Part shown: positions 1 through 38,657 of the stretch, in pieces | Numbering within the stretch: position 1 is the first letter of the stretch | How the letters are laid out: each line of letters opens with the position of its first letter | Assembly: GCA_000992165.1 (NCBI GenBank) | Contig: LBTS01000026.1 | Coordinates: 1 to 38,657 of the forward strand | DNA length: 38,657 nucleotides | DNA from: Candidatus Moranbacteria bacterium GW2011_GWC2_37_8 | GTDB lineage: Bacteria > Patescibacteriota > Minisyncoccia > Moranbacterales > GWC2-37-73 | Direction: 5' to 3' | The notes under the pieces: generated by a model | Told to the model about the DNA's origin: nothing | Database searches by the model: none | Seen by the model: only the letters and a program-made list of their open reading frames with translations | Made by a program: the position numbers and the translations under genes

Positions 1-88
1 ACCCGTTTGCCAAGGGCCTAAACCCTTTCGACTTGCATGCCTTATCCACGCCGCCAGCGTTCATCCTGAGCTAGGATCAAACTCTCAA
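1..88 (-). rRNA. rrs: 16S rRNA, 5' end only (gene continues past the window start)
   Basis: Reverse complement of 61-85 is AGAGTTTGATCCTAGCTCAGGATGA (universal 8-27 site), continuing GAACGCTGGCGGCGTGGATAAGGCATGCAAGTCGA. Mature 5' end estimated near 88. Confidence 0.93.
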
Positions 89-435
89 TAAATAGATTTT
101 ACAAAAGCGAACTTTTGCAAATCAGGTATCATCTTTATTTAAAGAAAAGATGCAAAACTTATAAGCTCAAACAAACAACCAGTGAATCAATATTGCTATT
201 GATTCGAAGGACTAACCGCAACAAATTGCGATTAGTACTATTATTACAACTTTTTAAAGTTCACATTTTTTACTTTCCAGGGCTATACCCTGAGAGTATA
301 AAAAACACATCCTCACACACATCATTTCGATATGTATCGGGATGTATTTTTTGCATCACCCGAATTTTCAAATATTTCGTTTTTGCGTCGATGTTTCTTA
401 CGAATTTAACATCTGCTATTCCTGATTGCTTAAAC

Positions 436-464
436 AGTTTAGCAAGGTAAAAATAACTTGTCAA
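436..464 (-). promoter_or_regulatory. Candidate rRNA promoter (TTGACA-17-TAAACT)
   Basis: Minus strand reads cTTGACAagttatttttaccttgcTAAACT. Shares the CTTGTCAA(+)/TTGACAAG(-) context with the greA and infA promoters. About 340 nt upstream of the 16S 5' end. Confidence 0.35.
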
Positions 465-559
465 GTGTTTTAGCTTAAATTCTGAAATACTTTTTTATCC
501 CACTATTTTATCCCTTTAAATAGCTGTTTTTTGCCGCCTGTCAGTAAAAATAGTTTATC

Positions 560-1300
560 CTATTTATCCAAAGATGGCAAGCCAAATTTCATACTTTCGC
601 CTGAATTTAAAAATGCTCTGATATATTCAAACTCTTTCTTAGCGATTTCAACAGTGTCGCACTCACTTTCAATAATAATTGGAAGATTTTGATCAAAAAT
701 CGCTTCCATAATTTCACGCTGCCCCGTTTGAAAAAGTGGATCGTGCGATTTTTCAAACCCACTCACATGAACCTCCATGATTCTATCCCTAAAAGCATCT
801 ATCATATCATGAGCTAAATGCATAGTAGGATCATTAGTATAACAATGATTCAAATCAAGAACCATTGGTGCATCTGCCTTTTCAAAAATCTCCTGCATGC
901 TTTCCACGTATTTTCCTATTTCTTTTTTCCAATCCATATTTTCAATCAAAACAGGGAAAGTGTAGTTTTCAAAAATCGCCCATTCACCTATTTCATCAGG
1001 ATGAAAAACAATCGCATTGACTTTCACTTTAGCGCAAAACTCTTCGAAAATATCCAACGTCTGCCTGAACTTGATCATACTATTGGTATCATAGCGATCA
1101 AAGTTTGGAGCATGGATTGAAACATATCGAAATCCTGCAAAATCTTCCTGCTCCAGCTGCAAGAGTTTTGGCGCTTCGTCCATGTCCACAATTGTAAGTT
1201 CAATCGCGTTAGCGCCTATCTTCCGAAACACATCAAAAGTCTCCGGCGAAAGTCGGTCATGCGTTTTATATAAATCACCTGTTGAAAATCCTAAAATCAT
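560..1300 (-). CDS. Sugar phosphate isomerase/epimerase-like (xylose-isomerase-like TIM barrel) protein
   Basis: 246 aa ORF with ATG start. Pattern AIELT...VSIHAP...VFHP...LIEN...VLDLNH...HVSG resembles AP-endonuclease-2/xylose-isomerase-like TIM barrels. Confidence 0.55.
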   Translation of the reverse strand: MILGFSTGDLYKTHDRLSPETFDVFRKIGANAIELTIVDMDEAPKLLQLEQEDFAGFRYVSIHAPNFDRYDTNSMIKFRQTLDIFEEFCAKVKVNAIVFHPDEIGEWAIFENYTFPVLIENMDWKKEIGKYVESMQEIFEKADAPMVLDLNHCYTNDPTMHLAHDMIDAFRDRIMEVHVSGFEKSHDPLFQTGQREIMEAIFDQNLPIIIESECDTVEIAKKEFEYIRAFLNSGESMKFGLPSLDK

Positions 1301-1310
1301 AGACAGATTA

Positions 1311-1337
1311 CTAGGCTTTAGCTTTTTAGCTTCTTAG
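1311..1337. repeat. TAGCTTTT-octamer element, half copy (start-proximal arm only)
   Basis: CTAGGCTTTAGCTTTTTAGCTTCTTAG ends 10 nt from the start codon at 1300. No inverted partner; an unrelated hairpin ACTACCA/TGGTAGT lies at 1352-1377. Confidence 0.7.
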
Positions 1338-1380
1338 AAAATACATCATCCACTACCATATGAAGTAGAATGGTAGTAAA

Positions 1381-2637
1381 TTATTCTATATCAACCGCGT
1401 TTTCTTTGCAAATCTTTGCGTACTCATAAAAACTCCTGCGAGGTTTTCTTTCAAGCGTCTTATAATCAATTTCAATCAATCCAAATTTTGGTTCATATCC
1501 ATAAAGCCATTCGAGATTGTCCATCAGTGACCAAAAATTGTATCCCCTGACATCAACTCCTTCATTTATAGCCCTTTGTACAGATGCCAAATGCTCTTTA
1601 ATATATTTAATTCTGTCGTCATCATCAATTCCCGCTCTTGTTGGTGTTCCGTTTTCAGTTATATATATCGGCAACTTAAATTTTTTACTCGCCTGCTTCA
1701 ACACCTTATACATTCCCTCTGGATATGAAATCCACTTCATCACATTATTTTTATCTTCTTCAATAGTGAAACCGAAATATGTTTGATTTCTGGAATCCAT
1801 TTTCATATTCCTCCAATCAAACTTAATCTTTCCTAAACGATAATAATCAATTCCAATATAATCCTGAAAACCTCTGATTTTATTTCCCAACAAATCAATA
1901 CGATACCATTGCGCAAGCCTATTGATAGAATTGAGTAAAATCCCAAACCCTTCAGATTCATACCAATTATACAGATACGTTATTCCGACTTGTGCATCAG
2001 GTTTGATTTGATGAATTCTTTCATATGTTTTCCTGTGCGCCTTTGCAATATTATTCACAGCGCAAATAAATTTATACGGATTCATAAATCCAGGCGGAAA
2101 TGACCCAGCCAAAAAACCTTGCCCGAGAGGAACCATCGGTTCATTGAATGTTATATACATATCAATAAGGTCCCCAAGTTCTTGAGTAATTTTTTCCGCA
2201 TAGCGCACAAAAACCTCTGCAGAATCTTTTTTATGAAGTCCGTATTTTTCCTGAAACCAACTTGGACTAGTCCAATGCCAGAGAGTCACCTGCGTTTTTA
2301 TGTTTCGTTTTTTCAAATCTTGCAAAATCGCGCGATAATGTTCAATAGCTTCCTGATCAAATTTTCCTTCTTCAGGTTCTACTCGCGCCCATTCTATTCC
2401 AAGCCGAAAAGCACCACAACCAAGTTCACTGAGCAATTCATGATCACTTTCATATCTATTCCAATAATCGCAAGCTATGCCTGATTCATTATCTGCCTTG
2501 CCCTCCTTCTCCCATTGCCACCAATCAGAATTAGAATTTCCACCCTCAACTTGATAAGCCGAAGTTGCCACCCCCCACAAAAACCCCGAAGGAAAAAGCA
2601 ACTTATTTTTTCTATTTTCACTTTTATTAATTTCCAT
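1381..2637 (-). CDS. Glycoside hydrolase family 1 beta-glucosidase
   Basis: 418 aa. FLWGVATSAYQVEGG N-terminus, acid/base motif TFNEP, nucleophile motif ITENG. Confidence 0.9.
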   Translation of the reverse strand: MEINKSENRKNKLLFPSGFLWGVATSAYQVEGGNSNSDWWQWEKEGKADNESGIACDYWNRYESDHELLSELGCGAFRLGIEWARVEPEEGKFDQEAIEHYRAILQDLKKRNIKTQVTLWHWTSPSWFQEKYGLHKKDSAEVFVRYAEKITQELGDLIDMYITFNEPMVPLGQGFLAGSFPPGFMNPYKFICAVNNIAKAHRKTYERIHQIKPDAQVGITYLYNWYESEGFGILLNSINRLAQWYRIDLLGNKIRGFQDYIGIDYYRLGKIKFDWRNMKMDSRNQTYFGFTIEEDKNNVMKWISYPEGMYKVLKQASKKFKLPIYITENGTPTRAGIDDDDRIKYIKEHLASVQRAINEGVDVRGYNFWSLMDNLEWLYGYEPKFGLIEIDYKTLERKPRRSFYEYAKICKENAVDIE

Positions 2638-2731
2638 TTCTATTTTATTTATACTTAAATTTAGAATCGGCGGCTTTTCCTATGGAGCAAGCTCTTTTGG
2701 AAATTGAAGTTTTTTCATAGTATTTTTCTTT

Positions 2732-3562
2732 TTATTTTAACAATTTTTTATCCTGCGGACTTTTCAAATAATTATATTTACTAACAACTGATTTCCCCAA
2801 TCTCTTTTCCAGATTTTTTCTAGCGCCTCCTGCGATATCGCCACCAGCTTTGGCATCAGCCTTGAGCTTAGCGGTTCCTTTTGAATCTTCAACGCGATGA
2901 ATTTCTGTCTTTGACCGCTCTCCAAGCATCGTGAAAATCAATTCGAAGTCGTCCATGTGGTCGCGCAAATTTTCTCTCTTCAATCCTTTGAATTTTTTGT
3001 ATTCATCTGGCGTGACACCAAAAGTCGCCTTGGAAATCTCCGCTGTCAAAATTTCATAGTCTCTTTGCTCGCGTGCTCCACGCTTTTGCCACTCATCAGT
3101 CAGCTCCTCGCGAATTGCAATCCCGCGCATTCGCTTTCCAATCCAATCATCAGAATATCCTTTTGCTTTATACAAAAATCTTGTTCTCTTTGTTGCCAAC
3201 TCTGGATTTTCAATTTCCTGCACTCTTTCAAATCCAGTTTTTGCCAGCCATCGCTTGATAGGTTCAGCCTTTGGTGATGGAATTGATTGTATAATGCGAA
3301 ATAATTGTTCAACATTGCCGGCAAGTGTTTTTCTTTTTTTACCAGATTCAGTCTCCATTTCTACCTGGGGACAATTTGTCCCTATGTACAATCCAACTTC
3401 AATATCTCTCTTTCGTAATTTTTTCAGATAATCTGTAGCATTTTTTGAATCTGTCAAAGACTCAACAATGTCCACAACTGAAAAATACCACTCGTTCTTA
3501 TGAATTTGTTTTCTAATTTTTTTGTCTTGAAACAGCACGATTTTTGTTATTTTTTCATCCAT
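2732..3562 (-). CDS. Bro-N / DinD-like (DNA-damage-inducible protein D-like) protein
   Basis: 276 aa. N-terminus KIVLFQDKKIRKQIHKNEWYFSVVDIVESLT resembles the Bro-N/KilA-N fold. Charged C-terminal half resembles DinD-type proteins. Confidence 0.55.
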   Translation of the reverse strand: MDEKITKIVLFQDKKIRKQIHKNEWYFSVVDIVESLTDSKNATDYLKKLRKRDIEVGLYIGTNCPQVEMETESGKKRKTLAGNVEQLFRIIQSIPSPKAEPIKRWLAKTGFERVQEIENPELATKRTRFLYKAKGYSDDWIGKRMRGIAIREELTDEWQKRGAREQRDYEILTAEISKATFGVTPDEYKKFKGLKRENLRDHMDDFELIFTMLGERSKTEIHRVEDSKGTAKLKADAKAGGDIAGGARKNLEKRLGKSVVSKYNYLKSPQDKKLLK

Positions 3563-3634
3563 TTTTTCGTTTTAAATTGTTACAGTGATATCATAACACT
3601 ATAACAAAAACGTATCAACCAAAACTGTGTATAA

Positions 3635-4051
3635 CTACAAAACCATTTCAATAAATTCCCTACTGGACGGCAAGAATTCGAAATTATCCAAGTCATTTTC
3701 ATTTGCCCATTTCAAATCATTAATCTTCTTGTCATTCAAATGAAGTTTACCATCAATCAGTTTACAACAATAGCAAAGCACAATGGTGTGTTGATGTTTG
3801 TCAGCATACTCCCAAACCTTGGAAATTGTCTTTGGCAAAAGATTTACAATCTGCACATTCAATCCTGTTTCCTCCAGAATTTCCCTAACAAGCGTTTCCT
3901 CAAGACTTTCTCCAAATTCATTCTTTCCTCCTGGCAAATCCCATTTCAAATGCACCTCCGGAAGTTCCTCTTCGAAACGCTGACTGATCAGGATCTCGCC
4001 GTTATCATTCTCAACAATCCCAAGTACAACAAGTTTAGATGTCAATTTCAT
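3635..4051 (-). CDS. NUDIX hydrolase
   Basis: Nudix box GGKNEFGESLEETLVREILEETGL. The ATG at 4051 forms an ATGA overlap with the upstream stop. The longer track ORF starts at a GTG (4072). Confidence 0.85.
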   Translation of the reverse strand: MKLTSKLVVLGIVENDNGEILISQRFEEELPEVHLKWDLPGGKNEFGESLEETLVREILEETGLNVQIVNLLPKTISKVWEYADKHQHTIVLCYCCKLIDGKLHLNDKKINDLKWANENDLDNFEFLPSSREFIEMVL

Positions 4052-4707
4052 AGATTTATATATTTTTCCCACAATTTTTTAACAGCTTCATCATGATTTT
4101 CTGGTTGTACTCTTAATATCCTTAATCTTTCCAGATATAAATCATGATATTCTTCAAAACTGATCTTCTTGTCAATAAATAACATATCGTACTTTAAAAT
4201 ATTGTTTTCTTTTTCCTGTATTAATTCTACTTTTGCATATCTTTGTGCATTTTGCGAAAAATCAAACGGGATACAATTAACTTCATCATTAAAAACATTG
4301 GCTGCCAATGTTTTAATTCTACTGTAACGAGTAAATTCAAATATTAAATTTATCTTTTCAAATTCAATATTTTCTTTTTCAATGATCTCTTTTGCAAAAA
4401 TTAAGTTTTCCAAAGTAGAAATAGATTTGCTTTCTGCAACCAATTTCCAATCTCCCGTGAATTCCTTGCACTGCTTTCTATTCATCAATATATCAAAAAG
4501 CCTAATCATCTCTTCTGCTTCCGTGCGTTCATACGGCTCAAGCATGTCTGTTTTTCCTCCGCAAAATATTATCACTGGAGCAATTTTTTCTTTTGCTGAA
4601 ATATCAAAAATAGCATTAAAGGCCATTTTCAAATAGATATTATAGTTTTCATCTTTTATAATATCTCTAGGAATTCCATAACCTGAGATAACAAATATAT
4701 TGTTCAT
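4048..4707 (-). CDS. DUF218/YdcF-like protein
   Basis: 219 aa. FCGGKT...RTEAEEM...AESKSISTLENLIFAKE matches the sGG...sEA..M...E..S.nT.eN pattern of DUF218. Confidence 0.55.
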   Translation of the reverse strand: MNNIFVISGYGIPRDIIKDENYNIYLKMAFNAIFDISAKEKIAPVIIFCGGKTDMLEPYERTEAEEMIRLFDILMNRKQCKEFTGDWKLVAESKSISTLENLIFAKEIIEKENIEFEKINLIFEFTRYSRIKTLAANVFNDEVNCIPFDFSQNAQRYAKVELIQEKENNILKYDMLFIDKKISFEEYHDLYLERLRILRVQPENHDEAVKKLWEKYINL

Positions 4708-4709
4708 AT

Positions 4710-5105
4710 TTATATCAAAATCAAATCCTTATACTTCTCATCATTTTCAGTGGTATATTCCACAACCTCCAACATAATTTTATCTTCCATATTTTTCGGC
4801 AAAGCTATAATCTGAAAATTCTTCGGCCCCACTCGCATGGCAAATTTCAAATCAGTAACAAAATCATATTTCAAGTATTTGGTCACGAATTTATCCGTAA
4901 AACCGATATGGAATTTTGTAGGTTTCGGTGCCATGGCATGCAAAACAACAATCTTATCCCAAGACTGAATCACAGCTTCATTATATTCCTCATCTTTCTC
5001 CGGATTGATTGGCATAGCCTTTTTATTCCCAGCAACATACACGCTGGCAATTTCCGGCCAATTCTTATCTCCAATCAGATTGTTTTCCAACTTAAAATTT
5101 TTCAT
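4710..5105 (-). CDS. Hypothetical protein
   Basis: 131 aa ORF with ATG start, 2 nt after the downstream gene start, co-directional and tightly packed. No motif recognised. Confidence 0.6.
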   Translation of the reverse strand: MKNFKLENNLIGDKNWPEIASVYVAGNKKAMPINPEKDEEYNEAVIQSWDKIVVLHAMAPKPTKFHIGFTDKFVTKYLKYDFVTDLKFAMRVGPKNFQIIALPKNMEDKIMLEVVEYTTENDEKYKDLILI

Positions 5106-5114
5106 AGCATTTTA

Positions 5115-5144
5115 TCATTCTGGGCTTGATCCGGAATTTCCTGA
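5115..5144. repeat. REP/MITE-like palindromic unit (degenerate GTCATTCC...GGAAT family member)
   Basis: TCATTCTGGGCTTGATCCGGAATTTCCTGA. Compare GTCATTCCGGACTTGATCCGGAATCCAGGA at 11811. Fills the 5106-5147 intercistronic gap. Confidence 0.6.
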
Positions 5145-5147
5145 TAA

Positions 5148-5720
5148 TTAAACTATTTCAAACCATTTCTTTAACATTTCATATTGAGGTCTCATTATCT
5201 CTCTCTCCTCTTCAAAAAATATTTTATCTTGAAAATCACGCTGGATTTTTCCACTAAACTTTTTCATCAATTCAGCAAAAGGTTTTTTACTTATATATGC
5301 CATCCAAACATAATGCGCGGTGGTGAAATGAGCCATGGCATCGGCAGTTGCCACGATTTTCTGCTCAAGTGTTTCAGGCAAATAGCTTTTCACCCTATGC
5401 GTCAAAATCACATCCCTAACTTTAGCTGCGATTTCTTCTGAATATCCTCTTTCAAACAAAATTTTGTATGCCTTTTCTGAGCCGACAGTGTCATGATTTT
5501 CAATATCGTCAAATTGACCAATGTCATGCAAAACAGCAGCCAGCCACACAATTTCCAAATCGGCTTCATATTTAACCGCAAGTTTCTTTGCAATATCGAT
5601 AACTGGCTTCAAATGCACATTCCAAAACGACATCAGATTATCGTCAAAATTTTCGAAATACAATCTTTTAATCTCATCTTCAAATTGTTGGGTTTTCTCT
5701 TGATCCATATTTTTTTGCAT
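5148..5720 (-). CDS. HD-domain phosphohydrolase (about 190 aa, YqeK-size)
   Basis: AAVLHDIGQ HD motif plus ATADAMAHF. Clear paralog of 12834-13415. Lies 42 nt downstream of serS. Confidence 0.8.
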   Translation of the reverse strand: MQKNMDQEKTQQFEDEIKRLYFENFDDNLMSFWNVHLKPVIDIAKKLAVKYEADLEIVWLAAVLHDIGQFDDIENHDTVGSEKAYKILFERGYSEEIAAKVRDVILTHRVKSYLPETLEQKIVATADAMAHFTTAHYVWMAYISKKPFAELMKKFSGKIQRDFQDKIFFEEEREIMRPQYEMLKKWFEIV

Positions 5721-5762
5721 TTATACATTATACAAAATACAAGATATACATTATACTTTCAG

Positions 5763-7049
5763 CTATTTTTTAGAAATAGTTGAAATCCCTCCCGGCATGT
5801 ATTTCCTCAAAGCTTCCGGAATCACCACTGATCCGTCGGCTTGTTGGAAGTTTTCTAGGATTGCAATGAATGGCCGCGGTGAAGGAAGCACGGTGTTGTT
5901 CAGCATGAAGACATGTTTCTTTTCTCCATTAGCGTCGACATATTTCACATTAAGTCTTCTTGCTTGCCAATCCAAAAAGTTTGAAGCTGATCCTGTTTCG
6001 CCGTAACCGTCACGAGAAGGCATCCAGGCTTCAATATCATAAGCCCTATACTTTCCTGCACTCATGTCGCCTGAACAAATCTTCAATACGCGGTATGGAA
6101 GTCCCAACTCTGCGTGAATTTCTTTAGAAATTTCCAGCATAGCATCATGCATCTTGATAGATTTTTCCGTGTCAGCCTCCATCAAAACCACTTGCTCAAC
6201 TTTCATAAATTCATGTACGCGATAAAGGCCTTTGGTGTCTTTCCCATAAGATCCAATTTCGCTTCGATAACACTGTGAATATCCACAAAGCTTAATTGGC
6301 AATTGTTCAGCCTTTAAAGTTTCATCCGCAAAATATGCGCAAAGCGGCGCTTCAGCAGTTCCAACCAGGAATTTTTTCTCTTTGCTATCTTTTCCGTCAG
6401 CTTCCTTGTCTCCGCTTGCAACTTCATAAACCTCATCAACTGCGCTGTCATATTCCAAGCCTTTGAAATATCCTGTTCCAAAAAGTGCAGCGCCTTTCAC
6501 AAGAGTCGGAGGAATCATCGGAGAATATCCTTTTTCAATCATCTTATTCACAGCGTACATCATCAGTGCCATCATCAAACTCACACCTTCATTTTTCACA
6601 TAATATCCGCGGAATCCTGCAACCTTAGTTCCTTTTTCCAAATCCAAAATATCCAAATCTTTTCCGATTTGAATATGATCCTTGATTGCAAAATCGAATT
6701 TCGGAATTTCTCCACTTCTATCAATTTCAATATTGTCTTCATCTGATTTTCCAATTGGAGTATCGGCGGAAATAATATTCGGAACTTTCACCATCAATTC
6801 TTCAAATTTCTGTTTGATGATTTTATATTGAGGTTCTTTGTTTTCAAGTTTCAATTTAATATCTTTTCCTTTCTCGATAATTTCTTTTCTCTCTTCGTCA
6901 ATTGCGAGCAATTGCTCAATTTCTTGAAGCAAGTTTATTCTTTCCTTGTCTACTTCTAAAAGCTCATCCAGATTCAAACTGATATTTTTTTTCTCAATTG
7001 CGTCTTTAATTTTTTCCTGATTCTCACGAATGAATTTTATATCTAACAT
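5763..7049 (-). CDS. serS: Seryl-tRNA synthetase
   Basis: 428 aa. MLDIKFIRENQEKI coiled-coil N-terminal arm and class II core (YRVHEF, GSASN, NNTVLPSPR). Confidence 0.95.
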   Translation of the reverse strand: MLDIKFIRENQEKIKDAIEKKNISLNLDELLEVDKERINLLQEIEQLLAIDEERKEIIEKGKDIKLKLENKEPQYKIIKQKFEELMVKVPNIISADTPIGKSDEDNIEIDRSGEIPKFDFAIKDHIQIGKDLDILDLEKGTKVAGFRGYYVKNEGVSLMMALMMYAVNKMIEKGYSPMIPPTLVKGAALFGTGYFKGLEYDSAVDEVYEVASGDKEADGKDSKEKKFLVGTAEAPLCAYFADETLKAEQLPIKLCGYSQCYRSEIGSYGKDTKGLYRVHEFMKVEQVVLMEADTEKSIKMHDAMLEISKEIHAELGLPYRVLKICSGDMSAGKYRAYDIEAWMPSRDGYGETGSASNFLDWQARRLNVKYVDANGEKKHVFMLNNTVLPSPRPFIAILENFQQADGSVVIPEALRKYMPGGISTISKK

Positions 7050-7175
7050 CTTGGTTATAGAAAATTTAATCTTTAATAGCTTGAATTAATATATCAATTT
7101 TATCCCTATTTCAAGCTTAAAGCAAGCCACAACGCACCCATATTACATATCTTAAAGCATTATTTTCCATATGCC

Positions 7176-7204
7176 TTGACTTTTAAGCCAAAAGGATGTA
7201 TAAT
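7176..7204 (+). promoter_or_regulatory. Sigma70-type promoter TTGACT-17-TATAAT
   Basis: -35 TTGACT at 7176-7181, 17 nt spacer, -10 TATAAT at 7199-7204. 35 nt upstream of the mini-ORF start. Confidence 0.6.
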
Positions 7205-7239
7205 AATAGAAAGTATCTACACCATAAAAGGAGCCCACC

Positions 7240-7383
7240 ATGCCATATCCAACTGAGACAATTAACCAGGAGGAACTTAAAGCAGCAATCGATAAGGAAA
7301 AACGTCGTCTCGCTACAGATAAAATCCTTCCCAGAAAAACATCTTCGGAATCATCCGATGTGTCCGACTCCCAATCTTCGTGA
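7240..7383 (+). CDS. 47-codon Ser-rich mini-ORF (possible leader peptide)
   Basis: AAGGAG at 7228-7233, 6 nt before the ATG. Product is MPYPTETINQEELKAAIDKEKRRLATDKILPRKTSSESSDVSDSQSS. The last codons form the 5' arm of the terminator. Not in the ORF track (under 60 aa). Confidence 0.4.
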   Translation: MPYPTETINQEELKAAIDKEKRRLATDKILPRKTSSESSDVSDSQSS

Positions 7384-7400
7384 TTGGGAGTTTCTTTTTT
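7367..7400 (+). terminator. Intrinsic terminator overlapping the mini-ORF stop codon
   Basis: ACTCCCAATC (7367-7376), loop TTCGT, GATTGGGAGT (7382-7391), then TTCTTTTTT. Confidence 0.75.
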
Positions 7401-7461
7401 AAAATCCTCTGGAATCTAAATTGTTTTTGGAGTATAATATAGAAAAAGAAACACAAAAATT

Positions 7462-8943
7462 ATGTCATTTTTTGAATCACACCCTTTTCTTGCTCCGCAT
7501 GAAATTCCAAATTCCAAACCTATTGAAAAAGCTTCGGAAAAAGAAGCTTCTCTTAATGCAGTTAAGATTGAAAAAGAAAATCCCACTGAAAAAACAGCGG
7601 CAGTTTTTCAGCCTTTCGACAGAAGAATAAACGCCGCAAAATTCAATGCGTCTGGATTTGCCAAATATATAGAAATATTACCAGAACCAGGAGAAGAAAA
7701 TGCCGCAAAAACAAATGTAATTTCAGCCAAACAACTACCGCTAAGATCTTTTGAAATACAAAATCATACAACTGATTTCAAAAATCATCCCGCCATCAAA
7801 GAAAGTGAGAAACTATACGAAGCTCATATTGCAAGAGAAAAAGCCGAAAAGAATTTGAAACTTTTCAAGTCCAGGGACATTGATGAGATAATTTCTTTTT
7901 TAAATAACACTGAAAATGAAGATTTGGAATTTCAAAAAGAAATTAAACAAACAAAAACAAACTATGCAGAACAACTTGCTTCAGCAACTTTCCTTGATTC
8001 TAAAGATTGGAAAATACTAACAGGACTCAGACTTTTCAATATGGAAACTTTTGAGCATTCTATAGGAACATACCTGATAGCGAAAAATAAGATTAAGGAA
8101 CGGCTGACTGAAATCGGCATCGAAATTCAGCATGAAGGCGTACGATTAGAACAATTCTATAGAGCCTGTCTTTTTCATGACATAGGTAAAATGGCAATTC
8201 CTGATTTCGTACTAAGTAAAAAGGCAACCAATCTTGATTGGGTTACTGGCTTTATGACGCTAGACGAAGAAGAACGGGTTGCAATTTTAGTCGAAAAAGA
8301 TCTTCCAATTCCTAATGATATTATTTACGGTACACCTCAGGACATGACGAATTATCTTGAAAAAGAAAGAATCAGGGCTATAGATTTCGTACCAGCCAAG
8401 ACATTATTTAATCCTGAAGAAGTGCATGTATTGAAAGATATCTATCCGGAAATGGCAGAGAATGATTCATTAAAGTCATTCTTACGTATTCATGAAAAAA
8501 AATCAGAGGAAATACTCCAAGGACTTGGGTTTATACTTGAAGCATTTCTCGCCGGAAACCACCATAATTACAAGCATGCTGATAAAAAATTAGGAGAAAA
8601 ACCTGCAACATTATCAGCTTTACATATCAGCATTGAAATCGCATCAACAATTCTGCACTTGGCAGATATTCAGCAAGCACTAGACAGTAACAGATCATAT
8701 CACAGCAAACATAACACATTGAGAATAATGGCTTTTCTTGTTGATGACGCAAAAAACGAAATTATTGATTCAAAATTAACAGCTCGCTGGATTAAAGATG
8801 AAATGTTAAAGATAACACCGGAAGAATTAAATGAAATCAGAAATATGCATTCGACCAACACCAATGACAAGGATTTAAAAATGCGACACGAAGACCTTAT
8901 GGCAATTGAAAATTTCCTTGAGAAAAATTTGCAGCAGCTATAA
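7462..8943 (+). CDS. HD-superfamily protein (degenerate HD-GYP-like) with an unknown N-terminal half
   Basis: 493 aa. LFHDIGKMAIPD (the HDxGK form typical of HD-GYP), later AGNHHNYKH. The first ~200 aa have no recognisable motif. Confidence 0.6.
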   Translation: MSFFESHPFLAPHEIPNSKPIEKASEKEASLNAVKIEKENPTEKTAAVFQPFDRRINAAKFNASGFAKYIEILPEPGEENAAKTNVISAKQLPLRSFEIQNHTTDFKNHPAIKESEKLYEAHIAREKAEKNLKLFKSRDIDEIISFLNNTENEDLEFQKEIKQTKTNYAEQLASATFLDSKDWKILTGLRLFNMETFEHSIGTYLIAKNKIKERLTEIGIEIQHEGVRLEQFYRACLFHDIGKMAIPDFVLSKKATNLDWVTGFMTLDEEERVAILVEKDLPIPNDIIYGTPQDMTNYLEKERIRAIDFVPAKTLFNPEEVHVLKDIYPEMAENDSLKSFLRIHEKKSEEILQGLGFILEAFLAGNHHNYKHADKKLGEKPATLSALHISIEIASTILHLADIQQALDSNRSYHSKHNTLRIMAFLVDDAKNEIIDSKLTARWIKDEMLKITPEELNEIRNMHSTNTNDKDLKMRHEDLMAIENFLEKNLQQL

Positions 8944-8989
8944 TTCAGGTTTGCAAATTCCGCAAATTCAAATTTATTTATATATACAA

Positions 8990-9013
8990 AAAAGACATTT
9001 TAAAATGCCTTTT
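8990..9013. terminator. Bidirectional hairpin terminator
   Basis: AAAGACATTTT/AAAATGCCTTT, with an A-run before and a T-run after on the plus strand. On the minus strand one pair is a G-U wobble and TCTTTTTT follows. Confidence 0.65.
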
Positions 9014-9023
9014 TTGTATTTAT

Positions 9024-9303
9024 GACGGTCCGGTTAGATTCGAACTAACGTTCCATACTCTCAAACGAAAGTGCCTTGACTAGTAACAACATCTCCCCAG
9101 TCAATGCTTTTCCGTATCACCCTTACTACTATTATTACTCGGTCGCACAAAAAAATATTTCAGAAACAATCTATCAAAAGAAAAAGACATGCGCAATTTC
9201 TGCGTATGCCTTTCATATATGGGCGGGATGAGTGGGGTTGGAACTGAGAATCCCCAGTAAATCAATCTTGCGATCACATCCCGATATTCAATGATATCAA
9301 TAT
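9024..9303 (-). ncRNA. Unclassified structured RNA with a tRNA-like T-arm at its 3' end (tmRNA-like features, class not established)
   Basis: No ORF. Own promoter (9310-9337) and terminator (8990-9013). 5' domain is ~50% GC, closed by CGGGATG(9283-9277)/CATCCCG(9230-9224) and followed by C-CCA. Inner GATC-GCAA-GATT and TGGGG/CCCCA hairpins. 3' GTTAG-TTCGAAT-CTAAC at 9049-9033. Confidence 0.5.
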
Positions 9304-9309
9304 TTAAAG

Positions 9310-9337
9310 ATTATATAGCTTCATTATTATTCGTCAA
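9310..9337 (-). promoter_or_regulatory. Promoter TTGACG-16-TATAAT for the downstream RNA
   Basis: Minus strand reads caacTTGACGaataataatgaagctaTATAATc. The -35 overlaps the last codons and stop of CDS 9327-9743. Confidence 0.55.
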
Positions 9338-9743
9338 GTTGCTTCCGTAATATTGAGGATTTATATTTTTCTGGTTCGTAAGCCTCAAGCCTGATAATCT
9401 TTGTCCTATCAAGCCCAAGAGCATCTAGCTTCTGTCGAAGCTCTGGAACCGATTGTTTCTGATCATACCCAAGACAAATCACATCCGGTTTAAAATCCCT
9501 TATCGCACTATACCTATCATCTAAACTTCCAGGAAAAACTTCGTTAGCTAAACCACTTTTTTTAATAGCATTAATTCTTTCCGTTTCAGAATATCTTGGC
9601 AAACGACCCTTAACTTTCAGCACTGTTGCATTTCTAGCCACGATCACACGCAAAAAATCCCCATGCTTGCGAGCCTGTTTCAGAAAGTCTCTGTGCCCTT
9701 CGTGAAAAATATCAAATGTCCCAAAAACCAAAACCTTAGTCAT
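9327..9743 (-). CDS. Cytidylyltransferase-like nucleotidyltransferase (RibL/TagD-like)
   Basis: MTKVLVFGTFDIFHEGH carries the HxGH signature. The ATG at 9743 is preferred over the TTG at 9776 used by the track. Confidence 0.8.
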   Translation of the reverse strand: MTKVLVFGTFDIFHEGHRDFLKQARKHGDFLRVIVARNATVLKVKGRLPRYSETERINAIKKSGLANEVFPGSLDDRYSAIRDFKPDVICLGYDQKQSVPELRQKLDALGLDRTKIIRLEAYEPEKYKSSILRKQLDE

Positions 9744-9829
9744 CCCGCAGTAGAAATTCAGATGGTCTTCGACCAATAAATTTCTAGATAAAAATAATTA
9801 TTACCACTTACTGATTTATATTCTTTTTG

Positions 9830-9860
9830 AGTGAAATTTAGCTTCATTCTAAATTTCACT
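9830..9860. repeat. Intercistronic hairpin (11 bp stem)
   Basis: AGTGAAATTTA (9830-9840), loop GCTTCATTC, TAAATTTCACT (9850-9860). Confidence 0.7.
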
Positions 9861-9875
9861 GCTGGACAAGTTTCA

Positions 9876-10070
9876 TTATCTTAAAGTATCATTCTTAAAT
9901 TTTTTAACAGATTCTTTTTCATCAATGATTTCTCCCTTGTACAACTTCTGCAGCAAAAGTGGCACTCCGCATTTTTCACATTTCCCCCAAGCGCAAGATT
10001 GCTTCTTTTGAAAATGCTTCCTGCACATTCCGATTTCTTCTTCAAAAGTTTCTTTGGTAATTTTTTTCAT
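9876..10070 (-). CDS. Small Cys-rich protein (C..H...C..C..C), function unknown
   Basis: The ATG at 10070 lies 1 nt after the upstream stop and gives 64 aa: MKKITKETFEEEIGMCRKHFQKKQSCAWGKCEKCG... The longer track ORF overlaps the upstream gene by 38 nt. Confidence 0.5.
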   Translation of the reverse strand: MKKITKETFEEEIGMCRKHFQKKQSCAWGKCEKCGVPLLLQKLYKGEIIDEKESVKKFKNDTLR

Positions 10071-10071
10071 A

Positions 10072-10329
10072 TTAGTCAAAGCCAATAACCTGATATCCAT
10101 ATTTCTCAACTTCTTCAGGTGTAAAAAGGTTAATATCTTTTGTTTTTAAAACATAAGTAACTTCTTTTTCCAAAATCCTGCCAGTATAATTCCTGCTTTC
10201 ATCAATTTCACGCAAAATCAAAATATCGCCTATCTCACATTTCCAGTCAGCAAGCCTGAGTTCATATTTTTTACTACCATCCAATATCTTTTCAAAATAT
10301 TGCGATAAAACTTTCTTTTCAATTTTCAT
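10072..10329 (-). CDS. DUF3850 / ASCH-like small protein
   Basis: 85 aa. VLSQYFEKILDGSKKYELRLADWKCEIGDILILRE...YTGR resembles the DUF3850 (ASCH/PUA-like) pattern. Confidence 0.6.
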   Translation of the reverse strand: MKIEKKVLSQYFEKILDGSKKYELRLADWKCEIGDILILREIDESRNYTGRILEKEVTYVLKTKDINLFTPEEVEKYGYQVIGFD

Positions 10330-10333
10330 AATT

Positions 10334-10915
10334 TTACTTAATTTTCAAAAAAGGATTCTCTATTTTAAATGTTATTTCTTTGGTGTTATTTATATCGTCT
10401 TTAGATATTCCATATTTTTCATTGTACAAGGTATCAACAGCACAAAACCGAGCATCATCGTAATTAAATCCTATTTTTTCACTAACATTTTTAACTTCAT
10501 CTTCAGATTTGCCTTCCACCTCCACAAAAGGCTCTACGTAAGGCCATTCATCGATACAAATCTCAACTCCATCCAACTTCCAAATTTCCCTTTTTGTTTC
10601 TTGATAGGATTTATTTCTACATCCCATATTTTCCAGTAGCAGTCTAGCATCATTAAAACTATTAATATGAAGACAAATTTCTTTCTGCTCTTCTATCCCA
10701 CCATCGTTAATAACCTTAAGACTTAAAGTAATTTTATCAGCTTCATCGCGAACTCTAAGCCATCCGCCCTTAATTTCATGGCCACTTGGAAAATAATAAT
10801 TTACTCTTTTTTGTAAAAATTCAGGCCTAATCAATTCAGCGCCTAATTTTCTAAGCCGTTCTCTGATTTCATTTTTGTCGATATTCGGGAAAGTGGCTTC
10901 GTATTCAATCTGCAT
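10334..10915 (-). CDS. CYTH-domain protein (CyaB/ThTPase-like)
   Basis: 193 aa. N-terminal IEYEATF...L..LGA...Q.RVNYYF resembles the ExExK-type CYTH N-terminus, but the Lys is replaced. Confidence 0.55.
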   Translation of the reverse strand: MQIEYEATFPNIDKNEIRERLRKLGAELIRPEFLQKRVNYYFPSGHEIKGGWLRVRDEADKITLSLKVINDGGIEEQKEICLHINSFNDARLLLENMGCRNKSYQETKREIWKLDGVEICIDEWPYVEPFVEVEGKSEDEVKNVSEKIGFNYDDARFCAVDTLYNEKYGISKDDINNTKEITFKIENPFLKIK

Positions 10916-10918
10916 ATT

Positions 10919-11365
10919 TTAAATGGTTTTTAAAAATTCATCCATATCCTTATAACGCTCATTAAAAACTAGATACAATGTTTCAGGTTTTTCTGGCTCG
11001 CCTATTAAAATTAAAGGCTTACCAAGACCAAAAGCGATGCCAGCCTCCATATGAGCAGATGTTCCGGCCGGTAAAAGTAAGATAACTTTTTCTGCATTTT
11101 TTAATCCTTCCAGATCTTCTTCAAAAACCTCTTTAAAATATTTGTCATCATAAAAATCTTTCACTGATTCAAAAACCTTCATTTGTTCTTCTGGATGTGC
11201 ATCAGCATTATTCGGATCAGCAGGCTTAAGACAAAAGTTATAGCAACTTTTACCTTTTTCTTCAAGTTTTTTAATCAGCAATTCACATTGTTCCTTGTTT
11301 CTAAATCTTGAAATTAGAGTGTAGTCAGTCATATTTTTTAGATTATTTTTAATTCTTTCATCCAT
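10919..11365 (-). CDS. Nucleoside 2-deoxyribosyltransferase-like protein
   Basis: VILLLPAGTSAHMEAGIAFGLGKPLILIG is typical of the NDT/Rcl-like fold. An alternative ATG at 11332 lies just after the upstream stop. Confidence 0.6.
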   Translation of the reverse strand: MDERIKNNLKNMTDYTLISRFRNKEQCELLIKKLEEKGKSCYNFCLKPADPNNADAHPEEQMKVFESVKDFYDDKYFKEVFEEDLEGLKNAEKVILLLPAGTSAHMEAGIAFGLGKPLILIGEPEKPETLYLVFNERYKDMDEFLKTI

Positions 11366-11802
11366 TCATACCAAACAATTTCGAGCCCAGGATTTTTTCC
11401 CCATTCTTCTTCTGAAATTTTTCCAGCAGTAAAATCTTCCGTACGCTTTGCCAGTAAGTTCAGTTCATTTTTTGTGACCCATTTATATTGCTTTGTTTCC
11501 TCTTCACTTCTTTTGACTTCACCAGCAACTTCAACTTCAAAAATCTGCCAGTAATGCCAAGTACCGTCAATTCTTCTGCATGGATTTTCTTTGCGACCTT
11601 CTGTTAATAATTTTAAAGATTTTGTTTGCAAACCCACCTCTTCCTCCAATTCTTTTTTGGCAGTGAATTCAAAGTCATCGCCATCACAATGTCCAGCTGG
11701 CGGCGCATATGCAAATGGAAATTTTGCACGCTCAATCAAAAGTAATTTCTCACCTTTCCAAACCAACATTCCAACACATTTATGATCACAAATCTTTGCC
11801 AT
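11338..11802 (-). CDS. NUDIX hydrolase
   Basis: PAGHCDGDDFEFTAKKELEEEVGL Nudix box. 154 aa. Confidence 0.85.
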   Translation of the reverse strand: MAKICDHKCVGMLVWKGEKLLLIERAKFPFAYAPPAGHCDGDDFEFTAKKELEEEVGLQTKSLKLLTEGRKENPCRRIDGTWHYWQIFEVEVAGEVKRSEEETKQYKWVTKNELNLLAKRTEDFTAGKISEEEWGKNPGLEIVWYEWMKELKII

Positions 11803-11810
11803 ATAATTGT

Positions 11811-11928
11811 GTCATTCCGGACTTGATCCGGAATCCAGGATTTATAACTACCATTAACAATAAACGCTATTTCCTATTAACTTACTTAATCCTGTTTTAT
11901 CCTGGATTCCTGCCTACGCAGGAATGAC
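11811..11928. mobile_element. MITE/REP-like element with hairpin termini (GTCATTCC...GGAATGAC)
   Basis: Left end GTCATTCCGGACTTGATCCGGAATCCAGGA. Right end TCCTGGATTCCTGCCTACGCAGGAATGAC. Each end is an 8 bp hairpin. Occupies nearly the whole 11803-11933 gap. Confidence 0.7.
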
Positions 11929-11933
11929 AAGGT

Positions 11934-12365
11934 TTATAATTTTATGTTATTCAGATCTCCATTGAGCACCACATCATACGTCGCTTTAATTTCATCCGCA
12001 TATGAAACTTCTTCGGGAATAGGATTTAAAAGAAAAATTTTCTTATCGTGCACATGCGCATAACCGATCTCCATCAGCACATTTCCGCCTATGTAGTTTT
12101 TAATGCCCTTCTTATCAAAATTTAAAACCAAAATACCATCACTATTGCAAATTGCGTCGTAGTACCATTTTATATATCCTTGAGCCTTCTTTGCTTCAGC
12201 GTGCTCACCATTAATCACTTGATTCCAAATCTCTTGTTTATCGCCATTAATAAATGCTTCATAATCCGGATGCACAATTGCCTCATGACCTAGATCAGCA
12301 AGAAGCTTTTTATATTCAATCATCTTTTCCTTGAAAGCTGAACTCCCACAAATAGTAATTTTCAT
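11934..12365 (-). CDS. Nucleoside 2-deoxyribosyltransferase-like protein
   Basis: 143 aa. MKITICGSSAF...GGNVLMEIGYAHVHDKKIFLL fits the same fold family as 10919-11365. Confidence 0.55.
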   Translation of the reverse strand: MKITICGSSAFKEKMIEYKKLLADLGHEAIVHPDYEAFINGDKQEIWNQVINGEHAEAKKAQGYIKWYYDAICNSDGILVLNFDKKGIKNYIGGNVLMEIGYAHVHDKKIFLLNPIPEEVSYADEIKATYDVVLNGDLNNIKL

Positions 12366-12366
12366 A

Positions 12367-12720
12367 TTATTTTTTTACCATGCTACATTTTTCAAATGAA
12401 GCGTTCTTATCAATATCGAAAACTTCCACAACTTGATATTTTCCCTTGGTGCAAACTTCTCCGTTTTCAATGAAATGCGTCACTTCTAAAATATTCACAT
12501 TAGCATGAGATTTGGAAAAACTTCCTCCAGTGGTGGTTGTTTCAATGAGTGAAACCTCGCCTTTTAAATAATAAATTCTTTGTTCTTTTTTAAAAAAATC
12601 ATAGACTTTTCCTTCTTCAAGCTTTTCAGGGATACATTCTTCAATTTTTCTTCGACCAGCTTTGAACTCAGAAATATCACGAAGTGCTAAATCCGGATTA
12701 AATTCAACTGCAATACCCAT
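12367..12720 (-). CDS. Hypothetical protein
   Basis: 117 aa ORF with ATG start, 1 nt gap to the downstream gene. No motif recognised. Confidence 0.6.
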   Translation of the reverse strand: MGIAVEFNPDLALRDISEFKAGRRKIEECIPEKLEEGKVYDFFKKEQRIYYLKGEVSLIETTTTGGSFSKSHANVNILEVTHFIENGEVCTKGKYQVVEVFDIDKNASFEKCSMVKK

Positions 12721-12723
12721 AGG

Positions 12724-12832
12724 ATTAGCTTTTTAGCTTCTTAGGCTTTAGCTTTTTAGCAAAGCAAGAGCTAACAATTAAATTATTATACATATATAAC
12801 TAAAAAGCTAATAAGCTAACACCTAAAAAGCT
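12724..12832. repeat. TAGCTTTT-octamer palindromic element, full copy
   Basis: Left arm ATTAGCTTTTTAGCTTCTTAGGCTTTAGCTTTTTAGC (12724-12760). Right arm CTAAAAAGCTAATAAGCTAACACCTAAAAAGCT (12800-12832). Fills the gap between stop 12834 and start 12720. Confidence 0.8.
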
Positions 12833-12833
12833 G

Positions 12834-13415
12834 TCAGATATAAAACTCTTTTTGAAAATCTTTTATCACCTCCTTGAAAAGTTCCTTTTCTTTTTCAAAA
12901 AAAACTTTATCAGAATATTCCTTTTCAAGTCTTTCAATATCAAGAACATTCATTTCAACATGATCCTCACCTGAAATTATTGATGCGCCTGAACCGTGAA
13001 ATTCTGGAAAAAAATGTGCGAGAGCATCAGCAGTAGCAACAATTTTTTCTTCAACTGTCTCAGGAATGTACAATTTGCATCTGTGTTTCAAGACTATGTC
13101 CCTGACCTTTTGAGCAGTCTCAGGGGGTGCCCAATGAACAATAAGGAATTCATATGCCTTACCTGCCCCAATTTCATCATGTGGCTCCGCATTCTCGATA
13201 AGCGCCATATCGTGCAGAAGTGCGCCAAGATGGATAATCTCCGCGTCTCCACCATATCGAAGTGCCATCTCACGACTATACGCAACAACCGGCACAATGT
13301 GATGATTCCAAAAATGCTCCAACAGTTTTTTTCTTTGTGGCTCACCCGCAGCTTCCAAATGCATTCTCTTGACTTCTTCTTCAATTTTATAAATGTCGAA
13401 TTTTTTTGTATTCAT
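12834..13415 (-). CDS. HD-domain phosphohydrolase (paralog of 5148-5720)
   Basis: LGALLHDMA HD motif and ATADALAHF. 193 aa. Lies 49 nt downstream of lysS. Confidence 0.8.
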   Translation of the reverse strand: MNTKKFDIYKIEEEVKRMHLEAAGEPQRKKLLEHFWNHHIVPVVAYSREMALRYGGDAEIIHLGALLHDMALIENAEPHDEIGAGKAYEFLIVHWAPPETAQKVRDIVLKHRCKLYIPETVEEKIVATADALAHFFPEFHGSGASIISGEDHVEMNVLDIERLEKEYSDKVFFEKEKELFKEVIKDFQKEFYI

Positions 13416-13464
13416 ATATAGATTTATCCCATCTATAATTATTTAAAATGAAAGAAAAATAGGA

Positions 13465-14922
13465 TTAATCCTGCTTCTCTTTCATTGGTGGGAAGATTAC
13501 ACATTCACGGACTGATTTATTCATAAAGAAAGAGAAGAGTCTTTCAGAAAAACCAAGTCCGAAAGCGTTCGGCATTCCATATTCAAGCGCTTCAAGGAAA
13601 TCTTCGTCAATCATTTGCGCTTCTGCATCTCCTGCTTCGCGAAGTTTCATTTGCGCTTCAAAGCGCTCTCTTTGATCAATCGGGTCATTAAGCTCAGCAA
13701 AGGCATTGCAAAGCTCAGCTGTACCTGCCACAACTTGAAAGCGTAAAACTTTATTAGGATTGCTTGGATCCTTTTTAGCAAGTGGAGAAACTTCAATCGG
13801 ATGACCAACAAGCATGCAAGGTTGGATAAGTTTCTGACGCACTGTTTTTTTATAAATCGTATCAATCATTTTTCCTTTGCCTGCAGCTGTGTCATATTTG
13901 ATTTTCAATTCTTCAGCCTTAGCGCGCAATTGCTCAACCGTGACATCAGCTGACAAATCAATTCCTGTTTCTTTTTGAAAAGCCTCGAAATAATCAACAT
14001 GCGGAAAATCAATATTCCAATTGATAATATTTCCTTCATATTCATGCTCATATTTTCCAAGCACCTTGAAAGCAATTTCCTTATACATTCTCTCAGTCAT
14101 TTCCATACCTTTTTGAAGATCGCTATATGCCCAATAAAATTCCATGTGATCAAATTCTTGAAGATGTGTCCGGTCAACTCCCTCATTGCGAAAAACACGC
14201 CCAATTTCAAAAACTTTTTCATATCCTCCAACTAAAAGTCTCTTGAGTGGAAGTTCCAAAGAAATACGCATAAAGAAATCTTGATCCAAAGCGTTATGAT
14301 GTGTAATAAATGGTTCAGCGTCAGCTCCACCCGGAGTGTGTTCGAGCACTGGACTTTGCACTTCCAGAAATCCTTCGTTGGTCAAAAAATTTCTCGTCGT
14401 TTGCCAGAAAGTATTTTTCTTGCGAAACAGTTCGCGAGTATCTTCATTTATCATCAAATCCAAATAGCGCCGGCGCAAAAGTTCTTCTTCATCTTTGATT
14501 CCGAAATGTTCAGTTGGAATCGGACGAATATTTTTGCTCAATAATTTCCAATCAACAACTTTCAAAGATTTTTCTTCAGTCTTTGTCAAAAATAATTCCC
14601 CGGTTACTTGGACAAAATCTCCTAATTCAACGTTTTTCGTGAACAATTTGAAAAGATTTTCATCCATGTTTCCCTTGTTGAAAAACAGTTGCATCTTTCC
14701 AGATTCATCTTCAATATTTGCAAATGCGCTTCCACCCATCGGACGAAGTGACCTTACTCGTCCAGCCAGTGTGATTTTCTTCTCTCCAATTTCAGAAAAC
14801 TTTTCAAGCGCTTCTTTATTAGAAATATCCCTTTCCGTTTTTTCCGGATAAGCATCCATGCCATAGTCCTTGATGTTTTTCAATTTATCAAGTTTAGTTT
14901 GCAAAATATCTTCTCGTATCAT
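13465..14922 (-). CDS. lysS: Lysyl-tRNA synthetase (class II)
   Basis: 485 aa. OB-fold N-terminus, RRRYLDL, FLEVQSPVL, FRNEG and GLGFSERL motifs. Confidence 0.95.
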   Translation of the reverse strand: MIREDILQTKLDKLKNIKDYGMDAYPEKTERDISNKEALEKFSEIGEKKITLAGRVRSLRPMGGSAFANIEDESGKMQLFFNKGNMDENLFKLFTKNVELGDFVQVTGELFLTKTEEKSLKVVDWKLLSKNIRPIPTEHFGIKDEEELLRRRYLDLMINEDTRELFRKKNTFWQTTRNFLTNEGFLEVQSPVLEHTPGGADAEPFITHHNALDQDFFMRISLELPLKRLLVGGYEKVFEIGRVFRNEGVDRTHLQEFDHMEFYWAYSDLQKGMEMTERMYKEIAFKVLGKYEHEYEGNIINWNIDFPHVDYFEAFQKETGIDLSADVTVEQLRAKAEELKIKYDTAAGKGKMIDTIYKKTVRQKLIQPCMLVGHPIEVSPLAKKDPSNPNKVLRFQVVAGTAELCNAFAELNDPIDQRERFEAQMKLREAGDAEAQMIDEDFLEALEYGMPNAFGLGFSERLFSFFMNKSVRECVIFPPMKEKQD

Positions 14923-14924
14923 GA

Positions 14925-14964
14925 TTTAGCTTCATTAGCTTTTTAGCTTCTTAGCTTCTTAGCT
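14925..14964. repeat. TAGCTTTT-octamer element, half copy (start-proximal arm only)
   Basis: TTTAGCTTCATTAGCTTTTTAGCTTCTTAGCTTCTTAGCT begins 3 nt from the lysS start codon. No inverted arm. Confidence 0.75.
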
Positions 14965-15041
14965 GTCTGAATGAGTTTAGTGATAATACATCAATATTAG
15001 CCTATTATAAGGCTTTTGGCAATGATATTCAGTTTTCCACA

Positions 15042-15436
15042 TTTCTTTTGCCGCAAAAGAAACCTGGAGGAAAGAAAACTCCCGCACGGAGAAATACGGC
15101 GACAAACTGCACACTTCGCTCGCTAAAATTCCTGAACGCTTCGCTTTCACTCAGTTTTTTGAAAAACTTCGTTCACGGAATTTTTACACTCACTTCGTGG
15201 CAGATTTGTATCGGCGTATTTCTAGTGCGAACTCGGGATGCGTTATTCTAAAGTCCTGAATTTTCCCGCACAACATGAAGTACGTAGGCGAAGCGCAAGT
15301 AATGAGCGTAAAAATTTTTGCGAGACGACCCGAGAGGCGCAGTGAAAATTTTAGCGAAGAACGATGCGCGCGCCACAGTATCTTCATTTGTCGCGAAGCT
15401 TTCTTTGTAACTTTCTTTCGGGGGAAAGAAAGTTAA
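15042..15436. other. GC-rich (~43-52%) non-coding island made of two long imperfect palindromes
   Basis: No credible ORF. Perfect terminal hairpins at 15042-15062 and 15409-15436. CCCGCAC repeated 184 bp apart (15081, 15265). Helices include 15089-15101/15210-15222 and 15125-15138/15170-15184. Confidence 0.6.
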
Positions 15437-15504
15437 TTTTACTATACATTATTAAAAAATATATAAATTATGTTTAATTAATTAAACATAATTCGTGAAC
15501 CGAG

Positions 15505-15554
15505 TCCTGGATTCCCTGCCTACCGGCAGGCAGGCGGATCAAGTCCGGAATGAC
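15505..15554. repeat. REP/MITE-like unit (compact nested form of the GTCATTCC family)
   Basis: TCCTGGATTCC-CTGCCTACCGGCAGGCAGG-CGGATCAAGTCCGGAATGAC. This is the reverse complement of the 11811 end with a hairpin module inserted. Confidence 0.65.
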
Positions 15555-15576
15555 AAAGACTCAGAACACTAAAACA

Positions 15577-15606
15577 CAAAAAGAGCGACCTAAGTCGCTC
15601 TTTTAA
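15577..15606 (-). terminator. Intrinsic terminator after greA
   Basis: AGAGCGAC (15582-15589), loop CTAA, GTCGCTCT (15594-15601). A T-run follows on the minus strand (TTTTTGTGTTTT). Confidence 0.75.
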
Positions 15607-15629
15607 AATAAGTAAAGAAATCTTTTGAA

Positions 15630-16085
15630 TTATTTCACATCCACAATCTGGTATGTAATAACACCCTTAGGAGTAGTTACATCAACAGTGTCTCCAGCGT
15701 TATGTCCCATAAATGCTTTTCCGAGTGGAGATTCATTTGAAATTTTGAAGTTAGCAGGATCAGCTTCATTTGAACCAACAATAGTGAATTCCATTTCAGC
15801 TCCGTTAAACTTCACCTTCACTACACTGCTCATCTGTGCACCTTTTTGAGAATCATCTCTTTCAACAACCTGAGAATTCTTGATAATCATTTCCAATTCA
15901 CCAATCCTTGATTCATTCTCATTCTGCTGAGATTTAGCTTCAGCATATTCAGCATTTTCACTTAAATCACCTTGCTCCTTTGCTTCCTTAATAGCCTGCG
16001 CAATTTCTTGTCGGAGACGAGTTTTGCGATCTTCAAGTTCAACACGTAACTTTTCCAATCCTTCTTTAGTTATAAATCGTACCAT
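15630..16085 (-). CDS. greA: Transcription elongation factor GreA
   Basis: 151 aa. ITKEGLEKLRVELEDRK...GDLSENAEYAEAK coiled-coil plus the C-terminal FKBP-like domain. Confidence 0.93.
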   Translation of the reverse strand: MVRFITKEGLEKLRVELEDRKTRLRQEIAQAIKEAKEQGDLSENAEYAEAKSQQNENESRIGELEMIIKNSQVVERDDSQKGAQMSSVVKVKFNGAEMEFTIVGSNEADPANFKISNESPLGKAFMGHNAGDTVDVTTPKGVITYQIVDVK

Positions 16086-16166
16086 AGCCTTCTTTCATTT
16101 TAGTGATTAAAAAATACCGCTCGAAAACGGCAAAAACCATACTTATCATGATTTGCAAACACATCT

Positions 16167-16195
16167 ATAATATCGAAAAATTGCCGCCTTGTCAA
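16167..16195 (-). promoter_or_regulatory. greA promoter TTGACA-17-TATTAT
   Basis: Minus strand reads ggggTTGACAaggcggcaatttttcgaTATTATagat. Confidence 0.5.
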
Positions 16196-16298
16196 CCCCG
16201 CTTAGAAATTTCATTTTTATTGTCAAAACTGAAATTTTATATTTTAATTTTCAGATTTTACAAGTTACAAAAAAACTACTTTCGAAATTTCTAACGGG
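16196..16298. mobile_element. MITE-like insertion with 15-17 bp terminal inverted repeats and a 5 bp direct flank
   Basis: Left TIR CCCCGCTTAGAAATTTC (16196-16212). Right TIR GAAATTTCTAACGGG (16284-16298). GTCAA lies on both flanks (16191-16195 and 16299-16303). Confidence 0.45.
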
Positions 16299-16356
16299 GT
16301 CAACCCTATCAAACACCCAACAAAAACCATGGCGATTCATCAATAATATTATACAC

Positions 16357-16385
16357 GCAAAAAATTAATCTTTAATAAAGATTAA
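16357..16385 (-). terminator. Intrinsic terminator after rseP
   Basis: TTAATCTTT (16365-16373), loop AAT, AAAGATTAA (16377-16385). TTTTTT follows on the minus strand (16364-16359). Confidence 0.55.
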
Positions 16386-16450
16386 TTAGTTTAATAGGGT
16401 AAAAAGTTGAAAAATTAACAGAAAAACTTCCAATTCATACAGCGGATACC

Positions 16451-17584
16451 CTAGAATATTCCACCTAGGCCATATCGCATCAAGTCGTTCACAACCAAAT
16501 AAACCATCAAAAGCATCAGAAGAAAAAATCCAATCGTATGCAAGGTACCCTCAGTTTCTTGCGAGACAGGCGAACCTTTTATCTTTTCAATTAAGACAAA
16601 CAAAATACGACCTCCATCAAGAGCAGGAATTGGCAAGATATTCACAATACCTAAATTCACACTAAGAAGTGCAGCTAATTGCACAATTGAAGAAAAGCCA
16701 AGTGCTGTTGCCTGCTTGGTGAAATGAGCTATAGCAAGAGGTCCTCCGATATTTGATACGTCGCCCGCAAAAAGACTTTTAATCACAATCCCCATCATAA
16801 CAAGCACATTCCACATCACTACTGGCCCCTGCTTGATTGCTTCCCATGGCGTGTATTTCACAAAAGTAGTCTGAGCTAAGCCTATTCCCAAAAGACCTTC
16901 TCCGACTGGTGCTTCCAAGCGTGGAACACCAGTAAAATCGAACAAATCCGAACCTCTTGAAATTTGCAGCGTAATTTCCATTCCTTTATTGTCGGCCACA
17001 AAAGCTTGCAATTCCGCGATGTTAGCGAATGTTTGAGCGCAACGTGCGTCTTCTCCAACGCACTTTATCACTGTGTCGCCTTCCCGAATTCCCATCTCGT
17101 AGGCAGGACTCTTGGCAACCACGGAAGCAATTTGAATTTTTGTTCCAGAAACAGAAGTGTCATTTTGATCAACTTCTTGATTTATACCCATCGTCAAAAG
17201 CCATGAAAACAAAACCCAAGCCAAAATAAAATTCATCGTAACACCCGCAGCTAAAACTTTTATTCGAATCCAGGCTGATTTTGCAGCAAAACTATCTTTT
17301 TCTTTTTTTCCTTCACCATCTTCTCCCTTTATTTTCACAAAACCACCCAAAGGAAACCAATTCAAAGAATAGATAGTATTTTTCGATTCAATATGCTTAT
17401 TGCCTATGACAAATTCCCATTTTCCTTTTTTTTCATCTTTATAAACACCTACTGCGCGAGGTGGAAAACCAAATCCGAATTCATCGCATTTTATTCCATT
17501 CCTACGAGCCACCACGAAATGACCTAGTTCATGAACGAAAACAAGAACACCCAGAATAATTAGAAAAACAAGGAGAGTCAGCAT
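16451..17584 (-). CDS. rseP: RseP-type site-2 zinc metalloprotease (M50)
   Basis: 377 aa. HELGHFVVAR HExxH in TM1, central PDZ-like region, C-terminal NLLPIPALDGG-like motif (ILPIPALDGG). Confidence 0.9.
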   Translation of the reverse strand: MLTLLVFLIILGVLVFVHELGHFVVARRNGIKCDEFGFGFPPRAVGVYKDEKKGKWEFVIGNKHIESKNTIYSLNWFPLGGFVKIKGEDGEGKKEKDSFAAKSAWIRIKVLAAGVTMNFILAWVLFSWLLTMGINQEVDQNDTSVSGTKIQIASVVAKSPAYEMGIREGDTVIKCVGEDARCAQTFANIAELQAFVADNKGMEITLQISRGSDLFDFTGVPRLEAPVGEGLLGIGLAQTTFVKYTPWEAIKQGPVVMWNVLVMMGIVIKSLFAGDVSNIGGPLAIAHFTKQATALGFSSIVQLAALLSVNLGIVNILPIPALDGGRILFVLIEKIKGSPVSQETEGTLHTIGFFLLMLLMVYLVVNDLMRYGLGGIF

Positions 17585-17622
17585 AAATATAATAACAAAA
17601 ATACACCCATGAATTATGGTTT

Positions 17623-17735
17623 ATAATTTTGAATTTTTAATTTTGAATTTTGATTCAATTTTTTAATGTTTTAATTTTGAAACATTCAGTCATTCAGATT
17701 TCATTCGAAATTAGAAATTCATAATTCGAAATTAT
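17623..17735. repeat. Inverted arrays of AATTTTGAA / TTCGAAATT words (intercistronic, frr-rseP)
   Basis: Left ATAATTTTGAATTTTTAATTTTGAATTTTGATTCAA. Right TTCATTCGAAATTAGAAATTCATAATTCGAAATTAT. Central hairpin AATGTT/AACATT. Confidence 0.65.
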
Positions 17736-17739
17736 CTTA

Positions 17740-18297
17740 TTAGACTGTCATCACTTCGATTTCTTTCTTAGCTCGAATATCTTCAATTTTCTTATTATAT
17801 TCCGCGACAATTTCTTGAACTTTTTCTTTTCCCTTGAATTCGTCGTCCTCAGAAATATCCCCAGCCTTTTCAGCTTCCTTAATTTCTTTCAAGATTTCCT
17901 CGCGAATTGAACGGATTGCAATGCGAGCTTCTTCAGCCTTCTGATTGAGCATTTTCACCATTTCCCTTCGCCTTTCCTCTGTCAACATTGGAATAGTAAT
18001 TCTAATCAAAATTCCATCATTAACCGGATTCAAATTAAGATCTGAATTTCTAATTGTTCCTTCAATAACACTCATAGCACTCCTATCCCACGGTTGAATC
18101 GTAATCTGCCGAGGTTCTGGAATGTTTATGGCTGCCATCTGTTTAAGTGGCGTCCTGGTTCCATAATAATCAATCAAAATATCTTCCACTAAAGAAGCAT
18201 TTGCGCGGCCTGTTCTGATTTTGCCGGTCTCTCCAATGAAATGCTCTATTGATTTATCCAAATCTTCCTTATGAGAATTTATGATTTCATTGTACAT
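17740..18297 (-). CDS. frr: Ribosome recycling factor
   Basis: 185 aa. Typical RRF pattern (GRANASLVEDILIDYYG, PMLTEERRREMVK). Confidence 0.95.
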   Translation of the reverse strand: MYNEIINSHKEDLDKSIEHFIGETGKIRTGRANASLVEDILIDYYGTRTPLKQMAAINIPEPRQITIQPWDRSAMSVIEGTIRNSDLNLNPVNDGILIRITIPMLTEERRREMVKMLNQKAEEARIAIRSIREEILKEIKEAEKAGDISEDDEFKGKEKVQEIVAEYNKKIEDIRAKKEIEVMTV

Positions 18298-18354
18298 ATA
18301 ATGTAATACTTAAGAGTTAATTATAAATTTTAATTTTTATACCATAACCTGACA

Positions 18355-19443
18355 CTAGAATTTACGCAAACCAGCATAAATCCTTGCAGGATTTACTACA
18401 TCGTATTTTATTATACTGATATCCTTATTTGTGTCTAGTTGGAAGGTTGACCATTTCTGGCCGCCATCAGTAGATTTATAAATTGCCTTGGCTGATGAAT
18501 ACATTATCTCCCGGGAATTCAATGGGTTAACAGCAATAGATCTCACAGGAAATGCCTTAGAGCTTTCAATAAGATTTAGAGCATTCCAAGATCCATCGCC
18601 ATTGCGCCGGAAAATTCCATTTCCCGTTCCTGCATACACGACTCCAGGGAAATATGGGTCGGTCGTCAGAGTGAAAACAGAGGAAACATTTCCTATTTTA
18701 TCAATTTGTTTTGTTGCATCTTCCAAAGTGGCTCCTCCATTCCTCGTTTCCAATATTCCCGTTTGAAAAACTGCAAAGAAAACATGCGCGTCACTCGCGG
18801 CGTCAAATCCGATATTAACTATCGGCGCATTTGAATTATTTTCCATTTTCAAATTAACCCATGTTTGTCCACCATCAGTAGTTTTAATAATCACTCCATT
18901 ACTTGTCCCTGCGTATAAAATTTGAGGATTCCTATTACTAATAGCTAAACTTGAAATTGTAGTGCCATCAGCTGGTTCAGTGTAAATCTCTTTCCATTCT
19001 TGTCCCTCAGCCAATCTTTTGAAAATCTTAGCTCGGCCATTAAAAATTCCACTACCATACATTATATCAGGATTACGTGGATCAAAAAGTAATCCGTAGG
19101 CTTTATCGGCATACGCAATTTGTGTCCAATTTTCACCGCCATCTTTTGTGACAAATAACCCGTTTGCAGCAGTTCCCAAATAAACAATATTCTGATCAAT
19201 TGGATGAATAGCCATCGTCAAAACATCCACGCCAGCAATATTTTTTTTATCATCAATCTTAATTTTTGGATTCCAAACTCCGCCTCCATCCTCTGATTTC
19301 AAAAATGTTGCATTAGCTATAGTATTTTTCACTGGCAAAACTGAAGTTGGCAAGCTGCAACCTGAAAGCAAAAAAGTTATCCCGAATAATGACAAGGCTA
19401 AGAATATTCTTTTGTTCATATTTTTTTCTTTTACTAAATTCAT
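18355..19443 (-). CDS. Lipoprotein with BNR/Asp-box repeats (Ycf48/sialidase-like beta-propeller)
   Basis: Lipobox LLSGCS. Asp-boxes SEDGGGVW, TKDGGENW, TTDGGQTW, STDGGQKW. Alternative start at 19419 (MNKRIF...). Confidence 0.7.
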   Translation of the reverse strand: MNLVKEKNMNKRIFLALSLFGITFLLSGCSLPTSVLPVKNTIANATFLKSEDGGGVWNPKIKIDDKKNIAGVDVLTMAIHPIDQNIVYLGTAANGLFVTKDGGENWTQIAYADKAYGLLFDPRNPDIMYGSGIFNGRAKIFKRLAEGQEWKEIYTEPADGTTISSLAISNRNPQILYAGTSNGVIIKTTDGGQTWVNLKMENNSNAPIVNIGFDAASDAHVFFAVFQTGILETRNGGATLEDATKQIDKIGNVSSVFTLTTDPYFPGVVYAGTGNGIFRRNGDGSWNALNLIESSKAFPVRSIAVNPLNSREIMYSSAKAIYKSTDGGQKWSTFQLDTNKDISIIKYDVVNPARIYAGLRKF

Positions 19444-19485
19444 TTATGTTAATTATAGCAAAGAATTGGCAAATAATCCATATAG

Positions 19486-19513
19486 TTGACGAGTTTTTTG
19501 TTTCTGATATAAT
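19486..19513 (+). promoter_or_regulatory. Promoter TTGACG-16-TATAAT for tRNA-Lys
   Basis: -35 at 19486-19491, -10 at 19508-19513, 40 nt upstream of the tRNA. Confidence 0.6.
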
Positions 19514-19553
19514 GAACCTTGTTACACAAAAAGCTTTCGATATTCATTGCTAT

Positions 19554-19626
19554 GGGCACATAGCTCAGTTGGTAGAGCAGCGGCCTTTTAAGCCGATGGT
19601 CGGGGGTTCGAATCCCTCTGTGCCCA
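19554..19626 (+). tRNA. tRNA-Lys (anticodon UUU), CCA not encoded
   Basis: Manual cloverleaf. Acceptor GGGCACA/TGTGCCC, D-arm GCTC-AGTTGGTA-GAGC, anticodon loop CTTTTAA, T-arm GGGGG-TTCGAAT-CCCTC, discriminator A. Confidence 0.92.
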
Positions 19627-19634
19627 CTAGATAA

Positions 19635-19668
19635 TTAAAGAACACCTTAGGGTGTTCTTTAATTTTTT
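19635..19668 (+). terminator. Intrinsic terminator after tRNA-Lys
   Basis: TTAAAGAACACC, loop TTAG, GGTGTTCTTTAA, then TTTTTT. Confidence 0.8.
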
Positions 19669-19717
19669 AATAGTGACTGGGAGTTTTAATTTGATTGATG
19701 GACTTTATGACTTAATA

Positions 19718-20215
19718 TTATCTTCCTCTCTTATTAATATATACAAGGAAAGCCAATGGCAATGCTAGCCATAAAAACTTAGCCCATGGCGAGGTAAAAT
19801 AGAAAAGCGCATCCTTTGAAACAAATTTTATAAGTGTTTTTTCACCAATAAAAGCCGCTAAAATACTCACAATTAAACCGACTTCCAGGAAACTCATAGT
19901 GAATATCTGCCAATAGGCAAGCCCTGAACCTGACAGATGAATATCAAAAGTATATTTTCCTAAGAGAGTTAGCAATATGACCGAAATCAAAAAGAGCATG
20001 ACTGACAAATTAGGGCTTGTGCCAACCACATCTTTAGGAATTGCCCACACGAGAGAGAACGATATATAGATATTAATCAGAACGCTATGCAAACGAAATC
20101 GTCCAACCAGAAGCCAAAATGCGACAGTTATAGCCAATATAACCAAAACCAAAGTCACTATTTCAGCACTAGTAACAGAAAGGCCCAGTATTCGAAAAAT
20201 TTTTTCTAATTGCAT
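19718..20215 (-). CDS. Multi-pass membrane protein, function unknown
   Basis: 165 aa with about 5 hydrophobic segments. ATG start. Confidence 0.6.
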   Translation of the reverse strand: MQLEKIFRILGLSVTSAEIVTLVLVILAITVAFWLLVGRFRLHSVLINIYISFSLVWAIPKDVVGTSPNLSVMLFLISVILLTLLGKYTFDIHLSGSGLAYWQIFTMSFLEVGLIVSILAAFIGEKTLIKFVSKDALFYFTSPWAKFLWLALPLAFLVYINKRGR

Positions 20216-20484
20216 GATTTTGTATGATTAAATTCTCGTTTTTAATGTTTGTATTTTACCATATTTATCTCCTGCCGCAAACATACTAACTAGCAATGCC
20301 AAGCTTCACGTCTGTCATCTTAATACATCCATATCTGACCAAGCTCAACCTCTCTGTCCTGAATACAGGACATCTCTCCTTATCTCAGGAGAGATAGGTA
20401 ATGAAGAAAGTTATTAGATAGTAGACAAAAGCTCATTATTGCTGTATACTTGTTTCAGCAAACAATATATTAAGTTAACATATT

Positions 20485-21981
20485 ATGGAGCAATCTGAAC
20501 TGCCTAGAAAAATATTCTTTTGGACATTAGTTGTCCTTTTTTGGTTTACCGCAACTGCCATCATAGGATATGCCTTTGGATACAGTTTCAGTTTCGAAAG
20601 AGGTGTTTTTGTTTATACTGGCTCAATTACGTTAAACACCACTCCCAAGGAGGTGAATGTCTTTGTTGATGGTGTTTTAATGCCTGCCAAAGCGCTTAAT
20701 GTTATCAATAATTCATATCATATTGGCGGAATCAAGCCAGGCTCATATCTATTGGAAGTAAAGTCTCCGGGCTATCAAACTTGGTCAAAACGAATATCTG
20801 TCCACAGCGGAATTTCAACTGAATTTTGGAACGTAATTCTAGCTCAAAATTCCTATGCCAGAGAAGATTATGAATCGCCAGGCATCCAAAAATTCTTCAT
20901 TTCTCCACGCAAAAATCTAGCAGCCTTTTCACAACAAGTTGAAAATGACTTTTTGGTTAAAATTTTCAATCCAGGGACTCTTGAAATGGACCAGGTTTTC
21001 ATAGCCAATGATTACAAGTTCACAGATGACAGCCGCGAAAATATTGAATGGTCTCCGCAAGCTCATCGCATAATTATCCCATCTATCAAAGACGGTGAAA
21101 AAAATTATTTCATCGCATTGATTGATAATTCTGAAAACCCGTTAGGTCTGAAAGAATTAACTGGGCACGGCAATCTTTCCCGTGTTCGCTGGGATCCTAA
21201 AAACAAGGATGTTCTTTTTTATATGTCGGATGATAATCTTTGGCGATTGGATTTGAATAATATCGAAAACAAAAAACAAGTTGTTGAGCACATTGCAAGT
21301 TATGACCTCTCCCCTAAAGCACTCTTCTATTTCCAACTTCCCGAGGGAATCGTATATAAAACAAATTTCGATGGATCTGATGCTCGAGAACAAATCACCA
21401 CATCTTCACCTGAAGATATGAATGATTCGTCTTACCAAATCATTGTCTATGATGATGATCGCATGGTGATGATGAACAAAAACCGCAATTTATACATATA
21501 TAATAAAGGAGAAATTGACACCTATTTTCACAAACTTTCCGTTAATGCTATCGGTTCGCAATTTTCGGATGATGGTAAGAAATTATTATTTTGGAGTGAA
21601 CGTGAAGTCTCAGCTTACTTTGTCCGCAAGTGGGAAGTTCAACCAACAAGGGCTGAGAATGAGACTATGCCGATAACAAACATGTCTGATAAGATTGAAA
21701 ATGTACAATGGACTCGTGACTATGAGCATGTCCTATTCACCAATAACAACAAAGTTAAATTGATTGAAATCGACAAGCGTGACAACCGCAACATGATGGA
21801 TATTCTTACTTTGAATGACAACAGCTCATTGCTAGTCGACAACTTCACTGACAATAAACTTTATTACACGGAAAAAAATGAGCAGGGACAAAATTCCTTG
21901 CACGCTATTTATTTCCCAGAGCGAACAAATTTCTTTGGCGACTTCTTCCAAAGCACAACAACGGTTGAAGAGCAAAAATAA
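20485..21981 (+). CDS. Membrane-anchored PEGA-domain protein with a TolB-like beta-propeller region
   Basis: N-terminal TM segment. PEGA-like VNVFVDGV...GGIKPGSYLLEVKSPGYQTWSKRISV. The C-terminal half has repeated WSP/W..D blades. Confidence 0.6.
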   Translation: MEQSELPRKIFFWTLVVLFWFTATAIIGYAFGYSFSFERGVFVYTGSITLNTTPKEVNVFVDGVLMPAKALNVINNSYHIGGIKPGSYLLEVKSPGYQTWSKRISVHSGISTEFWNVILAQNSYAREDYESPGIQKFFISPRKNLAAFSQQVENDFLVKIFNPGTLEMDQVFIANDYKFTDDSRENIEWSPQAHRIIIPSIKDGEKNYFIALIDNSENPLGLKELTGHGNLSRVRWDPKNKDVLFYMSDDNLWRLDLNNIENKKQVVEHIASYDLSPKALFYFQLPEGIVYKTNFDGSDAREQITTSSPEDMNDSSYQIIVYDDDRMVMMNKNRNLYIYNKGEIDTYFHKLSVNAIGSQFSDDGKKLLFWSEREVSAYFVRKWEVQPTRAENETMPITNMSDKIENVQWTRDYEHVLFTNNNKVKLIEIDKRDNRNMMDILTLNDNSSLLVDNFTDNKLYYTEKNEQGQNSLHAIYFPERTNFFGDFFQSTTTVEEQK

Positions 21982-22030
21982 ATGCAGTCATCAGTAATCG
22001 GTCATCAGTAATCAGATGAGATGTCTTCTG

Positions 22031-22062
22031 AACCTGTCCACTTCATAAGTGGACAGGTTTTA
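22031..22062 (+). terminator. Intrinsic terminator
   Basis: AACCTGTCCACT, loop TCATA, AGTGGACAGGTT, then TT(TT). Confidence 0.75.
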
Positions 22063-22132
22063 TAATGAGCCCTATACAGTCTCAAGTTCATAAAGTCTAT
22101 CGAGTTTGTAAAGTTTATGAAGAGAAGGAAAT

Positions 22133-22178
22133 GTCATTCTGAACTTGCCAGTCTCGGCTTTAGTCTGATTTCAGAATC
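22133..22178. repeat. REP/MITE-like unit (GTCATTCTGAA...TTCAGAATC variant)
   Basis: GTCATTCTGAACTTGCCAGTCTCGGCTTTAGTCTGATTTCAGAATC. Related fragments at 22023-22035 and 22214-22240. Confidence 0.5.
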
Positions 22179-22339
22179 TATTCCTTCATATCTCCAGCCT
22201 TACAAAAATCAAGATCCTGAAATAAATTCGGATTGAGGAAAATTTTTGCAATAAAAAAGGCCTGCAAACTGCCTCGCTATTTAGCGAAACAATTCACAAG
22301 CCTTGACCTAAGTGGCAAAAAAATCTATGCATAATCTGA

Positions 22340-22744
22340 TCATATTTCCAGAGTGAAGTAATCAAAGATGCCGGTCGGCTCAAAGACTACTACAAGCCTC
22401 GAACGTTCTTTGTTTTTCTTATGAAACATCAGATTGAGATTGATGCGGTTTTTTTCATTCTTGAAGGAAATTTCCGCAGAAATTCTGACCGTATTTTCCA
22501 ACGCCATCAGCAACTTCGCACATTCTTCATGTGGCATCATGCTATTTCGCTGACGACTAAGAATTTTCGAAGCTTCCACACCAAACAATTCAGATATTTC
22601 TCCCTCAGGAAATCTTTGACCGCTTGTTAGCCTCAGAACAACGAAATAAAACTCGTTTGCTTGTTTGAATCCTAATGAATCTAAAATCCAATCATAGTAA
22701 ATTAAAACGCTGTTGTTAATGACCAAACTTGTTCTCTTTATCAT
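22340..22744 (-). CDS. Orphan hypothetical protein (possible HTH segment)
   Basis: ATG at 22744 preceded by AGGAGG with a 6 nt spacer (the track ORF starts at an upstream GTG). 134 aa. ISELFGVEASKILSRQRN looks helix-turn-helix-like. Confidence 0.55.
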   Translation of the reverse strand: MIKRTSLVINNSVLIYYDWILDSLGFKQANEFYFVVLRLTSGQRFPEGEISELFGVEASKILSRQRNSMMPHEECAKLLMALENTVRISAEISFKNEKNRINLNLMFHKKNKERSRLVVVFEPTGIFDYFTLEI

Positions 22745-22816
22745 GATTTTCCTCCTTGAGGTGGGCTCATTACGGCCCATTTTTTGATATTCTGGCACTA
22801 TTTCAGCCAGTTGTTA

Positions 22817-22845
22817 ATTATATATCAATTTCCATTAAATGTCAA
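22817..22845 (-). promoter_or_regulatory. Consensus promoter TTGACA-17-TATAAT for the orphan gene
   Basis: Minus strand reads cTTGACAtttaatggaaattgataTATAATt. Confidence 0.65.
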
Positions 22846-22863
22846 GAGTAGCTTTGCACAAGC

Positions 22864-22890
22864 AAAAAAGCCTTTTGTAAAGGCTTTTTT
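22864..22890 (-). terminator. Terminator of the ribosomal-protein operon (after rpsI)
   Basis: AAAAAGCCTT, loop TTGTA, AAGGCTTTTT. T-runs on both strands. Confidence 0.8.
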
Positions 22891-22914
22891 GAGTATCGAA
22901 AGTATTTGTAATCT

Positions 22915-23496
22915 TTATCGTTTTGCCCACTGTGGAGCTTTTCGAGCTTTCTTCAGACCGGCTTTCTTTCGTTCAACTTCGCGAGCATCGCGAGTCATAA
23001 GTCCAAGGTCTTTCAAAGATTTCTTCAATTCTGGGTTGAAAACAACCAAAGCGCGAGAAATACCAAGTCTAACCGCTTCAACTTGTCCAGTAACACCACC
23101 TCCACGAACCAAAACTGTCATACGGAATTTTCCTTGCATTCCAACAGCCTTAAGTGGAGTCATGAAATTGTTTTGGAGGTTAATGGTTGGGAAATAGTCT
23201 TTCAATTTCTTTCCATTGATTACCAAATCGTTGTCAGTTGCCTTTTCGTCTGCATAAAGGCGCACTTGGGCAACCGATGTTTTGCGACGTCCTACAGCGT
23301 AGAAATAAGGATCGTTTGATTTCTTTACAACCTTTTCAGTCTTAACAGCTTTTGGAGCTTCAACTTTTTCCACTTTTTCAACTTTAGGAGCCTTTACAGC
23401 CTTAACAGCCTTCTCAGCTTTCGGAGCTGCGGCCTTAGCTGCCTTTTTTACAGGAGCTTTTTTAACTTTATCAGTTTCTGCCTTTTTTACTGCCAT
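22915..23496 (-). CDS. rpsI: 30S ribosomal protein S9 with a ~60 aa Lys/Ala/Pro/Val-rich N-terminal extension
   Basis: C-terminal 130 aa are canonical S9 (YAVGRRKTSVAQVRL...KKAGLKKARKAPQWAKR). The N-terminus is MAVKKAETDKVKKAPVKKAAKAAAPKAEKAVKAVKAPKVEKVEKVEAPKAVK. Confidence 0.95.
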   Translation of the reverse strand: MAVKKAETDKVKKAPVKKAAKAAAPKAEKAVKAVKAPKVEKVEKVEAPKAVKTEKVVKKSNDPYFYAVGRRKTSVAQVRLYADEKATDNDLVINGKKLKDYFPTINLQNNFMTPLKAVGMQGKFRMTVLVRGGGVTGQVEAVRLGISRALVVFNPELKKSLKDLGLMTRDAREVERKKAGLKKARKAPQWAKR

Positions 23497-23502
23497 AATA
23501 TT

Positions 23503-23596
23503 CAGGTTTTAGCTTTTTAGCTTTTTAGCTTTTTAGGAAATACATTCATGCCAATCCGGACCCCTAAGAAGCTAATAAGCTAATGCCTAATAAGCT
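23503..23596. repeat. TAGCTTTT-octamer palindromic element, full copy (rplM-rpsI gap)
   Basis: Left CAGGTTTTAGCTTTTTAGCTTTTTAGCTTTTTAGG. Right CCTAAGAAGCTAATAAGCTAATGCCTAATAAGCT. 21-position stem (23517-23537 with 23563-23583) containing 1 wobble and 1 mismatch. Confidence 0.85.
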
Positions 23597-23598
23597 TT

Positions 23599-23988
23599 TT
23601 AATGTGTAAATTCAATATTCTTAAAAGAGTGCTCGCTGCCTCCAAAAACATGCAGGCGAAGCATCATTTTATCACGCAATTTGTTCTTTGGAAGCATTCC
23701 GTAAACAGCATTTTGCATAACTTTTCCAGCGTCTTTCTTCAAAAGATCCTTTAGAGCGATAGCTGAGATACCTCCTGGATATCCACTGTATTTGTGGTAA
23801 ATCTTACCTTCTAACTTATTCCCTGTAACATGAATCTTTTCCATGTTAATCACAATAACAAAGTCACCTCCGTCAATGTGCGGGACATAGTCAACTTTAT
23901 TGCGTCCACTTAATGTCTTTGCTATTTCAGTTGCCAAGCGACCAAGCACTTTTCCCTGAGCATCAAAGAGATGATAATGTCTATTCAT
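23599..23988 (-). CDS. rplM: 50S ribosomal protein L13 (short, 129 aa)
   Basis: LFDAQGKVLGRLATEIAKTLSGRNK...GGDFVIVIN...KIYHKYSGYPGG. Confidence 0.95.
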   Translation of the reverse strand: MNRHYHLFDAQGKVLGRLATEIAKTLSGRNKVDYVPHIDGGDFVIVINMEKIHVTGNKLEGKIYHKYSGYPGGISAIALKDLLKKDAGKVMQNAVYGMLPKNKLRDKMMLRLHVFGGSEHSFKNIEFTH

Positions 23989-23997
23989 AATATTATT

Positions 23998-24088
23998 TCA
24001 CTAATTTACACCAATTTCCCACCAATCATCACAAATATTTCATTCATTCGTGCGCATTAGTGATTTTATTCGTGATTATTCGTGCGTG
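23998..24088. repeat. Inverted arrays of CAC(T/C)AAT / ATT(C/A)GTG words (rplQ-rplM gap)
   Basis: Left TCACTAATTTACACCAATTTCCCACCAATCATCAC. Right ATTCGTGCGCATTAGTGATTTTATTCGTGATTATTCGTGCGTG. Confidence 0.6.
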
Positions 24089-24454
24089 TTATACAAATTC
24101 AATTACTGCCATAGCAGCTCCGTCACTTTTGCGCTGCCCCATCTTGATTATGCGAGTATATCCACTTTCGCGGCCGTCAAACTTCTGGGCAAACTCACCA
24201 GAAAGTTTTTTAACTGCAATAAGAGGAAGACCTTTGCGCAAATCTCTAAGGACTGCAACCTTCTTGGTTTCATCTTTGGAAACTTTTTTCACTTTCGTGA
24301 TAATCTTGTCTACCATTGGCTTAATTTCTTTAGCCTTAGCTTCAGTAGTCGTGATTTTTTCCCTCATAATGAAACTTCCCAAGAGTGTTTTCAAAAGAGC
24401 TACTCTCTGTTTCTTTACTCTACTAAATTTTCTGCTTCTTCCTAAATGATTCAT
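24089..24454 (-). CDS. rplQ: 50S ribosomal protein L17
   Basis: MNHLGRSRKFSRVKKQRVALLKTL...TTEAKAKE...GYTRI. Confidence 0.93.
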   Translation of the reverse strand: MNHLGRSRKFSRVKKQRVALLKTLLGSFIMREKITTTEAKAKEIKPMVDKIITKVKKVSKDETKKVAVLRDLRKGLPLIAVKKLSGEFAQKFDGRESGYTRIIKMGQRKSDGAAMAVIEFV

Positions 24455-24542
24455 ATTATTAACTCATAACTTTCAACTTATAACTCATAACATCATTATC
24501 CGTTTTACAGTTGTCAGTTTTTAGTTGTTAGTTGTTAGTTAT
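24455..24542. repeat. Inverted heptamer arrays (NNNAACT)5 / (AGTTNNN)5 (rpoA-rplQ gap)
   Basis: Left TTAACTCATAACTTTCAACTTATAACTCATAAC. Right AGTTGTCAGTTTTTAGTTGTTAGTTGTTAGTTATT. Period 7 in both arms. Confidence 0.65.
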
Positions 24543-25511
24543 TTACTCTTGCTTTAGTGTAATTCCAAATTCTCCGATTGATTTTTTGATTTCTTTGATT
24601 CCCTTATCCCCCATTCCATCCAAAGCTCTCAAATCTTCTTCAGTCATCTTCACAATGTCTTTAACCTTAGCAATCTTGCTAGCTTCAAGAACATTAAGAG
24701 TTCGTGTTGAAAGATTTTTTAATTCAGTAACTTTGATTTTCAATGGGTCAACAGCTTCGTCAGCTACTGGCGTTTCTGCCACAATTTCAGCTTCCTGAAC
24801 TGCTTCTTCCACTTTTTCTTCAACTATTTCAATTCCTCCAAGCACTGAAAACTGTTCAACCAATAGAGTTACAGCCTTAGTGAAAGCCTCTTCTGGAGTA
24901 ATGCTTCCGTCAGTCACGATTTCCAAGGTAATTTTATTATAATCAGTACGCTTTCCAACGCGCATGTTTTCTACTTCGTAGTTAACACGGCTAATTGGTG
25001 TGTATACTGCATCGATTGCGATAACTCCAATTTCTTTTTCTCCGCGATTCTGTTGATCAATTGGAACATATCCCAAACCGTTTGAAATTTCCAATTCCAT
25101 CTCAAGTTCCACTTTCTTGTCAGTAATTGTAGCAATGATTTGATCTTTGTTTACAACCTCCACACTTGAAGGGCATTTGATTTCAGCTGCAGTAACCTTT
25201 CCTTCACCTTTGAATTTAAGGCTAACCTTAACTGGTTCGTCACTGTGCATCTTAAATCGAATCTTTTTCAAGTTCAAAATGATTTGAACTGCGTCTTCCA
25301 TAACACCATCCATGGTTGAAAATTCATGGGAAACTCCCTTAATTTTCACAGAGGTGATTGCGCTACCCTTTAAAGATGCTAGAAGAACACGCCTAAGCGC
25401 ATTACCTAGAGTCATACCATAACCTGGGTAACATCCCATGATTTCAAACTTACCACTCTTTTCGTCAATAGGAGTGTATTTTGGCTTCTGAGGAAGTGAC
25501 ACTGTCTGCAT
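24543..25511 (-). CDS. rpoA: DNA-directed RNA polymerase alpha subunit
   Basis: 322 aa. GYGMTLGNALRRVLLASL N-terminal domain and C-terminal domain with LSTRTLNVL. Confidence 0.95.
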   Translation of the reverse strand: MQTVSLPQKPKYTPIDEKSGKFEIMGCYPGYGMTLGNALRRVLLASLKGSAITSVKIKGVSHEFSTMDGVMEDAVQIILNLKKIRFKMHSDEPVKVSLKFKGEGKVTAAEIKCPSSVEVVNKDQIIATITDKKVELEMELEISNGLGYVPIDQQNRGEKEIGVIAIDAVYTPISRVNYEVENMRVGKRTDYNKITLEIVTDGSITPEEAFTKAVTLLVEQFSVLGGIEIVEEKVEEAVQEAEIVAETPVADEAVDPLKIKVTELKNLSTRTLNVLEASKIAKVKDIVKMTEEDLRALDGMGDKGIKEIKKSIGEFGITLKQE

Positions 25512-25602
25512 ATCCTCTTTCTAACGGGCAGCTCATGGATATCTCCACAAGAAGCACGTTTTTCAATTAAAAAAGTTAAGGAAAACAAAAATGAAAACTT
25601 GT

Positions 25603-26238
25603 TTATCGAGAGTATGATTCAACAACCATTTGTGGATCAACATGGATTCCAACATCTTCCCTGCTTGGAAGAGCAACAATCTTTCCTTCCATCTTAGACT
25701 GATCAAACTGAATCCAACGTGGGAAATCTTTCTTAGCTGTTAGCGTTTGAGTCTGAAGTTTGAAATATGCATTGTCTTTCTTTGATTCTTTAATTGCAAC
25801 CACGTCTCCAACTTTCATTCCACAAGATGGGATAGTAAGTTTCTTTCCATTAACCAAGAATGCTCCGTGAGTCACAAGTTGTCGAGCTTGAATCGGTGAT
25901 TGCGCAAATCCCATCTTACGAACTACATTATCTAAACGAAGTTCCAATCTGGTCATAAGCAAATCTCCGGTCACACCTTGCTTGTTCTCGATTTCCTCAT
26001 AGTGTTTGCGAAATTGTTTCTCCAAAACTCCGTACATTCGTTTGATGCGTTGCTTCATTGCAAGCTGTTTACCGAACTCACTAAGTCCTCGAGAAATACT
26101 TTTTCCATGAACTCCTGGAGCGTATGGACGACGAGTAATAGCACATTTAGCGCTATTGCATCTATCCCCTTTCAGGAAAAGTTTTTCTTGCGCCCTGCGG
26201 CATCGTTTACATTTTGATCCTAATAAATCTCTAGCCAT
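25603..26238 (-). CDS. rpsD: 30S ribosomal protein S4
   Basis: MARDLLGSKCKRCRR...YGVLEKQFR...RLDNVV...S4 domain. Confidence 0.95.
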   Translation of the reverse strand: MARDLLGSKCKRCRRAQEKLFLKGDRCNSAKCAITRRPYAPGVHGKSISRGLSEFGKQLAMKQRIKRMYGVLEKQFRKHYEEIENKQGVTGDLLMTRLELRLDNVVRKMGFAQSPIQARQLVTHGAFLVNGKKLTIPSCGMKVGDVVAIKESKKDNAYFKLQTQTLTAKKDFPRWIQFDQSKMEGKIVALPSREDVGIHVDPQMVVESYSR

Positions 26239-26250
26239 AAAAATCAGATT

Positions 26251-26344
26251 ATTAGCTTCTTAGCTTTTCAGCTTTTCAGCTACTTTTAAAAAAATATTAC
26301 ATTTGTTACACCTAAACAGCTAATAAGCTAATGCCTAAGAAGCT
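26251..26344. repeat. TAGCTTTT-octamer palindromic element, full copy (rpsK-rpsD gap)
   Basis: Left ATTAGCTTCTTAGCTTTTCAGCTTTTCAGCT. Right CCTAAACAGCTAATAAGCTAATGCCTAAGAAGCT. Confidence 0.8.
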
Positions 26345-26348
26345 ATTA

Positions 26349-26822
26349 TTATACACGACGTGGTTTCTTTGGACGACATCCATTGTGTGGAATAGGAGTA
26401 ACGTCTTTGATCGCAGTAAGCTCAAAGCCTTTATTAGCCAATGATCGAATCGATGATTCTCGACCGGAGCCAACTCCTCTTACAAACACATCCAATTCTT
26501 GTACACCAAATTTTTTCACCTTTTCGCTAACATCATGAACTACCTGAGTTGCAGCATAAGGTGTAGCCTTCTTAGCACCCTTGAATCCTAAAAGTCCGGA
26601 ACTAGACCATGCCAACATTGCACCATTTGCATCAGAAATCATAACCATGGTGTTGTTGTATGTGCATTTAATATGGGCTTGACCCTTATTAATTTGTCTT
26701 TTCAATTTCTTCTTCTTTTTCTTCACATCCCCTTCAACAGCAACAGCTGCAGGAGCTTCTCCTCCAGTTTCTAGAGCAACTTGCTCCATTATTTCTTCAG
26801 TTGTTTTAATTTCCTCTGCCAT
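26349..26822 (-). CDS. rpsK: 30S ribosomal protein S11 with a ~30 aa acidic/Lys-run N-terminal extension
   Basis: Core GQAHIKCTYNNTMVMISD...PHNGCRPKKPRRV. The N-terminus MAEEIKTTEEIMEQVALETGGEAPAAVAVEGDVKKKKKK is extra. Confidence 0.95.
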   Translation of the reverse strand: MAEEIKTTEEIMEQVALETGGEAPAAVAVEGDVKKKKKKLKRQINKGQAHIKCTYNNTMVMISDANGAMLAWSSSGLLGFKGAKKATPYAATQVVHDVSEKVKKFGVQELDVFVRGVGSGRESSIRSLANKGFELTAIKDVTPIPHNGCRPKKPRRV

Positions 26823-26832
26823 AATTATAATT

Positions 26833-26927
26833 CTAGCTTTTTAGCTTTTTAGGCTTTTAGCTTTTTAGATTTGATTGATTACTTTCCGCATTTTAGGACT
26901 AAAGCTAACAAGCTAGTGCCTAAGAAG
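26833..26927. repeat. TAGCTTTT-octamer palindromic element, full copy (rpsM-rpsK gap)
   Basis: Left CTAGCTTTTTAGCTTTTTAGGCTTTTAGCTTTTTAG. Right CTAAAGCTAACAAGCTAGTGCCTAAGAAG. Confidence 0.8.
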
Positions 26928-26933
26928 TTTTTA

Positions 26934-27320
26934 CTAGGTTTTTGATTCAGATCGTCTTCCGCTTCCCATAGTTCTTCGCACGTTTCCACGAACTGTTCGA
27001 CTGTTTGTCTTTGTTCGTTGTCCGTTAACCGGTAATCCTTTCTGGTGACGAGTTCCGCGATAGCTACCAATTTCTTTCAAGCGTTTGATGTTCATCTTAA
27101 CTTCATGCTTAAGCTCACCTTCAACTTTGTGCTTCTTTTCAATTTCATCACGAAGCTTGTTGGCGTCATCAGACGACAAATCTTTTGTGCGAGTATTTGG
27201 ATCGATACCAAGTAGTCCCAAAAGTTTGCGACTAGTTGAAGGCCCAATACCGAAAACGTAAGTTAGGGCAATTTCGATTCTTTTTTCATCAGGAAGGTTG
27301 ATTCCAGCAATACGTACCAT
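26934..27320 (-). CDS. rpsM: 30S ribosomal protein S13
   Basis: [26 protein letters not shown]...[20 protein letters not shown]. Confidence 0.95.
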
Positions 27321-27404
27321 AAATTTTATAAGTATCTATTTAATCACTAATTATATTTGCTAGCAGTCCAGTACATGTTCTTTGCTGCTGCAGTAACAAA
27401 TCTC

Positions 27405-27518
27405 TTAACCTTGTCGTTGTTTGTGCTTAGGTGTGGAACAAATTACATAAACTTTTCCACGTCTCTTCACGATTTTACACTTGGCACAAATCTTTTTTAC
27501 TGATGCTCTTACTTTCAT
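27405..27518 (-). CDS. rpmJ: 50S ribosomal protein L36
   Basis: Hand translation gives [37 protein letters not shown] (37 aa). Not in the ORF track (under 60 aa). Confidence 0.9.
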
Positions 27519-27605
27519 AATGTTTTCCTACACTCCACTTATAACTTTTTCTCCAAATTACTTTGGTAATTTGTCATTAGTTGTGAGTCTTTAGTTATTA
27601 GTTAT
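27519..27605. repeat. Intercistronic hairpin with ATAACT/AGTTAT word arrays (infA-rpmJ gap)
   Basis: Core CAAATTAC-TTTG-GTAATTTG. Flanks ACTTATAAC... and ...TTAGTTGTGAGTCTTTAGTTATTAGTTATT. Confidence 0.6.
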
Positions 27606-27830
27606 TTACATGCGTTGTGTAACGCGTCCTTTTGTTAAATCATATGGACTCATTTCCATAAGTACTCTGTCGCCCGGCAAAAGTCGAATATAATTCACTC
27701 TCATTCTTCCAGAAATATGAGCCAGAACCTCGTGTCCATTGTCCAAACGCACTTTAAACGTTGTGCTTGGCAACGTTTCAATGATTGTTCCTTCTAATTT
27801 TATAAGTTCTTTTTCCTGTTTTGGTGCCAT
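27606..27830 (-). CDS. infA: Translation initiation factor IF-1
   Basis: 74 aa. [32 protein letters not shown]...[18 protein letters not shown]. Confidence 0.95.
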
Positions 27831-27959
27831 AATTTGCTTTACTTTTACAACATAAAAATAGAGGGGGTTACTTGAGCAGCACTATCCTAATTCTTGAATT
27901 CAAATAGTATAAACCTCTACTCTTGACAGCTATTAAGTTTTGCTCAAAAACGTATAGCA

Positions 27960-27988
27960 ATCTTAACAAAGTATTGTTTTCTTGTCAA
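27960..27988 (-). promoter_or_regulatory. infA promoter TTGACA-17-TAAGAT
   Basis: Minus strand reads tagggTTGACAagaaaacaatactttgtTAAGATtgc. Leaves a ~120 nt leader. Confidence 0.45.
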
Positions 27989-28140
27989 CCCTAAGAAATC
28001 AGCCTGTGTCTTTTATAGTGTAACTTTCCTACCTCGACTCGCAAAGACGATTATTCGTCAACACAAGGCGAGTAGCTCACGCGCCCATAATTCGCACATA
28101 ATTCAGTCTATACCAAAAGAAAAAACAAGAAAAAAAGGCT

Positions 28141-28338
28141 CTAGTTGGTCTCATTTTGAACTTCAACCGAAACTCTTGATGAATATTGAGGGATTCTAGT
28201 GATAAAACTTGGGGTAAATTCGACATTTGCGCTCTTTATTGAATCATATTTCCTCAATATATCAGCTAATTGGTCATCACTTTTACCCAATAACTCTTTC
28301 TTTACTTGAGGTAAGTTAATGAGCGGTGTGGATATCAC
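28141..28338 (-). CDS. Small hypothetical protein, translationally coupled to the upstream gene
   Basis: 65 aa. ATGA start/stop overlap with 28335-29990. Confidence 0.5.
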   Translation of the reverse strand: MISTPLINLPQVKKELLGKSDDQLADILRKYDSIKSANVEFTPSFITRIPQYSSRVSVEVQNETN

Positions 28339-29990
28339 GTTTCTTCAAAATTTGGCTCTGCACTGCCATAATCAATTTTGGAAATTTCAGTTTTTACGGA
28401 GTTTAATTGCGAATCAATTTTTAATGAATCAATTACCACATTTTTCACATCATTTTCAGAAAAAACCAGCGTCTTGATGGAACCCGTCACTATCCAGTCA
28501 AATGAATCAGTCCTAGAACCAAGTTTAGCGGAAGATGACGATTTAGTAATGGTAATTTTTTCAGCTTGATTCAATACCATTTCGTCTGAAACAAGCTGCT
28601 GCTTCATAACGTCTTTCATTTTCTCCTTAAAGGCATCTTCAGCTTTCTGTTTTGCACCATCCAAATCTTGCTGGGTAATAGTTCCGGGACTCACTATTTG
28701 AGCATCACCAGATCCTCCCGCAGTTGCGGAATCCGAACTTGCATAAAATTTCTCGAATTTGGGCCCGCCAGCAAATCCTGGAATTGTAAATTTAGTCGCG
28801 TCAATATTATATTCATCGCCGGCATTATCAGCAGTAATTTCAGCTTGAATAACGCCTGGCTTCAATTGTCCTCCAATATTTGAATATCCAGGCACCACTA
28901 CATTCTTGATGAGCCTAAATATTTTTCCGTCTGTTGTCTCTAAGCGTGTTGTAGCAATAAGTGTTTGAGGTTCTGGACTAAATTCATTATAAATAACCAC
29001 TGTGCCACGAGCTTTTTTGCCTGATGATTCGCCCATTCCTTTTACTTCAAATGGCAACGAAAATTGCTCTTCCTTTTCAATACTTCTTAGTAGAATAACC
29101 GAATCGTCTTCACTTATGGCGCCGACTGCCTTAATTTCCATATCTATTTTCTTTTTAGATATATCTGACTTGATTATGATTTTAGCGCTAGGAATAAACA
29201 GATACCCACCCACTCCAAGAAATACTAGCGCGCATGTCATCAGAAAAGCTAGGAAAACTTTTTTAATTTTTCCACCCCCAATACTCTTAGATTGAGTTTG
29301 AGCAGATTCTGAATTATTAGACCTTGCTGAATACATTTTTTCAAGAGTTTCTGCTTTATAGGGGTCAAGTTGATTTTTATATAAATTTTTATTTGCGGCG
29401 CTACTTCCCGATGTCGCACGCCTTACATTATCTTGTTTGATTGCAACCTCTTTTCGCAGGTTCGATTTAACTTTATTAAGAACAATCTTTTCTGGTTTTT
29501 CTTTCCTATCTGAAGCGCGACTAACTGGCGCAGTTTTAGCAGCTTTCAAATTATTCGCTGGCAATTCTTTCAGATCTCGACGCAGACCAGATTGATAATA
29601 TTCCCCAGAACCAATATTACTAAGTCTTGCCTGCTTATCATTTCTAGAATCCATCACTTTTTCAAATTCAATATCTCTTGTTTGCTCACCTTCCTCATTT
29701 TCTTGGTCATTATAAACATCTAAAGACGAGTCGAGGCCTTCCAATGAAGTGCAAGCTTCTATACCACTTCTCTCAGCCATTGAAATTGCAATTTCGTCTT
29801 GAGTTACAATTATCACACGCTTTGAAATTTTATCTGCTTCTCTTTTTAGAATTTTCAAATTCACAATGCTCTGCAAAAAGAGTGCTCTTTTAGGCACAAC
29901 AAAATAATTATCGCTAGACATTGATTTATTAAGCCTATCAATGACTGAGGAAATTTCTTCGTCAACATCAATATAAAATGTTTGATGCAT
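28335..29990 (-). CDS. Single-pass membrane protein of unknown function (cytoplasmic N-domain, disordered linker, extracytoplasmic beta-rich domain)
   Basis: 551 aa. TM segment VFLAFLMTCALVFLGVGGYLFI near residue 245. The segment ARGTVVIYNE...TTRLETTDGKIFRL...AEITADNAGDEYNI recalls baseplate-J-like domains (weak, from memory). Confidence 0.65.
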   Translation of the reverse strand: MHQTFYIDVDEEISSVIDRLNKSMSSDNYFVVPKRALFLQSIVNLKILKREADKISKRVIIVTQDEIAISMAERSGIEACTSLEGLDSSLDVYNDQENEEGEQTRDIEFEKVMDSRNDKQARLSNIGSGEYYQSGLRRDLKELPANNLKAAKTAPVSRASDRKEKPEKIVLNKVKSNLRKEVAIKQDNVRRATSGSSAANKNLYKNQLDPYKAETLEKMYSARSNNSESAQTQSKSIGGGKIKKVFLAFLMTCALVFLGVGGYLFIPSAKIIIKSDISKKKIDMEIKAVGAISEDDSVILLRSIEKEEQFSLPFEVKGMGESSGKKARGTVVIYNEFSPEPQTLIATTRLETTDGKIFRLIKNVVVPGYSNIGGQLKPGVIQAEITADNAGDEYNIDATKFTIPGFAGGPKFEKFYASSDSATAGGSGDAQIVSPGTITQQDLDGAKQKAEDAFKEKMKDVMKQQLVSDEMVLNQAEKITITKSSSSAKLGSRTDSFDWIVTGSIKTLVFSENDVKNVVIDSLKIDSQLNSVKTEISKIDYGSAEPNFEET

Positions 29991-29995
29991 ACAAT

Positions 29996-30067
29996 CAGGT
30001 TTTAGCTTTTTAGCTTTTTAGCTTTTTAGAATTCCTAAGAAGCTGAGAAGCTAATGCCTAATTAGCT
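29996..30067. repeat. TAGCTTTT-octamer palindromic element, best-preserved copy (ftsA to next-gene gap)
   Basis: Pairing 30010-30029 with 30034-30054: 19 pairs including 3 T-G wobbles, 1 bulge, loop AATT. Confidence 0.85.
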
Positions 30068-30072
30068 ATTTA

Positions 30073-31332
30073 TTAATCTTGCATTGTTTGCAGTACTCTA
30101 CGTAAGATTCCCGACATAACCTTTTCTTCCCCTGTCACATCTAAAACCAAATTAGCCAAGCCCATTGGTGTGACATCCTGTGGATTTTTTAATTCATCAG
30201 TATGATCTATTATTCTGACAACATCTTGGGGTTGCAAAAAGCTAACAACAGGCGCTTTGGCAAAAGGAAGACTTTTCACCCATTCAGAAGAAAGAAGTGC
30301 TTTTTTTATACCAGGTAAACCACTTCCACCGCCGCAAAGCAAAATTTTTGATGGCAAGACATCACTACCCGCAAATTCAGCCAATGAAAGTTCCACGCCA
30401 CTAAGCCAAACAGCGCAGTCACTTTGCAAAATCTGTTCAATCTTTGAACTCACATCTTCGCCTAATTTTCCTTCGGAATATTTTATTTTCAGTTCTTCAG
30501 CCTCATCCATTTCAATACGAAGTTCCTGCGCAAGTTTTTTCGTGAAAGCGCGGCCACCAAAGGCGAACATCTTAGTACCTTCTAATCCTCCATTTCTAAC
30601 TACAGCAATATCAGTCGTGCCACCTCCTATATCTATAAATATTGCATTGAAATCCAAAGCATCATCATAATCTATACTGCGAGCAACAGCGTACGGTTCA
30701 GCAGCGATACTGAGCAGATCTATATTAAGTTCATCTGCAATTGCCTGAAGTGCGCCTAAGTGAATCATTGGCGCATAGGCGTTGAATATGCTGACTGACA
30801 CATCTTTACCTTGAAATCCAATAGGATTAGTAACTTGATAACCATCAATTCGCACATCAACAATTGCAGCATTAATAAGTTTCACATCAATATCCTGACC
30901 CGTCTCCCATTCAATTTGTTGCTGAATTCTCTCGTAAGCTTTCATTTGAACCTTTTGAATAATACTCTTAAGTTCAGGGAAATCAATCCTGGAATCAGGA
31001 TTACCTCTTTCGTAATGTACTGTTGTAGTAGTGCCCTTAACTAGTTCACCTGCAATTCCAACGATAGCTTTTTTAACTTTTTTAATACCAGCATTTGCCA
31101 ATGCCTTACTGATTGATATCTTACAAGTTTCTATAACACCTGAAATATCCGAGACTGCGCCGCTTTGCATGTTCCCTTTTTTTTGCGACTCTTTTCCGAC
31201 ACCGATAACCACGCCAGTTTTTTCCTCGCCATCAATTTGAAAAACCAAAGCTTTTGCAACTTCAGTACCGATATCCAAAGCTAAATAAAATTCAGCATTT
31301 GATTTAGAAAATATTTTGGAAAAAATAGACAT
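30073..31332 (-). CDS. ftsA: Cell division protein FtsA (actin-like ATPase)
   Basis: LALDIGTEVAKALVF and FIDIGGGTTDIAV phosphate motifs. The ATG at 31332 (MSIFSK...) is preferred over the TTG at 31362, which lies in a repeat hairpin. Confidence 0.85.
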   Translation of the reverse strand: MSIFSKIFSKSNAEFYLALDIGTEVAKALVFQIDGEEKTGVVIGVGKESQKKGNMQSGAVSDISGVIETCKISISKALANAGIKKVKKAIVGIAGELVKGTTTTVHYERGNPDSRIDFPELKSIIQKVQMKAYERIQQQIEWETGQDIDVKLINAAIVDVRIDGYQVTNPIGFQGKDVSVSIFNAYAPMIHLGALQAIADELNIDLLSIAAEPYAVARSIDYDDALDFNAIFIDIGGGTTDIAVVRNGGLEGTKMFAFGGRAFTKKLAQELRIEMDEAEELKIKYSEGKLGEDVSSKIEQILQSDCAVWLSGVELSLAEFAGSDVLPSKILLCGGGSGLPGIKKALLSSEWVKSLPFAKAPVVSFLQPQDVVRIIDHTDELKNPQDVTPMGLANLVLDVTGEEKVMSGILRRVLQTMQD

Positions 31333-31335
31333 ACT

Positions 31336-31430
31336 AACAAAAATCTCAATGTCAAAATCCAAATTTCAAATAAACAATTCAAATTCAATTAACTGAATTG
31401 AGAATTTATGATTTTTAGATTTTATTTGTC
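31336..31430. repeat. Imperfect A/T-word hairpin directly upstream of ftsA
   Basis: CAATT-AACTG-AATTG core (31386-31400). Outer CAAATAAA (31368-31375) pairs with TTTATTTG (31421-31428). Confidence 0.45.
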
Positions 31431-31500
31431 CCCAAGGGGTAAGCTTGAAGCAAAACATTCGTCATTTAGATTTGGGTTTTTAAAAACGATTTACATATAA

Positions 31501-32508
31501 TCAGCAAATTGATTTCACAATAACATTATCCGCCAATATTTCAATCTCTTTTTCATCCAAAAGTCCTTTCTGTCCTCCGTATTCAGTAACCGAATTCGAA
31601 CTATTTGCAATTCCCCATTTTAAACATGTTTCCAAATTGTGACGTTTAATGAAGGATGCAAAAAATCCGCTCGTGAACGCATCTCCCGCTCCAGTAGTAT
31701 CAACGGCTCTTTGCATAATGGCTTTAGCATGCATCATAACATTTCCATCATACGCCCAAGCGCCTCTTTCTCCGTCCGTTATGGCAACCACTTCGGATCC
31801 TAATCTTCGCAAAACTTTCAATAAATATTCCTCACTTTCTAAAAGTTCTCTAACAGCAATTTCTCCGCATCCGGAAACTATTTCTATTGCTTCATCCTTA
31901 TTCACAAATAATATGTCGCAACTACCAATTGTATGCACAATTTTAAGTATATCCTCATGAATTGTCTTTTGTCGCGGATTAAAAGCAACGTGAATCTTTT
32001 TTTCCTTTACATACGAAAGTATGCCATCCAAGTTTTGCTGCCAATTCCCACTTAGGTCCCCAATAAAAAACCAATGCGGATATTTAATCAATCTTCCATC
32101 AAAGGCCATCCTTTGACTTGCCACATGACTGGAAAAAATAACTCTGTCTACGCAATTACTTTCAACCAAAATAGCTGACAAATCACTCTTGCAATCAGAT
32201 TCAATTTTTATATGTTCAATTCCAATGCCTGCATTTTGAACCTGCTTCAATATCCACTTGCCTGTCATATCGTCGCCAATAGTTGCATAGGATGAAACAT
32301 TTTCTCCAAGCTTTGCCAATCCTGCTGCGACATTAATGCTATTTCCTCCCAATGTCTCATGTCGATCTTCAATTGCATATTTTGCGCCCAATTCAAAAGC
32401 AATTTTTTTTTGCGAAAGAATATCATCGGGAGTTTCAATAAGCACACCCTCCTTGGTTGGAAAAAATATATCCTGGCAGGCGGAACCAATTGTGATTATT
32501 TTAGACAT
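31501..32508 (-). CDS. PfkB-family carbohydrate/nucleoside kinase (ribokinase-like)
   Basis: 335 aa. GGNSINVA (GG motif) and DTTGAGDAF (ATP/anion-hole motif). Confidence 0.85.
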   Translation of the reverse strand: MSKIITIGSACQDIFFPTKEGVLIETPDDILSQKKIAFELGAKYAIEDRHETLGGNSINVAAGLAKLGENVSSYATIGDDMTGKWILKQVQNAGIGIEHIKIESDCKSDLSAILVESNCVDRVIFSSHVASQRMAFDGRLIKYPHWFFIGDLSGNWQQNLDGILSYVKEKKIHVAFNPRQKTIHEDILKIVHTIGSCDILFVNKDEAIEIVSGCGEIAVRELLESEEYLLKVLRRLGSEVVAITDGERGAWAYDGNVMMHAKAIMQRAVDTTGAGDAFTSGFFASFIKRHNLETCLKWGIANSSNSVTEYGGQKGLLDEKEIEILADNVIVKSIC

Positions 32509-32510
32509 GT

Positions 32511-32540
32511 TATCTATTTTTATGTTTGTATGTTTGTATG
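32511..32540. repeat. Tandem TATGTTTG octamers ((CAAACATA)3 on the mRNA strand) abutting the kinase start codon
   Basis: TTATGTTTGTATGTTTGTATGTTTTTATG fills the eno-kinase gap. No inverted arm. Confidence 0.7.
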
Positions 32541-32543
32541 TTT

Positions 32544-33845
32544 TTATGCCTTGCTAATTTCTTTTTCAATCTTCATTAATCTGTTGTATTTGCAAAGTCG
32601 TTCTCCGCGTGAAAGTGAACCAGATTTAATAAATTCAGCTGCAGTTCCAGCCGCAAGATCAGCAATGAAATCATCAGTTGTTTCGCCGCTGCGATGAGAA
32701 ATCATAATTTTAAGATTATTTTTCTTTGCTAATCGGATGCAATTTAAGGTTTCAGTAAGACTACCGATTTGATTAACCTTAATAAGAACAGCATTGCAAG
32801 CCTTTTCCTTAATTGCACGCTCAACTCTTTTAACATTCGTTACCAATAAATCATCCCCAACTAACAAATTTTCATTCAAAACTTCTTTAGGCACTCCCAC
32901 AGCAATTGGTTTTTTTGCAATTTTTTCAGTCATTTGCGCCCAACCTTCCCAATCATCTTCAGCTAAACCATCCTCGATTGAAACTATATGATATTTATCA
33001 ATCCATTCTCGATAGATATTAACCAGCTGTTCGCGCTCCAACAAAACTCCTTCTGGCTTAAAGACGTAATTTTTTTCTTCTTCATCATAAAAACTACTGG
33101 CTGCCGCATCAATACCCAGGTTAACTTGAGTTCCAAGTTCATATCCACACTTCGAAATGGCCTGATTAATAAGCTCAAGCGCATGAGTATTACTTTCCAA
33201 TTTTGGTGAAAATCCACCTTCATCGCCAACACCACTGCTATGATTTGCTGCTTCCAGAATTTTTTTCAAAGTGTGAAAAATTTCACTTCCAGCCCTAAGT
33301 TGCTCAGCAAAACTCTTAATTCCAGTCGGAATAACTTTAAATTCCTGAATGCTTAATCCGCTATCGCTGTGCTTTCCCCCATTTAAAACATTAAACATCG
33401 GAACTGGAATTTTAGGATCAACATTTAATCCTGAAATTTCATTAATGTACTGATAAAGTGGAATTTTCTTGGATAGAGCCACGGCTCGACATATTGCCAA
33501 TGAAACTCCAAGAATTGCATTTGCTCCTAAGTTAGATTTGTTTTCTGTTCCATCCAATTCCAACATCAATTCATCAATTTCAAATTGTTTACTCGCATCC
33601 TTTCCAATCAAAAGTTCTCTGATTGAAGTATTGATATTATTTATCGCTTTCAAGACGCCCAACCCGCCATAACGCGATTCATCACCATCGCGAAGCTCCA
33701 AAGCTTCGAATTTTCCAGTTGAAGCCCCAGATGGTACAGCAGCAACAGCCCTTGTCCCATCACTCAAAACCACTTCTACTTCAACGGTAGGATTACCTCT
33801 TGAATCTAAAATCTCTCTTGCTTCTAATTCTGAAATCTTGAACAT
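32544..33845 (-). CDS. eno: Enolase
   Basis: 433 aa. ILDSRGNPTVEVEV, SGETTD and LLIKVNQIG-like (VLIKVNQIGSLTE) motifs. Confidence 0.96.
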   Translation of the reverse strand: MFKISELEAREILDSRGNPTVEVEVVLSDGTRAVAAVPSGASTGKFEALELRDGDESRYGGLGVLKAINNINTSIRELLIGKDASKQFEIDELMLELDGTENKSNLGANAILGVSLAICRAVALSKKIPLYQYINEISGLNVDPKIPVPMFNVLNGGKHSDSGLSIQEFKVIPTGIKSFAEQLRAGSEIFHTLKKILEAANHSSGVGDEGGFSPKLESNTHALELINQAISKCGYELGTQVNLGIDAAASSFYDEEEKNYVFKPEGVLLEREQLVNIYREWIDKYHIVSIEDGLAEDDWEGWAQMTEKIAKKPIAVGVPKEVLNENLLVGDDLLVTNVKRVERAIKEKACNAVLIKVNQIGSLTETLNCIRLAKKNNLKIMISHRSGETTDDFIADLAAGTAAEFIKSGSLSRGERLCKYNRLMKIEKEISKA

Positions 33846-33888
33846 ATATTTTTACCTTATTGAATAAATTATAAACAAACCTATAGCA

Positions 33889-34500
33889 TCACATCCCCCT
33901 TATCCAAATAAATATTTGCTGCAACGGATTGATTGAAACGAGTACGATCAAAAGCAGCATGTAGTAAACGGTGAGATATTTAAGCGTTGTAAAATATTGA
34001 TGATGAGTTGAAAATTCTTGACCCAAATTTTTCTGCATAAACTTCCATGATGATAAAATAAATTTGCAATGGATTATTGCTATTACGGCAATCGACATTA
34101 TAAGCAGAATAAAAGCAGTTGAAATCTGACTTCCATATAAAAAGAAAGTTCCGAAGAAAAACAATGGCAAAATCCAAAAAGTTTCCTTATCCCAAAAATC
34201 ATCATCCCTATTAAAATTAACAAAACTTGAAAAGTACAAGTGTGGAATTGAAACAAAATTTATCACCAACCCAATAGAAAAAACCAAAACAGTTACCCAA
34301 CTATATACTCCAAAATAATTTCCCGGAGCCAACACATTAAGATTATTCAAAAGAATCAAAATAAATCCAATATACAGCAAAGTTTGAGAAAAATACAAAC
34401 CCACCAACGATCGCATACTTGTTCTTCTGAGCGTATACAATGGTTGCTGCTGCTCATTGCAAACATCTAAATTTCCATCCTTAAATTCAGGACTATTCAT
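33889..34500 (-). CDS. Multi-pass membrane protein, function unknown
   Basis: 203 aa with about 5 TM segments. ATG start. Confidence 0.6.
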   Translation of the reverse strand: MNSPEFKDGNLDVCNEQQQPLYTLRRTSMRSLVGLYFSQTLLYIGFILILLNNLNVLAPGNYFGVYSWVTVLVFSIGLVINFVSIPHLYFSSFVNFNRDDDFWDKETFWILPLFFFGTFFLYGSQISTAFILLIMSIAVIAIIHCKFILSSWKFMQKNLGQEFSTHHQYFTTLKYLTVYYMLLLIVLVSINPLQQIFIWIRGM

Positions 34501-34573
34501 ATTTATTTTTTGTGTACTTAATACACTCAGTATACCATACGAAAAAATATATTAGAATAGTTCCTTAATTTTA

Positions 34574-35623
34574 TTATTCGACTACCCGCAAAGATTCGAT
34601 TCCAGGCATATGATTTCCACTTAAATATTCAAGCATGGCGCCACCTCCAGTTGATACAAATGAAACCTTATCCATCAGATTATTCTCTTCCAAAACCTGC
34701 ACTGATTCACCACCTCCGATCAAGGTAAAGGCATCGCTTTCAATAATAGCATCTAAAATTTCCTTAGTTCCGCAATCATATGGCTTTTCTTCAAACTTAC
34801 CCATAGGGCCATTCCAAACAACTACTTTTGATACAGCGATAATATCTTTAAATCTAGCAATAGTTTTCGGACCTATATCCAAACGATCAATGGCAAAATC
34901 CATTGGCAAGATAACTTTTGAGGAAAATTCTGTTTTTTGATCTATCGCCTCATTTGCTATTTTTCCACCTACTAGAATATGAGCATATGTTTGCTCAAAT
35001 TTATTAATCAATGGCAACTTAGTTTCAATTTTCGCACCTCCAATAATAGCCGTGGCTGGCTGAAGAGGCTCATGGATAACCTTGTTAAGATTTTTTATTT
35101 CCTCTTGAAGCCAAAGACCAGCAAAGCTCGGGAGAAACTTTGTCACCCCAGTCACCGAAGCTTGATCGCGATGACAAACACTAAATGCATCATTCACAAA
35201 TACGTCAAAATTCTCTGCCAATTGTTTAGCAAATTCAGCATCATTAACTTCTTCCTCACTGTGAAATCTTACATTTTCCAATAAAAGAATTTCTCCTTCT
35301 TGAAGCTTTTCCAAAGATTTGGCAACTTTTTCACCTATACATTCATCGATAAACACAATTTTTTTATTTAATATCTTCTCCAATTCTTCCTTGATCTGGC
35401 CTAATGAAAATTCAAGATTGACTTTTCCATCTGGCCTCCCCAGATGAGACATTAAAGCGACCTTAGCGCCCTGCTGCCCAGATAAATGATCAACAGATTT
35501 TTTGCAGGCTTCCAATTTGTAATGTTCTTGAATTTTACCATCCACTATCGCCACATTGAAATCAGCTCTCACTAAAACCTTCTTACTAAGAAATACTCCT
35601 TCTTGAATTTTTTTAATATTCAT
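34574..35623 (-). CDS. pgk: Phosphoglycerate kinase (compact, 349 aa)
   Basis: VLVRADFNV, MSHLGRP, AIIGGAKI, STGGGAMLEYL motifs. Confidence 0.93.
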   Translation of the reverse strand: MNIKKIQEGVFLSKKVLVRADFNVAIVDGKIQEHYKLEACKKSVDHLSGQQGAKVALMSHLGRPDGKVNLEFSLGQIKEELEKILNKKIVFIDECIGEKVAKSLEKLQEGEILLLENVRFHSEEEVNDAEFAKQLAENFDVFVNDAFSVCHRDQASVTGVTKFLPSFAGLWLQEEIKNLNKVIHEPLQPATAIIGGAKIETKLPLINKFEQTYAHILVGGKIANEAIDQKTEFSSKVILPMDFAIDRLDIGPKTIARFKDIIAVSKVVVWNGPMGKFEEKPYDCGTKEILDAIIESDAFTLIGGGESVQVLEENNLMDKVSFVSTGGGAMLEYLSGNHMPGIESLRVVE

Positions 35624-35766
35624 ATTTAGATTGGCATATAACTGATAACTTGCAACTGATAACCAAAAATATCGAGTTTGTTTCTTGCTATATTGTTATC
35701 AGCTATATATTGCTAGTTATATATTATATATTATATGTTATATGTTATAAGTTATATGTTATTTAT
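35624..35766. repeat. ATAAC/GTTAT word arrays and TATATGTTA tandem repeats (mraY-pgk gap)
   Basis: CTGATAAC (twice, left) pairs with GTTATCAG (right). Right end is TATATATTATATATTATATGTTATATGTTATAAGTTATATGTTAT. Confidence 0.65.
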
Positions 35767-36867
35767 TTATCTTCCCATTCCAAAAATTGCAATCACAACT
35801 CCCATAAGAGCTGTAACCATTGTAAAAATCCAGGCACGCATAACAATTTTACATTCCGGCCATCCCTTAGCTTCAAAATGATGATGCAGGGGTGCCGCTA
35901 AGAAAACTTTACGATGAAAATATTTTTTACTTAAGAGTTGAATTGTCACACTGCCTGATTCCAACACATATACAAGCACTATCAAAAACAAAACCACAGC
36001 TGAATTTGTAAGCATTGCAACGACGCCAAGAGTTGTGCCTAATGACATCGCTCCAGTATCCCCCATCATAAAGCGAGCTGGCTGTATATTGAACCACAGA
36101 AAGGCTAGGATCACGCCTGACATAGCTGCGCAAAAAGCTGAAAGATTAACTTTATTTTGAAAAAATGCGATGATTGCAAAGGAAAAAAAGGCCAGCAATA
36201 AAACCCCGCCATTAAGACCATCGAGTCCATCTGTTTCATTTGAAGAAACTGCAGCAAATAAAATTACGAAAATAAAAAGAGGAATATACCAAAGACCGAT
36301 TGAAAAATCTCCAAAAGCCGGGATATGCAAAACATCCCAACCTAATTTGTAGTAAAACCAAAATCCGCCAGCTGTCGCAATAGCAATTAGCCAGCCGAAA
36401 CGCATCGCAAAACGCATTCCGCCGCCCTTATTTTTCCCCCAACCTCGCACACTCATAACATCATCAAAAAGTCCCAAAACTCCAGCTGAAGCCAGCGCGA
36501 AAAGAGGAAGCCATACTTCCTTACGGCTCAAAAAATCGAGTCTGGCCAAAAAATTCATATCAAAAAGTTTTCCAAAAAACGGGAAAAGGAAATGGGAAGA
36601 GAAGGCCAATATGATAATAGAAATCCACATTATTACTCCACCCATCGTAGGTGTTCCAGATTTATGAGCATGTAAGCTGCTGACAAATTTCAGCTTCTCT
36701 CCGTTTACATCACTGCTTTTAATCTTAATACCGAGTTTATATTTATAAAGTAAATGCGTCCAAAGTGGAGTAATCGCAAAAGCCAAAATGAATGCAATCA
36801 GCCCAGTACTAAGAACCTTGAGAACATTAACTACTTCTGGAATTGTTTGAATTTGTGCAAATTGCAT
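35767..36867 (-). CDS. mraY: Phospho-N-acetylmuramoyl-pentapeptide transferase
   Basis: 366 aa, ~10 TM. GTPTMGG, NETDGLDGL and HHHFE motifs. Confidence 0.95.
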   Translation of the reverse strand: MQFAQIQTIPEVVNVLKVLSTGLIAFILAFAITPLWTHLLYKYKLGIKIKSSDVNGEKLKFVSSLHAHKSGTPTMGGVIMWISIIILAFSSHFLFPFFGKLFDMNFLARLDFLSRKEVWLPLFALASAGVLGLFDDVMSVRGWGKNKGGGMRFAMRFGWLIAIATAGGFWFYYKLGWDVLHIPAFGDFSIGLWYIPLFIFVILFAAVSSNETDGLDGLNGGVLLLAFFSFAIIAFFQNKVNLSAFCAAMSGVILAFLWFNIQPARFMMGDTGAMSLGTTLGVVAMLTNSAVVLFLIVLVYVLESGSVTIQLLSKKYFHRKVFLAAPLHHHFEAKGWPECKIVMRAWIFTMVTALMGVVIAIFGMGR

Positions 36868-36969
36868 TTGATTAAATCACTAATCAACACTAATTAACCA
36901 CTAATTTTCACTAATAATTTATTTGTGCTGATTCGTGAGTATTTTTATTTGTGATTATTCGTGACTTGG
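36868..36969. repeat. Inverted arrays of CACTAAT / ATT(C/T)GTG words (second locus of this word family)
   Basis: Left AATCACTAATCAACACTAATTAACCACTAATTTTCACTAATAA. Right TTATTTGTGCTGATTCGTGAGTATTTTTATTTGTGATTATTCGTGAC. Confidence 0.65.
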
Positions 36970-38004
36970 CTATTGCCAAGTATAAGCTTTGAATGTCCAA
37001 TCAATTGCAGTGCGGATATCTTGCCAACGATGACTGTCATCCAATAAAACTGCAATGATTCGATGTTTACCAGTTGGGTCAGTAGCTCCCATGAGAAGTG
37101 AGTATCCAGCCAGTGGCGTAAAGCCAGTTTTTCCGCCTATAACATCTGGGACTTCATTAAGAATAAGATCAGTATTTAAAATCGTATGAACAAGGTTCCC
37201 ATCCATTGAAGCAACTTTGGTATTACTTGGCTGCCTAAAAACTTTCCAGATATAATCGTAGCGCATCGAGTAAGCAGCGATTCTTCCGATATCATATGCG
37301 GAAGAATAACATTCAGATTCTCGTCCATCAATTTCCAAGCCTGAAGCTGTGCAGAAATGAGTATTAGATAATCCAAGTTGCTTGGCTTTTAAATTCATGA
37401 CCTCGGCAAAAGACTCCTGAGTCCCTGACATATGTTTAGCTAGTGCAATTGCCGCATCATTAGCACTGTTCATTAGCATTGCTTGCAATAAATTGCGAGC
37501 TGAAATTTTTTCATCAATTTTTAATCGCTGACTAATGCAATAACCACTTCGAGGGCATCCTACTTTAGTACCTTCAATATATACTTCTTCTTCTCCAATA
37601 GTGACCGCCTCATCAAGATCCTTTATTTTTTCCATTGCTAATGTAGCAGTCATCATTTTAGTTAATGATGCTATTTGTCTCTCATCCGTTGGATGATTAC
37701 CTGCTAAAAGCTCTCCAGTGTCAGCATCAATGATTGCAAATGCATGCGCATTCGGAAGCACTAAATTAGAAACATTCTCATTTCTAACGGTCTTATATTT
37801 AGGATTATCCACTGCTTGAGCCTTCAGCTTAATAGGTTCAGGTATCTTTTGAATTTCTGTGCCTTTTACTGAACCTTGAACAGCAGTTTCAATCCCATAT
37901 CCATCAGCCTGCACAAATCTGCCACTCGAAAGACCCTCATGAAAAAGCAAAAGGGAATTAAGCGGAAACGCAATAATCATTAAAATGGTTGCCCCTATAC
38001 CCAT
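36970..38004 (-). CDS. D-alanyl-D-alanine carboxypeptidase (S11, PBP5-like), membrane-anchored
   Basis: SLTK (SxxK), SAN (SxN) and KTGFT (KTG) motifs. N-terminal TM segment. Confidence 0.88.
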   Translation of the reverse strand: MGIGATILMIIAFPLNSLLLFHEGLSSGRFVQADGYGIETAVQGSVKGTEIQKIPEPIKLKAQAVDNPKYKTVRNENVSNLVLPNAHAFAIIDADTGELLAGNHPTDERQIASLTKMMTATLAMEKIKDLDEAVTIGEEEVYIEGTKVGCPRSGYCISQRLKIDEKISARNLLQAMLMNSANDAAIALAKHMSGTQESFAEVMNLKAKQLGLSNTHFCTASGLEIDGRESECYSSAYDIGRIAAYSMRYDYIWKVFRQPSNTKVASMDGNLVHTILNTDLILNEVPDVIGGKTGFTPLAGYSLLMGATDPTGKHRIIAVLLDDSHRWQDIRTAIDWTFKAYTWQ

Positions 38005-38082
38005 ATTTATATAAAATTTTCAATTTATAATTTTCAATTTTCATTGAATGTTCAGCTTTTTATCCACCAACCGTTAGCTAAA

Positions 38083-38655
38083 CTAATGTTGATTTTGATC
38101 ACTTGAGTCGTTGCTTTCAATAATAGAATTAATCCTACTATCTACTGATAGTGTAGCATATTCTGGCAGATTTTTCACATCATTAATTCCAAGCTTCTTA
38201 AGAAAATCAAAAGAGATAGCATAAACATATCCACGGTTATCACGTGGGTTGTCGTTTCGTTCAATAAGTCCGCGCAATAGAAGATTTCTTAAGGTATAAG
38301 AACAGTTTACTCCGCGAATTTGTTCAATCTCAGCTTTTGAAATAGGACCTCGATAAGCAATGATCGAAATAACCTCCATAGCTGAACCTGAAAGAGAATC
38401 CGTGAGTTCACTTTTTACCAATCCCTCAACGAATTCAGTGTTTTCAGATTTCGCAGCAAGCTGAACTTCCTCGCCTTTTCGCAAAAGCATCAAGCCACTT
38501 TCAGATTGAGTATATTTTTCACCCAGAGCATCTATAGCTTTTTCAACATCCTCAATTTTAGATGATATTATTTTTACCAATTTTGCCAATTTAACTGGCT
38601 CACCGCTTACAAATAAAATGCTCTCAATAATTGATTGTAATTTTTCAATTTCCAT
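38083..38655 (-). CDS. scpB: Segregation and condensation protein B
   Basis: 190 aa. IESILFVSGEPV...IAYRGPISKAEIEQIRGV...LLLRGLI, twin winged-helix pattern. The ATG is 2 nt from the window end. Confidence 0.88.
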   Translation of the reverse strand: MEIEKLQSIIESILFVSGEPVKLAKLVKIISSKIEDVEKAIDALGEKYTQSESGLMLLRKGEEVQLAAKSENTEFVEGLVKSELTDSLSGSAMEVISIIAYRGPISKAEIEQIRGVNCSYTLRNLLLRGLIERNDNPRDNRGYVYAISFDFLKKLGINDVKNLPEYATLSVDSRINSIIESNDSSDQNQH

Positions 38656-38657
38656 AC

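Follow-up and report, generated by a model that had tools for sequence, protein, structure and literature searches.

Two probable tandem tRNA-derived genes in a Candidatus Moranbacteria contig: a tRNA gene relic and a deletion or assembly allele of a conserved tRNA-shaped RNA

In our study, a contig of Candidatus Moranbacteria bacterium GW2011_GWC2_37_8 (LBTS01000026.1, assembly GCA_000992165.1) was analysed, and the whole stretch of 38,657 nucleotides is called the window here. Its region from 9337 to 8988 probably contains two separate tRNA-derived genes in tandem on the minus strand. The first (unit 1, 9337–9173) is a relic, and the second (unit 2, 9163–8988) is a deletion or assembly allele of a tRNA-shaped RNA; each has its own promoter and its own terminator. 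The first-pass annotation had described a single RNA of about 280 nt between one promoter and one terminator. All the motifs that it listed are present, but they do not form one RNA. The region was read as two units because a terminator and a second conserved promoter lie between the two halves and because each half is found alone in relatives, where each unit again has a promoter and a terminator. When the 282 nt were folded as one molecule, the fold was no better than that of shuffled sequence (z = −0.41).

The window has a base composition of 36% G+C and tightly packed genes, and its nearest named relatives are metagenome-assembled genomes of Candidatus Moraniibacteriota/Moranbacteria and Parcubacteria. 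The only ARAGORN match in the window was the tRNA-Lys at 19554–19627, a bona fide gene in which the CCA is not encoded either, as in unit 2. Of the 16S gene, only the first 92 nt are contained. A cytidylyltransferase (FAD-synthase-like) gene (9327–9776) lies upstream of unit 1, and its stop codon is overlapped by the unit 1 promoter, while a gene for an HD-domain protein (7462–8943) is convergent to both units. For the HD-domain protein, Pfam and NCBIfam gave the HD/HDIG domain only, and a PDB sequence search returned no relative. Its family is small and restricted to the clade (28 homologues), the AlphaFold model had a pLDDT of 77, and the top fold match was the HD phosphodiesterase domain of PgpH (E = 0.12). 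The protein was considered as a partner of the RNA and was set aside, as the domain, structure and homologue searches gave no link to RNA.

Syntenic loci were gathered in three ways, through homologues of the HD-domain protein, through homologues of the cytidylyltransferase and with a DNA pattern composed of the T arm and the 3′ end. The pattern scan of metagenomes returned 11 loci, six of which were family members (L012, L015, L017, L018, L020 and L022) and five of which were chance matches in coding DNA. Most of the relatives were found to contain unit 2 without unit 1 (L002, L003, L010, L012, L015, L022/L026, L023, L025 and L037). Unit 1 was present only in L004–L006, which belong to the window's own species, and in L007–L009/L017, L029 and L039. 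In L039, unit 1 alone is visible, and the contig stops about 150 nt past the unit 1 terminator. Both genes were absent from more distant relatives. Some relatives carried duplicated and inverted copies of the 3′ end beside the unit 2 gene, which resemble att-site scars. Against viral contigs, the unit 2 motif gave no match and the unit 1 motif gave three matches, all of them by chance in high-GC coding DNA.

Unit 1 begins with the promoter TTGACG, a 16-nt spacer and TATAAT (9337–9310; all features are on the minus strand unless stated otherwise). The promoter had already been recognised in the first-pass annotation; it matches 11 of the 12 consensus positions, and the same TTGACG/TTGACT...TATAAT layout was found in L007 and L039. 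The body of unit 1 (9283–9220) contains the acceptor strands CGGGAUG (9283–9277) and CAUCCCG (9230–9224), followed by C9223 and CCA (9222–9220). This arrangement of helix and C-CCA had one match in the window, compared with none expected in shuffles. The interior contains the hairpin GAUC-GCAA-GAUU (9275–9264) and a second hairpin, which may be drawn either as UGGGG/CCCCA (9256–9252 and 9237–9233) or as ACUGGG-GAUU-CUCAGU (9258–9243). The GCAA hairpin and the UGGGG/CCCCA hairpin, both reported before, are real features of the sequence. The unit ends with the intrinsic terminator GGCAUACGC-AGAAAU-UGCGCAUGUC followed by UUUUUCUUUU (9212–9173), which was partly flagged computationally, and a homologous hairpin with a U run was present in L007, L029 and L039. 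The alanine-initiated, tag-like frame of 11 codons, which had been proposed at 9209–9171, turned out to be this terminator hairpin (GGCAUACGC..GCGCAUGUC-UUUUUCUUUU, the last part being the U run), and it is conserved in the same three loci as a structure and not as codons.

The ancestry of unit 1 was indicated by L039, where the site has the same TTGACG..TATAAT promoter and the same terminator as the window and the cytidylyltransferase is 79% identical. The gene of L039 reads CGGGAUG-UG-GCGC-AGUCUGGUA-GCGC-A-CUUGC-AU[51 nt]GAAGA-GCAAG-AGGUC-GGUGG-UUCAAAU-CCACU-CAUCCCG-A-CCA, and ARAGORN called it as tRNA-Phe(GAA) with a 51-nt intron in the anticodon loop. In-silico excision of the 51 nt gave a perfect cloverleaf. 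Like a tRNA intron, the insertion is paired with the anticodon, and by inspection alone the minimum-energy fold contained no bulge-helix-bulge motif. Window unit 1 and the L039 gene have in common the acceptor stem, a 3′ remnant of the T stem (CCCCACU and CCACU, respectively), the NCCA and the terminator. From these shared features, the CCA-tailed mini-helix described in the first-pass annotation could be recognised as what remains of the acceptor stem of an earlier tRNA gene, that is, as a true tRNA acceptor stem by descent. In the window, the D arm, the anticodon arm and the 5′ strand of the T stem are replaced by the two hairpins, and the 5′ T-stem strand is lost. In L007, the T stem GGUGG/CCACU is preserved and unit 1 still takes the fold of a four-way junction, whereas unit 1 of L029 has a different interior and keeps the acceptor helix through compensatory changes (CGGGGUG/UACCCCG) together with the C-CCA. 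Only four homologues of unit 1 were found, and their interiors align poorly. Judged from sequence comparison, unit 1 is a descendant of a tRNA-Phe-type gene, of which no more than the acceptor stem, part of the T arm and the encoded NCCA is left. Unit 1 may alternatively be a remodelled functional RNA or minihelix. For the window, the relic is favoured, since the T stem is broken and the fold is unremarkable (z = −0.68); a relic that is transcribed is the most likely reading of window unit 1, and a CCA-tailed minihelix is the most that it could be.

Unit 2 of the window is preceded by the promoter CTGAAA (9163–9158) and TAATAAT (9137–9131). Its conserved form, (T)TGAAAT followed after about 17 nt by TGTAATAAT/TGTAGTAT, is found ahead of the gene in all relatives, also at the loci without unit 1. 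Five consecutive in-frame stops had been noted at 9137–9123; the letters are present as described, but since this conserved promoter lies directly 5′ of the same gene in the relatives, they are the −10 box and the start region of the unit 2 promoter and not a row of stop codons. At 9123/9122, the window contains a deletion junction with an AG microhomology, where the 36 nt TAGCGGTTCGTAGCTTAGCGGTAGAGCGGCTCTCAG are absent. Three independent assemblies with an identical cytidylyltransferase protein, namely L004 (NCBI LBVG01000001.1, with the intact locus at about 11440–11575), L005 (JGI 3300025011) and L006 (ENA ERZ27254726), were 100.000% identical to the window over 5.3, 3.0 and 1.05 kb, respectively, except for the 36 extra nucleotides at this position. 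The missing segment comprises 3 nt of leader, the acceptor 5′ strand CGGUUCG, U8, A9, the D arm GCUU-AGCGGUA-GAGC and the 5′ strand of helix Ia. The first-pass annotation had correctly remarked that the window has no 5′ strand complementary to CGGACCG. The partner CGGUUCG is present in L004–L006, and its removal by the window-specific 36-nt gap explains the absence; a split-tRNA partner supplying the 5′ acceptor strand was sought elsewhere in the window and was not found.

The remainder of unit 2 (9121–9025) scored 63.5 bits with R1, a covariance model that was built from the unit 2 alignment. It starts with the bulge GGUGAU (9121–9116) and the 5′ strand of helix Ib (9115–9108), followed by the distal helix UUGACUGG/CUAGUCAA (9104–9097 and 9083–9076), the 3′ strand of helix Ib (about 9073–9065) and the 3′ strand of helix Ia (about 9064–9058). 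The distal helix is the 8-bp hairpin of the earlier description, which is real and belongs to the rod of unit 2. The T arm GUUAG-UUCGAAU-CUAAC (9049–9033), the acceptor 3′ strand CGGACCG (9032–9026) and the discriminator U9025 complete the gene. The terminator AAAAAAGGCAUUUUAAAAUGUCUUUUUU (8988–9015) is palindromic, and no strand was assigned to it. Its hairpin and U run confirm that CGGACCG is followed by a terminator, each relative has an equivalent hairpin with a U run behind the gene, and the palindrome can also serve the convergent HD-domain gene. With the 36 nt lost, the window copy cannot form the acceptor and D stems of a tRNA core. The window copy is a null allele or an assembly variant, and the allele is most likely inactive.

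The structure of unit 2 was examined in an alignment of 13 distinct full-length genes, with RNAalifold and with explicit counting of pairs. The intact RNA has a length of about 130–145 nt. In the alignment, 97.5% of the cells were paired and 13 pairs were changed on both sides; none of 500 shuffles reached the observed values, and sliding of the 3′ partners left at most 47% of the cells paired. The covariation in homologous loci thus supported the structure of unit 2. The acceptor stem has 7 bp, with a first pair (1-72) of U.G in eight genes, U-A in three and C-G in two. The pair 3-70 is G-C in all 13 intact genes and also in unit 1, in agreement with the earlier remark that a G3-U70 pair is missing. 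The D stem has 4 bp and the T stem 5 bp, two of which covary. One gene (L022) has A-U as the Levitt pair 15-48 and the other 12 have G-C, and G18-U55 and G19-C56 are invariant. The core also contains U8, A14 and the T loop UUCGAAU facing G18/G19. The T arm, which had been singled out as canonical in the first-pass annotation, is therefore of true tRNA type. The complete canonical tRNA core, with the 7-bp acceptor stem, the D arm, the T arm and the tertiary pairs, was found in the 13 intact relatives and not in the window copy. CCA is not encoded in the unit 2 genes. In L007, unit 2 contains a further structured insertion of about 45 nt in the D loop.

In place of the anticodon loop, unit 2 contains a rod of 65–75 nt. 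The rod consists of helix Ia (7 bp), a 6-nt bulge in the 5′ strand, helix Ib, an internal loop, a distal helix of 7 bp and a variable tip. The bulge, which has 0 nt opposite, is GGUGAU in most of the genes, GGUGGA in two and GUUGAU in one. Three interpretations of it were considered by eye and rejected. For a K-turn or a C/D-box, there was no G-A partner strand; for a T-box-like UGGN/NCCA pairing, there was no covariation with the discriminator base; and a pairing of GGUGAU with the tail of unit 1 would have only 5 bp, while unit 1 is missing from most of the loci. R1 scored 119–154 bits on the intact genes compared with the 63.5 bits of the window copy. The Rfam tRNA model RF00005 matched L025 (45.2 bits) and L037 (37.2 bits) above its gathering score of 29, with 60–73 nt inserted at the anticodon loop, and it gave no match for the window copy, L004, L029 or L039. 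Apart from these two tRNA matches, Rfam searches of the window region, the intact allele and the relatives, at the gathering score and at E ≤ 10, returned terminator-like noise only, so that no known family covers the region. On the evidence of the alignment, purifying selection on the tRNA core of intact unit 2 could be shown. The intact unit 2 is well supported as a conserved tRNA-shaped RNA, which is apparently undescribed and has no matching Rfam class.

We examined whether unit 2 and the tRNA-Phe of L039 are decoding tRNA genes with a new kind of short (50–75 nt) bacterial intron, which is not of group I and is removed by proteins. We regard this as unlikely. The Rfam tRNA model and ARAGORN, when introns were allowed, do accept genes with an insertion in the anticodon loop; in L039, a perfect tRNA-Phe results from the exons, and the anticodon is paired with the insertion. 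In the same ARAGORN mode, all 13 unit 2 genes were called as tRNA, and the calls comprised 11 different anticodons and eight amino acids (Thr, Val, Gly, Asp, Ile, Asn, Pro and Arg). An exhaustive search of the unit 2 alignment for an excision that leaves a 7-nt loop with U33, a purine at position 37 and a canonically placed 5-bp stem found no solution. The removal of columns 42–101 does leave a 7-nt loop, (G/U)U-GAU-RC, with U33 and R37 in 13/13 genes and the anticodon GAU in 11/13 (GGA in two), with ambiguous end-points. However, the stem below this loop would have 8 bp and would be shifted away from the D stem, and such a geometry is not that of a decoding tRNA. The canonical-register anticodon positions vary among the orthologues (GUU in seven, GUC in four, GCU and GUG in one each), are followed by U at position 37 and fall inside helices Ia and Ib. 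These positions may be what is left of an Asn/Asp-type anticodon, a fossil that would agree with U1 at the 5′ end, a feature of tRNA-Asn and tRNA-Gln.

Introns in the anticodon loop of archaeal and eukaryotic tRNA are removed by the splicing endonuclease, and the archaeal bulge-helix-bulge has, at the borders of exon and intron, a 4-bp helix with a 3-nt bulge on either side. By inspection, the unit 2 consensus contains no such motif, only the single 6-nt bulge with 0 nt opposite. The best-conserved sequence of unit 2 was found within the supposed intron, which also argues against splicing, and in the literature that we searched on tRNA introns and tRNA-like RNAs in CPR bacteria, no description of such introns or of such an RNA was found. 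The differing anticodons, the geometry of the loop, the absence of a bulge-helix-bulge and the conserved insertion led us to treat the intact unit 2 as non-decoding; without an anticodon loop in tRNA geometry, it cannot decode. A spliced product, with a putative anticodon GAU on an abnormal 8-bp stem, is kept as a minority alternative.

It is quite improbable that both units are unselected debris of a tRNA gene cluster scarred by mobile elements that were integrated and excised repeatedly. The 36-nt deletion in window unit 2, the poorly conserved interior of unit 1, the att-site-like copies of the 3′ end beside the gene in relatives and the absence of the genes from more distant relatives would agree with debris. 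For unit 2, it is contradicted by the 13 compensatory pairs, the covarying tertiary pair, the conserved bulge motif and the conserved promoter and terminator, and this conservation spans species in which the flanking protein is only about 70–85% identical. For unit 1, it is contradicted by the acceptor helix (P1) and the NCCA, which were kept with compensatory changes in L029.

The remaining reading, of one RNA of about 280 nt from promoter to terminator that is a divergent, rearranged or two-piece tmRNA with a CCA-tailed 5′ piece, a tag frame and a 3′ tRNA-like end, can be dismissed almost entirely: the T arm, the short frame initiated by GCA, the size and the NCCA after a 7-bp helix suggested it, but no tmRNA was found by ARAGORN in tmRNA mode or by Rfam, even at E ≤ 10, in the window or in 14 related loci, the supposed frame is a conserved terminator hairpin next to a conserved promoter, the two halves occur independently in relatives, the pair 3-70 is G-C in 13/13 genes and not G.U, and a true D stem is present in the intact 3′ gene, together with a 5′ acceptor strand of its own. 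The G3.U70 wobble in the acceptor stem is the identity element of alanine. To our knowledge, the acceptor stem of unit 2, with U/C1, G2-C71, G3-C70, U4-A69 and a discriminator that is mostly U, matches no known identity set.

Comparison with known systems places unit 2 near several of them. The tRNA-like domain of tmRNA (SsrA) is also a non-decoding module of acceptor stem and T arm on a long helix that replaces the anticodon arm. Unit 2 differs from it in having a true 4-bp D stem, G3-C70 instead of G3.U70, no pseudoknots, no tag ORF and a length of only 130–145 nt. The intron-containing tRNA genes of archaea and eukaryotes share with unit 2 the canonical arms and an insertion of tens of nucleotides in the anticodon loop, paired with the region of the loop, whereas unit 2 has a bacterial host, no bulge-helix-bulge, no conserved anticodon and an insertion that is its best-conserved part. 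In bacterial tRNA genes with group I introns (tRNA-Leu, tRNA-fMet and others), the anticodon loop is likewise interrupted. Group I introns have a conserved P3–P9 catalytic core and a length of about 200 nt or more, whereas the insertions of unit 2 and L039 have 51–75 nt; a group I intron was therefore rejected, and there was no Rfam intron match.

The bacterial Y RNA YrlA is said, in work by Chen and co-workers from 2014, to be a tRNA mimic bound by Ro/Rsr. YrlA resembles unit 2 in that its T and D arms mimic tRNA and a long bulged helix takes the place of the anticodon stem, but its topology is permuted: YrlA reportedly ends in the long helix and has a loop-closed acceptor-like stem, whereas unit 2 ends at the acceptor stem and has a closed rod. 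A Y RNA was rejected on this reverse topology, and Rfam gave no Y RNA match. The earlier suggestion of a tRNA mimic or something new came close for the 3′ gene, which is tRNA-shaped and has no Rfam class. Ponchon and Dardel reportedly engineered tRNA scaffold RNAs, in which the anticodon stem-loop is swapped for another structured RNA. As in unit 2, a tRNA body would provide processing and stability there; these scaffolds are artificial, whereas unit 2 is natural, conserved and lineage-specific. In its architecture, unit 2 takes an intermediate position, with the tRNA-like domain of tmRNA on one side and a pre-tRNA with an intron on the other, and it would work most like a tRNA-scaffolded RNA.

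A possible course of expression can be proposed for both units. Unit 1 would be transcribed from its near-consensus promoter and would stop at its own terminator. The intact unit 2 has a full tRNA core and no encoded CCA, and for this reason we infer a tRNA-like maturation by RNase P, 3′ trimming and the CCA-adding enzyme. In the predicted RNA, the anticodon stem continues into the three-helix rod with the conserved GGUGAU bulge. The tRNA body would act as a scaffold for processing and stability, and the bulge and the rod are a candidate docking surface for a protein or another RNA. As a scaffold, unit 2 would be processed and CCA-tailed like a tRNA, perhaps aminoacylated, and would present the GGUGAU bulge instead of an anticodon. 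More tentatively, the tRNA genes of Moranbacteria-type CPR bacteria could harbour short structured insertions that form a class without relation to group I introns. In that case, the intact unit 2 would be either a protein-removed intron or, more likely, a tRNA-scaffold RNA, and L039 would be the second example.

The window itself, with a relic and a deletion allele, is ordinary and contains no new tmRNA. The intact 3′ gene of the relatives is a structurally well-supported tRNA-shaped RNA with no class in Rfam and no report in the literature searched. Since ARAGORN detects the gene only with introns allowed, unit 2 genes are probably missed by standard bacterial annotation. Splicing of unit 2 would mean that Bacteria possess protein-dependent tRNA splicing, and its insertion would be the first protein-removed tRNA intron in this domain. 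Without splicing, unit 2 would be a natural case of a tRNA body that carries another RNA function as a scaffold, and the organisms concerned have very reduced genomes; if the scaffold reading is true, it would represent a new family of tRNA-like non-coding RNA. Insertions in the rRNA genes of CPR bacteria are already known, and either outcome bears on how these bacteria handle insertions in their stable RNA genes.

The tRNA-Phe(GAA) gene of the related locus L039 (nucleotides 876–1003) was found to contain an insertion of 51 nucleotides between positions 33 and 34, and its exons were perfectly intact. The junction of the insertion was ambiguous because AU was repeated on both sides. The insertion paired with the anticodon (UUCAUAA/UUAUGAA). 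A group I intron was rejected since 51 nucleotides is too small, and no bulge-helix-bulge motif was found in the insertion. The insertion is a candidate bacterial tRNA intron of an unusual kind. The NCCA nucleotides were encoded in this gene and in its orthologue in the window, the relic of a tRNA-Phe-type gene (9220–9223, minus strand). In the genuine tRNA-Lys(UUU) of the window (19554–19627, plus strand) CCA was not encoded, and A73 was followed by CUAG. Nucleotides 1–92 of the window matched the beginning of a bacterial 16S rRNA gene on the minus strand (Rfam RF00177, 70.6 bits); the gene runs off the start of the window.

The gene convergent with the tRNA-like gene (window 7462–8943, plus strand) encoded an HD-domain protein of 493 amino acids, whose best fold match was the HD phosphodiesterase domain of PgpH (E = 0.12). 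The family was small and clade-restricted, with 28 homologues (E ≤ 1e-10), and the HD-domain gene and the tRNA-like gene were neighbours in at least 8 of the 13 loci. The more distant relatives L033–L036 contained the cytidylyltransferase–serS interval with neither the tRNA-like gene nor the HD-domain protein.

The orthologue of the tRNA-like gene in L007 (1535–1709) contained a structured insertion of about 45 nucleotides in the D-loop, after G19 (CCAGCCTCGACTCACGGAGACAACTGTTTGTCGACGCTAGGCGGG), and the orthologues in L008, L009 and L017 contained the same insertion. The D-loop is a second insertion site within the tRNA-like gene. The tRNA-like gene of L024 (640–770, minus strand), with C1-G72 and G as the discriminator, was reversed relative to the cytidylyltransferase gene, an arrangement which shows that the locus is locally rearranged.

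An extra element followed the tRNA-like gene and its terminator in L002 (5620–5300, minus strand), L029 (about 2285–2450), L037 (about 2690–2860), L025 (about 1655–1740) and L012 (just 3′ of the gene, minus strand); it was absent from the window. At its 5′ start the T loop and 3′ end of the tRNA-like gene itself were repeated in inverted orientation, e.g., (GT)CCGGTTGGATTCGAAC, and in L037 this inverted copy corresponded to the local T-arm sequence (CTGGACTCGAAC vs. GTTCGAGTCCAG). After the inverted copy came a body of about 150 nucleotides, conserved and structured, containing the hairpins UUUC-AGCA-GAAA and GAAUGC..GCAUUC within an enclosing helix that covaried (GGGCAGC/GCUGCCC vs. AGUCUGA/UCAGACU). 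The element contained UGAUG(C/A)GGAA, resembling the tRNA-like gene around its bulge. The 3′ end in L002, L029, L037 and L012 was a direct repeat of the final 15–20 or so nucleotides of the tRNA-like gene, with a second terminator; in L025 the element was limited to the inverted copy and the beginning of the body. The extra element may represent an att-type scar left by integration, a small mobile element or a further RNA gene.

Follow-up and report, generated by a model that had tools for sequence, protein, structure and literature searches.

AGCT-octamer palindromes in the spacers of a Candidatus Moranbacteria genome: an apparently undescribed intergenic repeat family of Patescibacteria

Between rplM and rpsI, the genes for ribosomal proteins L13 and S9, a groundwater Candidatus Moranbacteria genome (Patescibacteria/CPR) carries a 94-base palindrome built from tandem octamers around AGCT. 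What is such an element doing between these two cistrons, and what accounts for its orientation? We analyzed the whole 38,657-nucleotide stretch of DNA that contains it (here called the window), in which a preliminary description had listed seven copies of the repeat. The focal element, its neighbors and the other copies are as follows.

23503-23596, minus strand: focal AGCT-octamer palindrome, 94 bases, between rplM (stop) and rpsI (start)
23503-23537, plus-strand layout: focal T-arm, CAGG + 3x TTTTAGCT + TTTTAGG
23538-23562, plus-strand layout: focal loop
23563-23596, plus-strand layout: focal A-arm, CCTAAGAAGCTAATAAGCTAATGCCTAATAAGCT
23599-23988, minus strand: rplM (L13; Pfam PF00572, E = 3e-41), stop codon 2 nt from the focal element
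22915-23496, minus strand: rpsI (S9; Pfam PF00380, E = 5e-41), ATG 6 nt from the focal element
26251-26344, minus strand: full AGCT palindrome between rpsK (S11) stop and rpsD (S4) start; -32.2 kcal/mol, z = -4.05
26833-26927, minus strand: full AGCT palindrome between rpsM (S13) stop and rpsK (S11) start; weakest stem
29996-30067, minus strand: full AGCT palindrome between the stop of an FtsA/PilM-like gene and the start of a 551-aa hypothetical; 5-nt loop; -22.7 kcal/mol, z = -3.3
12724-12832, minus strand: full AGCT palindrome between the stop of an HD-domain gene and the start of a 117-aa hypothetical; 39-nt loop; -33 kcal/mol, z = -2.9
1311-1337, minus strand: half copy, the start-proximal A-rich array alone, mRNA CUAAGAAGCUAAAAAGCUAAAGCCUAG, ending 10 nt before the ATG of gene 560-1300
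14925-14964, minus strand: half copy, (CUAAGAAG/CUAAAAAG)4-5, ending 2 nt before the lysS ATG

All seven loci of the preliminary description were recovered, each with (TAGCTTNT)n arrays, and period-8 arrays were found at 7/7 of them (2.6-4.9 copies each, TRF). The sequence TAGCTTTTTAGCTTTTTAG, with up to 3 mismatches, matched 17 times vs. 0.08 expected from dinucleotide shuffles, every match lying within the seven intergenic loci. The right-arm core GCTAATGCCTAAKAAGCT matched 7 times vs. 0.14 expected, which supports the earlier view that the conserved core reflects common descent, or copying, and not chance. All window copies are intergenic, with none inside a CDS. Three do indeed lie among ribosomal-protein genes (rpsM-rpsK, rpsK-rpsD and rplM-rpsI), as had been reported.

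The architecture said to be shared by all seven copies was seen in five, the full palindromes; the two half copies are single arms, and no inverted partner of the 1311-1337 array was found within its 80-nt spacer. Likewise, the placement from stop codon to ATG holds at both ends for the full copies, the half copies adjoining only the downstream ATG. The half copy at 14925-14964 closes a 707-nt non-coding stretch upstream of lysS. The common orientation that had been claimed was borne out at 7/7 loci, a perfect A-rich array (CUAAAAAG)n being start-proximal on the minus-strand mRNA.

On the mRNA, a full copy is ordered stop, (UAGCUUNU)n, loop, (ANAAGCUA)n, 4-15 nt and AUG. In the window, full copies begin 2-6 nt past the upstream stop codon and finish 3-14 nt short of the next ATG, and the distance from the end of the A-rich array to the ATG is 2-14 nt in 7/7 copies. 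Across loci, the median distances are 6 nt from the stop to the first core and 10 nt from the last core to the start (n=48), with unpaired tails of 5 and 8 nt (medians). In the focal mRNA, the 5' arm is the complement of the A-arm and the 3' arm is (CUAAAAAG)3-ACCUGA. The stem consists of 7-bp helices interrupted by a 1x1 mismatch every 8 nt, and the loops of full copies span 5-39 nt. The arms are inverted copies of each other with imperfectly matching ends (AUUAGGCAUUAGC vs. GCUAAAACCUGAU). The 'CUGA(A/U)U box' singled out in the preliminary description is present in 3-4 copies, where it turns out to be the 3' base of the stem, CCUGAU pairing with AUUAGG. Every copy contains stop codons in all six frames.

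Folded as RNA, the full copies reach -19 to -33 kcal/mol (z = -2.6 to -4.1 vs. shuffles), with the exception of the weakest copy, where 26823-26933 folds at -19.1 kcal/mol with a z-score of -1.2. The focal spacer (23497-23598) folds at -28.4 kcal/mol (z = -2.6), again as 7-bp helices parted by single mismatches. One position of the unit is free on both arms independently of pairing, the other seven of eight being conserved. No covariation was seen at this variable position in the AGCT family (14/66 Watson-Crick pairs vs. 18 expected); it is mismatched in 79% of cases, slightly above chance. Because of this lack of covariation, RNA-level selection for the AGCT stem is undemonstrated. Nor did the family show a sense-strand RNA signature, which was sought as G-U pairs and as better folding of that strand (13 vs. 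12).

A search of Rfam 15 (E <= 1) gave just chance-level microRNA-precursor matches at 29993-30063, far below gathering scores, and no tmRNA or tRNA-like gene was found in the long spacers beyond tRNA-Lys. The searchable literature, queried by topic and by literal repeat sequence, yielded no description of the AGCT family. The impression that these elements match no described class is thus upheld by Rfam and by the literature, and the AGCT-octamer hairpin family is apparently undescribed. The seven downstream genes lack a Shine-Dalgarno (SD) sequence, as had been noted, an absence that is uninformative given that nearly all genes of the window lack one, the genome being almost devoid of SD sites; in the window, a GAGG-like site was seen at rpoA and greA only. 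The anti-SD motif is itself absent in about half of Parcubacteria (PMC9297842).

The AGCT copies are more than a local family of seven. The lineage has at least eight unit families of periodic hairpins, theirs being one, and several of these have members in the window.

23989-24088, minus strand: CGAAT-type sister element between rplQ and rplM; 5' arm (CACGAAUAAU)n, 3' arm (AUUAGUG/AUUGGUG)n; z = -3.6
36868-36969, minus strand: second CGAAT-type periodic hairpin, upstream of mraY (35767-36867); z = -5.2; 72% identical to 23992-24084
24455-24542, minus strand: sister family of AACUAAC / GUUAUGA heptamers between rpoA and rplQ; z = -2.3
35624-35766, minus strand: periodic hairpin of AUAACAU / GUUAUCAGUU units between mraY (stop) and pgk (start)
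17585-17739, minus strand: periodic element of AAUUUCGAAU / CAAAAUU units between an rseP-like gene and frr
38005-38082, minus strand: short GAAAAUU-type array directly upstream of gene 36970-38004
32509-32543, minus strand: start-proximal (ACAUACAA)4 array without partner arm, filling the 35-nt spacer before gene 31501-32508

In the CGAAT family of relatives, the sense strand folds better in 26/29 comparisons showing a clear difference (26 vs. 3). The AGCT architecture itself occurs in many CPR classes, at loci of 30-58% GC, and MAGs of Saccharibacteria are among its carriers. Across Patescibacteria the family is widespread, and it is largely restricted to this group. Simple (AGCTTTTT)n arrays without a partner arm were also found outside CPR, in Psychromonas, Shewanella and others. 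Palindromic matches labelled 'uncultured Gammaproteobacteria' are probably mislabelled, since the sole such match checked (locus L056) encodes a GyrA 80-88% identical to Buchananbacteria/Patescibacteria proteins. Phages were considered as a vector and rejected; a scan of IMG/VR gave 11 matches, all of them simple arrays without a palindrome.

Are the elements conserved at their sites? In ~45 relatives, every ribosomal-operon spacer either measures 1-30 nt or is filled by a periodic hairpin of one of the at least eight unit families, and occupancy shifts between close relatives. The L13-S9 spacer, for example, is 102 nt when filled vs. TTTT or AAAT when empty. The rpsK-rpsD site carries an AGCT element (L125), an AATTTTC-type element (L123) or just 38-43 nt (L124, L126), and the rpoA-rplQ site carries AGCT-type elements in L123, L124 and L127 and 1-14 nt alone in many relatives. 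At the rpsM-rpsK site, an AGCT element was found in nine relatives, with a conserved loop segment in most of the nine; in two relatives both arms consist of 7-mer units, the arms having switched from 8-mers to 7-mers in concert with pairing retained. Unit variants of the AGCT repeat are genome-specific. Its density among relatives is patchy, many close relatives lacking the family in the sampled regions.

A conserved cis-regulatory RNA leader was therefore rejected as a candidate, the sites being variably empty or occupied by other families and the variable position pairing no more than chance. The same variation in presence and family at orthologous ribosomal-operon spacers speaks against the regulated stem-loop suggested earlier, taken as a conserved one. 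Because copies come and go fast between relatives, they look like spreading repeats, molded by what translation requires, rather than fixed regulatory switches. By contrast, two leaders of the same operon, used as positive controls, show how conserved structures can be told from repeat hairpins: the infA-rpmJ spacer is conserved across relatives with 5 covarying pairs, and the rpsD-rpoA spacer is conserved in all close relatives, its hairpin being read from the aligned spacers.

We looked for traces of a mobilization mechanism. No target-site duplication was recognisable in filled vs. empty orthologous spacers, where the flanks are just 2-10 nt and A/T only. No transposase was found among the 20 window ORFs (Pfam) or in the gene tables of related loci, and no autonomous IS with the same ends was noticed in ~1.5 Mb of loci that were looked over unsystematically. 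Six assemblies of the same population, 99.8-100% identical, showed no indel in any element and hence no excision polymorphism.

The position of the elements relative to genes was scored over 676 gaps from ~170 loci, with simple long-ORF gene calls, some of them wrong. Read 5' to 3', the T-arm precedes the A-arm in 58 cases vs. 1 reverse. An inverted partner arm is present in 59/97 scored loci (~60%), 58 of the 59 having the T-arm first. Among half copies, the A-rich array precedes a start codon in 21 cases vs. 8 with the opposite arrangement. Full elements occupy 48/526 co-directional gaps vs. 1/76 convergent gaps. In a strict scan, the GCUAAAACCUGA end was in sense orientation, toward the start-codon end of the spacer, 9 times vs. 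0, and a same-strand gene followed within 40 nt downstream in 17/17 cases. Random orientation and copies within coding sequences, the two patterns that the preliminary description had set against its own reading, were neither of them seen (58 vs. 1 in arrangement; 0 window copies in CDS).

It should be noted that nearly all scored copies adjoin majority-strand genes, for which the direction of transcription cannot be separated from that of replication. The single informative minority-strand site, a gene with a T-arm after its own stop in three lineages, favors transcription over replication as the cause of orientation. The fixed orientation of the asymmetric ends is not obviously explained by a pure tolerance filter.

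Taking these data together, we propose, at a probability of roughly 0.45, that the focal copy is a dispersed, fast-turning-over intergenic palindromic repeat whose surviving copies are looped-out intercistronic hairpins with an A-rich leader. At the DNA level, the AGCT family would spread by copying, and slippage of 7-8-nt units around the palindromic core AGCT would lengthen, shorten and homogenise its arms. Lying within a transcription unit, the U-rich arm (UAGCUUNU)n, a few nt past the upstream stop, would pair with the A-rich arm (ANAAGCUA)n before the AUG; the stem would loop out ~90 nt, and stop and start would therefore be effectively ~13 nt apart, with all reading frames closed by both arms. 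The start-proximal A-rich array could provide SD-independent initiation with its unstructured leader, which would be exposed when a ribosome that terminates at the end of the upstream cistron melts the base of the stem. The expected outcome would be translational coupling kept despite a 100-nt spacer, and copies failing the stop/start constraints would be lost. The AGCT elements are compatible with SD-independent, coupled translation, a function inferred here. Coupling is excluded for the half copies and for copies in divergent spacers, because these have no upstream ORF or no stem. The roles suggested earlier, as an A-rich landing pad or in processing and stability, are possible.

Part of the same evidence can be read without any role for the mRNA. 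Purely selfish or neutral DNA (MITE/REPIN-like), oriented by strand-specific ssDNA transposition vs. replication (IS200/IS605, REP/RAYT-like) and positioned wherever insertion is not lethal, would account for the presence/absence and family swapping at orthologous sites, the patchy AGCT density among relatives, the genome-specific unit variants, the variable position without covariation and the equal folding of both strands; copies almost all beside majority-strand genes also leave replication available as a source of orientation. We still consider it unlikely that this is the whole explanation. If insertions were neutral, convergent spacers should hold them no less often, contrary to the 1/76 vs. 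48/526 observed, and the sole informative minority-strand gene follows the direction of transcription. Family-specific termini reach the AUG at more than one site and in more than one genome, one AGCT unit recurs throughout CPR classes at 30-58% GC, and neither a transposase nor a target-site duplication was seen. Patescibacteria depend on competence pili, and a DNA-level signal, such as an uptake sequence for these pili or a site for a nucleoid or replication protein, would share the symmetric folding of both strands and, like the Neisseria DUS, would be an over-represented, short, clade-wide motif often found in inverted pairs. Against it, the elements are strictly intergenic and tied to start codons, they are missing from the sampled regions of many close relatives, and their 8-bp repeat does not keep in phase with the helix of DNA, all of which makes this a very remote prospect. 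Ordinary promoters or intrinsic terminators/attenuators have in their favor that the elements are intergenic hairpins, and are already contradicted to the point of being scarcely tenable: a consensus scan (16-18 nt spacing) found no -35/-10 match in the AGCT elements and a terminator scan no GC-rich stem with a U tract, in spite of canonical examples nearby, namely a perfect TTGACA-17-TATAAT at 22845-22817, outside the elements, and terminators elsewhere in the window (e.g. 22303-22258 and 15604-15579). Full copies are, moreover, scarce between convergent genes.

Two further explanations place the function in the RNA. HutP and TRAP recognise UAG or GAG triplets repeated at regular intervals, the sites of HutP being UAG-N4-UAG-N4-UAG, and the (CUAAAAAG)n / (UAGCUUUU)n arrays, in which UAG recurs every 7-8 nt, could similarly offer multiple sites to ribosomal protein S1 or to an RNA-binding protein that is sequence-specific and probably oligomeric. 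The bound protein would control downstream translation, with the complementary arm as an anti-site. REP, ERIC and Correia elements, for their part, have been shown to act in mRNA processing or stability, and the long imperfect stem could be cleaved by RNase III or hold back exonucleases, uncoupling the stabilities of neighboring cistrons. The protein platform is consistent with the conservation of seven of eight unit positions and the freedom of one on both arms regardless of pairing, with a unit sequence kept across very distant CPR classes and GC contents, and with A-rich arrays that also stand alone directly upstream of start codons; the same proposal has been made for TAACTGA repeats (PMC4679880). 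It looks quite unlikely to us all the same, with no candidate protein identified, a family that many close relatives lack in the regions sampled, genes served that have no common function, and at least eight unrelated unit families of the same architecture and sites that would need many factors. Processing or stability is suggested by operon-internal hairpins of -19 to -33 kcal/mol, by a size and position like those of REP, ERIC and Correia elements and by an RNase III gene in the carrier L056 (ORF 3039-3731, recognised by eye from its translation); REPIN hairpins offer a further parallel (PMC3116915). Against it stand the mismatch every 8 bp, hence no long perfect duplex, the half copies without a stem, and the usual 3'-end enrichment of such elements, convergent gaps included, which is not seen here; we regard it as distinctly improbable.

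The reading that we prefer, a spreading repeat retained as looped-out hairpins, could be carried further. The periodic hairpins may together constitute a Patescibacteria-wide, portable intercistronic translation cassette, in which (CUAANAAG)n with a family-specific tail to the AUG would recruit the ribosome in SD-less lineages. Its reader would be either the ribosome/S1 or a periodic RNA-binding protein dedicated to it, the complementary arm would gate initiation on upstream translation, and the unit families would be interchangeable. We offer this as speculation and think it rather unlikely to be correct as a whole.

Patescibacteria make up a large share of bacterial diversity and have tiny genomes with little non-coding DNA, many of them without SD pairing. 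Stereotyped repeat-built hairpins, strictly polar toward start codons, make up a large fraction of this lineage's longer intercistronic spacers, those of essential ribosomal-protein operons among them. If the elements are only selfish, supposedly streamlined genomes harbor an unrecognised and abundant kind of mobile or expanding DNA, which would be of practical use in strain typing and would give rise to errors in assembly and annotation. Should they be involved in initiation or coupling, they would open a concrete way into the SD-independent translation of an uncultivated superphylum.

Among known systems, the TAACTGA heptamers of Beggiatoaceae and REPIN or MITE elements come closest. MITE-like palindromes within operons can affect mRNA processing, stability or downstream expression. 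Those of Neisseria (Correia/NEMIS), enterobacteria (ERIC/IRU) and pneumococcus (RUP/BOX) resemble the AGCT elements as dispersed, co-transcribed 70-150-nt hairpin repeats with inverted terminal arms and presence/absence polymorphism between relatives. They differ in having unique, non-periodic arms, usually target-site duplications and either orientation; the AGCT elements have tandem-unit arms, a mismatch at every eighth position, a fixed orientation and an unrelated sequence. The MIRUs of mycobacteria are reportedly intercistronic tandem units in one orientation that are thought to preserve translational coupling, and they share with the AGCT elements both this orientation and their place in operon spacers. 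MIRU units are, however, 40-100 bp long with short ORFs overlapping the flanking stop and start codons, whereas the AGCT elements are closed in all six frames and any coupling would have to pass through the hairpin. The cyanobacterial STRR are said to be intergenic families of tandem heptamers with no known function or mobilisation mechanism; they too consist of short tandem units in intergenic DNA, with different units and hosts.

REPINs and REP-BIMEs (RAYT; Bertels & Rainey 2011, PMC3116915) likewise combine two inverted modules with a variable spacer into a predicted hairpin of ~100 nt in ssDNA or mRNA, are extragenic with many copies per genome and evolve within genomes, the AGCT half copies resembling the decay of REPINs to singlets. 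A REP module is a single imperfect palindrome of 20-40 nt, in contrast to the tandem 8-mers seen here, and REPINs are random in extragenic space, whereas the AGCT elements are polar to genes. REPINs are also species-specific and RAYT-linked, unlike AGCT elements, which are shared across classes, with no RAYT seen in the sequence analyzed.

TAACTGA heptamers form direct repeats in marine Beggiatoaceae, some Cyanobacteria and Bacteroidetes (MacGregor 2015, PMC4679880), and are placed among the 'long simple sequence repeats' with 5-11-nt units of Mrazek 2007, as cited in PMC4679880. They share with the AGCT family tandem 7-8-nt units in short arrays of 2-6 copies, a strictly intergenic position a few nt upstream of start codons in a single orientation, a presence within ribosomal-protein operons, an SD-poor context and a patchy phylogenetic distribution, and a translational role has been proposed for both. 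The unit here is different (TAGCTTNT / ANAAGCTA), as is the host (Patescibacteria), and several unit families occupy the same sites. The Beggiatoa genome contains 169 direct TAACTGA sets and one indirect (PMC4679880), whereas an inverted partner is common in the AGCT family (5/7 in the window, ~60% of scored loci) and yields a spacer-filling hairpin. TAACTGA-like units do occur in the window, on the plus strand at 35635-35665, inside the periodic hairpin at 35624-35766.

Tandem TAGCTTNT octamers were present at all seven loci named in the preliminary description, and Tandem Repeats Finder (TRF) detected period-8 arrays at every one. The 19-mer TAGCTTTTTAGCTTTTTAG, allowing up to 3 mismatches, had 17 matches, all within these loci (0.08 expected from shuffles), and the right-arm core GCTAATGCCTAAKAAGCT had 7 matches in the window (0.14 expected). 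The palindromic architecture ascribed to all seven held for five, but the other two are single arms:

12724-12832, full palindrome
23503-23596, full palindrome (rplM-rpsI spacer)
26251-26344, full palindrome
26833-26927, full palindrome
29996-30067, full palindrome
1311-1337, single arm
14925-14964, single arm

On the mRNA (minus strand), a full copy begins 2-8 nt after a stop codon with (UAGCUUNU)n, including a UUAGGCAUUAGC variant (the T-arm). It continues with a loop, (ANAAGCUA)n (the A-arm), often ACCUGAU, 4-5 A/U residues and the AUG. Loops comprise 5-39 nt of unrelated sequence. Full copies are predicted to fold into 7-bp helices in series with 1x1 mismatches between them, with free energies of -19 to -33 kcal/mol and, except in the rpsM-rpsK copy (z = -1.2), z-scores of -2.6 to -4.1 relative to dinucleotide shuffles. 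The 'CUGAAU box' described earlier exists as a sequence, but proved to be the 3' base of the stem. All copies have stop codons in three frames of each strand. Since the element is in outline its own reverse complement, each strand reads 5' T-rich arm, loop, 3' A-rich arm. The sense strand had no advantage in folding energy in this family, including over 26 spacers in relatives (13 vs 12). No Rfam family matched the elements.

The window is AT-rich (GC content ~36%), has negative GC skew along its whole length and carries almost all its genes on the minus strand. Candidatus Moranbacteria, part of Parcubacteria, is the name borne by its S4 homologues, and proteins identical to those of the window are encoded on groundwater contigs from the Rifle aquifer and in GCA_000992985.1. 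The ribosomal copies are flanked by rpsM, rpsK, rpsD, rplM and rpsI, in an infA-rpmJ-rpsM-rpsK-rpsD-rpoA-rplQ-rplM-rpsI cluster. Start-codon upstream regions are A/U-rich across the window, and a Shine-Dalgarno (SD) sequence was essentially absent upstream of 42 genes, the exceptions being rpoA (AAGAGGAU) and greA, both with GAGG-like sites. The contrast previously drawn between the seven downstream genes and the rest therefore fails. Tsurumaki et al. (PMC9297842) could detect no anti-SD motif in roughly half of Parcubacteria.

We analyzed element position in 676 gaps of 40-400 nt, defined by simple long-ORF gene calls at all fetched loci; 97 contained AGCT arrays. In full elements the T-arm preceded the A-arm in 58 cases, vs 1 in the opposite order. 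Full elements occupied 48/526 co-directional and 1/76 convergent gaps. Some gaps called 'divergent' were ORF artefacts, and about 4 genuine ones held a full element. Half copies before a start presented an A-rich array on the sense strand in 21 cases and a U-rich array in 8. Among the 48 co-directional full copies, the median distance from stop to first AGCT core was 6 nt, and from last core to start 10 nt. The asymmetric end GCUAAAACCUGA lay 4-8 nt 5' of the ATG in the sense orientation (9 vs 0, strict scan of co-directional gaps), and in a second scan was followed by a same-strand gene within 40 nt in 17/17 cases. The elements are thus strictly polar towards start codons and fit their spacers snugly. 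Because the genes behind GCUAAAACCUGA ends are all on the majority strand, transcription and replication direction are confounded. The single informative case, a minority-strand PEGA-domain gene followed after its stop by a U-rich arm in its own sense in three lineages, favours transcription direction as the cause of orientation. The plus-strand PEGA-domain gene in the window is followed, directly after its stop, by a heptamer/14-mer array (GTCATCAGTAATCG x2) at 21985-22015 (plus strand), a further short-unit array at a gene end, which precedes a canonical terminator.

Relatives were compared spacer by spacer, using four syntenic loci from identical-protein look-ups and 47 from an S4-based metagenome scan. 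Each ribosomal junction held either 1-30 nt or a 75-135-nt periodic hairpin filling the spacer; the rplM-rpsI spacer is simply TTTT or AAAT in two relatives (L124 and L126). At least eight hairpin families occupy these junctions: AGCT; CGAAT/ATTAGYG; AAAAATC...GATTTT with a conserved centre; ACTAACA/GTTRTGA; AATTTTC/GAAATTA; CATAGAA/TGTTCCATG; ACGCRTA/CACGTTT; and AAGTTATAA. One junction can carry differing families across genomes of 72-93% S4 identity, and rpmJ-rpsM has three different contents in three close relatives. The rpsM-rpsK AGCT element is present in nine relatives, most sharing the loop segment UAUAAACAUUUUAUAAAAAGCU, so these copies are orthologous; in two of the nine, 7-mers replace 8-mers in both arms with pairing kept, and in one relative the element is decaying. 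Unit variants differ by genome (AAUGA/AACGA spacers at three sites of L123, GAA 7-mers in L124 and L127, AAAA/AAGA in the window), indicating within-genome copying or homogenisation. AGCT density is uneven, at 6-7 per 38.7 kb for the window and none over 10-20 kb in many other Moranbacteria. The family thus combines rapid turnover with concerted variation within genomes. Every family retains its own terminus adjoining the AUG, at differing sites and in distant genomes, as with GAUUUAUAACAUU-AUG of the CGAAT family, found even in the remote locus L190.

AGCT elements coexist with sister families of identical design. About 15 of the ~40 spacers in the window contain periodic units, and several share the periodic-hairpin architecture with different 7-10-nt units:

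23989-24088 and 36868-36969, CACGAAU / AUUAGUG family
24455-24542 and 35624-35766, AACUAAC / GUUAUGA family
17585-17739 and 38005-38082, AAUUUCGAAU / CAAAAUU family
32509-32543, (ACAUACAA)4 array

A scan of 185,579 species-representative genomes with TAGCTTTTTAGCTTYTTAG returned at least 116 loci. Among the matches listed, 45/80 records are labelled Patescibacteria (CPR), and the classes are Parcu-, Moran-, Buchanan-, Nomura-, Nealson-, Kerfeld-, Doudna-, Peregrini-, Peri-, Saccharibacteria and Altimarinota. The full palindrome was found in 26/45 Patescibacteria records (locus GC 30-58%) and 8/30 records with other labels, again among the matches listed. In the one record checked, L056 (CAZHUO010000013.1), GyrA shares 80-88% identity with Buchananbacteria/Patescibacteria proteins; the record's 'uncultured Gammaproteobacteria' label is therefore probably wrong. 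The labels of L025, L037, L064, L076, L081 and L075 ('uncultured Gammaproteobacteria' or 'Bdellovibrionales' MAG titles) are probably wrong too. Remaining non-CPR matches among those listed (Psychromonas, Shewanella, Acinetobacter and others) have only a simple array and no partner arm, as do all 11 IMG/VR matches. The octamers are thus a real and abundant repeat family, CPR-wide and largely limited to CPR. Reading neighbouring protein termini placed CPR matches at these junctions (fetched loci by handle):

rpmJ-rpsM: L010, L031, L077, L078
rpsK-rpsD: L078, L100
before rpsC: L080
rpsC-rplP: L072
before groEL: L009

In some CPR genomes, several AGCT hairpins stand head-to-tail in one 300-450-nt intergenic region, at L064 (4560-4850), L081 (5130-5520) and L098 (3170-3600), alternating with short unique segments in a REPIN-cluster-like, superficially CRISPR-array-like arrangement.

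Searches of the open literature turned up no account of this family. The nearest described phenomenon is a set of heptamer repeats, TAACTGA, in marine Beggiatoaceae, Cyanobacteria and Bacteroidetes, which lie immediately 5' of start codons, also in ribosomal operons and SD-poor contexts, and whose function is unknown (PMC4679880); AGCT elements differ in unit and in their paired arrays. They resemble REPINs in architecture (PMC3116915), but have non-random polarity and cross-class sharing. Architecturally similar, too, are MITEs embedded in operons, among them Correia and ERIC elements; for AGCT elements, filled and empty orthologous spacers gave no recognisable target-site duplication, their flanks being 2-10 nt of A/T, and no partner IS was seen in about 1.5 Mb of fetched loci. 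MIRUs are similar in location, but the reading frames of AGCT elements are closed. The family thus appears akin to both short-unit intergenic repeats and palindromic dispersed repeats, and is notable for its breadth in Patescibacteria and a possible tie to SD-independent translation.

Within units, the three outer positions of the 4-nt inter-core spacers were complementary in 85-94% of 66 opposed pairs. The variable position was Watson-Crick in only 14/66 (18.3 expected by chance), so interruption of the stems is systematic, and the variable base is unconstrained on either arm. This is not the signature of stem upkeep by compensatory substitution; it is compatible with arms constrained as sequence, with arm-to-arm or copy-to-copy templating, or with selection against long perfect palindromes.

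Our preferred explanation, to which we give a probability of about 45%, is a composite one. Copying would disperse the elements, and their length would change through unit slippage, favoured by the palindromic tetranucleotide in each unit, which would allow adjacent units to form AGCU-N4-AGCU mini-hairpins. Survivors would be those copies compatible with flanking-gene expression. The hairpin would loop out the insert, leaving a stop-start distance of ~13 nt (median unpaired tails, 5 and 8 nt). Ribosomes ending translation at the stop would open the lower part of the stem and make the A-rich stretch immediately 5' of the AUG accessible, preserving translational coupling in an SD-independent system.

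Purely selfish DNA, its orientation set by strand-specific transposition, we consider unlikely; the PEGA-domain case points to transcription. A platform for a periodic RNA-binding protein or S1, to be set beside the sequence-like constraint on the arms, is decidedly unlikely, and we would be surprised by a processing or stability element. Action at the DNA level, for instance as an uptake sequence, is very improbable for elements so placed before start codons. Ordinary transcription signals are scarcely credible: canonical sigma-70 promoters and GC-stem/U-tract terminators occur in the window, none coinciding with any element, and the family is operon-internal, neither promoter nor terminator.

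Unlike the AGCT-bearing junctions, two spacers, rpsD-rpoA and infA-rpmJ, keep their sequence across these relatives. The former (25512-25602, minus strand; ~90 nt) is conserved in all close Moranbacteria relatives, reads AACUUUUUUAAUUGAAAAACG, hairpin, GUUAGAAAGAGGAU-AUG, and holds one of only two clear SD-like sites in the window; its hairpin arms vary yet remain complementary, and it looks like a dedicated rpoA leader. The latter (27519-27605, minus strand) precedes rpmJ (L36) as a conserved structured leader. In 10 relatives its outer sequence does not vary (UAACUAAAGACUCACAACUAAUGAC...UGGAGAAAAAGUUAUAAGU), and its inner hairpin shows compensatory changes (5 covarying pairs). It matched no Rfam family, and may represent a regulatory RNA, not yet described, of a ribosomal-protein or IF1 operon. 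Upstream of rpsM, 27288-27358 (minus strand) gave a sub-threshold match (28 bits vs a gathering score of 38) to Alpha_RBS, the S4-binding alpha-operon leader in Rfam; this spacer also holds an apparent 3' remnant of a CGAAT-type element.

A separate palindromic family, (G)TCATTCCGGAYTTGATCCGGAAT(G), resembling ATTCC-N-GGAAT-type repeats, occurs at 5098-5137, 11795-11834 and ~15490-15570, with related copies nested in AGCT-element loops at other CPR loci, L081 and L098; 11795-11946 has a weak, chance-level match to Wolbachia sRNA 46. Two long non-coding stretches between co-directional genes, 14965-15629 (~665 nt) and 16086-16450 (~365 nt), matched no Rfam, tRNA or tmRNA model and have very stable predicted structures (-227 kcal/mol for the whole 14923-15629 spacer). 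Inside rpsI, AAAGCU-rich (Lys-Ala) period-9 tandem repeats (23331-23429) encode the 60-residue, Lys/Ala/Val-rich N-terminal extension of S9; given their likeness to the A-arm unit, this extension may have arisen by in-frame repeat expansion. Finally, same-population assemblies, otherwise 99.8-100% identical, differ by a 35-nt indel at ~19676, in a hairpin adjoining tRNA-Lys, and by a 28-nt indel at ~28339, at the 3' end of the gene at 28335-29990, yielding products of 551 vs 625 aa.
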